A stretch of DNA of 64,000 nt, taken from contig NW_005434638.1 of assembly GCF_000315625.1 (NCBI RefSeq), positions 334,440 to 398,439 on the forward strand, read 5' to 3'. Numbering within the stretch: the stretch's first letter is position 1; each line of letters opens with the position of its first letter. Under the pieces are notes generated by a model. It was given only the letters and a program-made list of their open reading frames with translations, made no database searches and was not told where the DNA came from. The stretch comes from Guillardia theta CCMP2712. Lineage: Eukaryota; Protista; Cryptophyta. Below, piece by piece: positions 1 to 64,000 of this stretch. The translations under genes were made by a program, and so were the position numbers.

Positions 1-3000
1 GTTTCTGGGTAGCAGCAGCAGAGGGAGAAGAAGACGAAGACGAAGAAGAAGAAGCCTTAGTGGTTGACGGCATTGGCACGAATGGTCTTAAGAGACGGAC
101 AGCAACGTCATTTTCTGTTGAGATTGGAATAGTCAGTGAGGGAATGCAGAGGAACGAGTTGAAGAGAAGGAACCAGATAGGGGATAGAGGAAGAGGAAGG
201 GATAGGGAACAAAGACGAGGAAGAGGAAGATTGTGAGGGAGGGGGGGAAGATCAAGGGAGGGAGGGGAAGTATGGAAGCAGCTGGCTCACCAACTCTCAG
301 GGCGAGATCCATCGGCGTTTCTCCATCCTTGGTTGTTCGGTTGACGTCTGCGTTCGCCTGCAGCGAAGTTTGAGAGAGATGCGGGGAGGAGGGAGGAAGG
401 GAGGCAGTCAGGGAGGGAGGGCAGGCAGGCAGGCAGGCAGGCAGGTAGCTTACCTGGGTTAATGATCGTATGATGAACTCAAGCTTCTTTTCCCATTCCT
501 TGTCCTCTGCTCTATCACTTCAGCTCCCTGGAGTATCCAACAACCCCAAACGTCCTCTCACCACATCCTGACGTTCGTAGACCCTCAGCACCGTCCACGC
601 CCTGGCCCGAGACCTTCTCTAGCTCATTAGCCCTCTTATCATTCTCTTTCTCTCCTTCCTTCCCGCCCTCTCCCCCCTCATTCCTTTCTGGTCGCGCCAT
701 GGCGGCAAAGTGGAGGGCCTGGGTCAAGCTCAGTCATGTCAAGGCAGCAGTTCAGCTCGTCACCGTCCATCCCTGCACATCTTGGTCGTCGACAGAGATC
801 AGCAGGCGCTCTCTCAGCTCGATCAGCTGGGAGAGGATGGCCGAGTACTCGCCCTCCTTCCCGTTCGAGCTCAGGTAGTTCTCTACCACCAGGGAGAGCA
901 CAGGGCACCAGCTGTTTCCCAGGCGCCGCTGCCGGGCAAGCTGCGGCTGCTTCCTGTTCCGCTCCCCTCCCTCGTGCAGCCCGGCTCCGTGCTCGAGGAG
1001 CAGCCGCATGACGCCTGGGTGGCCCATGGAGGCAGCGTAGGAGAGAGGCGTCCTGCCCCAGCGATCCTTCAGATTGACTTCAACTCCTCTGCTCAGAAGC
1101 GCTGCAGTCACTTCCTCTTGCCCGTGGAAGGAAGCATGATGTAGCAAGCTCCACTTGCTCAAGTCCCTGGCGTTCACGATCGACCGAGTCTCCTGCCCCG
1201 TGGCCGTCGCCTCCCCTGCGTCCAGCAGCTCAGACAGGATCTCTGCATGTCCTCCAGCTGCCGCAAGGTGAGCAGCGTTCAGGTGGGCGCCGTTGACGAG
1301 GGAGAGGGAGGCTCCCGCAGAGAGGAGGAGGCGGACGATAGGGAGGTTACCTCGGGCTACAGCCCGCATGAGGGGGGAGGAGCCCTTGTTGAATCGGGTG
1401 ATCGCTCCGTCGGGGCTCGCGCACAGGGACAGGAGGGAGGAGACAACTTCCTCTTGATTTCCTCCCACCGCCAGCTCCAGGGCAGCAGCCTCGCGCTTGA
1501 GGACGTCAGCTCTAACTGACATCTCGTCCTCCATCCTCGCCAGCATCTCCTCTGCTCCTTCCAGCCCCCCGCTGTCCTCCTCCACCCCGTGCCACTGCAG
1601 CAGGGAGCGCTTGCTCTGCGTGTTGAGGGTCGGGGAGTTGATGAAAGTCCACTGAAGGAAGAGGGCGAACTCCCGCAGCCTTGGCTTCCTGTGGAGGCCG
1701 CAAAGGCGAACTCTAGAGCGATCAGCAGGCGTGCTGAGGGAGGAGCTGGTTCCAACCAGCCTGGCGAACTCGACGCCGCTCAATCCCTGCTCCAACATCC
1801 CCAGCATTCTCACAGCTGAGACTGAGTTCCCTCCCATCTCGAAGAAGTTGGTCATCGGGCCCAGCGGCCCCTCCAGCTGCAGCACCTGACTCCAGATTTC
1901 CGAAACCAGCTCCTCCAGCTCGGTCCGCAGACTCTCCTCCCCTGCTTGTTGCCCTGCTTCCGTCCCGCTGGATTTTGCACCCTGCGCGGAGAGTGGGGGA
2001 GGAGGAGGGAGAGAGTTTCGATCTACTTTACCGTTAGAAGAGAGGGGCAAGCCTCCCTCCAGGAGGACGAACTGAGAAGGAACGTGGTACTGCGGCATGT
2101 ACTTGAGGCAGAGCAGGCGGAGGCATACCTCCCCGCCGTGCTCCATCATCCTCCTCGCCGCCTCCCCTCTCTTCTCCCTCACGCTCAGGTACGCGACTAG
2201 CCGCTCGCTGCTCTCAGAGCCGACTTTCACCACCACCACCCCTTCCACGAAGGAGCAGCGGCTAATCACCGACTCGATCTCCTGCAGCTCGATCCGGAAC
2301 CCCCTCAGCTTCACCTGGAAGTCTATCCTCCCCAGCACCTCAAGCTCGAGGTCCGAGTTCTTACCCCCTCCCCCTCTCCTCCTCCACCGCCCGACGTCTC
2401 CTGTGCGGAACCATCGGACTTGCTGATCATCCTCGAAGAACTTGGAACGGGTGAGCTCATCTCGCCTCAGGTACCCACATGCTACTTGTACTCCACCTAC
2501 CAAGATCTCCCCCTCGACGGCTCCTCCTTCCCCTTCATCCCCTTCCACCTTGACCAGCACGTCCTTGAAGGGTCGGCCCACAACCTTGAACTCATCCTCT
2601 TCCCTCCCATCGCACACGTGCCATGTCTGATAAACCGTCGCCTCCGTCACCCCGTACGTGTTGATCAGACGCAAGGCTCTGGACCACTTGGCTACGATGC
2701 TCGCAGTCAGCGCCGCCCCCCCCAGGGCCAGCACCCTCAGGTGGGGAAGGTCAGCAGCAGACACCGAGCCATCCAGCAGGCCCCACAGAGCTGGGGTAGT
2801 GCAGACATGGGTCACTCTACCCTGCACAAGCACGTCCAAGAGGCTGGTGGTGAGCGACGCGCGGGGGGCGATGCAGAGCAGAGCAGCTTGAGCGAGGGTC
2901 GAGAAGATGTCGCCAAGGGAAGGGTCCCACGTGATAGCAGCAGCCAGCAGCACGCGGGAGTTAGAGTCGATCTCGTGAGCAAGAGCTTTGCTCTGCATGT

Positions 3001-3794
3001 AGGCCAAGAGGCCCCTGCCCTCACCGTCGTCAGCTCATTCAACCTCCCCCGCCGTCTCACCTGTGCTCGCAGACCACTCCCTTGGGCTCCCCCGTCGTAC
3101 CAGACGTGTAGATGATGTGGCTTCTCAAGTGACTTACCTCCATGTCGTCTCCATCCACACAGCTCTCCCGTCCAGTCTCAGCTCGCTGCTTCCCATCGGC
3201 ATTTAGGAACTCCCGCAGGCCATCGCAACCTCCATCAACAGAGCCCTCCAGCACGTCCTCGACAACGACTAGCACGAGGGCTCGGGATGTTTTACCTCCT
3301 TCCTTCTTGGCGGAGGCTTCAACACGCTCACAGCTCTCGGCGATCACGAACACGTCCATCCCCTCCGACACGAGCTTGTTTCGGATCACTCGGCACGCTG
3401 CTCTCAGGACGAGAGCCACGCGCGCCGAAGAGTCTCGGAGGATGTAGGCGATGCGAGCATCAGGCCACGTGGGATCGATGGGTACGAAGACAGAACGGCA
3501 CTTGAGCACTGCTAGCTCGCTCATCACGATCTCCGGCCCCTCGTCCACCAGGATCGCCACATGCTGCTGGGCGGCCTCCGGCATATCCCAGCAGGACCTC
3601 ACCAGCTCCAGCACTTCCCCCAGCAGCGAGGAGAGGACGTAACTATAGCGATTGACTTGAGCGTACGTAATGATGTGTCCCTCCTGATGACCGTCTCCTG
3701 ACAGCCAAAGTATTGCTGCCTTGCTAGGGTTCAGCTCGGCCACTCGCTCCACAACCTGGTGAACCAGGACCTCGGAGCATTCCGGACCTCCCAT
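1..3794 (-). CDS. NRPS-like protein: adenylation (A) domain + phosphopantetheine carrier (T) + ankyrin repeats; 3' end runs off the window
   Basis: A-domain cores HIIYTSGTTGEPKGV, INTYGVTEAT, GEILVGG..VACGYL, WFRTGD, GRIDFQVKLRGFRIELQEIE and LPLSSNGKVDR. Carrier motif NFFEMGGNS. Ankyrin repeats GSSPLMRAV, AAHLAA, SLLHHAS, GRTPLSYAA, GWTALHFAA and GETPMDLA. GT-AG introns at 3015-3060 and 719-763 join the ORFs in frame. Further exons lie at about 454-506, 292-357 and 1-114. Confidence 0.9.
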
Positions 3795-4883
3795 GCCGTT
3801 TGGGCGTCGAGAGGAGTCCAACGGAGCAGCAGAGGTGGTGGTGGTGGTGGGGTATTCTGATCGCTCGCTCCTCCTACTGTCCTCCTACTGTCCTCCTACT
3901 GTCTTCCTATCCTCCCACTGCCCTCCTACTCTTCTCTCCCCTCCTCCTACTCTTCTCTCCCCTCCTCCTCCTCCTCCTCCTCCCCTGTCTGGTTGCCTGG
4001 GCAGTCCCTAGCGGGATTTGTCGCACATGCCCGACAACCGCAAACTTTGAAACTTTGAAACTTTGAGGCCCTTGAAACTCCGAGAGTTTTGAGTCGCACC
4101 ATGTTTCTTTCCGCCAGGGGTACTAATCATGTATTATTTGATATGTGTAGTTCGGAAGATCATGAAATTGTTCAATAATATTTGAAAATTTTATGAAATT
4201 TATGAGCCCTGTTGGAGAACAAACATCCAAAATTAGATCAGTTAACATGGTCGTCGTGGCATCTCGTGATGGCAGAGAGCGAAAGCACCGGGAGCATGCA
4301 GGGGGGGAGGCAGAGGGAGGGAGGACAAGGTTCTGGAGCATGTACAGGGAAGAGAGATGGCGACAGGCTGAGTACGAGTTGAGCCATCAAGGTTGTGTGG
4401 AGGAGGTGCAGAGGGTTTGAAGGAGTCATACGTCACAACAGGCTGGGTTTGATATGCGGGATTCGCATGTAGGATTTGATTGGAGGAGTTGAGGAACCTA
4501 GTATGTCTCCATCTAGAGAGAGAAACCAAGACGATCAAACATCACTTTCCCGCTTCTTCTTCCATCCATGTGTGTGATCGCAAGTATGCAGTGTGATGAT
4601 GTTGTCACAAAGAACTTTGGGGCTGGAACATACCATTGTTCCTTGCACCTCAAGAAAGCTGGAGCAGCAGTATTATAAATCAATGTATGAGACTGTGATG
4701 CGAAGAAATCACACTCGAGGAGAGGGATAGTTTGAAATTACATCGGGATGCTGCTGCAGCGCTTTCTGTCTATGTTGTACTGAACAGCACTGTGCAGCCT
4801 GGATCTCTGCTGCAAGAGTTTGAATATGGCGGTATGCTGCATTTATTCATTTCTACCCTCCATAGCCTCACTTTTACTCCTCA

Positions 4884-7017
4884 GGCGCCCGGCTCAGACA
4901 TTCAGAGCATCGCCGACATGCTGGACAAACAAGGCAGCCAAGTTCAGACGCTCCGAGTCTCCTTTGCTGAGAACGCCGACCCGTCCCAGGTGCTAGGCGG
5001 CGGTTCTTCTCCTCCTGTCGCTGAGGCTCGTCACAGGCCGAAACGCTGAGCAAGGCTGAAAGAAAGGCGCTGTGGGAGGCGCAAAACGCGCAGAAGGCGG
5101 GTGAGAAGCAGAAGCTGAGCAAGGCGGAGCGGAGAGAGATCCAGGAGAAGCAGAGAGCCGCCAAGGCCGGAACGGAAGAGCCCGAGGTCTGACAACGTGT
5201 GACTAGTCGTTTGACGCGCTCATGGAGTTGTGCGGCAACCAGCAGGCAGCGGCGGCTCCGAAGCAGAAGGATCCAGCGAGCAAACCAGCCAAGAGTGAGA
5301 ATCAAACCCCCAACGTCCAACCAGCCAAGTCAGCCCAGCCGGTGAGGGACGCGATGGAGAGGCTGGGGGGTCTGCTGATCGTCTGACTTTTCTGTTCCCA
5401 GGGAGATGCAGCCTCGGGCAACGCGCCCGGCAAGGGAAGTGCAGGGACTAGGCTGCAGCATGATGACCCCAAGGCAAGCTCCTGTCCTGCCGTCCTGTGC
5501 TGGTGTGGCTGATCCTTTGCGCCTCAGGCCATGGCGAAAGCGAAGAGAAACCAGGCGCTTCACAGGACTGAGATGCAGAAGAAGGTCCCCTGGTTCTCGC
5601 ATCTCCCTCAGTACGAGAGGGAGGCTTCGTTGTCGGCACAGCTCGCCGAGAGGACGGACAACGACATCCATCCTGAAGTGCTGAAGCTCGGTCTGAAGTT
5701 GGCTGACTGGTTGATTGTCGGAGGAAACGCCCGCACGGAGGCCATGTTGAAGGCCTTCAGCAAGGTAATCATGGACTACAACCCTCCCAAGGACCACGAG
5801 ACAGGAGCCGACATGAGCCGCCATCTGGACACAAGGCTGAAGCCCATGATCTCGTACCTGGTTGCCTGCCGACCGCTCTGCATCGGCATGGGCAACGCGA
5901 TCAGATGGTTGAAGGGAAAGATTGCGCACCTTCCCCCGACTCTCTCACTGGATGACGCAAAACAGCACCTTCATGAGCAGATGGAAGGATATGTCACTGA
6001 GAAGATTGTGTTTGCTGACAGAATCATCTCAAAGCATGCTGCCGCTAAGATCAACAACAACGACGTGATCCTCGTCTACGCGCGGTCCATGGCAGTCGAG
6101 GCGGCGATTCTTCGGGCACACAAGGAGGGGACAACCTTCAGGGTGATTGTCGTCGACTCACGTCCGAAGGTGAGGACGCTCTGTAGCTGCTGCCTCGACT
6201 GACTGTCGTGAAAGATGGAGGGGAAGCAGCTGCTGGACAGAGTCAGTGCTGCTGGGGTCGCTTGCACTTACATCATGATCAATTCTCTCAGCTTCGTGAT
6301 GAAGGAAGTGACCAAGGTCAGTTGCGATGAAGCTCGTCCAGCAGACTGACGTTGCGCTCCAGGTGTTCCTTGGCGCATCTGCCATGCTCGCCAACGGCAA
6401 CGTGATCTCGCGCGTCGGAACGGCGTCTGTCGCGATGATGGCGAGGCAGTACAAGGTCCCCGTCCTGGTGTGCTGTGAGACGTACAAGTTCTCGGAGAAG
6501 GTGAGGAGGGGGGAGGGGGGGGGGGGGACGAGGGCGGGAGGGAGAGGGAAGAACGAGAATGAGAAGACAACGGGGGGGAGGAGATAAGCATGACTAAGGG
6601 GAGGTGATGATGTCAGGAGGAGCTGACTGACGTTCAGGTGATGTTGGACTCTATCTGCAACAATGAGCTCGGAGATCCTGACGAGTTGGTTGCGTCCAAC
6701 AACGTGAGTCCTTCCTCCACCTCCCTCCTCCTCCTGCTTCCTTCCTCCACCTCCCTCCTCCATCCTCCCTCCTCCCTCCTCCCTCCCCTGAAGGCTGCCG
6801 GCAGACGCTGGCCGACTGGAGGGACGTCAAGGACATGAAGCTCCTCAACCTGGTGTACGACCTGACCCCTGCCGAGTCGTTGACGCTAGTGATCACGGTG
6901 ACGGATCCCTGCTGTGATGCCCTCCGGTATCTGATTGGCTTGCAGGAGCTGGGATATCTACCGCCGTCTTCAGTACCCGTTGTCATCCGTGAATACCGCA
7001 AAGAAGTCACACTCTAG
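4884..7017 (+). CDS. EIF2B4: Translation initiation factor eIF2B subunit delta (multi-exon; 5' end uncertain)
   Basis: Motifs [25 protein letters not shown]...[60 protein letters not shown] and NLVYDLTP...[16 protein letters not shown], followed by a TAG ending at 7017. Confidence 0.93.
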
Positions 7018-7775
7018 CCTTAACTCTCTCTAAAAGTGCTCAAAGTGCCTTGGTAAATCCTCCTCCCAGTTCGTTGACCTCGCTAGAAATACCATACATT
7101 TGAGTAGCTCTGGGAATAGGGCCCGAGAAACTCTCACCACCAAATCAGTTGTCTCCTCCCGCACCCAGTCGTCCTCCTCTCCTCTCTACCCCTTTCTCCT
7201 CCTCTTTCTCTCCTCCTGCTATCTCTCACTCTCCTCCTGCTCTCTCCTGCTCTCTCTCTCTCCCTCCTACTCTCTCCTCCTCTCCTCTCTAGCTTGCTTC
7301 GTAACCTGCCTGTACTAGTTCTCGATTACCTCTAGCTACCTCAAGCTCGTCACTGTTGGTTTCCCGTTTCAATTCAGGGGGTGGGGGTGAAAATTAACCG
7401 GGTATATCCCCCTTTTCAACCAGACTATTCATGGGTGGAGAATGAAAAAATAGTCGTTGGGGTAGGGTGGAGGCTTGTCAACACCAGGCAACGGCTTATG
7501 GCGGAGGCTTCGTGGAAGAGAGGGAGGAGGGAGGAGGAGGAGAAGTGAGATAGCAGAGCAGCAGAAGGTGCAGGAGAGAAGAAGGACAGGGAAGGGAGAC
7601 AACACCATCGAGTATAGGAGGAGAAGTCGTCACGTTGTCGAACGACAACTGACCAAGGAAGGTCTGTCGGTGGTTGGAACAAGGTATTAGAGTTTAACAA
7701 GTCTAAGAGCACTCACTAGTAGCTCATAGCTTCTCCCCCTCAGTCTGCATGCATCAGTAAGTCCAGCCAGCGACC

Positions 7776-10700
7776 ATGGCTCCCAACTTTCATCCAGACG
7801 AGAGGTCTTATCAGTTCGCCAAGTGGACGACGGAAGAATGCCTTGAAGTCGGCATTGACTGGACAGACCCAGAGTCCCTGATCAACAAGAGGTCAATCCC
7901 AGTTACCTACTTCCTTGAGTACCCCGTGATCCCCAACATCAACCTCAAGAAACAAGCGGAGGATGAAGGAGTAGAGGGCTGCTGCGTCGACTACGACATC
8001 GAAGGCAGCGGGGTATGGGTACCTTGCCTGGTGCTCTCGGCGGCCAAGCTGTTCACTGTCATAGTTGCGGGATACAACCATCCCACTCAAGTGCCTCGTC
8101 ATCGCGTCCTCCTGCTCGACGAGAATCCTCGACTCTTTGCCAGAAGTCTGCACAAGGCGCTGAGGGAGCGGGAGCGAGCGGAGACGTTCTTGCGATACAA
8201 CATCTACGCCGAGAATATGCCGACGTCAGACCTGCCTCCGATGGTGTGAACTTTCTCTGTCTCTCTGTCTCTCTCGCCCCTGCTGCCTCTCTCCCAGCCC
8301 ACAAAGTCCCTCCCTCCCTCCCTCCCTCCCTCCCTCCCTCCCTCCCTCCCTCCTCTTCTGTCTGAAAGCCCCCTCCTAAAACTTATATGCTCTGTCAGAC
8401 GCCATGGGAAATCTCCCGCATCACCAGCTCCGCGCTGAACTCAAAGACGCTTGCAAAGTTTGGAGAAGGAGGTAAGGGCAAGAGGCAGCTGTTCGTACAT
8501 AATCACCTGCGTCCCTAACTTCCCCGGCAGGGATGACAAGCATGCTGCTGGACGAGGTCAGGACTGATCATGAGCTGACTCTAAATCAGATCGTCCTCAA
8601 GTCCGTCCTGCAAGACAAGAAGGACCAGAAGGATTTCTCCCTCCTCGACCTGACCTGCCTGGACATCAACACGCCCAAGGCACCGGCCCCGCAGACTGGA
8701 ACCATCGTGGTGGAGCCGTACAGCTTCGCAAACGCGTTGAGAGAGTTCCAGGAGAAGACCCTGCTCTCGTTCAAGGAGGTCGTGCACGCCCTGTGCAACG
8801 TGCGATCGGAGTGCAGCAAGGTGTTGGAGCTGCAGCTGCTGGTCACTGAGTTCAAGTCCAGCGTTAGCCTCACCGAGTTCAAGCGCATCCAGACCGACAC
8901 GGTCAAGTATGTCGTGCAGACCCTCAAGCGGAACTGGATCGACGGGATCCGCATCGGCATCTCGACGCAGCTGGACGGGCTCAAGAACGAGCTGGACCTG
9001 GAGGTCAACGACAAGAAGAAGTTCGAAGAGAGCCCCCTCCCCATCCTTCTGCGCCAGGTGAGCGAAGCCTGCTGGAATCGTGCTTGGGTAGACTGACGTT
9101 GTGAGCAGGTGAGGTATGTCATGGAGCAGAGCCTTCGAGTGCTGGTGGAAGAGAGCGCCTCTGCCTACACCAAGTTCCTCTCGGATCTGACGGACATGGA
9201 CGTGCAAGTACTGTCCACCGACTCCGTGACCATCAGGCACAACCAGCAGGAAGAGCACCTGCGGGAGAGAGACCCGTTCTTCCTCGTCGAGCTCAAGTTC
9301 GAGGACGGGATGTTCGTCTACACCACCAGCCCAGCTGACTTTGAGCGAGAGCCAGTCGATCTCTTCATCGAAGCCCTTGTTGCAGTCTCCGACATCCCCC
9401 GCGCCGACTCCTACGTCCTCAAGAAGCTCTTCCTTGGTCGACTCATGTGTCTCTACTCGATCGGGCCCGAGGAAGACCAGATGGTGAGGAGGATCGAGCT
9501 GATGAGGGAGCAGCTGCACAAGGTCTGCAGTCCCCTCACTGAGTACCTCCGGCTGTACGACGAGTACCTCGAGTTCCTCAACATGGACCTGAGCGAGTAC
9601 GTTCGCTCGCACGAGGAGAAGGGTTTGTCGCTGCAGGAGGACAAGGACGAGGTCAGACGACTCAATGACGAGAAGGCTCGGATTACAGAGAGCATCCCTC
9701 CCTCCATCAGGATCGGTATCTTCCAGGTGGACTGTCAGAACGTCAAGCAGCAGCTGCAGACCAAGTTCGACCTGCTCGTCAGAATGATTCTTTCCCTCAT
9801 TGCGCAGAAGGTAAACCAATCATCCCAGTGTTACTCTCTCTTCCTCCTCCTCCTCCTCCTCCTCCTCTCTCTTCCTCCCGAAAACTCTTTTCTCCCATTG
9901 TCTTCCTCTTCGTCTCATGACTGTAAACGTTCTTCTTGCACTGACTTGTGCGGTGGAGGCGTCGGAGCTGAGCAAGAACATCGGCTCCAAGTTCACTGAC
10001 ATCCACAAGAAGTTGCTCCTGCATCCGGAGAGCGTCGAGCAGATCGTTGAGATGGAGGAGTACATCAAAGAGATCCCTAAAAAGACGGCAGAGATCCACA
10101 TGGTTCTAGTCGACATGCTCTCACAGTTCGAAGTCCTCGAGAACTTCTCCTTCCAGCTCAGTGACGAGCAGTTCAGCGACAAGTGGTCGGCGTACGCCTG
10201 GCCAAAGACGCTGGAGCAGACGATCGGCGACGCCAGCCAGAAGATGGAGGAGAAGAGAGATGCGTTCAAGAACGAGCAGATCGCTGAGCAGGAGGCGTTC
10301 GTGGACAAGCTCGACCAGATGGAGGCGATCATCGAGACCTACCACCAACACAACTCCCTCAGTAACATCGATACCATCGCCCCTGACGTCCGGGCCAAGG
10401 CGCAGACTCTCAAGGAGTACACGGAGTTGTCCAAGGTCTTCAATCAGCGAGAAGTCCTCTTCGGCCTCGAGCCGACCAACTACGAGCGGGTGCACAGGAT
10501 GGGCAAACAGTTCGAGCCCTACACGCAGCTGTGGATCTCAACGGACGACTGGAGGACGTGGAAGCAGTCGTGGCTGGTGGACGACTTCACCTCCCTGCAG
10601 CCCGAGACCATGGACCAGGAGATCCAGGAGACCTGGAGAAACCTGCTCAAGGCCAGCAAGGCTCTTGCCGACTACCCCGAGTGTCAGAATATCGCTGACG

Positions 10701-13700
10701 AGATCCGGGCTGACATCGACGAGTTCAAGCCGCTCATGCCCGTCATCGCCTCCCTGCGCAACCCCGGGCTCAAGGATCGTCACTGGGAGCAGATGTCAGC
10801 AGAGCTGGGATTCGAGCTGAAGCTGGGAAAGACGCTGAAGAACCTGCAGGACGTGATCGCCCTCGACCTGCATGCCCAGCAGGAGAAGATCGTCAAGATC
10901 TGCGAGACGGCGGCCAAGGAGTACTCGATCGAGGCGGCGCTCAACAAGATGCAGAACGAGTGGGAGCATGTGGAGTTCGAGATCATGCCGTACCGCGAGA
11001 CCGGCTCCTTCGTGCTCAAGGGGTCGGACGATATCCAGCAGATGCTTGATGACAACATCGTCATGGCGCAGGCCATGAGCTTCTCCCCCTTCAAGAAGCC
11101 TCACGCCGAGAGGCTCGAAGCCTGGGCCCAGAAGCTCAACATGATGTCGGAGATTCTAGAGCAGTGGCTCAACTGCCAGAGGTCCGCTATTTGCTCTTCC
11201 TCCTTCTTCCTCCTTCCTCCTTCCTCCTTCCTCCTTCCTCCTTCCTCCTTCCTCCTTCCTCCTCTGACAGAGCTTGACCTCTGGTGGCAGGAATTGGATG
11301 TACCTAGAGCCAATCTTCAGCTCTGACGACATCATGAAGCAGCTGCCGTCGGAGGGTCAGAAGTTCAAGGCCTGCGACCGGCAGTGGAGAAAGTACATGA
11401 AGATGGCAGCCGATGACCCCAACGCCCTTCGCTTCACCGACACGCCTGACCTCCTCGGGATTTTCATGCAGGCCTACCTCACGCTCGAGCAGGTACAGAA
11501 GGGTCTGTCGGACTACCTCGAGACCAAAAGGCAGGCGTTCGCTCGCTTCTACTTCCTCAGCAATGAGGAGCTGCTCGAGATCCTGTCACAGACTAAAGAC
11601 CCGCGGGCAGTCCAGCCACACCTGCGCAAGTGCTTCGAGGCCGTGGACCGAGTCACGTTCGAGGAGGACCTGGCCATGACGTCCATGTGGTCGGGGGAGG
11701 GAGAGAACGTCGTGTGGGACGGGAAGGTGTACCCTGAGGGGAACGTGGAGTTCTGGCTGACCGACGTCGAGAGGATGATGCGCATGTCCATCAACACGCA
11801 GGTAGGATACTCGGTGGAGGACTATGCCAAGGAGAGCCGCCCGGTGTGGGTCCTCAAGTGGCCGGGCCAGATCATCCTGGCGTGCGACCAGATCTACTGG
11901 ACGAGGGAGACGGAGGAGGCGATCAAGAAGCTACAGCTGAAGGAGTACCACGAGCAGTGCCATCAGCAGCTCCTGGACGTGACGAAGCTCGTCAGGACTG
12001 ATCTGAGCAAGATGCAGAGGGTCTCCCTCGGCGCCCTCGTGACCCTCGATGTCCATGGCAGAGACGTCGTGGAGAACCTGCACAAGGTTGGCGTCCAGTC
12101 CACCAGAGACTTCGAGTGGTCCGCCCAGCTGAGGTACTACTGGGAGAAGAGCTCGGAGGGATTCAGCGGCGACTTTGGGAGCTTCGTGGTGCAGGTGGAG
12201 AACAGGTTCCGCTACGGCTGCGAGTACCTGGGGAACAGCATGAGGCTCGTCGTCACTCCCCTCACCGACAGGATCTACCTCACCCTTACCGGGGCCCTCG
12301 GCATGGCACTCGGCGGGGCTCCGGCAGGGCCAGCAGGGACCGGGAAGACGGAGACGACCAAGGACCTCGCCAAGGCGCTGGCGAAGCAGTGCATCGTGTT
12401 CAACTGCCAGGAGGGGATGGACTACATCATGGTGGGGAAGTTCTTCAAGGGGCTGGCCATGTCCGGGGCATGGGCCTGCTTCGACGAGTTCAACAGGATC
12501 AACATCGAAGTGCTCTCCGTCATCGCCCAGCAGCTGCTCACCATCAACCAGGCCATCGTCAACAAGCTGGAGCGGTTCGTGTTCGAGGGGGTGGAGATCT
12601 CGCTGAACCCGGAGAACGCTTCCTTCATCACCATGAACCCGGGCTACGCGGGGAGGACCGAGCTGCCCGACAACCTCAAGGTTCTCTTCCGCCCAGTCGC
12701 CTGCATGGTCCCCAACTACGCTCTCATCGGGGAGATCCGCCTCTTCTCCTTCGGCTTCCAGGACCCGAGGAACCTGGCGGAGAAGATGGTGAATTGCTTC
12801 AAGCTCTCTTCAGAGCAGCTCTCCTCCCAGGACCACTATGACTTCGGCATGCGAGCAGTCAACACTGTCATCTCCGCCGCCGGGCTCAACAAACGCAGCC
12901 AGCCGGACGCAGACGAGGGCATCCTTATGCTCCGCGCGCTCAAGGACTCGAACCTGCCCAAGTTCCTGACGGACGATATCGTGCTCTTCAGCGGTATCAT
13001 CTCGGATCTCTTCCCCGGCGTGAAGCTGCCGGATCCCGACTACGGCTCGTTGATGGAGCAGATGAAGTTGACTACAGCTGAGATGGGCCTGCAGTGTGTT
13101 CCTAACTTCATGACCAAGGCAATCCAGTTCTACGACGTCACCGTCCTCCGCCACGGACTCATGACTGTCGGGCCCACCGGAGGAGGAAAGACTTGCTGCA
13201 AGAACATGCTGGCCAAGGCACTGACGATGCTCAAGAAGAATCAGGACGAGTACTACGAGGTCAGGCAGCTGATCATGAACCCCAAGTCCATCACCATGGG
13301 TCAGCTCTACGGCAGCTTCGACGAGGCTACTCACGAGTGGTCGGACGGCATCCTATGCAAGCTCTTCAGGGAGGCCGTCTACGACACCAGCGAGAAGCAG
13401 AAGTGGGTTGTCTTCGACGGGCCGGTTGACGCGCTCTGGATCGAGTCGATGAACACCGTGCTCGACGAGAACAAGAAGCTGTGCCTGGTCAGCGGGGAGA
13501 TCATCACCATGACGTCATGGATGAGGATGGTGTTCGAGGTCGAGGACCTCTCCGTAGCCTCCCCCGCTACCGTCAGCCGCGTCGGCATCATCTACGTTGA
13601 GCCCAGCTCGTCCGTCGGCACTGCCGCCATGGTGACCTCCTGGCTCCAGACCCTCCCCGAGGCCGTCAGGCCGATGGAGAAGCAGCTCAAGACCCTGTTC

Positions 13701-16700
13701 GACCAGATGCTGGACGAGGCGCTGGACTTCCATCGAAGGAACCTGAGCAGCTTCGTCAAGACGGTCGAGCCCAACCTGTGGCGTTCGGTGCTCAACGTGC
13801 TCGACGGCTTCCTCAAGGAGTACAACGTGATGGAGGGGCAGGCGGTGGACCCTGAGAGGCTGGAAGCTCTCAAGACCAACATCGAGCCGATCTTCCTCTT
13901 CTCCATCATCTGGGGCATCGGAGGGGCCCTGGACGCGCCGAGCAAGCTCAAGTTTGACCAGTGGATGAGGGGAAAGAAGAACTTCCCAGCCAAGAAGACC
14001 GTCTTCGACTACGCCTACGACACCCAGCAGTGCAAGTGGAAGGGATGGATGGAGACTATTGAGCAGGCTCCCATAGACCCCAGGAAGTCCTTCTCCGAGC
14101 TCATCGTTCAGACCCCCGAGTCCGTCAGCTACGCGTTCATGATCGAGCACATCTGCTCTCAGATGAAGCACGTCCTCTGCATCGGCCCCACGGGCACCGG
14201 CAAGACGCTGGTGGTAAAGCAGAAGCTGATGAAGGGGATGGACCCTTCGGTCTACAGCCCCATCTTCGTCACCTTCTCCGCTCAGACCACCGCCAACCAG
14301 ACGCAGGACATCTTGGACGGCAAGTTTGACAAGCGGAGGAAGGGAGTGTTCGGCCCTCCCGCAGGGAAGAAGTTCACCATCTTTGTCGACGATACCAACA
14401 TGCCTCTGAGGGAGCAGTACTTCGCCCAGCCCCCCATCGAGCTCCTGCGGCAGTGGATGGACCATGGCGGCTGGTATGACAGGAAGACTCATCAGTTCTG
14501 CCAGATCATCGACGTCATGTTCGTAGGAGCCATGGGTCCCCCGGGAGGCGGGCGCCAACCCGTGACCAACAGGTTCCTCAGGCACTTCAACCATGTTTCC
14601 TTCCCCGACATGAACGACGACAGTTTGCGTCTTATCTTCCGAACCATCTTTGCTGCCCACCTGGAGACCTTCTTTCCGCCCAAAATGAAGGCCCTCCTGG
14701 ACCCGATCTGCGAGGCTTCGCTCGACCTCTACAACAACTGCCTCAAGTCGCTGCTGCCCACCCCCGCCAAGTCGCACTACACCTTCAACCTGAGGGACCT
14801 GGCCAAGATTTTTCAGGGGATCATGATGGCAGATAGCAAGAAGATCGGGGAGGACGAGGGGATGGTTATCCGCCTTTGGGTCCATGAGTGCACTCGTATC
14901 CTCAGGGATCGCCTGACCGACACCCCGGACAGAGAATGGTTCGACGACCTCGTCGTTGACTTGGTCAGCCTCTCCTGCTCCGCCCCCTCCTCCCCCCTTT
15001 CTATCTAAATTCTCCTCCTTCCTCATCATTGCTTTCTTTCTCCTCCCCTCCTCCTCCATCCCCCCACCCACCACCACCTCCTCCTCCTCCTCCTGTCTCC
15101 ACCCCAGTTCCTCTTGCTCGTCCTCTTGCTCTTCTCCTCCCTCCCCCGCATCTAGATTCTCTTTCTACATCTCCCTCTCCCTCCACCATTGCTCCATTCT
15201 TCGGAGATCTTCTACTTGCCGTCCTCTCCTCTCCTCTACTTGTCGTGTCTCGTCGGTCTCTGCTCACCGTCTCCTTCCACAGGTCAAGACGACATTCACA
15301 AAAGATTGGTCGAAAATCAGAGTATGCGAGCGCTGCATCTGGGGTGAGACGACTTTGTCCTATCCTATCCTGTCCTGTCCTGTCCTGTCCTGTCCTGTCC
15401 TGTCCTGTCCTGTCCTGTCCTGTCCTGTCCTGTCCTGTCCTGTCCTGTCCTGTCCTTGTTGCTTTGCCCTCCCCTGCTTATTTCCGTCTCCTCTCCATTG
15501 CTTGCGTCTGCTCACTTCTTCCCTGCAGGAGACTACATGGTTCCTGGAGCTGATCCAAGGATGTACGTCGAAGTTCAGGACCTCGCGCTGCTGAGGAGAA
15601 CGATGGAAGGATATCTGGAAGAGTTCAACGTGTTGACCAACAAGCCCATGAAGCTGGTGAGAAGGATGGGAACTTGACTGAAATTATTCTCTCCTCTTCC
15701 GGGAATTTGACGGAAAAATTATCTCTATCTCAGTCGTATTTCATCATCATCATCATCATCATCTCCTCCTCCTCCTCCTCCTCCTCCTCCTCCTCCTCCT
15801 CCTCCTCCTTCTATTACTCCCTCTACACCTCCTCGTCTCTCGCACATGTTGTCTTTAGCTCTCTTCCTCACATAAGTACAGGTTCTCTTTCTCGATGCCA
15901 TCGAGCACGTGTCAAGGATCTCAAGGATTCTTCGTCAGCCTCGCAGCAACGCTCTGCTGTTGGGAGTGGGAGGAAGCGGCAGGCAGAGCTTAACTGTAAG
16001 AGAGGATCATGACGACGATACTCTTGCCCTTGCCCTTGCCCTTGCCCTTGCCCTTGCCCTTGCCCTTGCCCTTGCCCTTGCCCTTGCCCTTGCCCTTGCC
16101 CTTGCCCTTGCCCTTGCCCTTGCCCTCGCTCTCGCTCTCGCTCTCGCTCTCGCTCTCGCTCTCGCTCTCGCTCTCGCTGGTTCTCACGGTGTTCTCCAGC
16201 GAGTCGCAGCCTTCTGCGCGAGCATGGACTGCACTCAGATCGAGATCGCCAAGGGCTACGGGAAGAACGAGTGGAGGGAGGACATCAAGAAGATTTTGCT
16301 AAGGGCTGGAAAGGACGGAAAGCCAACGGTCTTCCTCTTCACAGACACTCAGATAGTGATGGAATCATTCTTAGAGGTACCTCTTGCTCCTCCTCCTCCT
16401 CCTCCTCCTCCTCCTCCTCCTCCTCCTCTGTTCCTCTCCTCCTCCTTGACCCCCTAGTCCTTCCTCTCCTCCTCTCCTCCTCCTCCCTTCTACATCCCTC
16501 CTCGCCTGTTCTCATCCCTCCCTCAGGACCTCAACAACATCCTCAACTCAGGAGAAGTCCCCAACATCTTCGACATGGCGGATCAGGATCAGATCATGAT
16601 GTCCATCCGATCCATCTGCCAGGCCGAAGGCATTCCCCTCACGAAGCAGAACATGTACGAAAGGTTCTTAGTCCGCATACAGGCCAACCTCCACCTCGTC

Positions 16701-19700
16701 CTCGCCTTCTCGCCCGTCGGCAACTCCTTCAGGAACAGACTGCGGCAGTTCCCCAGCCTCGTCACCTGCTGCACCATCGACTGGTTCACCGAGTGGCCGG
16801 CGGAGGCGCTGCGGGGAGTCGCGAGCGAATCGTTTGCGGAGATCGAGTTCCCGTCGCAGGAGGTCAAGGATGGGATCATATCCATCTGCCGGGACATTCA
16901 CCAGGGGGTCGAGGAGGCGTCGCATCGATACGCGGAGGAGATGAGGAGATACAACTATGTTACTCCCAGCTCCTACCTGGAGCTCCTGACCACCTTCAAG
17001 AAGGTGCTGAAGGAGAAGAGGGAGGAGATCGGGACGGCGAAGAGGAGGCTCTCGGTCGGGCTGGACAAGTTGATATCGACGGAGAAGGACGTCGAGACGA
17101 TGAAGCAGGACCTGATTGAGCTCCGTCCCATCCTGGAGAAGACGACGCAGGAAACCGAAGAGCTCATGGTCACGATCGAGAAGGACAAGATCAGTGCTGC
17201 GGAGACCAAGGCCGTGGTGGAGGTGGAGGAGGCAGCGGCTGCCAAGAAAGCGGCCGAGTGCAAGGAGATCAAAGACTCGGCTGAGGCCGGGCTGGCGGAG
17301 GCTCTGCCAGCCCTCGACGAGGCGGTGGCGGTCCTGAAGAACCTGAAGCTCTCGGACATCAGCGAGGTCGCCAAGTACTCGAACCCTCCCGCCCTCGTCA
17401 AGCTCGTCCTCGAGTCCCTCTGCATTATGTTCCAGATCGCTCCTGCCAAGGTCGGAGAGGCAGGCAAGAAGGTCGACGACTACTGGCCTCCTGGCAAGAA
17501 GCTGCTGGGAGACGCCAAGGGCCTTCTGGACAGCATGTTTGACTACGACAAGGATCACATACCGGACAAGGTGATTAAGAGAATCGAGCCGTTCATGGTC
17601 AACCCGGACTTCGAGCCCAACAAGATCTCCAGCGTCTCCAAGGCCTGCACTGCCATGTGCCAGTGGACCCGCGCCATGTACACCTACCACGAGGTTGCGC
17701 TGCAGGTGGAACCCAAAAGAATCGCGCTGGCCAAAGCGGAGGAGGAGCTGAAGATCGTAGAGGGGAAGCTACACGTGCTGCAGGCACAGCTGAAGGAGGT
17801 GATGGACCGCCTGGCCCACCTGGACGAGAAGTTCCAGGAGTCGATGCACAAGAAGGAGGAGCTAGCAAACAAGGCGGAGGACTGCCGGGTCAAGATGGAC
17901 AGAGCAGATCGCCTGCTCGGGGGCCTCGGGGGGGAGAAGGTTCGCTGGTCGGAGACTGTGGTGAAGTTTTCCCACATGATGGACAACGTCATCGGGGACG
18001 TGGTGGTGGCTGCCGGGGGCATCGCGTACCTGGGCGCGTTCGTTGCCTCGTACAGGGAGGAGCAGGAGAAGTTCTGGTCGGAAAAGCTCAAGGAGTACGG
18101 CATCCAGCTGACAGCAGGAGCCGGAGTGCGCAGCACGCTCGCCGATCCCGTGCAGATCCGAGCATGGAACATCAGCGGGCTGCCGACCGACGTGTCGTCC
18201 ATCGAGAACGCCATCATCCTCAGCAAGTCTCGCCGCTGGTCGCTGATGATCGACCCGCAAGGGCAGGCGAACAAGTGGATCAAGAACATGCAGAAGGGCA
18301 AGGGCCTGGAGGTCATCAAGCTCTCCGAGAAGGAGTTCCTCCGCACCCTCACCAACGCCGTGCGCTTTGGCAAACCCGTGCTGCTGGAGAATGTCGGGGA
18401 GGAGCTGGATCCCTCCCTGGAGCCCATCCTGGCGAAGCAGATCTTCATGCTCGGGGGTGTGGAGATGATCAAGATAGGAGATGAGACGCTGGAGTACAAC
18501 CCGGACTTTTCCTTCTTCATCACCAGCAAGCTCCCCAACCCTCACTACTCCCCTGAGACCTGCGTCAAGGTCACCCTCCTCAACTTCACCGTCAACCAGT
18601 CCGGGCTCGAGGATCAGATTCTCGGCATCGTGGTGGGGAAGGAGCGCCCCGACCTTCAGGAAGCGAAGAACCAGCTCGTGATCTCCATGGCGGAGATGCG
18701 GAAGACGCAGAAGGAGCTGGAGGACAAGATCCTAAAGCTGCTCGCGGAGTCTGAGGGCGACATCCTAGCAGACGAGAACCTGATCGTGATCCTGGGGGAG
18801 GCCAAGGTGACATCAGACGAGATCGCAGTGAAGGTGGCGGAGGCGGAGAAGACTGAGAAGGAGATCGACGAGACGAGGGGCAAGTACCGGCCGACGGCCT
18901 TCCGAGGCTCCATCCTCTTCTTCTGTGTGGCGGATCTTGCGGCGGTTGACTCCATGTACCAGTACTCCCTCCAGTGGTTCCTCCAGCTGTTCGAGTCCGG
19001 CCTTGAGAACTCCCCGCCAGCAGAGGAGATTGCTGAGAGGTGCAGGAACGTCAACGAGTTCTTCACCTTCTCACTCTACAAGAACATCTGCCGCGGGCTG
19101 TTCGAGAAGGACAAGCTCCTCTTCTCCTTCATCCTCTGCATGAAGATCATGCAAGGCGACAACCGCATCGACGCCGCCGAGCTGAGGTTCTTGCTGGCAG
19201 GGGCCACCAGCAACGAGCCGCACATCGCGAACCCAGCCAAGGAGTGGCTGGTGGACAGCTCCTGGAACGACATCTCAGGCTTGTCAAAGTTGTCAAAGTT
19301 CCCGGAGTTTGACGTTGAGTTCTCGTCCCGGGTGTCCGAGTGGAAGGCTTTCTTCGACTCCAACACGTGCTATAAGGACCCTCTCCCCGGCCAGTGGGAC
19401 TCCTCCCTCTCCACCTTCCAGAAGCTCCTCGTGCTCCGTTGCCTGAGGCAGGACAAGATACAGGACGCCATCATGGGGTTCGTCACGGAAGAGATGGGAG
19501 AGAAGGTAAGGCTTGCTGCTTCTTCTTCCTCGCGCTGACTTGCTTCCGCCCTCCTCCAGTTCATTGAGCCTCCTCCCTTCAACCTTCCCCTCGCCTTCGA
19601 CGACTCTCTTTCCACCGTCCCGTTGATCTTCATCCTCTCCACAGGGGCAGACCCGACCATGGCGCTCCTCTCTTTCGCACAGAGCAAGGGCTTTAGCGAG

Positions 19701-21404
19701 CGCCTCGAGTCGATCTCCCTGGGACAGGGCCAGGGCCCCATAGCCGAGAAGAAGCTCGCGGCCTCGACCAAGAGCGGCTCCTGGCTCCTCCTACAGAACT
19801 GCCACCTGGCGGTCAGCTGGATGCCGAGGATGGAAGCGATAGTCGACGGCTTTGACCCCAACTCTCTGCACCCTGACTTCCGGCTCTGGCTCACTGCCAT
19901 GCCCTCCCCCCAGTTCCCCGTGGCTGTGCTTCAGAACGCGGTCAAGATGACGTTGGAGCCGCCCAAGGGGCTCAAGGCGAACATGATGGGCTCGTTTCAG
20001 AACTTCAGCGACGAGTTCTTCGAATCCTGCCAGAAGCCGGACGTGTTCAAGAAGCTCGTCTTCTCCCTCTGCTGGTTCCATGCTGTGATGCAGGAGCGCA
20101 GGAAGTTCGGACCCCTCGGCTGGAACATCTCCTACGACTTCTCCAACTCGGACCGAGACATCTGCCTCGGCCAGCTCCAGATCTTCCTCGACAAGTACGA
20201 GGAGATCCCCTTCAAGGTCATCTTTCAGCTCTCCGGCGACGTCAACTACGGCGGCAGGGTGACCGACGACTGGGACCGCAGGACCATGAACACGCTCCTC
20301 GCCGGCTACATCTGCCCAGCTGCCCTCCAGGACGGCTACCAGTTCTCAGCTGACCCCAGCTACTGCCAACCCCAGGCCTCCTCCTTTTCCGACTACCTCG
20401 AGTGTCTCCAGTCCTGGCCCCTCCAACCGAGCCCGGAGGCCTTCGGCCTGCACGAGAACGCCGACATCACTTGCGCGCAGAACGAGGTCCGAGCGCTCTT
20501 CGAGAACGTCCTCGCGCTGCAGCCCAGGGTCTCCTCGGGGAGTGGGATGAGCAGGGACGAGACGATAGACATGATCGCTGAGAACATGCTGAACAAGCTC
20601 CCCAGCCCCTGGCTGCTGCTCGACGTGCAGAAGCAGTACCCGGTCATGTACGAGGAGTCGATGAACACGGTGCTACAGCAGGAGTGCATACGCTACAACA
20701 ACCTGCTGGTGACCATGAAGGCGACGCTCTCCGACGTCAGGAAGGCGCTCAAGGGCCTCGTGGTGATGTCTGCCGAGCTCGACGCGCTGGCTACCTCCCT
20801 GTTCAACAACCAGGTCCCTGGCGCATGGGAGTCGAAGGCGTACCCGAGCATGAAGCCTCTCGCGCTCTGGCAGGAGGACCTTCACAAGCGATGTTCCTTC
20901 ATCCAGCTGTGGATCGACGAGGGGATCCCCGTCACCTTCTGGATCAGCGGCTTCTTCTTCCCCCAGGCCTTTCTGACGGCCATCTTGCAGAACTTTGCGA
21001 GGAAGCAGCAGATCGGTATCGACACCATCAGCCTGGACTTCGTCAACCAGACGGTGGAGCACACCAGCATCTCCACGAAGCCTGAGAACGGCGCCGTCGT
21101 GTGGGGACTCTTCCTGGAGGGATGCAGGTGGGACATCTCTCAGAACAGTCTCATCGAGTCTAGACCAAAGGAGCTTTTCACCAGCTACGTTCCCATCCTC
21201 CTCCTGCCCATCCAGCATCGTCCGAAGCCGAATCCTGCGACGACGCTCATGTGCCCCTGCTACAAGATCCTGACGAGGAAAGGCGTCCTGTCAACCACCG
21301 GGCACTCGACAAACTTCGTGACGACCATCGAGGTCCCTACCAACACAGCACCCGAGCACTGGGTGAAGAGAGGAGTCGCATTGTTCCTTGCTCTTGCTTA
21401 CTAG
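7776..21404 (+). CDS. DNAH1: Axonemal inner-arm dynein heavy chain, DNAH1-like (multi-exon)
   Basis: P-loops GPAGTGKT, GPTGGGKT, GPTGTGKT and GVGGSGRQ, plus CFDEFNRI and HYDFGMR. Stalk and MTBD are present and the C-terminus ends HWVKRGVAL. The N-terminal PRHRVLLLDENPRLF...YNIYAENMP segment is typical of the DNAH1 subfamily, but the subfamily call is less certain than the dynein call. Confidence 0.92.
15367..15455 (+). repeat. (CCTGT)n pentanucleotide microsatellite in dynein intron
   Basis: Perfect tandem tgtcc repeats are directly visible. Confidence 0.95.
16022..16177 (+). repeat. Compound hexamer microsatellite, (CTTGCC)n switching to (CTCGCT)n, in dynein intron 15996-16199
   Basis: Directly visible; both units read Leu-Ala in the same frame. 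Confidence 0.95.
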
Positions 21405-21684
21405 CATGCGTGAGGGTACTGTACGGCTACTTGCTGCTGCTGCTGCTGCTGCTGCTTCCTCCCTTCTCATCCTCTTCCTCTCTCCTCGAGCATTTCTTGT
21501 TTCATACTCAGTTTGTTCTACAAGGACCCTACCCCCTAAGGGATCTCACACTACCCCCATTCTGGTAAATCGGTGAAAGTAAATTCGTAGTATCCCACCA
21601 GTATAGACATAGTACCCCACCCCACCCTTCCCCTGTATAATAAGTTTGGCGCCAGCAGTGTGAGGGGCTCATGCGCGGGTAGGG

Positions 21685-21737
21685 AGGAGAGGAGAGGAGA
21701 GGAGAGGAGAGGAGAGGAGAGGAGAGGAGAGGAGAGG
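21685..21737 (+). repeat. (GGAGA)n microsatellite, intergenic
   Basis: Directly visible. Confidence 0.9.
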
Positions 21738-22095
21738 AACAGAGATAGAGAGGACAGAGATAGAGCAGGACAGAGAGACTTCACGAGTAGACAAGAAGAG
21801 ACAATAGTGAGAAGAAATACAGAGAGTGCAGACAAGTTGAACAGGACGGATAGCAGAAGGGAGGGGAAAGATTGAAGACATAAAGCACATCATAGGGAGT
21901 AGACTTCGGAGTGAGCTGAGAGCGGAAGATCGGTCCAGCAAGAGCCTTTGGAGAAGTTGAAACCAGCCATCATCCTTGATCGAGACGAGACTAGCAGAGG
22001 CAAACAACTCTTTCCACCATCCTCCTGATTCAGGTATGAGATTTCCGTGCCTTGCCCACTACAGGAACTGATTGGGCTCCACCAACTACGACAGA

Positions 22096-22660
22096 ATGAG
22101 CAGCCTGGAAGAATTGAAGGATGCGCTAAGGGACACTCTGGCAGCACGAGGGACACTGGGCGATATCCAAGCAAGAATCAGAGCCGAGATCTTCAATGCA
22201 CTCGAAGAATCTGTTCGTGTGCTACTGACCTCCCCATGGATGTGACTTGAGACTCGCAGGAGGAGGCGAAACCCGCTCTCTCGCACGAGAACCTCATCAT
22301 CAACGAGCTGATCAGGGAGTACCTGGAGTACAACCACTACAAGCACACCCTGTCGGTGCTCGTCCCCGAGACTGGGCAGCCGATCGAGAAGATCAACAGG
22401 ACGTTCTTAGTGCAGGTGCATAACTTTCAGATCTTATCTCAAGAGTGCTGACTGCAGGCTAGGAATTGGGAATGCGGGAAGACTCAAACTCAAGGCAGTT
22501 GCCAGTCCTCTACAACATTCTGGCGAGGTTGAAGCAGGAGAAAGGAGGGTTCAGAGCGTCTGCCCTCCCCGACTCCGCATCGATCAAGCCGTCCTCCTCT
22601 CACAGCTCTGGTGCGCTGGAGATCTCCGCACGGAGCAGAGAAGGCGGGAGTGCGAGGTAA
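22096..22660 (+). CDS. FOPNL: LisH-domain centrosomal/basal-body protein FOR20 (FOPNL/CEP20), 3 exons
   Basis: Spliced translation MSSLEELKDALRDTLAARGTLGDIQARIRAEIFNAL / LSHENLIINELIREYLEYNHYKHTLSVLVPETGQP / ...LPVLYNIL, using introns at about 22213-22259 and 22416-22462. The ORF track does not show it as one ORF. Confidence 0.88.
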
Positions 22661-22945
22661 GAGAGGGCAGAGGAGAAGTAGATGTTGATGTTGATGTTGA
22701 TGTTGATGTTAATGTTGGGGCAGACAAGCTCTCACGTCGATGGCCAAGAGCTCGGAGTCAAGTGTAAGGGTGAGCACGGGAGACGTGAGGTCCCTTCATG
22801 ACCCTCCTCCTCTCTACATGTAGGAAGGAGAGGAGACTTGAGTCAGGGGAGGGGATAAGATCAGGGGTTAGTGCCATTGCGACATGTCGCTTTTAAAGAT
22901 GTTATTTACAGCTATGTGACGACGGTGCTGGCTGCGACCTCAGCA

Positions 22946-23274
22946 TCACTCCGTCTTGATCGTCTTGGCCTTGTCCTTGTCTCTCCCCAGCCTCGACTGC
23001 AGCCCCTCGAACCTCTCCTTGAGCACCCTAGACCTCTCCGAACGCTTTGGGACGTGGCTGGTCTCGAAAATGTTCTTGGTCTTGGGGGAGATCTCCAGGT
23101 CTTGAAGTGGGGAAGGAGCATCAGGGATCGTCATTGTGAGAAGGACGACGAAGATCCACAGGATCGCGTACTTGAACAAGCAGGAGACTGTGGCTAGCCC
23201 GTAGTAGTCTGCCGCCAGTCACATCAGGGAGGGGGGAGGGGTGGAAGTGGTGACCAGGAAGGGGAGGGAAGGAC

Positions 23275-23356
<82 letters not shown>

Positions 23357-23720
23357 GGGGCAACCTGAATTAGAAGCAAAGTAGGAGATGTTCGACTTGA
23401 TCCATTCATCAGGGGTGTGCCATACCTGACACTGGACAGAACTGAGCACGAGTCAAACACGAGAAGGCTGGGGAAGGTGCGCAGACCAGCAGACCAGCAG
23501 CAGGTCCCTGTAGTGCATGCCAGCCATGCCGAAGACCCATCCCTCTGTCACGTGTCGAAGGAACAAGCAGAAGCCTTGAGACAACCTAGGACAGCATCAG
23601 CGCTGCTGGTACGAGGAGCGGCACTCGCTCACAGCACAAAGATGGCCAGGTAGCAACTCAGCTCATACAAGATGCTCCTCGTGAACTCGAACATGCTCTT
23701 ATCGCGCAGCCGCCAGGTGC
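22946..23720 (-). CDS. Hypothetical small membrane protein (multi-exon; 5' end possibly near 24022)
   Basis: In-frame exons FEFTRSILYELSCYLAIFVL / LSQGFCLFLR / VWHTPDEWIKSNISYF / DYYGLATVSCLFKYAILWIFVVLLTM give two hydrophobic helices. No family recognised. Confidence 0.5.
23275..23356 (+). repeat. (GAGCAG)n microsatellite in an intron
   Basis: Directly visible. Confidence 0.95.
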
Positions 23721-24052
23721 GGGCAGGAGTGCGACGAGGACAAGCGCGGGGTGGGGGGGGCGACGAGAGTGCGGCAGAAGGGAGTGAGAGCAATGAGAAG
23801 GTGAGGACGAGGGGGAGGAGGAGGAGGAGGAGGAGGATCGGGAGGAGGAGGAGGAGGAGGAGGATCGGGAGGAGGAGGAGGAGGAGGAGGAGCAGCAGCA
23901 GCAGCAGCACAAGGAGCAGCACAAGGAGCAGCACAAGGAGCAGGAGCAGGAGCACAGGCCTTTCACAGGTTTCCATCAGCCTCGTCCCCTCTATGACCGC
24001 CGGGATAAGACCGTAGGACCATAGGGTGGGAGGCAGGCGAAGGCAGGTGACA

Positions 24053-26102
24053 ATGGCGGCTGTAACGCGCCTCCTCCTCTTTGCGGTGCTTGTATGGGGA
24101 GCAAGAGGAGGAGACGACGATGGGATGAAGGAAGGTAGGTGTTTGTCTTTCTTCCTCCCCCCCTGTTCCACATTCAAGGTCCCTTCCTCGTCTCCCCCAC
24201 TCCTCCTCCTCCCTGTTCCGCCCGACTCGCGATCCCTGACGAGCAGTGCAGAGAAGCTACCTCCTGCGTACGATCCAGCATCGTATCCCAGGTGAGCTCG
24301 AACCTCTCTGTCCTCCTCTGCTACAAGGCTGAGCAGGGCCCGCAGTCCCGCACACAACCACTTGCTACACTTCCAGGAAGACGTCAACGAGTGGAAGTTC
24401 GAGACGACGCAGAACCTGCAGCGGCCCTTCATGCAGCAGCTTTACGAGACTTCCAAGCAGCTGTACGAGGATCCCTACGACGCCAAGTCCTACGTCGATC
24501 TCAGGGAGCAGCTCAACTCGCACTGCAACCGGGTGTACAACCAAACATGCGAATGGCAATTCAGCCCTCCTTACAACCCAAGGAACCATGTGGAGAGGGA
24601 GGAGGGCACCTCGACGAATGCTGCCATCGTCTATCTGTGCTGTGCAGATGCGCAGGAGTTCCAGGACTTTCTGTGGTCCCTCAAGTTTCTTGATCTCAAC
24701 TTCAACAATGAGTTCAAGTATCCGGTCGGTCGCGCAAATGGAGGGGGAGGAGGATGGGGGTTGGGGAGGGGAGCATGAAGGGAGAGAGGAGAAAGGGAGG
24801 AGCTAACAGCATAGCATGCAGGTGCTTATCTTCCATGAGAACTTCGGGACTGCTCAGTTCAACATGATCCGCCAAATGTCCCAGTCCAACATCAGTTTCC
24901 ACAAAGTGAACCTGCAGGTCCCAAGGTTCCTGGACTTGCAGCAGGTACCCCGGTGGTACAAGGGATTCTCCCTGGGGTTTCGCAACATGATCCGGTTCCA
25001 TGCTATCGAGCTGTACGAACATCCTGCCATGCAGCACTTCGACTACTACTGGAGGCTCGACTCCGACTCCTTCATCCTGGGCAGGTGAGTACCCTGCCGG
25101 CTGCCGCCTCCCCTCGCTCATGGTGGCGCATGCTGACTAGGTTGTGGGTGGATCCCTTCGAGTTCATGAGGATCAACGACTACAAGTACGGCTTCATAGC
25201 GACCATGACGGAGAAGGAAGACTTCATCCAGGACTTGTGGGAGCTGCACGAGGCGCATCGAAGATCGGAGGGCATCGTGTCCGAATGGTTCAAGGGCAAG
25301 TGAGTAGACCGATGCTCCCTTCCCTTCCCTTCCCTTCCCTTTTTCCTTTCCCTCCCTTCCCTTTTTCCTTTCATTCCCTTCCCTTCCCTTCCCTTCCCTT
25401 CCCTTCCCTTCCCTTCCCTTCCCTTCCCTTCCCTTCCCTTCCCTTCCCTTCCCTTCCCTTCCCTTCCCTTTTCCCCTCCCTCCCTTTCTCTTGACCTCCC
25501 CTCCTCCACTCCCTAGTCTCCCACCAACACATTCCCTCACTCCGTCCTCGTGCTCGTCCGTGCTCTCATCACTCGCTCGCAGGTGGAACGGGTTCGGGTT
25601 CTACACCAACTGCGAGATCGCGCGACGAGACTTCTGGCAGCTGCCTCAGGTCCTCGCGTGCTGGGCGGGGGGAGGACGATGACAGACGGGGCAGGTCGCG
25701 TCCTATCTCAAGAGGATAGACCGGGAGGGAGGCATCTACAAGTCGAGGTGAGCGTGCTGTCAGATAAAGTCCGTCCGCCTCCTCACCCTCATCACAGATG
25801 GTCCGAGGCGACGATTCACTTCCTTGCAACCACCCTCTTCTTGGCCTCACAGGTGTTCGCACCGAAAGAGAGGAGAAGTGGGGATGGGGGGAGGAAAGGG
25901 AGGAAGGGGAGGAGGGAGGAGCAACCCAGGAGGAGGAGGAGGAGGAGAGATGACAACGAGACAGGAGCTGTTGCAGATTGTGTTTCTGCCTTACTGGCAT
26001 CAAAATCTCGTCATCCTACCTCAGCCATGGTCGGAGACGGACCAGACCAACCCGGACGGGACAGCCAAGGCGAGACAAGATAGACAAGAGCCGAGGAGTT
26101 AG
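24053..26102 (+). CDS. Glycosyltransferase family 15 (KRE2/MNT1-type alpha-1,2-mannosyltransferase), multi-exon
   Basis: Signal or anchor MAAVTRLLLFAVLVWG. GT15 motifs NAAIVYL, LNFNNEFKYP.LIFHE, GFRNMIRF, FDYYWRLDSD, DPFEFM...YKYGF, FYTNCEIARRDFW and IDREGGIY..RWSEATIH. Confidence 0.87.
25315..25470 (+). repeat. (CCCTT)n polypyrimidine microsatellite in GT15 intron
   Basis: Directly visible. Confidence 0.9.
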
Positions 26103-26198
26103 AAAACCTTAACAAGTGTTGATTTCAAGTATTATAAGATGACGAGAGAGAGATACAAGAGAAAAGAATATAAACACAGATCAGATCATTGAGGAGCT

Positions 26199-28379
26199 TC
26201 AGATGCCCTCGCGCTCCAGGTGCTTCACGAACGCACTAGAACTTGAGAACCCGAGGGCTTCGATGCCCTTCATACCGATGCCTGACAACATCGTTAGCTC
26301 CCGAGCAACTTGAACCAACACGAGACCTTTCGCTTCATCCTCCGCGCGCACAACCTTAGGATCCTCGCGCTTGGCCGAGAGCAGGACCTTGTTCTGCCAT
26401 GCTGTCTCAGACGCCAATGTCGATCATTCGAGCCTTGACTTACCGCAGGAGGAAGACGAGGAGCGGAGAGTTTCATTCCATGCTTCTGCTCCCATTCAAG
26501 CGACTCTTGCTCCTGCCGGACGTGAGAGACGAAGAGCATGGAGGAGGAGACCTTGGAGCTCAAAGCTCTCTTGGTAGGTGCATCCCCTCGTTGAGCTCCA
26601 TGGCTCGACGTTGGAGCGGCTGACGAGACCTGCACATGATGACGTCAGACCTCCTAGCCAGCGCCAGGAGGACGCGCTACCGGTCGAAGGCCTTCGGTCG
26701 ACTCCCACTTGGCGTCACGTTTCAGCCCTTCGTGGACGATGTCGTGAATCTCATCCTTGACCAACCTGACCAGAGATCAGCACAACAGCACCTTCACAAC
26801 TTCACCCTCCCCTCAAAGCTCCTTCTCCTCCTTCACCCTCCCTCACCACTTTCCCTCCCTCTCTTTCCCCTCTGCTTACTTGATCGGAATCAGAGCTAAG
26901 CCGTCCACGCGGGCCTCATTCTCCAACATCTTGATTGATTGCTCCTTCTTGAGCTCATTCTGAGAGCTTGATTTCAAATCAGACTTTGAAACTTTGAAGT
27001 CAGCAAGATGATTTCGAGCTGATCCTGAAATTTTCGTTCAGTGGCACCAAGATCTCAGCAGGGGCAACATACTTGGCTGTTGTGCTTCCTGCTGCTTCGG
27101 CTTCAGACTGAGCGACATGATGGAGGCGCGCGACCCTCTGAGAGCATCGATCGGCTTGATGCCATGCTCGAGATACCACTTGACCACCTGTCAAGTTCAT
27201 AGCCGTCAGCTAGCCTACATGCCTTGAGAGCAAGCAAGACATCACAGGGTCCGTGCTTGCTTCTGCATCGCGTTTCCACGTCTTCAAAGTTGTTCGCTCA
27301 GACTTGTGCAGGTTGTTGAGATGGCTCGCTCGCTTGGCGGCGGCAAGCTTGTGCAGCTCCTCCTGACACAACTTGTTAAGCAGCATAGTAAGCAGTCAGC
27401 CCTCTCCCACCTTGGCCTGCTTGACCTTCTCCTCTGCCTTCTCCTCCTCCATCTTGACTTTTGCAACTTTCACATGAACGTCGGCAGGTGGATGCGACAG
27501 AGCAGGAACAGAGTGCGAGGTGCGAGTCTGAGGTCGTGGAGTTGGAGGAGCAGCCTTCTTCAAGCTTTTCTCCTGGGCATTCACGTGGTTGAGCGACTGC
27601 TGTTGTACCTTCGACTCTTCAGCTGCAAGCAGGACAAGACTTAGCGCCATCATGTGCCGTGAAGCGAAAGCAACCACCTTTGAGACGCATGCAATAGTCA
27701 ACGCTGTGATAGAAGAAGCAGTCCGCATCGTAGGTGCCCCCGACCTGTCCCATGTCACACACAACTTCGAGAGCTCAGAGATCACGTACTGATGGCTTTG
27801 CTGTGGATGCTGATCCTGAGCCCTTCAAGGACTGCTCTCGTCGCGCGCAGTAGCTAGCAGGGTGCTTGTAATAGCAATCTACACCACTGCAGATGATTCA
27901 GCACAGCATTAACTTTGTAGCAAGAAATGAAGTCACGTGGCAGGATGACCACTCTTCTCTCCCTGAAACAGTTTTCCCGTCTGCAGGTATCTGATCGCCC
28001 ACTTCGACTGCTCGCTGACTTCGGGCGAATGATCCTGCTGGTAAAGCTTTCAAGAGTGGCCTCTCGAGTGCGCTGGAGATCGCACACCTTGGCAGCCGGC
28101 GAGGATGACGAGTCAGCATGCGAGTTTGAGTTGGGAAACGTGAGAATGTTTGCATATGACTCGAGCTCTGCGCTGGCTGACGGCTTCTGCAGTACAGTGT
28201 GACAAAGGCAGGCCATGGACATGGAAGCGGCTTACCACCATCCCATCCCCCCCAAAGATGTAAAGCACACTTCTGGAGCTTGTCGACTCATCTCCTCCTC
28301 TTATTGTCGTCAGCAAAAGCGCCATAGATAGCGCTAGTGCCGCCATCGCAGCGGCTGCTGACCGCCCAAGACCTGCCAT
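26199..28379 (-). CDS. Hypothetical protein with N-terminal signal/anchor (many short exons; could be two genes)
   Basis: The start MAGLGRSAAAAMAALALSMALLLTT is a hydrophobic leader. Several GT-AG-bounded coding-like exons run down to ...KHLEREGI* at 26199. No recognised domain. Confidence 0.4.
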
Positions 28380-28690
28380 GGCGCCGAACCCTCTATTTCC
28401 GGACGAGCGCAGAAATGGGATTGTGAGGGGATGAGGGGTCATCAGATGAGGATGAGGGCGATGAGCTGGAGACTTCAACTTCCTACCCTACCCCCTTTTA
28501 GGTCCGTGACTCCACCCCTACCCCATCCCCTGCCAGGAAACACAAGTTGATCACCCCACCTATCTCATTCCCTGATGACAATTGATCTGGGTACGGGTAC
28601 TTGACTACTCAAATGTACCCCTGTGGGTGCCTTCACCATCGTTTCAAGGCACCCCCCCCTTATGTCCACCCCACCCCATCCCTGCAGGAC

Positions 28691-28813
28691 CACATCACTG
28701 GCCGCCTGCCATGCAGGAGGTTCTGCTCAGCTTCGGCCCCGCCACCTACCGCCTCCACCTCGACACGGAGCAGCCAGCCGCCTTGTTCCACACGTGAGAG
28801 GAGGAGGAGGAGG

Positions 28814-28849
<36 letters not shown>

Positions 28850-30277
28850 ATAGGGCGTCGATGATGGGCAAGAGTTGCTGGTAGTGCTGTTACAGATGAT
28901 GCAGGAAGGGTGAAGGTTGGTGAGGGAGAGCAGGTGGTGGAGGGTTCTCTAGCTTCTGAGAAGTAGAAGAGAAGCTCAGCAGCGCATACAATCAGGTGAT
29001 CACCTCAGCTCTCAGTCGTGCGGATGAGAAGGCCAGGGTACCGTAAGAACAGTGCTGGGAAACAATGGTGCTGGAGTGTTTTACCTCCAGGTGCACGAGG
29101 AGCTAGCTTGTAGATGTAGTGCAAGATCTGCCAGCTATCTGTGTTAGTTCGAACGTCATGGGCTGATCAGATCGACAAAGAATGAGTCACACTGAATGAC
29201 GTCGCCATTGAAGTCAGGTGTACCTGGCGACTGGCGTGCATCCAAAGAGGCAGAAGGTGATCGGGTTCAAGGGGCCCGGAGGTCCCATCGCTCCTCTCCT
29301 CCCCGATGGAGATCTGACCAAGATGGGCATCCATGATGGGATGAAGCTGAGCCTGACCATGTAAGGAGGGGGGAGCTTCCCCTGATGCCGTTTCCTCACG
29401 AGGGTTGGGTTCAGGTTGCCTGTGGGGCAGGAGATTGAGCCGACGCAGACATCTCCTCACCCTGTGGATAGGATCGGAAAGAAAATCATGGTGATGGGGC
29501 AGCGGGTTGATGCGATCGAGAGGATCGTCTCGTTCCATGGGGAGGTGGTCGAGGTCATGCAGAAGCTGCACAAGCTCGCTCTCTACCTTGCTGAAGATGG
29601 GATGAAGGTTGGTTGTAGATGTTGATGTTGGTGATGGTTATACCAATGATGATGATGAATGAATGATGAATGGGTGATGTTGATATTGCCATCAACTTTG
29701 TCGTCGTCATCTCCATCGAAGCACATTAGTGTTCTGGGCCTAGATATTTGCGTGATCAATTTTGATTGTTGTTTGCTGCTCTTGCTCTTGCTCTTGCTCT
29801 TGCTCTTGCTCTTGCCCTTGCCCTTGCTCTTGTCGTTCCTCGCCCTCCCTTCTCACTCTGCTGGATGCGATCAGCTGATGTTGTCTGTCGACGAGCTCAA
29901 CGGGGATGAGAACATTCGCATGGCGAGAAAGGGACTCGTGAAGAGCATGAACCACATCCTTGACAGGTCAATCTCTCTTACCTATTTCTCTCCTTCCTCT
30001 CCTTGCTCGTCCCTACCTCCTCCTCTTTCTCTCCCTTCACCCTTTCCTCTCCTTCCCCTTCTTTGTCTACTGCCTCTTTCTCTCCTCCCCTCTCCTTCGT
30101 CTCTCCCCTCTCCTCTCTCCTCTCTCTCCTATCCTCTCTCTCCGCTCTCTCTTCTCTCTCCCTGCGCTGCATTCTTTGCCCTGCCTTACTAGACTGCTTT
30201 CTGACCTGGATGTGATCAGATTGGAAAAGCTCAAGACGGAGCTCAACGTCCCTTCCCTTCAGAACGAGAGCTCCTGA
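28691..30277 (+). CDS. BAG-family co-chaperone (ubiquitin-like + BAG domain), BAG1-like
   Basis: UBL-like MQEVLLSFGPATYRLHL...TGVHPKRQKVIG...DLTKMGIHDGMKLSL. BAG helices LMLSVDELNGDENIRMARKGLVKSMNHILDR / LEKLK. Confidence 0.7.
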
Positions 30278-30555
30278 CCCCCATGCACTGGCGAGTGAGA
30301 TGTGCATGGACGTGCTTTCGGATGGAGCCGGCGCAGCGAAGGCCCGGGGCCCGGAGGCCCGGCCAGTCCTACAGCCGAAGACTGAGCCGAAGACTGAAGA
30401 AGTGAATTGAGACGGACTGACGTTTCATTCATGTAGATTATGCGCTTACATGTAAGATCCTGTGAATAAGATGTCCTCAAAGTAGACCGAACGAGCGACA
30501 GAGAGTTCTTGGGATGATCCTCCTTCACTGATATCTTACTGTCCTCTCCTCTCCT

Positions 30556-32423
30556 TCACTTCCTCTGGACGATGGAGGGCAGCGCATGATGCGGGTGTGC
30601 GAAGAAGGGTAAGTTCTTGCTCAGGTCAATGACCGGCAGCTGGCCGAACCTCATGTAGTGCGGCTCGAAACCTACGTGGAACCAGTTAGCTCAAACTCAA
30701 CTCATGCTGGCCCTCCTCCTGCCCCATCTCTCCCTCCCTCCCTCCCTTCCCTCCCTCCCTTCCCTCCCTCCCTTCCCTCCCTCCCTTTCTCGCTTCCCTC
30801 CTTTCTTCCTTCCCTCCTCCCTCTCCCCCTTCTTTCCTGCACCTTTCCTTCCTCCTTTCTTTCCTCTTCCCCCCTCCTTCCCTTTCCCTTCCTGCCAGCC
30901 ATCTCCCAAACCGCTCACAAGCGGCACGAAGAGGCAGGGCTGCTCGCTTACCTGCCGCATCCTGCGGGTGCGAGACCAAGTGAGGCTGGGCCGAGTGGAC
31001 GTGCGCCAAGTGCCTCGCTGCTCCTGCACCTCCGACCGGCTCGTCGGGCGCGTATGTGAGGGGACGGGAGTGCGACAGGGCTGACTCGGGCCGAGGAGGG
31101 ACGTCGCGCGGGGCTGCGCGAGGACGGAAGTGGGGGATTCCGTCCGGGTCCACGGAGGACACAACCTTTTCGGAAGCCAAGGCCCTGAGCAAATGGTTCC
31201 CGTCCAAGCTCTTGTACTTGACCTCCTCCCTGGACGGTTGCTGGGCAGCAGGAGGCGGCATCTTCGATTTGCTTTCCTCCTCCTCCTGCCGTTGGATCCT
31301 CCAGTTCACCCGGTCAGCGAAGTACTGGCTGGGCTTGCCACTGTCGGAGGGAGCAGACCTGCGCGCATGGGTTTCATCCTCCCCCAGCTGACATTCAGCT
31401 CACCTTGCACTCGTCACCACGTGATGCCCCTGTGCCGGCACCACGTGATGCCCCTGTGCCCTGAGCTGGACCTCCTGCACGGCCTGGATGGGAACGTCGT
31501 AGAGCCTCTGCTGGACGGCAGCTCCGCTCTGCGGAGCTCTTGTACTGGAAGATGGAGGAAGAGACCTGGGGCAGGGAATGAGCTACGGCACCCTCGCTCC
31601 TCCTCTTACATCCCAATCTCCATGCTCGCGCTCATGTACGGCCGCGCGTCCATGCTCGCGCTCATGGACGGGACTCGCTCGCCATGCATCGCTTGGGGAG
31701 GCAGGACGGGCGACCGGCTGGTAGGAGGATGCGAGAAGATGTTGGAGCCGCTGATCCGGAGGCTGCCCTGGTCCAGCTGGGGGACAAGGGCGGGTACGCT
31801 CCTTCTGCTGTCTGGCTTGACCAGAGCAGGAGGAGGCGAGGCGACCTTGAGAATGGGCTGCGCTGGAGGAGAGGGGAGAGCTCTGTCCTTGCCCGCTAGT
31901 TCAGCTGCCGTTATATCAGAAAGCACGAACATCGCAAGGAGCAGCGCCCGCCACCTCGCCATCCCGTCCGGTGCTGGCACAACTCCTCGTGGCTCGCTAC
32001 TGTGTTGTAGTCCCCGGAGAACCCGCAGCCGAAGTCGCAGCGGAACAAGAGGGCGTTGTCCTTGTTCTCCTCCGCTGCCGAGGGGGCGGGGGCCGGGGGA
32101 GCAGGAAGGTGCTGGTCATGATGGTTCGCATGTCTGGCCGACCCCTCAAAGGCGATGTCGACTCTGTGAGGAACGGCCTGGTCCTCGCTCGCCCCCGCCC
32201 CCTCCCTGCCCTGTTGTGCTGCTGGGAATCGAAACTCCTGCTGGGGGAGTCAGCGTTACTCTGTTTCTCCTGCTCCGATACCGTGGGAGTGCTGGCAGGA
32301 GGCGACAAGGTCTCTTCGGCCTCGGGGACGCTCTCCACAGGAGCGGACGGGGAGGAGAAGCCTGACGGGAGTATGGCAGCTTTGGACCTGACCTCCTCCT
32401 CCTTCTTCTGCCTCCCTTGTCAG

Positions 32424-32457
<34 letters not shown>

Positions 32458-33141
32458 CGAAGGTGGTGATGAGGGGGGGGGGGGGGGGGGGAGGCAGCGA
32501 GGTAGCAGCTGGAGGGTTCAGACCTTGGGGATCTTTGAATGAGAGGGAGAGCTTCGAGAGCTTCTGGAGATTGTCGGCGAGAACGACTGGGAGTGCTGCG
32601 AGATCGAGTGTGAACGAGGGAAGTCTCGAAATTCCTTCGTCCTACCGTCACTGGAGCCCTCAACAGCTTCACCACTCTCTCCACGTCGTCTTTCATGCTT
32701 CGAATCAACAGCTCCACCGCTGTCCCTTCAAGACCTGCGCCGTCGTCATGCCATGCTAGCGGGCTCTACCGTGACCGACCCAGAATCAGTTTGCTGACGT
32801 CCTTGGAGTCACTTCCTTCCAAGCTGAAACCGTCCACCGCTAGGATGATGTCGCCGGGAAACAAGATCGCCTTGGATGGGCCGTGCCTGTGCAGGACCAG
32901 GCTGAACGGGAGCGGAAGGCACTCAGAGGCAGCAAGGGACTCACTCGGCAGCCTGCGTGACGATGAACTGTCTTGATGTCTTGTCATGCCTGCCATGGCG
33001 ATCAGACATGGCGGCAGTCGGTCGCAGAGGTCACTTGAAAGTTATCCCGATCCCCACAAAGTCTTCCAGCCCTTCCTTCTTGAGCGCTGCGTTGGCAGCG
33101 ACAATCTTGGACTTCTTGTCGCTTAGAGGACGGATATCCAT
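30556..33141 (-). CDS. PDZ-domain protein with long low-complexity C-terminal region
   Basis: Spliced PDZ FVGIGITFK / RQFIVTQ / GPSKAILFPGDIILAVDG...VSKLILG / EGTAVELLIR. The terminal exon ...LPSIVQRK* ends at 30556. Confidence 0.65.
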
Positions 33142-33361
33142 AGCTAGCGACCTCTCCTCTCCTTAAATCCTGGTTCATCAGCACAAGGAACACACTGGCA
33201 GCCTGCTGAGAATCTTCCTGCATCATTTCCTCTAGTCCCACGTCCTCTCCCCCGGTCTCTCCCTTCCACTCCCGACCCCAATCCCTCGCTCCTTTATCCT
33301 CTTCGAATCTCCTCCCTCGCACATAAGGGTCCGAGGCTCCCCGGTGTCCTCCCTACTCCCT

Positions 33362-33500
33362 CCCTCTTCTCTCTCCCTCTCTCCTCTTCTCTCTCCCTCC
33401 CTCTCTCCTCTTCTCTCTCCCTCCCTCTCTCCTCTTCTCTCTCCCTCCCTCTCTCCTCTTCTCCCTCTCTTCCTCTCTCCTCTTCTCCCTCCCTCCCTCT
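33362..33500 (+). repeat. About 24-bp CT-rich minisatellite between divergent genes
   Basis: Unit ctctcctcttctctctccctccct is repeated about 5 times. Confidence 0.8.
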
Positions 33501-33650
33501 CCTCCTTGATTGTTCGGCGTCCCTTCTACACATTGACAAGCTCCGAGGGCTTGACAGCTGTGCATGTACATCATAGCCCTCCCCCTCATCCCCACACACA
33601 CCCTATTTCCTAAAAAGTAAAAACCAGAGTAAAACCAGAGCAACGAGCCC

Positions 33651-35699
33651 ATGGTGCCATGGCTGCTCAGCGACATCTTGATAGTCGCGGGGGCAGCGAC
33701 TGCCGTAGCCTGGCATGGCAGAGGTGAGGAGGAGGAGGAGGAGGAAGAGGAAGAGGAGGAGGAGGAGGAGGAAGAGCTCAAAAATGGCCAACTTCCGCTA
33801 GAGCGGGTGCACGAGAGAAGGAGAGGAGGTCGATGAGGTCGGAACAGATGGAGGAGCGCGGTGTTTGGAGGTGGTTGGTGGGATTCAGGGGAGGAGAAGG
33901 AAGAGAGAAGGAGTTCTACTTGTTCTATCCCTCTCGATTTGCTAGTGGTGCCTGCTGAGATGCCATGGTAGGGATGCTTCTCGTGTTCAAGACTCGTTCG
34001 GGGCCGTTCAATCAGATGTAAGCAGGAATCTTCTTTGTGATCGTTGCCGTTTACGTCTTGCTCCATTCAGGTGGTTTCCGAGGATGTGGATTTTGTTTCT
34101 CTTCCTGCTATGGACTGTGAGCGATGTTGCCTGCTGCTTTCTTGTTGCTGATGCTGTTCAAGTTTTCCTTTGGCCTCTGTATGTCGCAGGTTCAGGCATT
34201 GCTGCCGGGGAGCGCAGCAGAGGCATGTCAAGCCTTCTCCTTTGTCAAAGATGGAGTTCTTGAGCCATGGACTTGCATCCTCCTGGTCCTGCTGCTCAAG
34301 ATACAATGGCCAGGTGTAGAGTGAGGTCGCGAGGCAATGCTTATGGGGGAGCAGGGACGGTTGTGATCGCGCTCCAGTGGATGAGGGGGCAGCTGCAGGG
34401 CTCCTTCAGTAGTGCCCTCAAGCAGTTCGATGCGTCGACAGTTCACTTGTCTCCTGCAGCGACGGTGAAGAAGAGAAGCAGAGGAGGAAGAAGAGGGGGG
34501 GGCGGAAGACGGGAGGGGAGGGAGAGGAGGGGAGGGAGGGGAGGGGAGGGGCGGAGGACTGACTGAAGGCATGCTGCAGATGTGGCTTTCAATGCTGCTG
34601 CTTGTCCCCTCGATCGCCTTCCATGTCACCTGGTGGCCCTTTTCCTCCTCCTGACGCTCTTGAGCCTCATCGGATGCTCCTCAGGTACAAGTTCAGCCTC
34701 TCGGGATCTGCGTGGGACCCGATGGCAGTGACCTACTCCAGCCCATGTGAGAGCAGGTGAAGAGCTGGGGACGAGTCGAGGGCTGCTTGTCAACGTACCG
34801 TAGGCTCGGCCACCTGCTGGGGTTTCTTTCTACGACCTCTGCGCCATCTTCTTCTTGCAGGTAGCCTTCCCCTCCTCAGCTCGCTCCTGCCTCACCCGAG
34901 CACGCAGCTCTATGCTACGAGACTGGCCGGCATGGCCATCAACAGGAAGATCAGAAGCAGGCTCTTCATGTGAGGCTTCTACCCCAGCTACGATCTAGCT
35001 GACGTCCACATGCTCAGGATGAAGTGGGTGATCTCGAGCTTGCTCCTGCTGCAGCTCCTTCTGCGGTACGTCTCGCTGCTCCACAGAGCGATCATGGGAG
35101 GCGACCTGGCGCAGTGGAAGAAGGAGATCATCTTCATCTGCTACTTCTGGACAGTGGTATGCTCCCTCCTCTCCTCAGCTCGTTCTCCTCCCCTCCTCCT
35201 TCAGCTCCCTCTCCTCAGCTGGGCTCGTTCTCCTCCCCTCCTCCTTCAGCTCCCTCCTCTCCTTAGCTCGTTCTCCTCCCCTCCTCCTTAAGCTCCCTCC
35301 TCTCCTCAGCTCGTTCTCCTCCCCTCCTCCTTCAGCTCCCTCCTTTCTTCAGCTCGTTCTCCTCCCCTCCTCCTCCGTATCTTCCCGTCCGCTTCTCGCT
35401 CATCTTCCCTGTCTCTCCCTCCTCTCCCTCCTCTGCGTTGTCGTCCCTGGTTCTCCTATCCCGACTGTTGATGAGCATGTGCTCAGGTCGTGTTCGGCAT
35501 GTCGTCCTCGTGGCTCCTCGTCTTCAGGCCCGTGCTGCAGTCCAGGTCTCTATCGATGCCCCGCAAGGAGAAGAAGGAGGAGGTGAAGGAGGCCAAGACA
35601 GCGAGCTCCTCGCAAGGGAGTCGAGGGCATGCCGACACGACTCTCCTGTACCATATGCCCTTGACAGACATAGTGGAGGGTGGCGGGAAGACGGAGTGA
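33651..35699 (+). CDS. Hypothetical multi-pass membrane protein (many exons)
   Basis: Successive hydrophobic exons: MVPWLLSDILIVAGA, WTCILLVLLLKI, MWLSMLLLVPSIAF, WVISSLLLLQLLLRYV, IIFICYFWTV and VVFGMSSSWLLVFRP. A charged tail ends at TGA 35699. Confidence 0.5.
35163..35375 (+). repeat. About 42-45-bp minisatellite in an intron
   Basis: Unit cagctcgttctcctcccctcctccttcagctccctcctctc is repeated about 5 times with variation. Confidence 0.8.
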
Positions 35700-35936
35700 G
35701 GAAGGGGCAAATGAAAGAAGGGGCGATGAGCGAGGAGGAGGACGTGTACAATATTGCTATGTGTGTAATTGTGTATAGTTTCGTATATTGCATCTCTTGG
35801 AAAAACAGAAGGCAATCTGATCCAGCAATGTGTGCAAATCTTCAAGTGGTGCAGTCCGGAAGGGCGAGAGGACGAGGTTGAAGGAGGAGGGAAAGGAGGA
35901 GGGGGGAGTGCGTTGAAGCGGGGGAAGTGGCAGACT

Positions 35937-38138
35937 TCATTCGTCAAGTGTCTCCATGTAGGGTGAGAAGTAAGATCTGCAAGTTCAAGTAAGCTGAGAG
36001 CGAACGGGCAACTCACGCACGTTTGGCTGAGAAGCGAACGGACGGGGCCGAGGCCAGCGATGAGGACAGGGAAGAAAACGCCGATAGCCTGTGAAGAAGT
36101 GAGTGGGGGGAGAGGAGGAGGACGAGAGAAAATTGGGTGGAGGTTGGAACGGAAGGGAAAGAGGGTGGAGAAGGCGGGGATGGGTTGCAGAAAGTGGGAT
36201 CGGGGGAGGAGAAGGGGGAGGGGGGAGGGGAGGAAAGTAAAGTGGAGGGGGAGGGGGGAGGGGAGGAGAGGGGAGGGGNNNNNNNNNNNNNNNNNNNNNN
36301 NNNNNNNNNNNNNNNNNNNNNNNNNNNNNNNNNNNNNNNNNNNNNNNNNNNNNNNNNNNNNNNNNNNNNNNNNNNNNNTGAGAACAAAATCCCATTCATG
36401 AAGGCACCTGTAAACACCACACCGGAAAATAATCCGTTAAAATCTGTAGGGAGTAGGAAATCGAGGGGAGGGGGAGGAAGACAGGATAACAACCGATTCC
36501 TTCACGAGGAACATGCTGGCAAGGCAAGCCATCTGGATGAGAGTGAAGGAAGACAACTAGGGGGGAAACGTCAGAGAGCTCCCGTCACCCGAGCACGAAC
36601 TCACCACTGTGCTGGGGATCAGCTTGTCCTTCCATAGGAACTTGTTGTCGTTCACCCTCTCAGAGATGAGCAGCTTCATTCGCTCCCACATGTCAACCCC
36701 GCCCAGCGAGGAGGCGCCGAGGTACATGAAGAGGCCTGCAGACGGTGAGAGGGCGACCATGGCGGAGGCCTTCGCTACCTGTCATGACGCACTTGGGGAC
36801 TGTTGCCAGGGTAGGACGGAGGAAGAGGATGGAGAGAGCGATGAGGAGGTGGATAAGAAAGCCAGTGACCCTCTGCTCCAGCACTCCTTGCACGTTGGTC
36901 GTTCCGCTCTGGTAGACGGTGTTGGCCCGCACGTGCGCCAACGAACGGACGGTGGCAGCGACGAGCCAAGGGAACCCGATGACGGAGCAGCCTCCTGTGA
37001 GGAGAGCGATGATGAGCAGGTCGAGGTCGTAGCCGTGCCCCTTCTTTAGCTTGTGCTTGTCCGAGTTGACGAGCCTGACCGTGATGTTCTGATCCATAAA
37101 GAGCAGGATGGTCGCCATGAACGCGGGGACGGCGGACGCGAATCGGGCCCAGAGAGGAAGTTCCATCAAGTCGATGAGCCATGGACGTCCGCTGGTGGTG
37201 GAAAGAGCAGCAGGAACATCGAGGCCGCTCAAGCTGATACCGAAGTTGGACTTGAACTGCATGCCGATAAACCATGCAAGCGCAACGCCGATGGTGGGAG
37301 CGAAGTTGGAAATCGTGTCACGTAGAGACTTGTTGAAGAATTTGGTGGCGCGGAGCTTGGAGAGGGAGGTAGCAGTGAGGAAGGCGGAGGAGGCGAGGAT
37401 CAAGCTCGAGCTTGCGATGTTGAATGCAGCGGGAGTCCGAGCGACGGCAAAGAGCTTCCAAGACTCCTTGACGGCCTCGAAGATGAAGATGAAGGAGATG
37501 AGAAGCGAGAAGATCTCGTCCGTGAACCGCGTGAGCCGGGCGACCACGTTTGAGAAGGAGAAGAAACTTCCCATGAGGAGGAACAAGCTACTCCACAACC
37601 CCGTCCAGGCGTAGAGGGGAAGGAAGGGAAGGCCCATGCTGAGCGAGAACTGATAGAGGACGGCAGTGAAGGCAAGGACAGGCCCCGTGCTCCCGATGAT
37701 AGTCAGAGGCTGCCCAGAGAAAGCTGCGTAGACCATCCCGCAGATCCCCGTGCTCATCAGGTACTCGACGGTACCGATGTTTCCTCCTGTCATGCCGGAC
37801 ATGAGCCCTCCAAACGCCAAGGCAGGGGCGAGACACGCAAAGAAGAGGAAGGCGACGGTCGAGAGCGTCTGCAGCTTCAGCCCGTCCTTGATGTCGCTCC
37901 AGTACAACTTGGACCTCGAGCTCACGTCCTCCCGTAGCCCCTCCCCGAACCCTCTCACTAGAGGCGGAGGAGGAACGTGCGATGCCCGCAAAGCAGCAGC
38001 TCCCGATGCGGATTTTTCTCCTCGAGGAGGCCTCAAGATCAAGAGAGGATGCGAGAGCTGCGAGAGGATCGGAAGACTGATGCTGCCATCAATCAGCAGC
38101 ACAACTGCGAGAAGACGGAGAGCGAACTTCGCCGCCAT
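35937..38138 (-). CDS. SLC4-family (HCO3-/anion) transporter with N-terminal targeting-like leader; last introns span the assembly gap
   Basis: FLFFACLAPALAFGG, FSGQPLTIIGSTGP, TRFTDEIFSLLISFIFI, ILLFMDQNIT...HKLKKGHGYDLDL, PWLVAATVRSLAHV, EQRVTG, GLFMYLG, FTLIQMACL...KES / AIGVFFP. Intron at 36736-36778; stop TGA at 35937. Confidence 0.92.
36279..36378. other. Assembly gap (100 N) inside an SLC4 intron
   Basis: Run of 100 N flanked by a G-rich low-complexity tract. Confidence 0.99.
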
Positions 38139-39085
38139 GCCTGATGAGATCTCAGTCAAACTCTCAGATCATCTTGTTAATACACAACTCTCCAACTCTC
38201 CGGCCTCTTTCTTCCCGCTTCTCAACTCGCTATCATTTCGCTAGCCACGAAATTCTCTGATTCCTCTACTCCAACGGCGATACTCCTCCACTTTCCCTCT
38301 CGCTCTCCTCTCTCCCTCTCTCTCCCTCCCTCTCCATCTCTCTCCCCCTCTCTCCATGTTTCATCTTCACAACCATCAAATTCAACCATTCGATCCATGC
38401 CCGAGTGCATCCCCCTCCCCTTGGATATGAATCTTTCTATTCCTCCACTTACCGTTTCCTCGCCCAACCCCTCTTCCAATCCTCTTCCCTCCTCTCTCCT
38501 TGACCCTTTCCGTCACTCTTTCCCTCTTTGCCCCCTTCTCCCTCTCTTATTCTGCTCTCAGCTCACTGAGTTTCTCCACTTCTCCTCCTCCTCCTCTCTT
38601 CATCGCTCCACAAACTTCCGTCCCCTCCCTGCATTTTTCATTTTCGCGTCACTTTTCTTATTATTTGTTTTAGTGCATTATTTCAAATAATATTTTCAAA
38701 TTTTATTGTTTAAATTGAAAATACATGATAGCAGTTGAACTTGAAACCTTGTGTAAAAAGCGAAATATAAAAAAAGAACAATTTCGTTCCGACCCATCCG
38801 GGCCGCACGGGAGAGGCTCCCCGAAAGATCCGATCATGATCGGCGGCCCGGGACAACCGTGACGCCATGGCCGGACTCCGGCAAGTCACTGACCGTCGGA
38901 CTTTTTAACTTAACTTCGAGTAAAGACTGGCTTCGGTGGAATCGGGCAGGTCCGGCCGCATGATTTTCAACTTTCGGGGGCAGGAGCCAGAGTTTGCTGT
39001 CAGCTTGTCTACCGGGAACGAACCGTATTGTAGCGTTTCAATCGGAACAAATCTCTCAGCTCAGTAAAGCAGTTCAACGGTTCAT

Positions 39086-41461
39086 TCAGGCAGCAGAACT
39101 TTCCTCATCTTCTACCGGGAACGAACCGTATTGTTGGTTCCACTCTATGTAGTTAGAGATGTCCTTGTCAGAAACGCTGGCTCGGACCTGAAGAGAGAAA
39201 TGATCAGCTGGACTAGTAAAAATACAAGGGGACACCTGTCTCAAAGCGTTCTTGAAATCTTGAATGTTGATCGGACGAACGCTTTGATTGAACTCGGGTC
39301 AGCTTTCTCCAGCTTAATCCACGGAAGTCAGATTACCTTTGAGCACTAATCCTCCGTATATCTGCAAGCCCTCGAATGGGACCCATCTGCAGACAGTGAG
39401 CTACATCGCATGCCACACCAAACGCCTTGACCGCAGCTTCGGTGCAGAGAGCCTTGACATCTGCTCCTGAATAGCCCTTGGTCAAGTTTGCAATTTCTTG
39501 GAGGTCCTGAAAGAAAAATTCTTCAAAGAGTGTTTGACCAAACAGCAATGGTGCACACCATTTCACAAAGGTCATGACTTTGATTCCTCATGAGATGTGT
39601 GACCAACTGTTGACGAGCTGCCGAGTCCGGGAGGGGGATGTACAGACGTTTCACCATCCTACGTCTTGCAGCCTCATCAAGTTCCTGCAGATTGAGGCGA
39701 AGCATCAGGTCGGACAACCGTTTCGCCTGAGAGTTGGTATACTTGTGGACGATTCGTGGCGCCAACGAGCAAGATCCTTTCCTCTTGAGAACAGGCAACG
39801 CCGTCCATTTGTACCAGAAACTCTGTCTTGACTCGTCTCGAAGCTTCGAAGTCTCCTTCTGATCGTTGTGACAGCAAGGAGTCGATTTCATCTATGAAGA
39901 TCACCGAAGGAGCCTGTTGATATTCGAAAATGTATGTAAATCAATCGCAATTCAGCAAATTCAATGTTTACATTGACACGCGCAACAGCAAATAGGGCCC
40001 TAACCATTTTCTCTCCCTCCCCTGCAATTTGGGTCAAATAAAGATACTTTCGTGAAAGCTCATCACCTATCCATTTTGACATGAGTGAACTAGCAGAGAT
40101 TGAGAAAAATGTTGCCCCTGACTCCGTAGCAATCGTCTTTCCAATCATGGTTTTCCCCGTTCCTGGAGGCCCAAACAGAAGCAACCCTTTGGGTGGCCCT
40201 CGCAGACCAGTAAAGATGTCTGGGCGAAGCATGGGCCAAACAACAATCTCCATCACACTTGCCTTAGCAAATTCGAGTCCAGCTATATCATCCCAACTTA
40301 TTCCAGGACTCTGATCCAATATCTCACTCTCGATCATTTCGATCATTTTCGGTTCAATGTTTTTGAGTCGAGGATCCGTGGGCTCAGAATCTGCTCTTTG
40401 AGGGTTCGAGTCACGTTGTCTTGATTCTTGATTCATGCCCCCCTCGTCACCATCTTCTTTTTTCATCCAGGGTGGTACAAAGGCGTTGTTCAGGTTCGAC
40501 CGTTTTCCGCCTAAAGTCTTTCTTTGACCTGCATTTGCTATATGCCAACCAGATGTATTTCCTCCTTGCATCTCGGAGCGATCATTCCTGTCAAACACTT
40601 TAATTGATCATCACAAGCAGTCTCCCTTGTTCACCTTTGCCCGTTTGCTTTGTCTAGCCTATACTTGTCAGATCCTGACATGAAATCGTTCGGTCTGTTC
40701 TGAGAATTTTCGTCTCGACCAGAGTTGGCAGTATGCTCTTCTTGTCTCCAACCTGCCACTGGACCCATGGCTCCATTGTTCCACCTTAAAGCAATAATGA
40801 GGGAAAATACAACCTATCTCATCAGCACGTCTCACCTGGAAGCAATGCTGTTCTCACATCTTCCTGAAACCTCGATTATTTTGCGCTTTCTCATCTCCTC
40901 CGATTGTTTCCACGGATTTGCTTCATTGTCCTGCAAAAGATTCTCCTTCATGTTGAGCCCCTGCGGTGGAGGAGCAATTTCCAACGAATTTCTTGCGGTC
41001 CCACCAACTATAGCGTTGAGTTCTTGGAAACGTCGGCAGGCTGCATGAGAGAAAGTAATCGAGTTGTCGATTTCCATTCTTTCAGCCTTCTTCATGCTCT
41101 TTTTCATCTCTTGAAATGCAGGCAGAGACCAAATCTCGTCGAAATCGAAGGAAAAGCTCTCCTGATCATGCTGCAACTGCGGGCCGCAAGCATGCACCAC
41201 CTGCATCACATCATCGTCGGAGACGTAGGCTCTCATCGCCCTCTGGAGCCTCGACGAAACATCTTCTCTCACTGTAAACGAAGTATGCAGAAGGTCCTTG
41301 CAGTCCACTGTCCTGTCCAATTCCATCCAGAATGGATCTTCGAGCATCAGCGAGCACTTCTGAAGGTTCTTCACTTTCATGGCAGGGTTCAAAGAATCGG
41401 TCAACGACAGCATTGCATCTGCAAATAGCCGACTCTTCATCGTCTCTGGCCTTGCCTGCAT
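39086..41461 (-). CDS. FIGNL1: Fidgetin-like 1 AAA ATPase (multi-exon)
   Basis: [88 protein letters not shown] and C-terminal [11 protein letters not shown]. Confidence 0.92.
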
Positions 41462-42122
41462 GTTGGAGTGATACAGATCGTCTCCTGCTCCTCCTGCTCC
41501 TCCTGCTCCTCCTGCTCCTCCTGCTCCTCCTGCTCCTCAGTTGTCTTCAGAAAATTTCACCTTCCCGCCAAAAAACCATTCAAGGATTTCAGGTATTATT
41601 TTGAGTAAAAGAATTAGTTGACCCGGGCCTACCACGTGACCCGGCAAACTTGAAGTTTACTCACAGGCTGAGAGTCACAGCTGAGAGGCTGAGAGGGGGC
41701 TTTCCTAGCCCTCTCATGTCTGGATGCTTGGGTTTCACATCCTAGCATACAGTCTATCTCTCATGTGCTCCTCAATTCTGATTTTGTGTGGCATAAAACT
41801 CGGAGTCGGTCTTGAGCAAAAACTGTCTTGTCGATGTGATATCTGCGTGACTTTGGTATAGTACAAGTCTAACAAGGCTTGTGCTCCGTCAACTTGTCAG
41901 GGTCAAGTCACAAGTTGCCCAGCTCTCCGGGGGCAGAGTCCTCAAATGCGGTGGCAGAGGCTCAATGTGAGCACTGTCCGATCGGCACTGAGCAGTGCAA
42001 CGGCGGTCACCGGGCGGCCGCGGGAGTCCTCGGGCCGGGCCCCGGCAAGTGTGAGGGAAATTTGAACTTGAGATGTAAAATTTCAAAAATTTGGAGGGAA
42101 AGCGAACCAAGGGAAGGCAGTC

Positions 42123-45006
42123 ATGGAGGCGAAGGTGAAGATACTCGGGAGGTGAGTGGCATGCAGAGGATGAAAGATGCGAAGACAAGAAGCAGAGGAT
42201 GAAGGAGTGAGGGAGAAGGGTACATGCGCTAGGATTGGAACTAACAGATCCTGTCTGCAAAGTTATCTCAATCCTTCCAGGCAATACACTGACAAAGTTT
42301 TTCTTCAGCAACCATGAGCTTTCGAATCTGACCGACAAGTCGATCCGTCGCACCCGTGAGACCATATCCTCGGAATGGCGGCGGAAGACACGGCAGCTCA
42401 TCCGTATAGAAGAGAAGAAGTGAATCTCTGCTCCTCCGCTCCTTGCTGCTGAACCTGCTGAACCTGCTGAACCAACTTCAGGTTCGGTCGAGATCTCTCG
42501 GCGGATGAGCTCGAACATTTCATATCCGTGATTAAACAAGACAAGCTGCCCCGGCAAAAGCGAGTGCAGGCCTGCCAGGTACAATCTCTCCTTAGTCTGG
42601 TGCACCTGACATGTTGTGAATTGCGATTGGGATGAAAGGCACTGATGGAGGTTCTTGCTGCCTCCTTCCTTCCCTCCTTCCTGATGCTTTCCCAGGGCAT
42701 CATCTTCCTCTTCGTCCGAGAGCCCATGATAGCATCTCATCTGATCTCCAACTTCTTCCTCGTAGTGCTGCTGTCCTGCCCGAGCCCCCTCTGATTCTAG
42801 CTTGCTAGGAGCTCGTGACGCAGGCTGAGGAGAGTACTCGAGTTCTCTCTCTGGATCTTCTCTTCAACTTGTCGCTGCGCTCCCAGGTGCTCGCTACGGA
42901 TCGATATGCTGTCACCCGCATCCCGTCGGAGGAGCATTCGTACAGCATCCGCTACGACTACCTGGTCGACTCCATCAACTGCTCCCTGCGTGAGATTCTT
43001 CTCCGAGTGAGCTTAATGAGTTCTCTGCTGAGAGGCTGACAGCTACCAGATGGTCAACACCCTGTCGCATCTCAGAGAGACGAGAGGTGCGATGGTTGAT
43101 CATGTGGCTTCCCCTGATTTCCCGGTAGAGAAAGTCTGGCAAGCCGCTACCACTTGCATGCTTGCTCTTGTCACCATCGAAGGCCATGTAGACGAGCAAG
43201 CAGTCTTGCTGGTAGACCTGCAGACTGCCTTTGACATCCTCAAGTGAGACGACGACCAGCATCTGCTCTGCTGATTCTTTCGAAGTTATGCAGGGCTAAA
43301 GGCAAGAAGCCGAGGGAGCCGCTTAGGCATGCAGCTCCTGGCCTTCGCTTTACAGCAGAAGACGGTATCTCAAGTCCGTGAATTTCTTCTCAACACAAAC
43401 GTGATGCGGACCATTGCGCATCTTGTGCGAGAAACAACCATGCTTGAAGAGCAAGCTTGTCTCGTGCAGGTATGAGAGCCAACCCACTTCTCTCCGTGCT
43501 AAGCTGCTGACAACTAGATCTTCTGCTCGCTGCTCGCATGTCATGCTCGCTGCTCGCAAGTCGACTGGACGCATTCACGGATCAACGCTGGCACATGCGA
43601 GTCTCCCAGCAAGCTGTCATCCGACGAGCTGGAGGTGAGGAGCCTGTGTGCTTCAGTTCGGCTCACCGGGGGAGTAGATGTTGATCTCAGCCCTATGGAC
43701 TTACAGAGGCAAGGTAGCTGAGGTCTGGGTGGAGCGAGTAGCCCCCAAGCTTCTTCCTCCTTCCCTAGACACACCCGATCGCCAACGGGCTGAGCGTGCG
43801 ATGCGGGAGATGCTGGAGGACTGCCAGGCATTGAAGGAGGATGAGCGTCCGCCCGATAGTCTGATGCAGCAGGTGAGCTGAGCTGGTTCCCCAGCTAGTT
43901 GTTGAGGTGGCAGCAGACGCACGACGACACAGGGGACGAGACTGCTGCTGCCATGCAGGCCCTGGCACTTCACGTCATCTCTGACGACGAGTCGAGCGTC
44001 GACATTGCTATCGCCTGGCTGTTTCATCTTAACGTACTCGTACCTTCCTCCTCCTCCTCCTTCTCTCCTTTCTCCACGCCTTCCTTCAGCAGCTGACGAG
44101 TGTTTGAGCACAGCAGAAGAGTGAGGGCAGCGTGCTAGTACAAGCGATGGAAAGGGAGCTGCTCCGGCTTGGAACAAGAGCGCATGAGTGCTTCTTTACC
44201 GTGACCTCCCTTCTTGTGTAAGTATGGAAGTAGAGGAGGACGAGGACGAGCACGAGGACGAGAATTCCTCTAACTCCACTTGTCAGGCACGAAGCTCGTC
44301 AGCTCGCAGTCCTCGACAGCTCCGCATGGCAGCAGGCGCAAGCTCGTCAGCTGCATGTCGATGGATGGCTGCCAAGGATGAGAAGCTGACGGAGGTTCGC
44401 AGGTCCTGCGGGAGCGTCTTGAGCTGCTCCTGGGAGTTGTGGAGGAACCGCGGACTGACTTGCTCGTGCGAGTGACGCGCTTGCTCCTCTCAGTCCTCCT
44501 GGCGGCCCCGGGGCAGACATCTCCCTCCTCGTCGACCTCAGCATTCCTCGCGGGGGAGATGGTGGGGATGATGAAGTAGCGACTGCTCGCTGCTCTGACT
44601 TGTCCTGCAGAAGCCGAACCTGGATGTCCTCTCCATGTCTCCTCTCGCCGTGAGCGCCGGCAGGGTCCTGACTGCCTCCTGGCCTTGACAAGCAGCTGGC
44701 AGGTCATGCACTACTTGCTGGATACCATCCCCTCGGATGAAGCTGAGGTGATGCCCTGCTCTAGAGCTCCCTTCCCCTCAGCTGCTCTCCCGTGCAGCTC
44801 CGACGAGCTCTGCTGCTGCTGCTGCTGGAGGCGTTTGACGGAGACCCTGAAGAGTTCGAAGAGGAAGTCTCGCCTCTTCCCATGTGAGAGCCTTCTCGGC
44901 CGCCTGCCCCGTGGGTCTGACCCGCCGGCTCAGGTTCCTCCATGCCCTCCAGGGCGACGCAGACGAGTGGGTGATAGAGCTCGTGACAAGGAGGATGGAG
45001 CTATGA
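42123..45006 (+). CDS. Hypothetical alpha-helical (ARM/HEAT-like) protein, many short exons
   Basis: Regular alternation of ~45-nt GT-AG introns and helical coding exons, such as KVWQAATTCMLALV and REFLLNTNVMRTIAHLV. Terminal ...VIELVTRRMEL*. No family recognised. Confidence 0.45.
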
Positions 45007-45779
45007 GTGCATTGCAGCACATCTATTCATTCTATTCATGCTTCGCCTCTTCTGAAAGAATCATCACAATCCCTCTTGCCAATTCCACATTTCTACTTTC
45101 GTGGTAGTCATCTTAGGTATGAAGTTTTCATTCAGATGCCTGCTGCTTGTTAGTTGGCTTATCCACTGTTTCCATTCTTCTGATTGTTACAACCAAACGT
45201 ATCTCACACCGTCCCATGGCCATTCCATCACCTTGTCGCTGATGTCTCGACCTGTGCTGAATCACCAGCCTCCTGCTGATGTTGAGCTGGACAATTCTTC
45301 AGGATTACCAGACCCGTGAAGAAACAGCAGAACCTGGTTCGTTCCTCCCATGAACTCCTTTGCCATCCTCTTGAAGATATTTTATCTGCATGAGTCGTCC
45401 CTCTGTCTCGATTGATGAGAGCAATACATCAGGTTTGTTGAAGCCTCCGAATGATCGTCGTCCCGGTCATTATCGAATCAGAGCTCTTCGGTCTCAAGCA
45501 AGTGACAACGTCCCTCGTGCTTGCTGTGCATGCGAAGCTCCAACATGTAACACCGCGCTTTTATCGAGAGTTCTAGAGTCCCTGGGAAAGCGTTCAAATA
45601 GAACCTGAACTAAATGCAATGTGGCTTACTGAATATCTGACATGAACCTTTCAAGGTCGAACATTTGATAGAGAGTATGTGTGACGTCAAATTTTACTTT
45701 TTCTTGAGGAAATCCTACAAGAATGGATATGACTCGGGAGAAATTCTTTAGGACATCAATCTAAGGCGTCTGTTGCCTT

Positions 45780-47297
45780 TTACATGTGCAAGTTGAGAAT
45801 AGAAACAGCGATGGCCATCACAAAGCTTCCAGCTGCGTACGTCAGCTGCACTCCAGCTGAGAAGGTTTCATGGCTCTCTTCTCCGCCTCCACAAGCTGCC
45901 TCCAACGCTTCCATCGGAGTCATGCCAATCACGACGCCAGCGGTTGGCTTCCCGGTCACTGTGAAACTTCTTCCAGTAGACAAGACCGAGTCGTCCTTTA
46001 TGTCTATCTCTGTGATCTTGGACTGATCAGGGTCGAGCAAGTACATCTTATGGTAGCCCAATACAAGCTGATACTTGCTCGTAGACGTGAAAGGCTCCAC
46101 CACCTTGAGCGAAGCCAGCTCTTTCCAGCTGGAGCTCACGTCGTACAGCTTCACCTCACCGCTCGTGTAGAACGCGACGAATACTTTGCCGCTCACCATT
46201 TCGAATCCATAAGAGACAGGAATGACACCTGCTGGGACCGCCATGACGTCATTGACTGTGTAACTCTTGTCGCCCCCTCTCCAGCGGACAAAGCTTCTAG
46301 AGCCGTCTTTGTTGTAGACTCCTACAAGAACAGCCTGGTTATCATGACCGACGAAGGTGCCGATGGATCCTCCAGCTTCATGATACTTTACATTGAAAGA
46401 CTCGATCGCGTCGTTGCTGTATTTTACCGCCAGGAAGTAGCTGTTTTGGAGGTTGATGCCCCCTCGTCCATTTCCGCAGCCGATCGCGTGCCATCCTCCC
46501 ATTCCCATCGCATGACCATGATAGCCCGGACAGTCTCTGGGAGTGTTCCATGCGACGTCAACGTTTCCGGACGCTGTCTTCTTCACTGCCTTGAATTGAC
46601 TGGAAAGCGAGTCGCACGACGTGTGAGGTGTCGCACAGGCGCTGCTGTTGAACGCTGGGTTGGGTAGAGAGACGAGGAAGACATCTTGCGCCAAAGGCAC
46701 AGCAATGCCATGCTGAGGAGCCATCCAGGTGGAGTCAAACTCGATCCTGCTGTCCAAGGTCTTCTTGGTGGTGTCAGCTAGCATCGAGAGTCTGTCGTCA
46801 ATGGCGACAGCTCGAGACCTAACAGTCGGCTCGTTCTGGGGAGCTGACGTTCCATCGAAGAAGATGACCATACGGTTGTAACCACCAGAGAAGTGCGTGG
46901 GAAGTTTGCAGTCTGTACACTTCCCCTCAATACTGAACTTGGTCGGGTCGGACTTGCTGACGTCCGCATGGTCTCCATGTGACTCGAGCGAGAGACCTGA
47001 ATGGACGAGGAAGAACTCGTGGAGGGCCCTGAAGTTAACGACGACACTCTTATAGTCAGATGTTGGATAGATAGCTGCAGGGGTGGTCCCGATCCCGTCT
47101 ATCTCTTTCTCCACTTTTCCGTCGTCGAGGTCGAGGACTCGTACCATGGAGCTTCCCGTATCGGTGAAGACCATGCGTCCAGACGTACAAGAGCCATGTT
47201 CTTCATCATTAGCACCATGGCATTCTTGGGGCAAGCATGCCAGAGCAGCAAGGAGGACCAGAGGTAGGAGGGGGAGGGCGCTCAAGTGCATGGGCAT
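45780..47297 (-). CDS. Intronless secreted, probably GPI-anchored His-rich beta-propeller similar to the bacterial zinc metallochaperone AztD
   Basis: 505-aa single ORF with a signal peptide. Motifs VRVLDLDDG, SGLSLESHGDH, PTHF...IFFDG, HGIAVP, CPGYHG and IGC appear in the AztD order. The C-terminus is small residues followed by a hydrophobic tail. Confidence 0.75.
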   Translation of the reverse strand: MPMHLSALPLLPLVLLAALACLPQECHGANDEEHGSCTSGRMVFTDTGSSMVRVLDLDDGKVEKEIDGIGTTPAAIYPTSDYKSVVVNFRALHEFFLVHSGLSLESHGDHADVSKSDPTKFSIEGKCTDCKLPTHFSGGYNRMVIFFDGTSAPQNEPTVRSRAVAIDDRLSMLADTTKKTLDSRIEFDSTWMAPQHGIAVPLAQDVFLVSLPNPAFNSSACATPHTSCDSLSSQFKAVKKTASGNVDVAWNTPRDCPGYHGHAMGMGGWHAIGCGNGRGGINLQNSYFLAVKYSNDAIESFNVKYHEAGGSIGTFVGHDNQAVLVGVYNKDGSRSFVRWRGGDKSYTVNDVMAVPAGVIPVSYGFEMVSGKVFVAFYTSGEVKLYDVSSSWKELASLKVVEPFTSTSKYQLVLGYHKMYLLDPDQSKITEIDIKDDSVLSTGRSFTVTGKPTAGVVIGMTPMEALEAACGGGEESHETFSAGVQLTYAAGSFVMAIAVSILNLHM

Positions 47298-48616
47298 GCT
47301 CCTGTGCGATTCTCGTCCGTCTCGTCGAGAATTTATTCCCTAAAACCTCTGCAAAATGCACCCCCAGCTCTCATGGTGTATAACCCCATAAAAGACGGTC
47401 AAAGACAGGGGTGGTGGAGCGAAGGGTGGAACAGCAATTGTCGTCCTACCCCCCTCCGAGCCCTCAAAAAGGGGGGTGGTGACCAAGCTTGAAAAAATGT
47501 TTCCGCCCGCAAACCTTGGAGCTTGCTGAGGTAGGACCGGTGTAGAAGATGTTTTTAGAGGGGGGGGCAGGGGGTAGGGGGTAGGGGTGGAGAACATAGA
47601 TATAGAATAATGTTTCCCCCGGAAGAATAATTGCCCCTACTACCTGAAGAAAGACGCTACTGAGCTGCCGGGTTAAGTTCATCACAACTTGCCGTGACGT
47701 CCGAACGTCCGACTAGTAGGTGGAGGAGAGGACTCCAGACACGGTTGCCGCTCTCAAGCGAGCGGCAACCGTGGCACTTCTCATACCGGACGCCCGGGCC
47801 TTGCCGCGGGCCCAGTGGCCCAGACGGTGGACGCCTACGGTAGCTCACAGTGGGAATAGGATGACGATACCAGACAGCATGGTACTGATCTGATTTGTGA
47901 TCCACCGTCCTGCATGTTGTTTCCAAGTTTGAAACTCATTCCATGGTATTTTCCAATGCTCAATTATAAACTTAAACATTGATAAGCCTAGGCTGAGGTA
48001 CCCCGCTCGAAAATCGGATAAAAAGCGAGCATTGAGAAAATACCATGGAAAGTTAGTCCTCCCCAGGCTCTCTCGCCGTGACAAACATACCGACGAGTCG
48101 TTACAACTTGAACGGCGTCACTCAGTCCTGATGTAGTAGCAGCCTGGCAGTACTACGGTAACTACGTGACCATCCAGCGATGGTCACTCGGAGTCACTGT
48201 CACCCGAGTCCTATCTCATCTTGGACCGGCGTTGCCAAGTTGTTCAAGTTCAATCGGATGGGGCAGACAGCACTACATCCGATTCTTGATTGTCAATGTC
48301 TCTTAGCTTACTGCGGCGGCTTGGCTTGCGGTCGCCGCGGCTGAGGCCGGGCCAGCCGCGTGATGGGAGGGCTCGGCCCGCCGACAGGCCGGGCCCCCGG
48401 CCCAGTCACGGGCCGTCGGTAACTGGGGCCTGTACAGTGGGGCCTGTAAGTGAAATCCTGTACGAGCGGGGATGTGGGTCCAACAGGGGATGCGAATGGA
48501 CCGGGAGTGGAGCAGAGGAATGGGAGGGAGGAAGGGAGGATGATGATGATGGAGGGAGCGGGAGGAAGGGAGGAGGAGGAGGGGCAGGCGAGAGGTGCCG
48601 CATCGAAGATTCTGCT

Positions 48617-51600
48617 ATGGCCAGGCATGTCCAAGGAGGTTGCAGACGTCGCTCTGACGAGTATGGCTCTCCCTCCTCCTCTGTGCTCCTGATATGCATG
48701 TTAGCTCCGCTCTATGCTGGGGGCCTGTCGGTTTGCAGCCTCGCGATGCTCATGGCGGCAGGATCGCGACAAGATATCTGGAGCATCCTCAACAACGTCA
48801 AGCTACGCGGAAGCAGCTCAGAGACCATGAATGCTCTCTCGCAGGCCATTCGACGACTCATGACTGTCCCGTGCCTGAGAGTTGGAGCATCCGGTAGAGG
48901 AGGAGAGAGGATGTGACGCGAGTGATTCTCGTCTGAAGGTCTCTTGCTCATGGTGCTCGGCGAGCTTCGCTTCAGGTGTGATCGTCGTCCTTAGCGGAGG
49001 AGCAGCTGACCTTGACGATAGGCGGGCGATCCGGCGCCTGGAGATCCCTCTCTGCAGAGGGGCTTGGAACTCCTTCCTCGCATGCTTCTGTCCAGGCCCG
49101 CTGACAACCATGATCCAAGCCCTCGCTGCCTACTCCTACACGCGCTTGAGCGCCTCCAACCAGCAGATGGCCAGATGGGCGGTGGGGGTGCATGCTGTGG
49201 GGTCTATGGCCGCGTGGGTCAGGTTGGTTGGAGGAAGAGACCCGGCTCGGAGCGTCTGATCTCTGTCAAGGTCTCTGCGAAAGATCTACTCGGTCCGCAA
49301 CTCGATGTCTGTCCTCCCCCGGGACGTGGAGACCGGCAGGTTCACCGCCCGTCTTCACTGGTAACGCGCGGGGGGGCCGGTGCTTCCCTGACAGGATGGC
49401 AGGGACCTCAAGTCGATCCCGGAGACGGTTGAGTTCATCGAGATCTACTTCTCGTCCGAGACCACCTGCCCGGAGACAGACAACAGGAGGATCGACACCG
49501 TCCTCAAGTCCTTCAGCCCGGCCAAGCGCAAGGCTGCGGACTGCATCAACATAGAGCAATGGGACCACTCGTACAAGCGGCTGGTGGTGGACAGGAGCTG
49601 CAGGGAGAAGAACTCAGAAGACTTGTCGGTGACTGTCAAGGGCCTGCGACCAGGCTTGTCCTACTCGATGTTTGTGGTGGGAGTGAGCAAGGGAGGAGTT
49701 CGGGGCAACCAGTCCAAGGTTGACGAGGCAGAGAGGGAAGCTGACGAGCTGACGGGTTTGCAGATCTTCTCCTTCACTACCAGCGGAGGCATCTTGGGCT
49801 CTCAGGCGCTTCGGTTCGCGCTCGCAGCTGTGACGTGCAAATGCGCGAGGGAGAAAACCATGATCGACGCCCAGGTGAGCGCCTGACGCCCCGAGGAAAC
49901 ACTGACTGCTCCCAGGCAAAGCTCCGAACGCTGATGAACTCTGATCCGAGCGGGGAGAGGTGAAGCAGCTCGCGATGTTGGTCGTGACTGAGAGGAGAGC
50001 AGGTCTCTGAGAAGCAGCCTGAGGTTCGAGATGTGCATGGAGCAGCTGGAGCAGGGACCCATCTTCCACTCGTCCTACCGCGATGGTGATTCCTCGTTGC
50101 GGTCTGTCTGGGAGGATCCTCTGGTCAGCTCAGAGAGGGCAACTAAGGTGCTCCCTTCCTCGCTCGTCGTTCTTCCCCGTTCACTCCCCACCTCATGCAG
50201 GCATGGGAGCACCTTGTGTCCGCCGCGATCGCCATGGTCGACGACTTGAGGATCGTGTGGTGAGTCAGTGGAGGAGGGAGGAAGGGGAGGGGCTGAAGCT
50301 GCACGTGCGAGAAGGTGGGGGAATGAAAAGGAGGAGGAGGAAGCACCTTTCTTCGTCGCATGCAACTCAACCATCGCCGTCATCTGCATCTCAGGTGTGA
50401 CAAGCGAGTTCGACTTGCGCTAAGAGACTTTCAGATCAGTGGAGGAACGATGAAATGACGCTGAAGCCCAACAACGTTGTCGAGAGGTATGTTGTTGTGA
50501 AAGGCGATGATGGTGATAATAAGGATGAGGGTAAGTAATGGTGATGACGACGATGTTGCTGATGCTGCTGCTGCTGCTGTCTTCGTCGTAATGACGATGA
50601 CGATGACGATTATTCTGCTATAGCGTGATGACGATAGCGTGGGATCGATGTTGGATGATTATCTTGAATCGTAGAGGAGATTGTAGTCCCTCACATCTTG
50701 AGCAGGGTTGGATTCGGACGCATGCAACGTGAAGCGTCAGAGCTTCTGATAGATGTCTGCTCCAAGCTACACAACTCACCCCAGGTCCCTACAGAATGCA
50801 GACGAGCAAAGGAGGACGGGATGGGGAAGAGACAGAGGGGACGGGGAGGAGAGCAGGAGAGGGGGATGGAGAGGGGCAAGGAGGAAAGGAGGGGAGGGAG
50901 AGGAGCAGGGAGGAGGGGAGGGAGGAGCTTAAAGTCTGAAGCAGGTCTGGAGGTTCATCCTCCACCGTGAGCTGCTTGTCACTGGTTTCGGTCTTGCCGG
51001 AGCTGCTGCCCACCTGTGGAGCGCCCAGGTAAGGCATGCGCGACTTGCTCCTCCTCCTCTCACTCGCGACTACAGGAACTGAAGATACTCTCTTGGCCTG
51101 TGGTATGCAAGACGTTCTACAGGTTGCTGGCTCCCTTGCCCTTGTTCCCCTTCTCCTTGCCCTACTCTCCCCCCCCCACCCCCTTCCCCGCCTCCTCCCC
51201 CCTCCTACTCCTCCTCCTCCTCCTCCTCCTCATTTTCTGGCTCTATCCTTTCCTCTTCTTCGTCTCCTCTCCCTCTCCTTGTCCTCCTCATACGTTTCCA
51301 GTGTCGCGCTGGCCCCTCCATTCCCAGGAGACACAGCTCTTGCCAGCAAGGTGACACGATGCCGCCGGTTCCCTTCCTCATGCTCCAGCAGGTTCGGGCC
51401 AGTCAAGACTCCGCATTCGAGAACGTCTTCTTCCCTGGCGATCCCGTCCGATATCTCCCCGCTTACCCCCTCACTTACCGTAGTGCCTTCCCCTCTCCCT
51501 CCTCTCCCTCACCCTCCTCCAGGACTCTTCTCGCGCGTTGGCCCCTGGTTTCGCTGCTTGCTCGGCTCCTCCATCAGGGTTCTCATCCTACCCGCCATGC

Positions 51601-52074
51601 TCGTCTCAAAGTTGCTGCTGCAGTCCAGCCCTCGTCTCCCTGACGACCTGATTAGGCTACTCGGTGCTCGCTACCACTGCGTCTACAGCCCCCCGAGCGT
51701 CTCCTACGAGCATGTCGGGAAGACCTTCCTCCTCCAGCCCCAGCAGCCGACGGCAACGCAAGAGTGAGTTGGTCGCAACTATGGCGGCTGCTAACGCCCA
51801 GCATGGCAGAGGTCAGCCAGAACACGTCCTCGTGCACGAGGAGCGACAGCCATGGAACATCTCCAAGGTGAAATGCTATGTGCGAGCTCCGTGCCCTGTC
51901 TCTTCTCCCTCAGCTCACTTCCTCTCTTCCTGAAGCTTCCCCCCCCCTTCCTCTGTCCTTCTCTTCTGATGGCCTTGCCAGTACTTGCGGAAGCAGCGGC
52001 AGGAGGACTTGCGGCTCCACTCTCTCGACCTCTACCACGACAAACTCATACGGCTACACAGCATGACAGTCTGA
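48617..52074 (+). CDS. Membrane protein with FN3-like domain and degenerate class-3 lipase (alpha/beta-hydrolase) domain
   Basis: N-terminal hydrophobic segments, then FN3-like TVKGLRPGLSYSMFVVGV. Lipase-3-like elements follow in order: LLVTGFGLAGAAAHL, ALAPPFPG, FENVFFPGDPVRYLP, YEHVGK and LHSLDLY. Stop TGA at 52074. Confidence 0.55.
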
Positions 52075-52133
52075 CATCTTTCAACGTAATTTCACCTACA
52101 TGACCCATACGGCCCTCCCTCCTCTCTCCCTCC

Positions 52134-53446
52134 TCATGCCCGAGCTGCGATGTTCGCCTCCCTCTGCTCCTCCAGCTGCATGTTTCGCCGTTCGATCTCC
52201 TGGCGATGAGGTCAGCCTGATGGAGGAGCGGAGCAAGGAGGAAGAGGAGGAAGAGGAGCGACCTCCTGGTTGCGACGGAAGTCTTCCTCCGCTGCTTGAG
52301 ATTGTTTCTGCATCTCCCTCGCGTGCATCCTCAACTCCCGCGCCTCCTGCAAGACTTTCGCCTCCCTCGCCCGTCGCTCAACCTGCCGCTTGGCTGCATC
52401 GCCACGTCACTAGGGAGGATAAGAGGGAGGGAGGGAGGGACCGAGCTCAGCCTCCCGGTTCTTGATGTTCTCCTCACGTCGCTGCTGCAGCGTCTGCTCG
52501 AGTTGGATCTTCAGCATCCTTTCGTGCTCCTCCTGCGTCTCCATATCAGTCGTGCCCCTCCCTCGCAACTCCCTCACCTTCTCCATCTGCTTCAACTTCT
52601 CGCGTTCCACCTGCCGCCTCTCTCGCGCCTCTCGGATCAGGATTCTGTCCCGTTCGGCCAGCTACGACGTCACAAGCATCAGAGCAGCCGCAAGGAAGGG
52701 AGCAGGAGCGACCATGAACGACTCCTCCTTCTCTCGCGCTTCGTCTTCGATCCTTCGGATGTTCTGCTGGCGCCTTTCGTTGAGCGCGTTGAGGCGCTGC
52801 AGGGTGATTTGTTCCTGCTGACTCGGTCAAGCCTCGCGCCTGTCTCAGTTCCTCCTTGCCTGCAAGGCTTTAGTCTGCATCTCGTACGACCACGAGTCTT
52901 GTCGCTTCTTGATGTTCGCCTCGCGCCTCTTCTCCAGCTCCATGAATCTGCAGCACCCTCAGCAGCTGCTCGTCTAGCAAGTTGAGCCTCAACTTACTTG
53001 TCGTACTTCTCTTGCCGCCGCCATCCCTCCATCTCCTCCTGTTTCTCAATCTCACGCTCAGCATCTCTCCGCTCTCTCGCAGTTCGAATGAAGGCGATGA
53101 GCGCATCATCACGCTGCCGCTGCTCCTCTTGTTGTTGTATCCATGTCTTGTCGATCTTTGCGATGTTTTCGCTTCTTCTCCTTTCGAGATCTTCCGACCT
53201 GGCCTTTGCCTCAGCCTCGGCCTCCTCTCGGCGCCTCCTTTCTTCTTCCCGCCTGAAGGCACAAAGAGGTGACGGGCGAGCGTACGTGCTTCAAAGTCCT
53301 CACTTGCGAATGTTCGCCTCTCGTCTTGCAGCTAGCATTTCTCTTCGATGCGCCTCCTGCACAACGATCAGAGCCTTCGCGCTCGGGTACCAGGGCCTTG
53401 CCTGCTTCTCCCTCTCAGGATCGATGTCACCGACCCGCGACGCCAT
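52134..53446 (-). CDS. Hypothetical E/R/Q-rich coiled-coil protein (multi-exon)
   Basis: MASRVGDIDPEREKQ... followed by charged coiled-coil exons with GT-AG introns, ending ...EQREANIAARA*. Confidence 0.6.
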
Positions 53447-53672
53447 GGCTGCAGCGGAGAGTCAGACAGCAACAAGAAACAAGGAGAAGACGGAGCAACT
53501 GAAGAGGGAGGGGGTCAAGAGGAAGTGTGCAAGAAGGCGGGAGATGGGATGGTTCGCCAGGGGGCTATTTCAGTGAGGGAAGGCACAGAATGAGCAAGGG
53601 AAGACATTGACTGTGATGAGTAGTTGAGGGATGAGTGATGTATGTGTGGATGAAACGAGTTCAGACAAGGTA

Positions 53673-53868
53673 AGGGAGGGAGGGAAGGGAGGGAGGGAGG
53701 GAGGGAGGGAAGGGAGGGAGGGAGGGAAGGGAGGGAAGGGAGGGAAGGGAGGGAGGGAGGGAAGGGAGGGAAGGGAAGGAAGGGAGGGGAGGGAGGGAAG
53801 GGAGGGAAGGGAGGGAAGGGAGGGACGGAGGGACGGAGAGACGGAGGGACGGAGGGACGGAGGGAGGA
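53673..53868 (+). repeat. Polypurine (GGAG/GGAAG)n tract
   Basis: Directly visible. Confidence 0.85.
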
Positions 53869-54980
53869 TGAGCGACATTGTAGTTCGCTTCAACTGATTT
53901 GAGTGAGTGGAGTGGATTGAAAAAAACAATTCTGCGATAGTACCAAATTATTGAAGTAGGGTATCAAATATTTGATTCAAATTTGGTATCACACAAATAA
54001 TATTTCAAAATATTCACAATTTTCCTTAATGATATATAATTGAGTAAAATATCTTGACTGAATCGTTCCCACATGTTTTCTGGCGTCGGGTAGTTGGAAC
54101 GGGGATGAGGGGATCCGAAGTTTAAGCACCGGTAGTTTTCAATATGAAATGTGGGGGTGATGGATGTAGAGACGAACTAGAACAGTAGGGGTGGTCATGA
54201 GGGTATCACTCATGGATCTAGAGGGGTGGGGGTAATTTTACAATTCAGAATTTAAAATTGGTTGACACCTGTCCTGCGAGCATGGCGAAGACCAAGGGAG
54301 GGAGAAGTGAGGAGGGGAAGAGGAGCGACGAAGAGATCAGAAGAATGAAAGAGGAAGAAGAATAACAATGAGAAATAAGAGTGGACCACTAGAAGATGCG
54401 TAGCAGGTGATGCTGTGAGCTGCAGGCATGAAAGTACTCTTGGTGGAAAATTATTTTCCTCTGAATACTTTTAAAAGTCGAAGGGAGCATGATCATACGT
54501 TTAACCAGAGCAAAAGGCACTTCATGAGGAGGAAATATATTGAGGAAGTAACAGGATCGTCTGAACCCCAACAGAGCATCGAAACTGAGAAAGATCCATC
54601 GCAATACCAGAGGAGAGATTGTGTCCAACTATTTCGAGAATTGGATGGAAAGTGTATGATTCAGAGATGTAGATGTCATCTCTTTGAACGAGAAGCAGCA
54701 TAGCTAGCATGATATTTCACATAGTCAAGCAGGTTCCACATACTGAAGGTGTGTTGCTCTACAAGGACATCATGGCATCTTCATATGCTTGTTGATTGGT
54801 GACTGCAAGAAATTGTAGAGGTTAGGTGGTATTGAGATGATGGCAATAAGGAGACGAGCAGTTGTTCAGGAGGGAACATGTCATTGAAACAAACGTGGAT
54901 ATCATATTCTCAAAGCTGATTATTCTTCAAATCCAACAGCACTCTCATATTTGACCGCTGTCTCCGAGCTCTTCTCCAGC

Positions 54981-56072
54981 ATGGTACCCTGCAATTCATT
55001 GTCGCAGACCGTTTGCCGTTGATTTCGACCTGTAGGCTAGACGATATGACTCAAGAACGACGACCTTCTCCCCCGAGGGTCGTCTCTATCAAGTTGAGTA
55101 CGCTATGGAAGCTATCTCGCACGCCGGAATCTGCGTCGGAATACTTGCCAAGGACGGTATTGTTCTCGCAGTTGAGAAGAAGATCACTTCAAAGCTACTT
55201 GAGAATATTTCCAGTGAAAAGATGTACAAGGTACTTGCTGCGGTTTCCGTCCCCGATTCATGTTGTCCCCGTAGGTTGACGACCATCTGGCGTGTGCTGT
55301 AGCTGGTATCACGGCTGATGCTAACATTCTCATCAATTATGGTAGTTGTGCTCTCCTTGTGAAATGCAAACGATTCATGCTTTTCCTTCTTCGTGTACAG
55401 CTCGTCTAGCAGCTCAGCGCTATTCGCTGACTTATCAAGAACCAATTCCTGTAGAACAATTGATTATTAATTTATGTGATCGAAAGCAAGGATACACGCA
55501 GGTAAACATGTTGTGTATGAGATGCGTTCTCTTGATGGGCTTTGTGCAGTTTGGAGGGCTAAGACCTTTTGGGGTTTCGTTCTTGTGGGCTGGTTGGGAT
55601 AAAAACTACGGTTTTCAACTGTGCGTTTGTTTTGATTTGTGAACATGAACTCTGGTGTACTGATGTATTGTTCAGTTACCAAAGCGATCCTAGTGGGAAC
55701 TATGGTGGATGGAAGGCAACTGCCATTGGTGCTAACAATCAGGCTGCGCAGTCGATCTTGAAGCAGGTGAAAAAGTCAGAAACAGCGAATTGTGTACTGA
55801 CGAAGATGTTTAGGAATACAAGAATGACATGGAGCTTACTGAGGCCGTCAAGCTTGCCATCAAGGTTCTCAACAAGAGCATGGATTCCACCTCCCTCACC
55901 TCCGAGAAACGTACGTGACTCATGCTTCGATGTTTCTCGTTGCTGACCTTCCGCAGTCGAAATTGCCACAGTTTCCATGGTCGAAGGCTCTTTGCAGTAC
56001 AAGATTTTGGATGGCGCGACTGTCGATGCTGCATTGAAGGAGTTGGACTTGCAGCCAACCGAGACTTCGTAG
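54981..56072 (+). CDS. PSMA4: 20S proteasome subunit alpha-3 (PSMA4/PRE9 type), about 8 exons
   Basis: M / [67 protein letters not shown] and [18 protein letters not shown]. Confidence 0.95.
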
Positions 56073-56211
56073 ACGGGAGGGATCGAAATGACAGATGTGG
56101 GAGGAATGGACCAAATATTTTGTTAAGAAACTCTTTCGAACTCAATCATTTCGTTCACTGGATCGTACATATCAGGCTAGCTCAGCACAAAGTTTGTCTG
56201 CATGACGCTTT

Positions 56212-58872
<2,661 letters not shown>

Positions 58873-59738
58873 TGCGGGATCTGACACTCGCGAAGGAGGG
58901 GTGGGGCTAAGGAATGGAGGGGTGCGGTACACGGTTGTAAACAAACAGGTAGGTAGGGTAGTACTATTTGCTTATGATTCATGACCCGGTCCTGAAGAAT
59001 AACCCGGTGTTCTACAACAAGAACAGTCTGAAGAGGGGTGGGGTAGCTTGTATCATCTTCGAACGGGTGGTAATCATTCTTTCCACGGGTTCAAGTGATT
59101 GGGGGTAGGTGGGGGTAGTGAAAAGACCCAGGACTAGGGGTGGTGTGTTCACCTAAACAACCTTGCAGGGCCTCACAGCACCTACCCCATCTCCTACTAC
59201 CCTACCCACTATGTCACACTACCCCACCCCTTTTCGATAAGCCCATTGCCTTGTGCAGAGAGAAGAATTCAGGGAGCGAAGTACCCCCACCCCCTCGAGA
59301 ACATGACCATCCAATAAAACCACCCCATCCCTTAGCATCACTACCCCTACATGTGAGTGATAATTGCCAGGTGGGGGTAAGATTTTTTTTCTTTGCACGC
59401 GACATTTCGGCTACTTGCTCGAAATTTGAAATGTTAACATAAATTTATATTCTAGAATCTTGAATATTGAATTTTTGTCAGATAAATTTAATTGGACTAT
59501 CCAAACTTACCTTCTTGCCACCCCACCCCCCTGTGATACTGACTACCCCACCCTCATACACGGGATGCACAACCAGTAAAATCAATCAAGGCATAGACTA
59601 AACCAAATCCAGGAACAAGGACCCCTTCTTTTATGACCCCTACCCCCTTTTCTTCCTGTATTCTCCTCATGGCATCTTGGGAGAAGAACGGAAACTAAGT
59701 ACCCCTACCCCCCTCACTCTCACAAGACACTCGCCACC
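58873..59738. promoter_or_regulatory. Putative bidirectional promoter of dapL/dapF with repeated TACCCC motif and central AT-rich patch
   Basis: Head-to-head ATGs are separated by 866 bp. About a dozen TACCCC/GGGGTA copies by hand count; AT-rich stretch at about 59420-59500. Confidence 0.6.
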
Positions 59739-60763
59739 ATGCCGGTCAAGTTTCGCAAGATGTTCGGACTGGGCAACGACTTCATCGTCATCGATGCTCG
59801 TCAAGACAGCAAGGTGCGACGAAGAAGAAATGAGGGAGAGAGGGGAAGGATGGGCGGAGAGGGAAGAGGGAGAACGAGGAGGGGGAGAAGGAGGAGAGGG
59901 GGAGTGAGAGGAAGAGTAGTGATTGGGAGCTGACCTTCTCCTTAGCTTTCTGCTGCTGCTGAGCCTCGTAGAGCCACCGCGTTGACGGACAGGAAGACAG
60001 GGATCGTAAGAGCTCGTTCCTCCTCCTCTTGTCGCTCACCCTCCTCAGGGCTGCGACCAGCTTATCATCCTGGAGGCTTGCGAGGATGCCATGTGCCGCA
60101 TGAGGATCAGTGAGTCTCTCCGCTCCTCCTGCCTCCTCCTGCCTCCTCCTGCCTCCTCCTGCCTCCTCCTGGCGGAAACTAGGTGGAGGAAGATCTGTGC
60201 TAACGAGAGGGAGGGGGTTGTGTGTGTGACTTGCTGCCAGTCAACGCCGACGGCTCGGAGGTTGGAGCTTGCGGCAACGCCACCAGGTGCATCGGCGGCC
60301 TTCTCTTCCAAGAGAAACCAGACGCACCGGAGGCGACCATCCGCACCAAGGTCAAGCTGCCTCCCTCCCCCCCCCCCTCCCTTCTTTTCCTACTGCTTCT
60401 CCCTCACCATTTCTCCTGCCATGGTGGATGAGCTGACGGGGTTGGGGTCAGGCTGGTCTGCTGCGATGCTTCAAGGTTGCCCGCCTGTGCGTCATGAGGA
60501 GAAACTGACGTAGTGCAGTGTGAAGACCCCGACATGATCACGGTGGACATGGGGGAGCCGGGCTTGAAGTGGGAGCAGGTAGCCGCTTACTCCTGCTGTT
60601 CCGACCAGCTGATGGTCTCCTTCTGGCAAGGTCCCTGTGAGCAAGGAGGTGGACACTCTTCACTGCAAGGTACCTCCTCCTCCCCTGCTCCTCCTCCTCC
60701 TCTGCTCCTCCTCCTCATGCTCCTTTTCTCCCCCTCCTTCCTTTCCGCATCGTATTCACATCG

Positions 60764-60817
<54 letters not shown>

Positions 60818-61744
60818 TATCGCCTTCTCTCCAGCTCTTCCTCTCGTCTCGCAACCTGACGTCAAGCTTCTGTCGACAGGAGGCGTGTGAGGGTCCAGGG
60901 CTCACGGACTGCGCATGCTGCAGGTGAAGAGAAGAGAGGAAGAGCAGGAGAAGACTGAGATAGTGAGTTGCTGTACCTGCCTCACTTCCTTGCAGCATGG
61001 GTAACCCACACGCCACGTTCTTCGTGGATGACTGCGAGAAAGTTCCGCTTCAGGAGGTAAAACCTATATTCTCCGCTTGCCTCTCCCTCTCCCTCCCCCT
61101 TCCTCCCTTCTCCTCTCCTCTCCTCTCCTCTCCTCTCCTCTCCTCTCCTCTCCTCTCCTCTCCTCTCCTCTCCTCTCCTCTCCTCTCCTTGTTTTGAATT
61201 TCATGTCAGATTGGTCATGATCTCGAGCATCACGCCTTCTTTCCGGAGCGATGCAACGTGTCTGTTGTCACGGTTGGTTCCCCACCAGCAAACAACTTCC
61301 TCGAATAACCTCCATGGGACTCCTTACAATGATCCCCTCCTCTCCCCTCGCCTCATCTCTCCTCTCCCCTCGTATTTCTCTACTGATCTCATTCGTGAGG
61401 CAGGTAAGCAAAGACAAGAAGAGCATCCGCATGCGCGTGTGGGAGCGAGGAACCGGCATCACCCTCGCATGCGGCACTGGCGCCTGTGCCACTGCCGTGA
61501 ACGCAATTCGCCGAGGATACGTGGGCAAGGCTGAGGTGCGAGGAGGAGGAGGAGGAGGAGGAGGAGGAGGAGCTGAGCGATGGATTGGCAGAACTACACG
61601 ACGGAGGTGAAGATGGACGGAGGTTCGCTTGTCATCACGTATGCTCCTCCTGGTAGCGGCGGCGAGAAGGAAGGTCACGTGCTCATGACGGGTCGCTTCG
61701 ACACGGCCTTCACTGGGGAGATCCCCGACTCTCTGTGGGGATAA
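59739..61744 (+). CDS. dapF: Diaminopimelate epimerase (about 12 exons)
   Basis: [46 protein letters not shown] (catalytic Cys), VDMGEP, MGNPH, FPERCNV and [21 protein letters not shown] (second Cys). Stop TAA at 61744. Confidence 0.96.
61110..61190 (+). repeat. (CTCCT)n microsatellite in dapF intron; a (CT)n tract also lies at 60767-60812
   Basis: Directly visible. Confidence 0.9.
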
Positions 61745-61819
61745 GGAGGAAGGGGAAGAGCGGAAGGGGGGCTAGTTTCCTCAAGCTTTATCAGCACCGA
61801 CAATTTGAGTCAAGTGAAT

Positions 61820-63911
61820 CTACTTGGCAATGACGCCCGCGGGCAGATCAACCTGAAACATGATGCGCTTCAACCCTCCCCTCCTCTTCCTCCTCCTCCT
61901 CCCTCCTCCTCCTCTCCCCCCCTCCCCCTCCTCGTCTCGTCCTATCACCTCGTTCTTCCAGATGTCCTCGACCACCTGGCGCTTGCGGATGACATGCACC
62001 TTGTTGTCGACGATCATGACCTGGCGAGATGGTCAGGAGAAGAGACGAGACCAGTCGTCGACCTCAGGAGCCTCAGGGAACGAGTTGTAATTCTTGGTGC
62101 TCATGCTCGAGCAGTAGGCGCCCGAAGCCTTGCAGCGTGTCAAGGAAGGAGGAGGAGGAGGAGGAGCGGGTGGTTTTACCTCGATGACAACGACGTCACC
62201 CGGCACGGCCTCACAGAGCATGCGCTCCGACAAGGTTTCGGGTTCACCTGCGAGCAGAAGGAGTGACAAGAAGCCAAATGAGGAAGAGAAACAGAAAAAG
62301 GCAAAAGAAGGTGGCAAGAGGGGGAGGGGGGGGGGGGGGGGGAGGGGGGAGGACGAGGACGAGGACGAGGTTGGGGGGGGAGGGTTTGGATTAGGGAAGG
62401 AGGAGAGACCAGGGGCAGGCGTCATGAGGTCTCCAGACTCGCAGCAGTGACCGCAAACGACGTAGGACTTCCTCTTGGAGGCCCTCGAAGCATCGCGAGG
62501 GACAACAACGATGGGATGCTACCGCAGCATGTCAGTCTCCTGCTCGCCTCCTCTCCTATGCTCTCCCTCCATCTTTGGCTGAACCATCCCTCACCTGTGC
62601 TCCATACAAGCTCGGGCGGAGCACGTCTGTCATGCCGGCATCGAGCTTGATGAAGGTGTGCCCCTCGTCGGTGCCGGTCTGGACGATGTCGTGGACAGAG
62701 GCGACGAGGCAGGCGCTGTTAGCCGACAGGAAGGTGCCAGGCTCGATCTCGAGGTGCAGCTTACGGCCAAACTTGCTGCTGAACTGCTCGAACTCGTCCT
62801 TTACCACCGCGCAGTCCGTCTGCAAGTTGGTTCCTTTGTCTGTGCGCATGCGCGCCACCTTGTAGCCTCCGCCAAGGTTGAGGACGGTCACCTCGGGGAA
62901 CTTCTCGCACAGGGCGATGGACATGCCGGTGCATCTCCTCCACACCGCTGGGTCTGAGCCCGACCCGATGTGCGTGTGCACGCGAACGACTTTGCAGCCG
63001 GCAGCCTTCACCATCTCGCTGCACTTGTCCGCGTACTCGTGCCAGATGCCGAAGGAGGAAGACGGTCCTCCCACGTTCGTCTTGCTCGTTCCTCCTGAGC
63101 CGACCCCAGGGTTGAAGCGAAGCCCGAGCTCTTTCCCTGCTCCAGCACTCAAACTCGTTCCCCTGCTCCCCAGCGCTCCTGACCTGGGCACTTGGCGCAG
63201 AACTTCTCGACCTGGAGGAGGGAGCAGCAGTTGATCTTGACGCCCTGCTCCACCAGCTTCTCGAACCCTTCGCCCAGTTCCTGCCAGCTGTCAGAGGCAC
63301 GCAAGCTTCATGCTCAAGGCACTTGGGAGGAGAGCGAGCAGTGGGCTGGAGGAACTCCCGCCGCCATGGCACGCTGGACCTGCACACAGCCAGGCATGAG
63401 GAGGGAGGGGAGTTGATCTCCTCAGACCTCAAAGATGGAGGAGCAGTCGAAGTGAAGCCCCATGGAGTGGAAGAGCTTCAGGATGGCAGCGTTGGGTGCG
63501 GCCTGGGAGAGGATGAGAGAGGCAGGGGAACAGAGTCGAATGACCTTCATAGCGTATCGCACAGTCAAGCCGTAGGCGTTGGGAAAGGCGAGGGCTGCCT
63601 CCGCCTGTTCCTCTCATTACTCGATTCCTCGCAACCCTGAGGCTCCACCTGCTTCTTGAGGGTCGCCAGGTCGTAGGCATAGCAGGGAGTGCCGATGGTG
63701 TCTGCGATCTCAAACGCCACCTAGAGGAGCATGTGAGAGAGAGCGAAACAAACGCGAGAAGAAACAGAGAGGAGAGGAGGGAGGAGTCAACATGCCGTTG
63801 AGGAGGAGAGGAGGAGAGGAGGAGAGGGGAGGATCAGCCTCCGAGGGGTTCAAGGACTCCCACCTCAGGAGTCAAGAAATTTGAGCGTGTTCGATATCTG
63901 GACGTGGACAT
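61820..63911 (-). CDS. lysA: Diaminopimelate decarboxylase (multi-exon; extreme 5' end could extend beyond the window)
   Basis: [11 protein letters not shown]-lysine RYAMK/A, FDCSS, GLRFNPG...[67 protein letters not shown] and IRKRQ. RPSLYG, CESGD and the neighbourhood favour DAP over ornithine decarboxylase. Confidence 0.93.
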
Positions 63912-64000
63912 CTGGCAAGCTCATATCAAAAGGCATGGGAGAGGATTTGCAGGCCCATCAATGCCTTGCAAAGTGAACACATAAGCTTGAACCTTGAAAC

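Follow-up and report, generated by a model that had tools for sequence, protein, structure and literature searches.

A single-exon gene in the 64,000-nt stretch of Guillardia theta CCMP2712 DNA analyzed here (the window) encodes a relative of AztD, a zinc-binding beta-propeller of bacteria. We consider its product a good candidate for a new component of algal zinc uptake. With a probability that we put at roughly 55%, it is a secreted, membrane-tethered metal-binding propeller of the AztD family, which serves the capture of zinc at the cell surface for ZIP transporters. Zinc in surface seawater is scarce enough to limit phytoplankton, and the candidates for the inducible high-affinity zinc uptake of algae have so far been only ZIP permeases, COG0523 proteins and ZCRP-B.

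Gene structure, predicted signal peptide and predicted anchor

The original prediction of an intronless gene of 1.5 kb is correct. The ORF of 505 aa (Table 1) is covered by a transcript-like contig from JGI (1,601 nt), which is 100% identical and collinear; hence the gene contains no intron. This contig begins 11 nt downstream of the ATG and ends 94 nt beyond the stop codon, which gives a 3' UTR of at least 94 nt (45686-45779). An in-frame stop is located 14 codons 5' of the ATG. The public gene model comprises only 464 aa; it starts at Met42 and leaves out the signal peptide. Since a conserved cysteine, Cys37 in the motif C-T-x-G-R-[LM], precedes Met42, and since the JGI contig is in frame across this region, the 505-aa reading is the correct one.

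It is also plausible, as claimed, that no other gene in the window is free of introns. This was checked in part: the remaining long ORFs that were inspected proved to be exons, which belong to one dynein heavy-chain gene and a bicarbonate transporter. The neighboring ORFs, which comprise the bicarbonate transporter, an AAA ATPase and unknowns, include neither zinc-related genes in general nor a ZIP gene.

Table 1. Features of the AztD-like gene and its product, in window positions
Feature	Position	Strand	Basis
CDS of the AztD-like protein, complete, single exon, 505 codons and stop	45780..47297	minus	ORF and collinear contig
Stretch under the transcript-like JGI contig L001, 100% identical, collinear	45686..47286	minus	alignment
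Residues 1-28, signal-peptide-like N-terminus	47214..47297	minus	hydropathy; putative cleavage site
Residues 37-458, AztD-fold beta-propeller, opening with the eukaryote-clade motif C37-T-S-G-R-M	45924..47189	minus	profile, PDB, Foldseek
Residues 107-112, hairpin H-G-D-H-A-D, equivalent to site 2 (PdAztD H99, H102, D104)	46962..46979	minus	alignment
His135, site 1 ligand 1 (PdAztD H124)	46893..46895	minus	141/146 domains
His196, site 1 ligand 2 (PdAztD H167)	46710..46712	minus	145/146 domains
His260, site 1 ligand 3 (PdAztD H218)	46518..46520	minus	146/146 domains
Cys256-Cys274, conserved cysteine pair of the family	46476..46532	minus	144/146 and 143/146 domains
Residues 459-478, linker with clade-conserved Cys469 and with His476	45864..45923	minus	putative role
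Residues 479-505, tail: S-A-G, 9-residue spacer, hydrophobic to the C-terminus	45783..45863	minus	hydropathy

The signal-like N-terminus and the C-terminal hydrophobic anchor signal, both predicted originally, are also evident from hydropathy; the two most hydrophobic windows of 15 residues are 8-22 (KD 2.6) and 487-501 (KD 2.0). The N-terminal hydrophobic core covers residues 5-24, and the small residues C-H-G precede A29. At the other end the hydrophobic tail reaches residue 503 of 505, so that two residues remain; the C-terminus of the AF2 model has a pLDDT of <50. Judged by eye and by hydropathy, this pattern could equally well be a GPI-like signal or a tail anchor. The genome of G. theta contains the GPI transamidase subunits Gpi16/PIG-T (99.5 bits) and Gaa1 (160.6 bits). 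A GPI anchor is in our view most likely for the G. theta protein, and otherwise a tail anchor. GPI anchoring, a surface location and the metal specificity of the protein are all inferred.

Among 48 relatives from the algal clade, a hydrophobic tail extending to the C-terminus is present in 21, and a TM helix with a cytoplasmic tail behind it in 17. Neither feature occurs in any of the 17 Bosea-group proteins. Many of the relatives carry long Ser/Thr/Pro-rich stalks in front of the TM helix, as surface proteins do, and many have gained His/Asp-rich linkers; in many algal ones His-rich stretches follow the propeller.

AztD kinship and the eukaryotic clade

The 505-aa protein has no match in Pfam. 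It matches the NCBIfam profile for AztD (NF038015) with an E-value of 1.2e-19 and 70.3 bits over profile positions 3-342 of 356, and PDB entry 6cmk with an E-value of 1.7e-6 and the ligand motifs aligned. In a Foldseek search with the AF2 model (pTM 0.78), ranks 1-9 were all AztD chains (E 7e-25 to 3e-19, TM 0.79-0.83 by target); the next fold appeared only at E 1e-10. The similarity to AztD is thus far above chance and the kinship is solid. The HMM and Foldseek checks, together with conserved His positions and two intact zinc sites, bear out the AztD-like propeller that was predicted originally. A feature search of the ESM Atlas gave only sub-threshold leads.

The equivalog cutoff of NF038015 is 400 bits. 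This value is reached neither by the G. theta protein (70.3 bits) nor by its algal relatives (72-91 bits) or the Bosea group (135-138 bits). By its sequence the protein is best classified as a relative within the AztD family and not as an AztD equivalog; because the score is far under the cutoff, its function may have drifted.

The zinc ligands of AztD have been defined in bacteria, and its cysteine pair forms a disulfide in the crystal structures (PMC6689063). All six internal ligands (H135/H196/H260 and H107/H110/D112) are invariant in 17 relatives of the G. theta protein and present in 122-146 of 146 domains. The site-2 pattern H-G-x-H-x-D (PdAztD H99, G100, H102, D104) is found as H107-G108-D109-H110-A111-D112. 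In PdAztD this site is completed by a C-terminal His (H408), which is conserved in 68% of the family (PMC6689063). The linker after the propeller contains a single His, H476, seven residues behind the conserved Cys469; it is a possible, albeit tentative, counterpart of this fourth ligand. The conservation of Cys256 and Cys274 predicts a disulfide between them, and a bond between Cys37 and Cys469 is proposed. The motifs quoted in the original prediction are all present, namely SHGDH (106-110), PTHF (133-136), HGIAVP (196-201), CPGYHGH (256-262), GC (273-274) and the tail SAGVQ...SIL (479-500).

Next to G. theta, the eukaryotic clade includes an orthologue from Rhodomonas as well as proteins from Symbiodinium, in which the gene has an intron, and from four pennate diatoms. 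These relatives are all annotated as hypothetical, and they are anchored by either a GPI-like tail or a TM helix. A 666-aa neighbor of a diatom gene was ruled out as a paralogue. The best matches of the G. theta protein outside the algae are bacterial. Its bacterial relatives number in the hundreds, and its identity to any bacterial protein is only 25-30%.

In the tree the eukaryotic clade is nested within the bacterial diversity and is sister to the Bosea AztD group (support 98); a bacterial origin of the clade fits this tree. Trees were computed with FastTree and as a quick PMSF tree, and AU tests were done with LG+G4 on 42 rows. A single eukaryotic origin that includes the diplonemid Diplonema was rejected (p-AU 6.6e-7) in a test of groups that were named after the tree had been seen. 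The horizontal acquisition from bacteria that had been proposed is compatible with the tree, but it was not a lone event in G. theta: members of the family also occur in a second cryptophyte, in a dinoflagellate and in pennate diatoms. The survey of its distribution hence revealed in part the wide eukaryotic inheritance that the original prediction had set against such a transfer.

AztD has so far been regarded as exclusively bacterial. A literature search found no published description of eukaryotic AztD-like proteins, in line with the earlier view of the protein as potentially undescribed; with no paper found, we treat the eukaryotic family as undescribed.

The bacterial relatives place the family in a context of zinc. 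Some are fused to AztC/ZnuA or to ZinT, and in the closest bacterial group (Bosea) a COG0523 gene adjoins the AztD-like gene in 43 of 78 loci. The same association is given for 'cluster 4' by Neupane et al. 2019 (PMC6689063). These authors proposed AztD as a periplasmic store of zinc and raised the possibility of newly evolved functions in the Bosea cluster; site 1 has no established role even in the bacterial proteins (PMC6689063).

Possible zinc partners and alternative roles

In bacteria the partner of AztD is an ABC importer. A six-frame search of the 87-Mb G. theta genome, which very short exons could escape, gave no match to a binding protein of the ZnuA/AztC type (PF01297); the control search found matches in 11 of 14 genomes. 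The protein therefore occurs, as predicted originally, in a genome without a detectable ABC partner of this type. To read this as a loss of the partner would be misleading, however, because the relatives of the Bosea group already have no adjacent ABC importer and are paired with COG0523.

The G. theta genome contains 26 ZIP matches, and the ZIP genes are multi-exon. In Diplonema papillatum a single protein (KAJ9458053.1, P0023) combines five AztD-like stretches with a Zip domain (PF02535, E 5e-52) in one stop-free ORF of 7,299 nt. Site 1 is retained in four of the five propellers, while the fifth has none of the His ligands. The fusion carries an annotation of the KE4/ZIP7 type, that is of a ZIP of the ER/Golgi. 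Its propellers fall in another AztD subclade than those of the algal clade; the fusion thus shows what the fold is capable of, and not the role of the algal proteins. Taken together, the Diplonema fusion, the abundant ZIP genes of G. theta and the missing ZnuA-type protein would suggest that AztD-like propellers of eukaryotes work together with ZIP transporters.

In such a mechanism the protein would sit on the outside of the plasma membrane, where it would bind Zn2+ at nanomolar or lower concentrations. The exposed site-2 hairpin would then pass zinc to permeases of the ZIP family, and not to an ABC binding protein; alternatively, the protein may simply increase the local concentration of zinc near these permeases.

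Two other roles are each improbable, and to a similar degree. According to the first, the protein would act at the surface as a receptor or binding protein for Fe, Co, Ni, Mn, Cu or a metal complex, similar to the iron-starvation proteins ISIP1 or ISIP2a, and would not be concerned with zinc uptake. His-rich sites are promiscuous, and His3 sites are able to bind Co, Ni, Cu or Fe too. Furthermore, the arrangement of signal peptide, propeller and anchor resembles the published descriptions of ISIP1, and so does the TM helix with cytoplasmic tail of the diatom relatives. The G. theta protein, however, has no cytoplasmic tail and hence no D/ExxxL endocytosis motif, which defines ISIP1 and is located in the cytoplasmic tail about 22 residues after the TM helix (Kazamia 2018, PMC5955625). 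ISIP1 is also reported to be without prokaryotic or cryptophyte homologues, whereas hundreds of bacterial relatives exist here; the annotation ISIP1 does not appear among the named relatives, and every relative that is characterized or linked by context points to zinc.

The second role would be in the secretory system instead of in uptake from the medium. There the protein could buffer zinc or, as a chaperone, load it into secreted or lumenal zinc enzymes; the site might be the ER, the Golgi, the vacuole or the outer compartment of the plastid, which is continuous with the ER. A signal peptide proves only entry into the ER, and in cryptophytes the outer plastid membrane and the ER form one continuous system; the proposed storage of periplasmic zinc by AztD and the ER/Golgi type of the ZIP in the Diplonema fusion would also agree with a buffer in this system. 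On the other hand, neither the 505-aa sequence nor its hydropathy revealed a retention signal or a transit-peptide-like extension behind the signal-like segment. In addition, GPI signals typically show a hydrophobic tail up to the C-terminus and direct most of their proteins to the cell surface, and the stalks in front of the TM helix in many relatives argue for the same destination.

A drift of the propeller away from metal trafficking, for instance to an enzyme or scaffold in which the histidines are catalytic or structural, is very unlikely. The score well under the equivalog cutoff, the new functions considered for the Bosea cluster and the unsettled role of site 1 would be compatible with such a drift; yet both metal sites, including the flexible transfer hairpin, are kept across a deep eukaryotic clade, many relatives have gained His/Asp-rich linkers, and COG0523 is associated with the closest bacterial group. 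The missing intron and the bacterial best matches outside the algae might suggest contamination by bacteria or a very recent transfer into Guillardia only; this is effectively refuted by the position of this single-copy gene between spliced eukaryotic genes on a 655-kb scaffold, its host-like GC content (53.6% versus 52-58% in the flanks), its eukaryotic targeting signals, the Rhodomonas orthologue together with the Symbiodinium (with intron) and diatom relatives, and the low identity to any bacterium.

Zinc capture at the surface for ZIP transporters is hence the reading that we prefer. If it is true, a second, unrelated bacterial metal binder is present on algal surfaces, which would be a testable added component of uptake. 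It would also provide the first lead on an extracellular metallochaperone that feeds a eukaryotic ZIP; the zinc sites of the AztD family are known from crystal structures, and a fusion with a ZIP exists in nature. In a wider and more doubtful view, AztD-like propellers may be unrecognized extracellular zinc metallochaperones of eukaryotes that serve ZIPs and were recruited from bacteria at least twice, once as lipid- or TM-anchored proteins (cryptophytes, dinoflagellates, diatoms) and once as a five-propeller ZIP fusion (diplonemids). They would then belong to the high-affinity system of zinc uptake that has long been sought in marine protists, and metatranscriptomes and metaproteomes of the ocean could be screened for the family as a candidate marker of zinc stress.

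Comparison with known systems

With AztD from Paracoccus denitrificans and Citrobacter koseri (PDB 6ck1, 6cmk, 6n01) the G. theta protein shares the fold (Foldseek E about 1e-25, TM about 0.8), the His triad of site 1, the H-x-x-H-x-D hairpin of site 2, the cysteine pair and a predicted extracytoplasmic location. It differs from AztD in that it is eukaryotic, only about 20% identical, and equipped with a membrane-anchor signal and an added pair of N- and C-terminal cysteines; furthermore, its genome has no aztABC operon or AztC-type partner. The Bosea-type proteins of 'cluster 4' (PMC6689063) are closer. They form the sister group with 25-30% identity, keep all ligands and have no adjacent ABC importer. 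In contrast to the G. theta protein they are bacterial, soluble and periplasmic, are paired with a COG0523 GTPase and end directly after the propeller; the C-T-x-G-x-L start, the post-propeller Cys and the anchor are all absent.

The Diplonema protein KAJ9458053.1 is likewise eukaryotic, with an AztD-like ectodomain and no ABC partner, but it belongs to another subclade, has multiple domains and is covalently fused to its transporter.

Two diatom systems are similar in design. ISIP1 is also a trace-metal candidate, in which a signal peptide and a C-terminal membrane anchor flank a predicted beta-propeller ectodomain. It has a cysteine-rich center, no reported bacterial homologues and a role connected with siderophore iron (Lommer 2012, PMC3491386; PMC5955625). 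An identity with ISIP1 was rejected on architecture, as only two residues follow the tail of the G. theta protein; this distinction is drawn from the published description of ISIP1. ZCRP-B is a NikA homologue with an N-terminal TM anchor, for which a Zn/Co-responsive abundance and a surface location have been shown experimentally (Kellogg et al. 2022, PMC9010474). An identity with this NikA/CntA-type solute-binding fold was rejected as well, since the G. theta protein has no Pfam match and folds as a propeller. Although the two families are unrelated, the G. theta protein would resemble ZCRP-B as a bacterial periplasmic metal binder tethered to the surface of an alga, the role proposed for ZCRP-B being that of a Zn/Co concentrator for ZIPs.

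Gene model and transcript

The AztD-like gene is one reading frame that spans 505 codons from ATG to stop; another stop lies in frame 14 codons before the ATG. It contains every motif quoted in the original prediction. Hydrophobicity maxima are located at residues 8-22 and 487-501, the protein ending two residues past the second segment; at the sequence level these are a secretory and an anchor signal. A JGI contig of 1,601 nt (sample 3300017164) is 100% identical to the genome and strictly collinear with it, from 11 nt past the ATG to 94 nt past the stop. Since it ends close to the gene on both sides, as a cDNA would, we read this contig as a transcript; its collinearity indicates that the gene has no intron, as had been predicted. 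The further claim that this is the only unspliced gene in the window is plausible, but it relies on part of the window's genes: the other long reading frames that were checked are exons of two spliced genes, one encoding a dynein heavy chain and the other a bicarbonate transporter. The dynein gene consists of a few very long exons.

The public protein model (464 aa; the ESM Atlas entry is the same) begins at Met42, and the signal peptide and the conserved Cys37 are missing from it. This start is an artefact of a truncated contig. The 505-aa reading is better because the region before Met42 is in frame, is covered by the JGI contig and holds Cys37, which sits in a motif, C-T-x-G-R-[LM], that is kept in nearly all eukaryotic relatives.

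Contamination as the source of the gene is effectively excluded. The gene occurs once in the assembly (87,145,349 bases in 669 contigs), on a scaffold of 655 kb, its GC content is 53.6% versus 52-58% in the flanks, and the nearest bacterial proteins are just 25-30% identical to its product. The downstream neighbours, the bicarbonate transporter and an AAA ATPase, have no tie to zinc.

Coordinates of the AztD-like gene, its neighbours in the window and the Diplonema fusion gene
Feature	Location	Strand	Remarks
AztD-like gene	45780-47297	-	505 codons
Segment upstream of Met42	47175-47297	-	absent from public 464-aa model
Dynein heavy-chain gene	9917-21404	+	ORFs of 469, 1,244, 987 and 593 aa; DHC_N2, AAA_6 to AAA_9, MT, Dynein_C
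Large SLC4-type bicarbonate transporter exon	36693-38159	-	PF00955, E 4e-117
AAA ATPase exon	39888-40598	-	
Diplonema, five AztD-like propellers and ZIP	L008:3001-10299 (JAPJBO010000297.1)		one stop-free 7,299-nt ORF on a 242-kb genome contig

Fold, zinc-site residues and predicted anchoring

A Pfam search with the G. theta protein gave no match. The NCBIfam profile of AztD matched across nearly its whole length (E 1.2e-19), with 70 bits versus a curated cutoff of 400, and a sequence search of the PDB matched AztD alone (6cmk, E 1.7e-6). An AlphaFold2 model was built from an alignment of 17 relatives (pTM 0.78, mean pLDDT 74). When it was used in a structure search, ranks 1-9 were taken by nine AztD chains (6cmk, 6n01, 6ck1; E 7e-25 to 3e-19; TM ~0.8 by target), while generic propellers appeared only from E 1e-10. 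The proposed kinship with AztD is thus borne out by both the profile and the structure search.

In AztD, zinc site 1 (H124/H167/H218) is located in the pore; site 2, a hairpin site formed by H99/H102/D104 and the C-terminal H408, transfers the zinc, and a disulfide is conserved (PMC6689063). Alignment to AztD places H135/H196/H260 at site 1 and H107/H110/D112 at site 2 of the G. theta protein; C256/C274 are the counterparts of the disulfide cysteines. These six His/Asp positions and the Cys pair are invariant across the first 17 relatives, and in a larger, later set they are retained in 122-146 of 146 AztD-like domains. Only for H408, the C-terminal residue that is the fourth ligand at site 2, is the equivalent uncertain; a candidate is H476, in the linker.

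Members of the eukaryotic clade carry additions to this fold. Past the signal peptide, 49 of 56 start with C-[TS]-x-G-x-[LM] (Bosea group, 0/17), and with a crude pattern 34 of 48 algal-clade sequences (Bosea, 0/17) were found to have a cysteine about 10 residues past the last strand; a stretch rich in His and Asp often comes next. The N- and C-terminal strands of AztD are adjacent, beneath site 2 (PMC6689063), so that the added cysteines could staple the two together. A hydrophobic tail reaches the C-terminus in 21/48 algal relatives and in three or four of the eight members of the cryptophyte clade; in another 17/48 algal relatives a long Ser/Thr/Pro-rich stalk leads to a TM helix, behind which 20-45 residues form a cytoplasmic tail. 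Neither ending occurs in the Bosea group. With Gpi16 and Gaa1 both encoded in the genome, GPI anchoring of the G. theta protein appears feasible.

In P0041, a 757-aa algal-clade protein from a Logan assembly, the propeller is followed by a Hint module (PF01079, E 2.5e-20), a hedgehog/intein-type autoprocessing module that may provide a third route to release or lipid-anchor the propeller. The stalked diatom subgroup (P0036, P0057, P0076, P0078, P0081, P0087, P0093, P0104, P0174-P0178) combines a stalk of ~150 aa with a strong TM helix and 20-45 aa of cytoplasmic tail; several of these tails open with an R-x-x-A-L-like juxtamembrane pattern. Their layout recalls ISIP1, an iron-starvation protein of diatoms, and an endocytic role would be possible.

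Origin of the eukaryotic copies

A word search returned just three close relatives, besides a set of bacterial proteins resembling those of Bosea. Since claims of transfer and novelty depend on absence, an exhaustive profile search was run, which resulted in 575 matches at E <= 1e-3. Cluster look-ups placed several of the closest matches in a second cryptophyte, Rhodomonas salina, in Symbiodinium natans, where the gene has an intron, and in the diatoms Epithemia, Nitzschia, Cylindrotheca and Amphora; all are annotated as 'hypothetical'. On a contig of 851 kb, one diatom copy lies next to a retroelement of the copia type.

The phylogenetic relationship of 77 domains was analyzed under a PMSF mixture model with a quick search, the groups being named only once a tree was available. 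Several members of the eukaryotic clade are environmental sequences assigned to eukaryotes from their architecture and named neighbours. The cryptophytes form one clade (support 99) and the diatoms and dinoflagellates another (99). Their union (93) is sister to the alphaproteobacterial Bosea/Microvirga/Inquilinus group (98), within bacterial diversity. A single transfer from bacteria into algae is favoured by these sequences, and no more than favoured: in an AU test (LG+G4, 42 rows; groups named post hoc) the grouping of cryptophytes with Bosea, which would imply two transfers, was not rejected (p = 0.14). The predicted horizontal acquisition is therefore right in direction, the clade being nested in bacteria, but the event is old and common to several algal lineages, not specific to Guillardia.

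Diplonema papillatum KAJ9458053.1 (2,432 aa), named merely 'KE4-like' by NCBI, has a signal-like start, four intact AztD-like propellers, a fifth that keeps the Cys pair but has lost all His ligands, and finally a complete ZIP permease (PF02535, E 5e-52) with the motifs HNxxDG and HExPxExxD. ZIP N-termini face outward, so the propellers would be an ectodomain of the permease. In the 77-domain tree they fall within another bacterial clade (support 99), and the AU test, with the same rows, model and post hoc groups, rejected a common origin of every eukaryotic copy (p-AU 6.6e-7). Together, these results indicate an independent recruitment in Diplonema. The fusion shows that an AztD-type propeller can couple to a ZIP; it does not thereby prove such coupling for the algal clade.

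Candidate partners and comparison with known systems

No ZnuA/AztC-type protein was detectable in the G. theta genome when multi-exon genes were searched piece by piece; the control search was positive in 11 of 14 genomes. In the closest bacterial group, Bosea and relatives, ZnuA is near the AztD-like gene in just 2 of 78 loci (L011-L088), and a COG0523 GTPase gene, co-directional or divergent, directly adjoins it in 43 (e.g. L022:3706-6245). The AztD authors likewise reported this pairing for their Bosea-dominated 'cluster 4' (PMC6689063). An amidohydrolase is near the gene in 15 of the 78 loci. Among farther bacterial relatives there are fusions with AztC/ZnuA or ZinT: P0025 (1,216 aa) has two propellers and AztC/ZnuA, P0038 (756 aa) one and ZnuA, and P0046 (1,077 aa) one and ZinT. 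Chaperone and client are here in one chain, which links the AztD fold to zinc uptake generally. G. theta has 26 ZIP matches, with many ZIP and many COG0523 loci; neither kind of gene adjoins its AztD-like gene. The most likely partners of the algal protein are ZIP permeases.

The G. theta protein would sit at the cell surface, on the outer side of the plasma membrane, with Zn2+ bound at site 1, at site 2 or at both sites. From the flexible site-2 hairpin, perhaps aided by H476, zinc would pass to ZIP permeases; alternatively, the protein would concentrate zinc near them, a role proposed in diatoms for the unrelated NikA-like ZCRP-B (PMC9010474). The protein could instead serve another metal or act as an ISIP1-like receptor; against the latter, its architecture lacks the defining feature of ISIP1, a cytoplasmic endocytosis motif. 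It could also be a zinc buffer inside the secretory pathway, or have drifted to a role other than metal trafficking.

The original observation was confirmed and its interpretation partly supported. In the literature searched, largely outside subscription journals, AztD is discussed solely as bacterial, and neither AztD-like proteins of eukaryotes nor the propeller-ZIP fusion of Diplonema came up. Identity with ZCRP-B is ruled out by its different fold. The G. theta protein is a member of the wider AztD family and would work as AztD does, but it differs from AztD proper in two respects: its score is below that of an equivalog, and an ABC partner is missing. Judged by its sequence, the gene represents a eukaryotic branch of the AztD family of zinc metallochaperones, with a putative membrane anchor.
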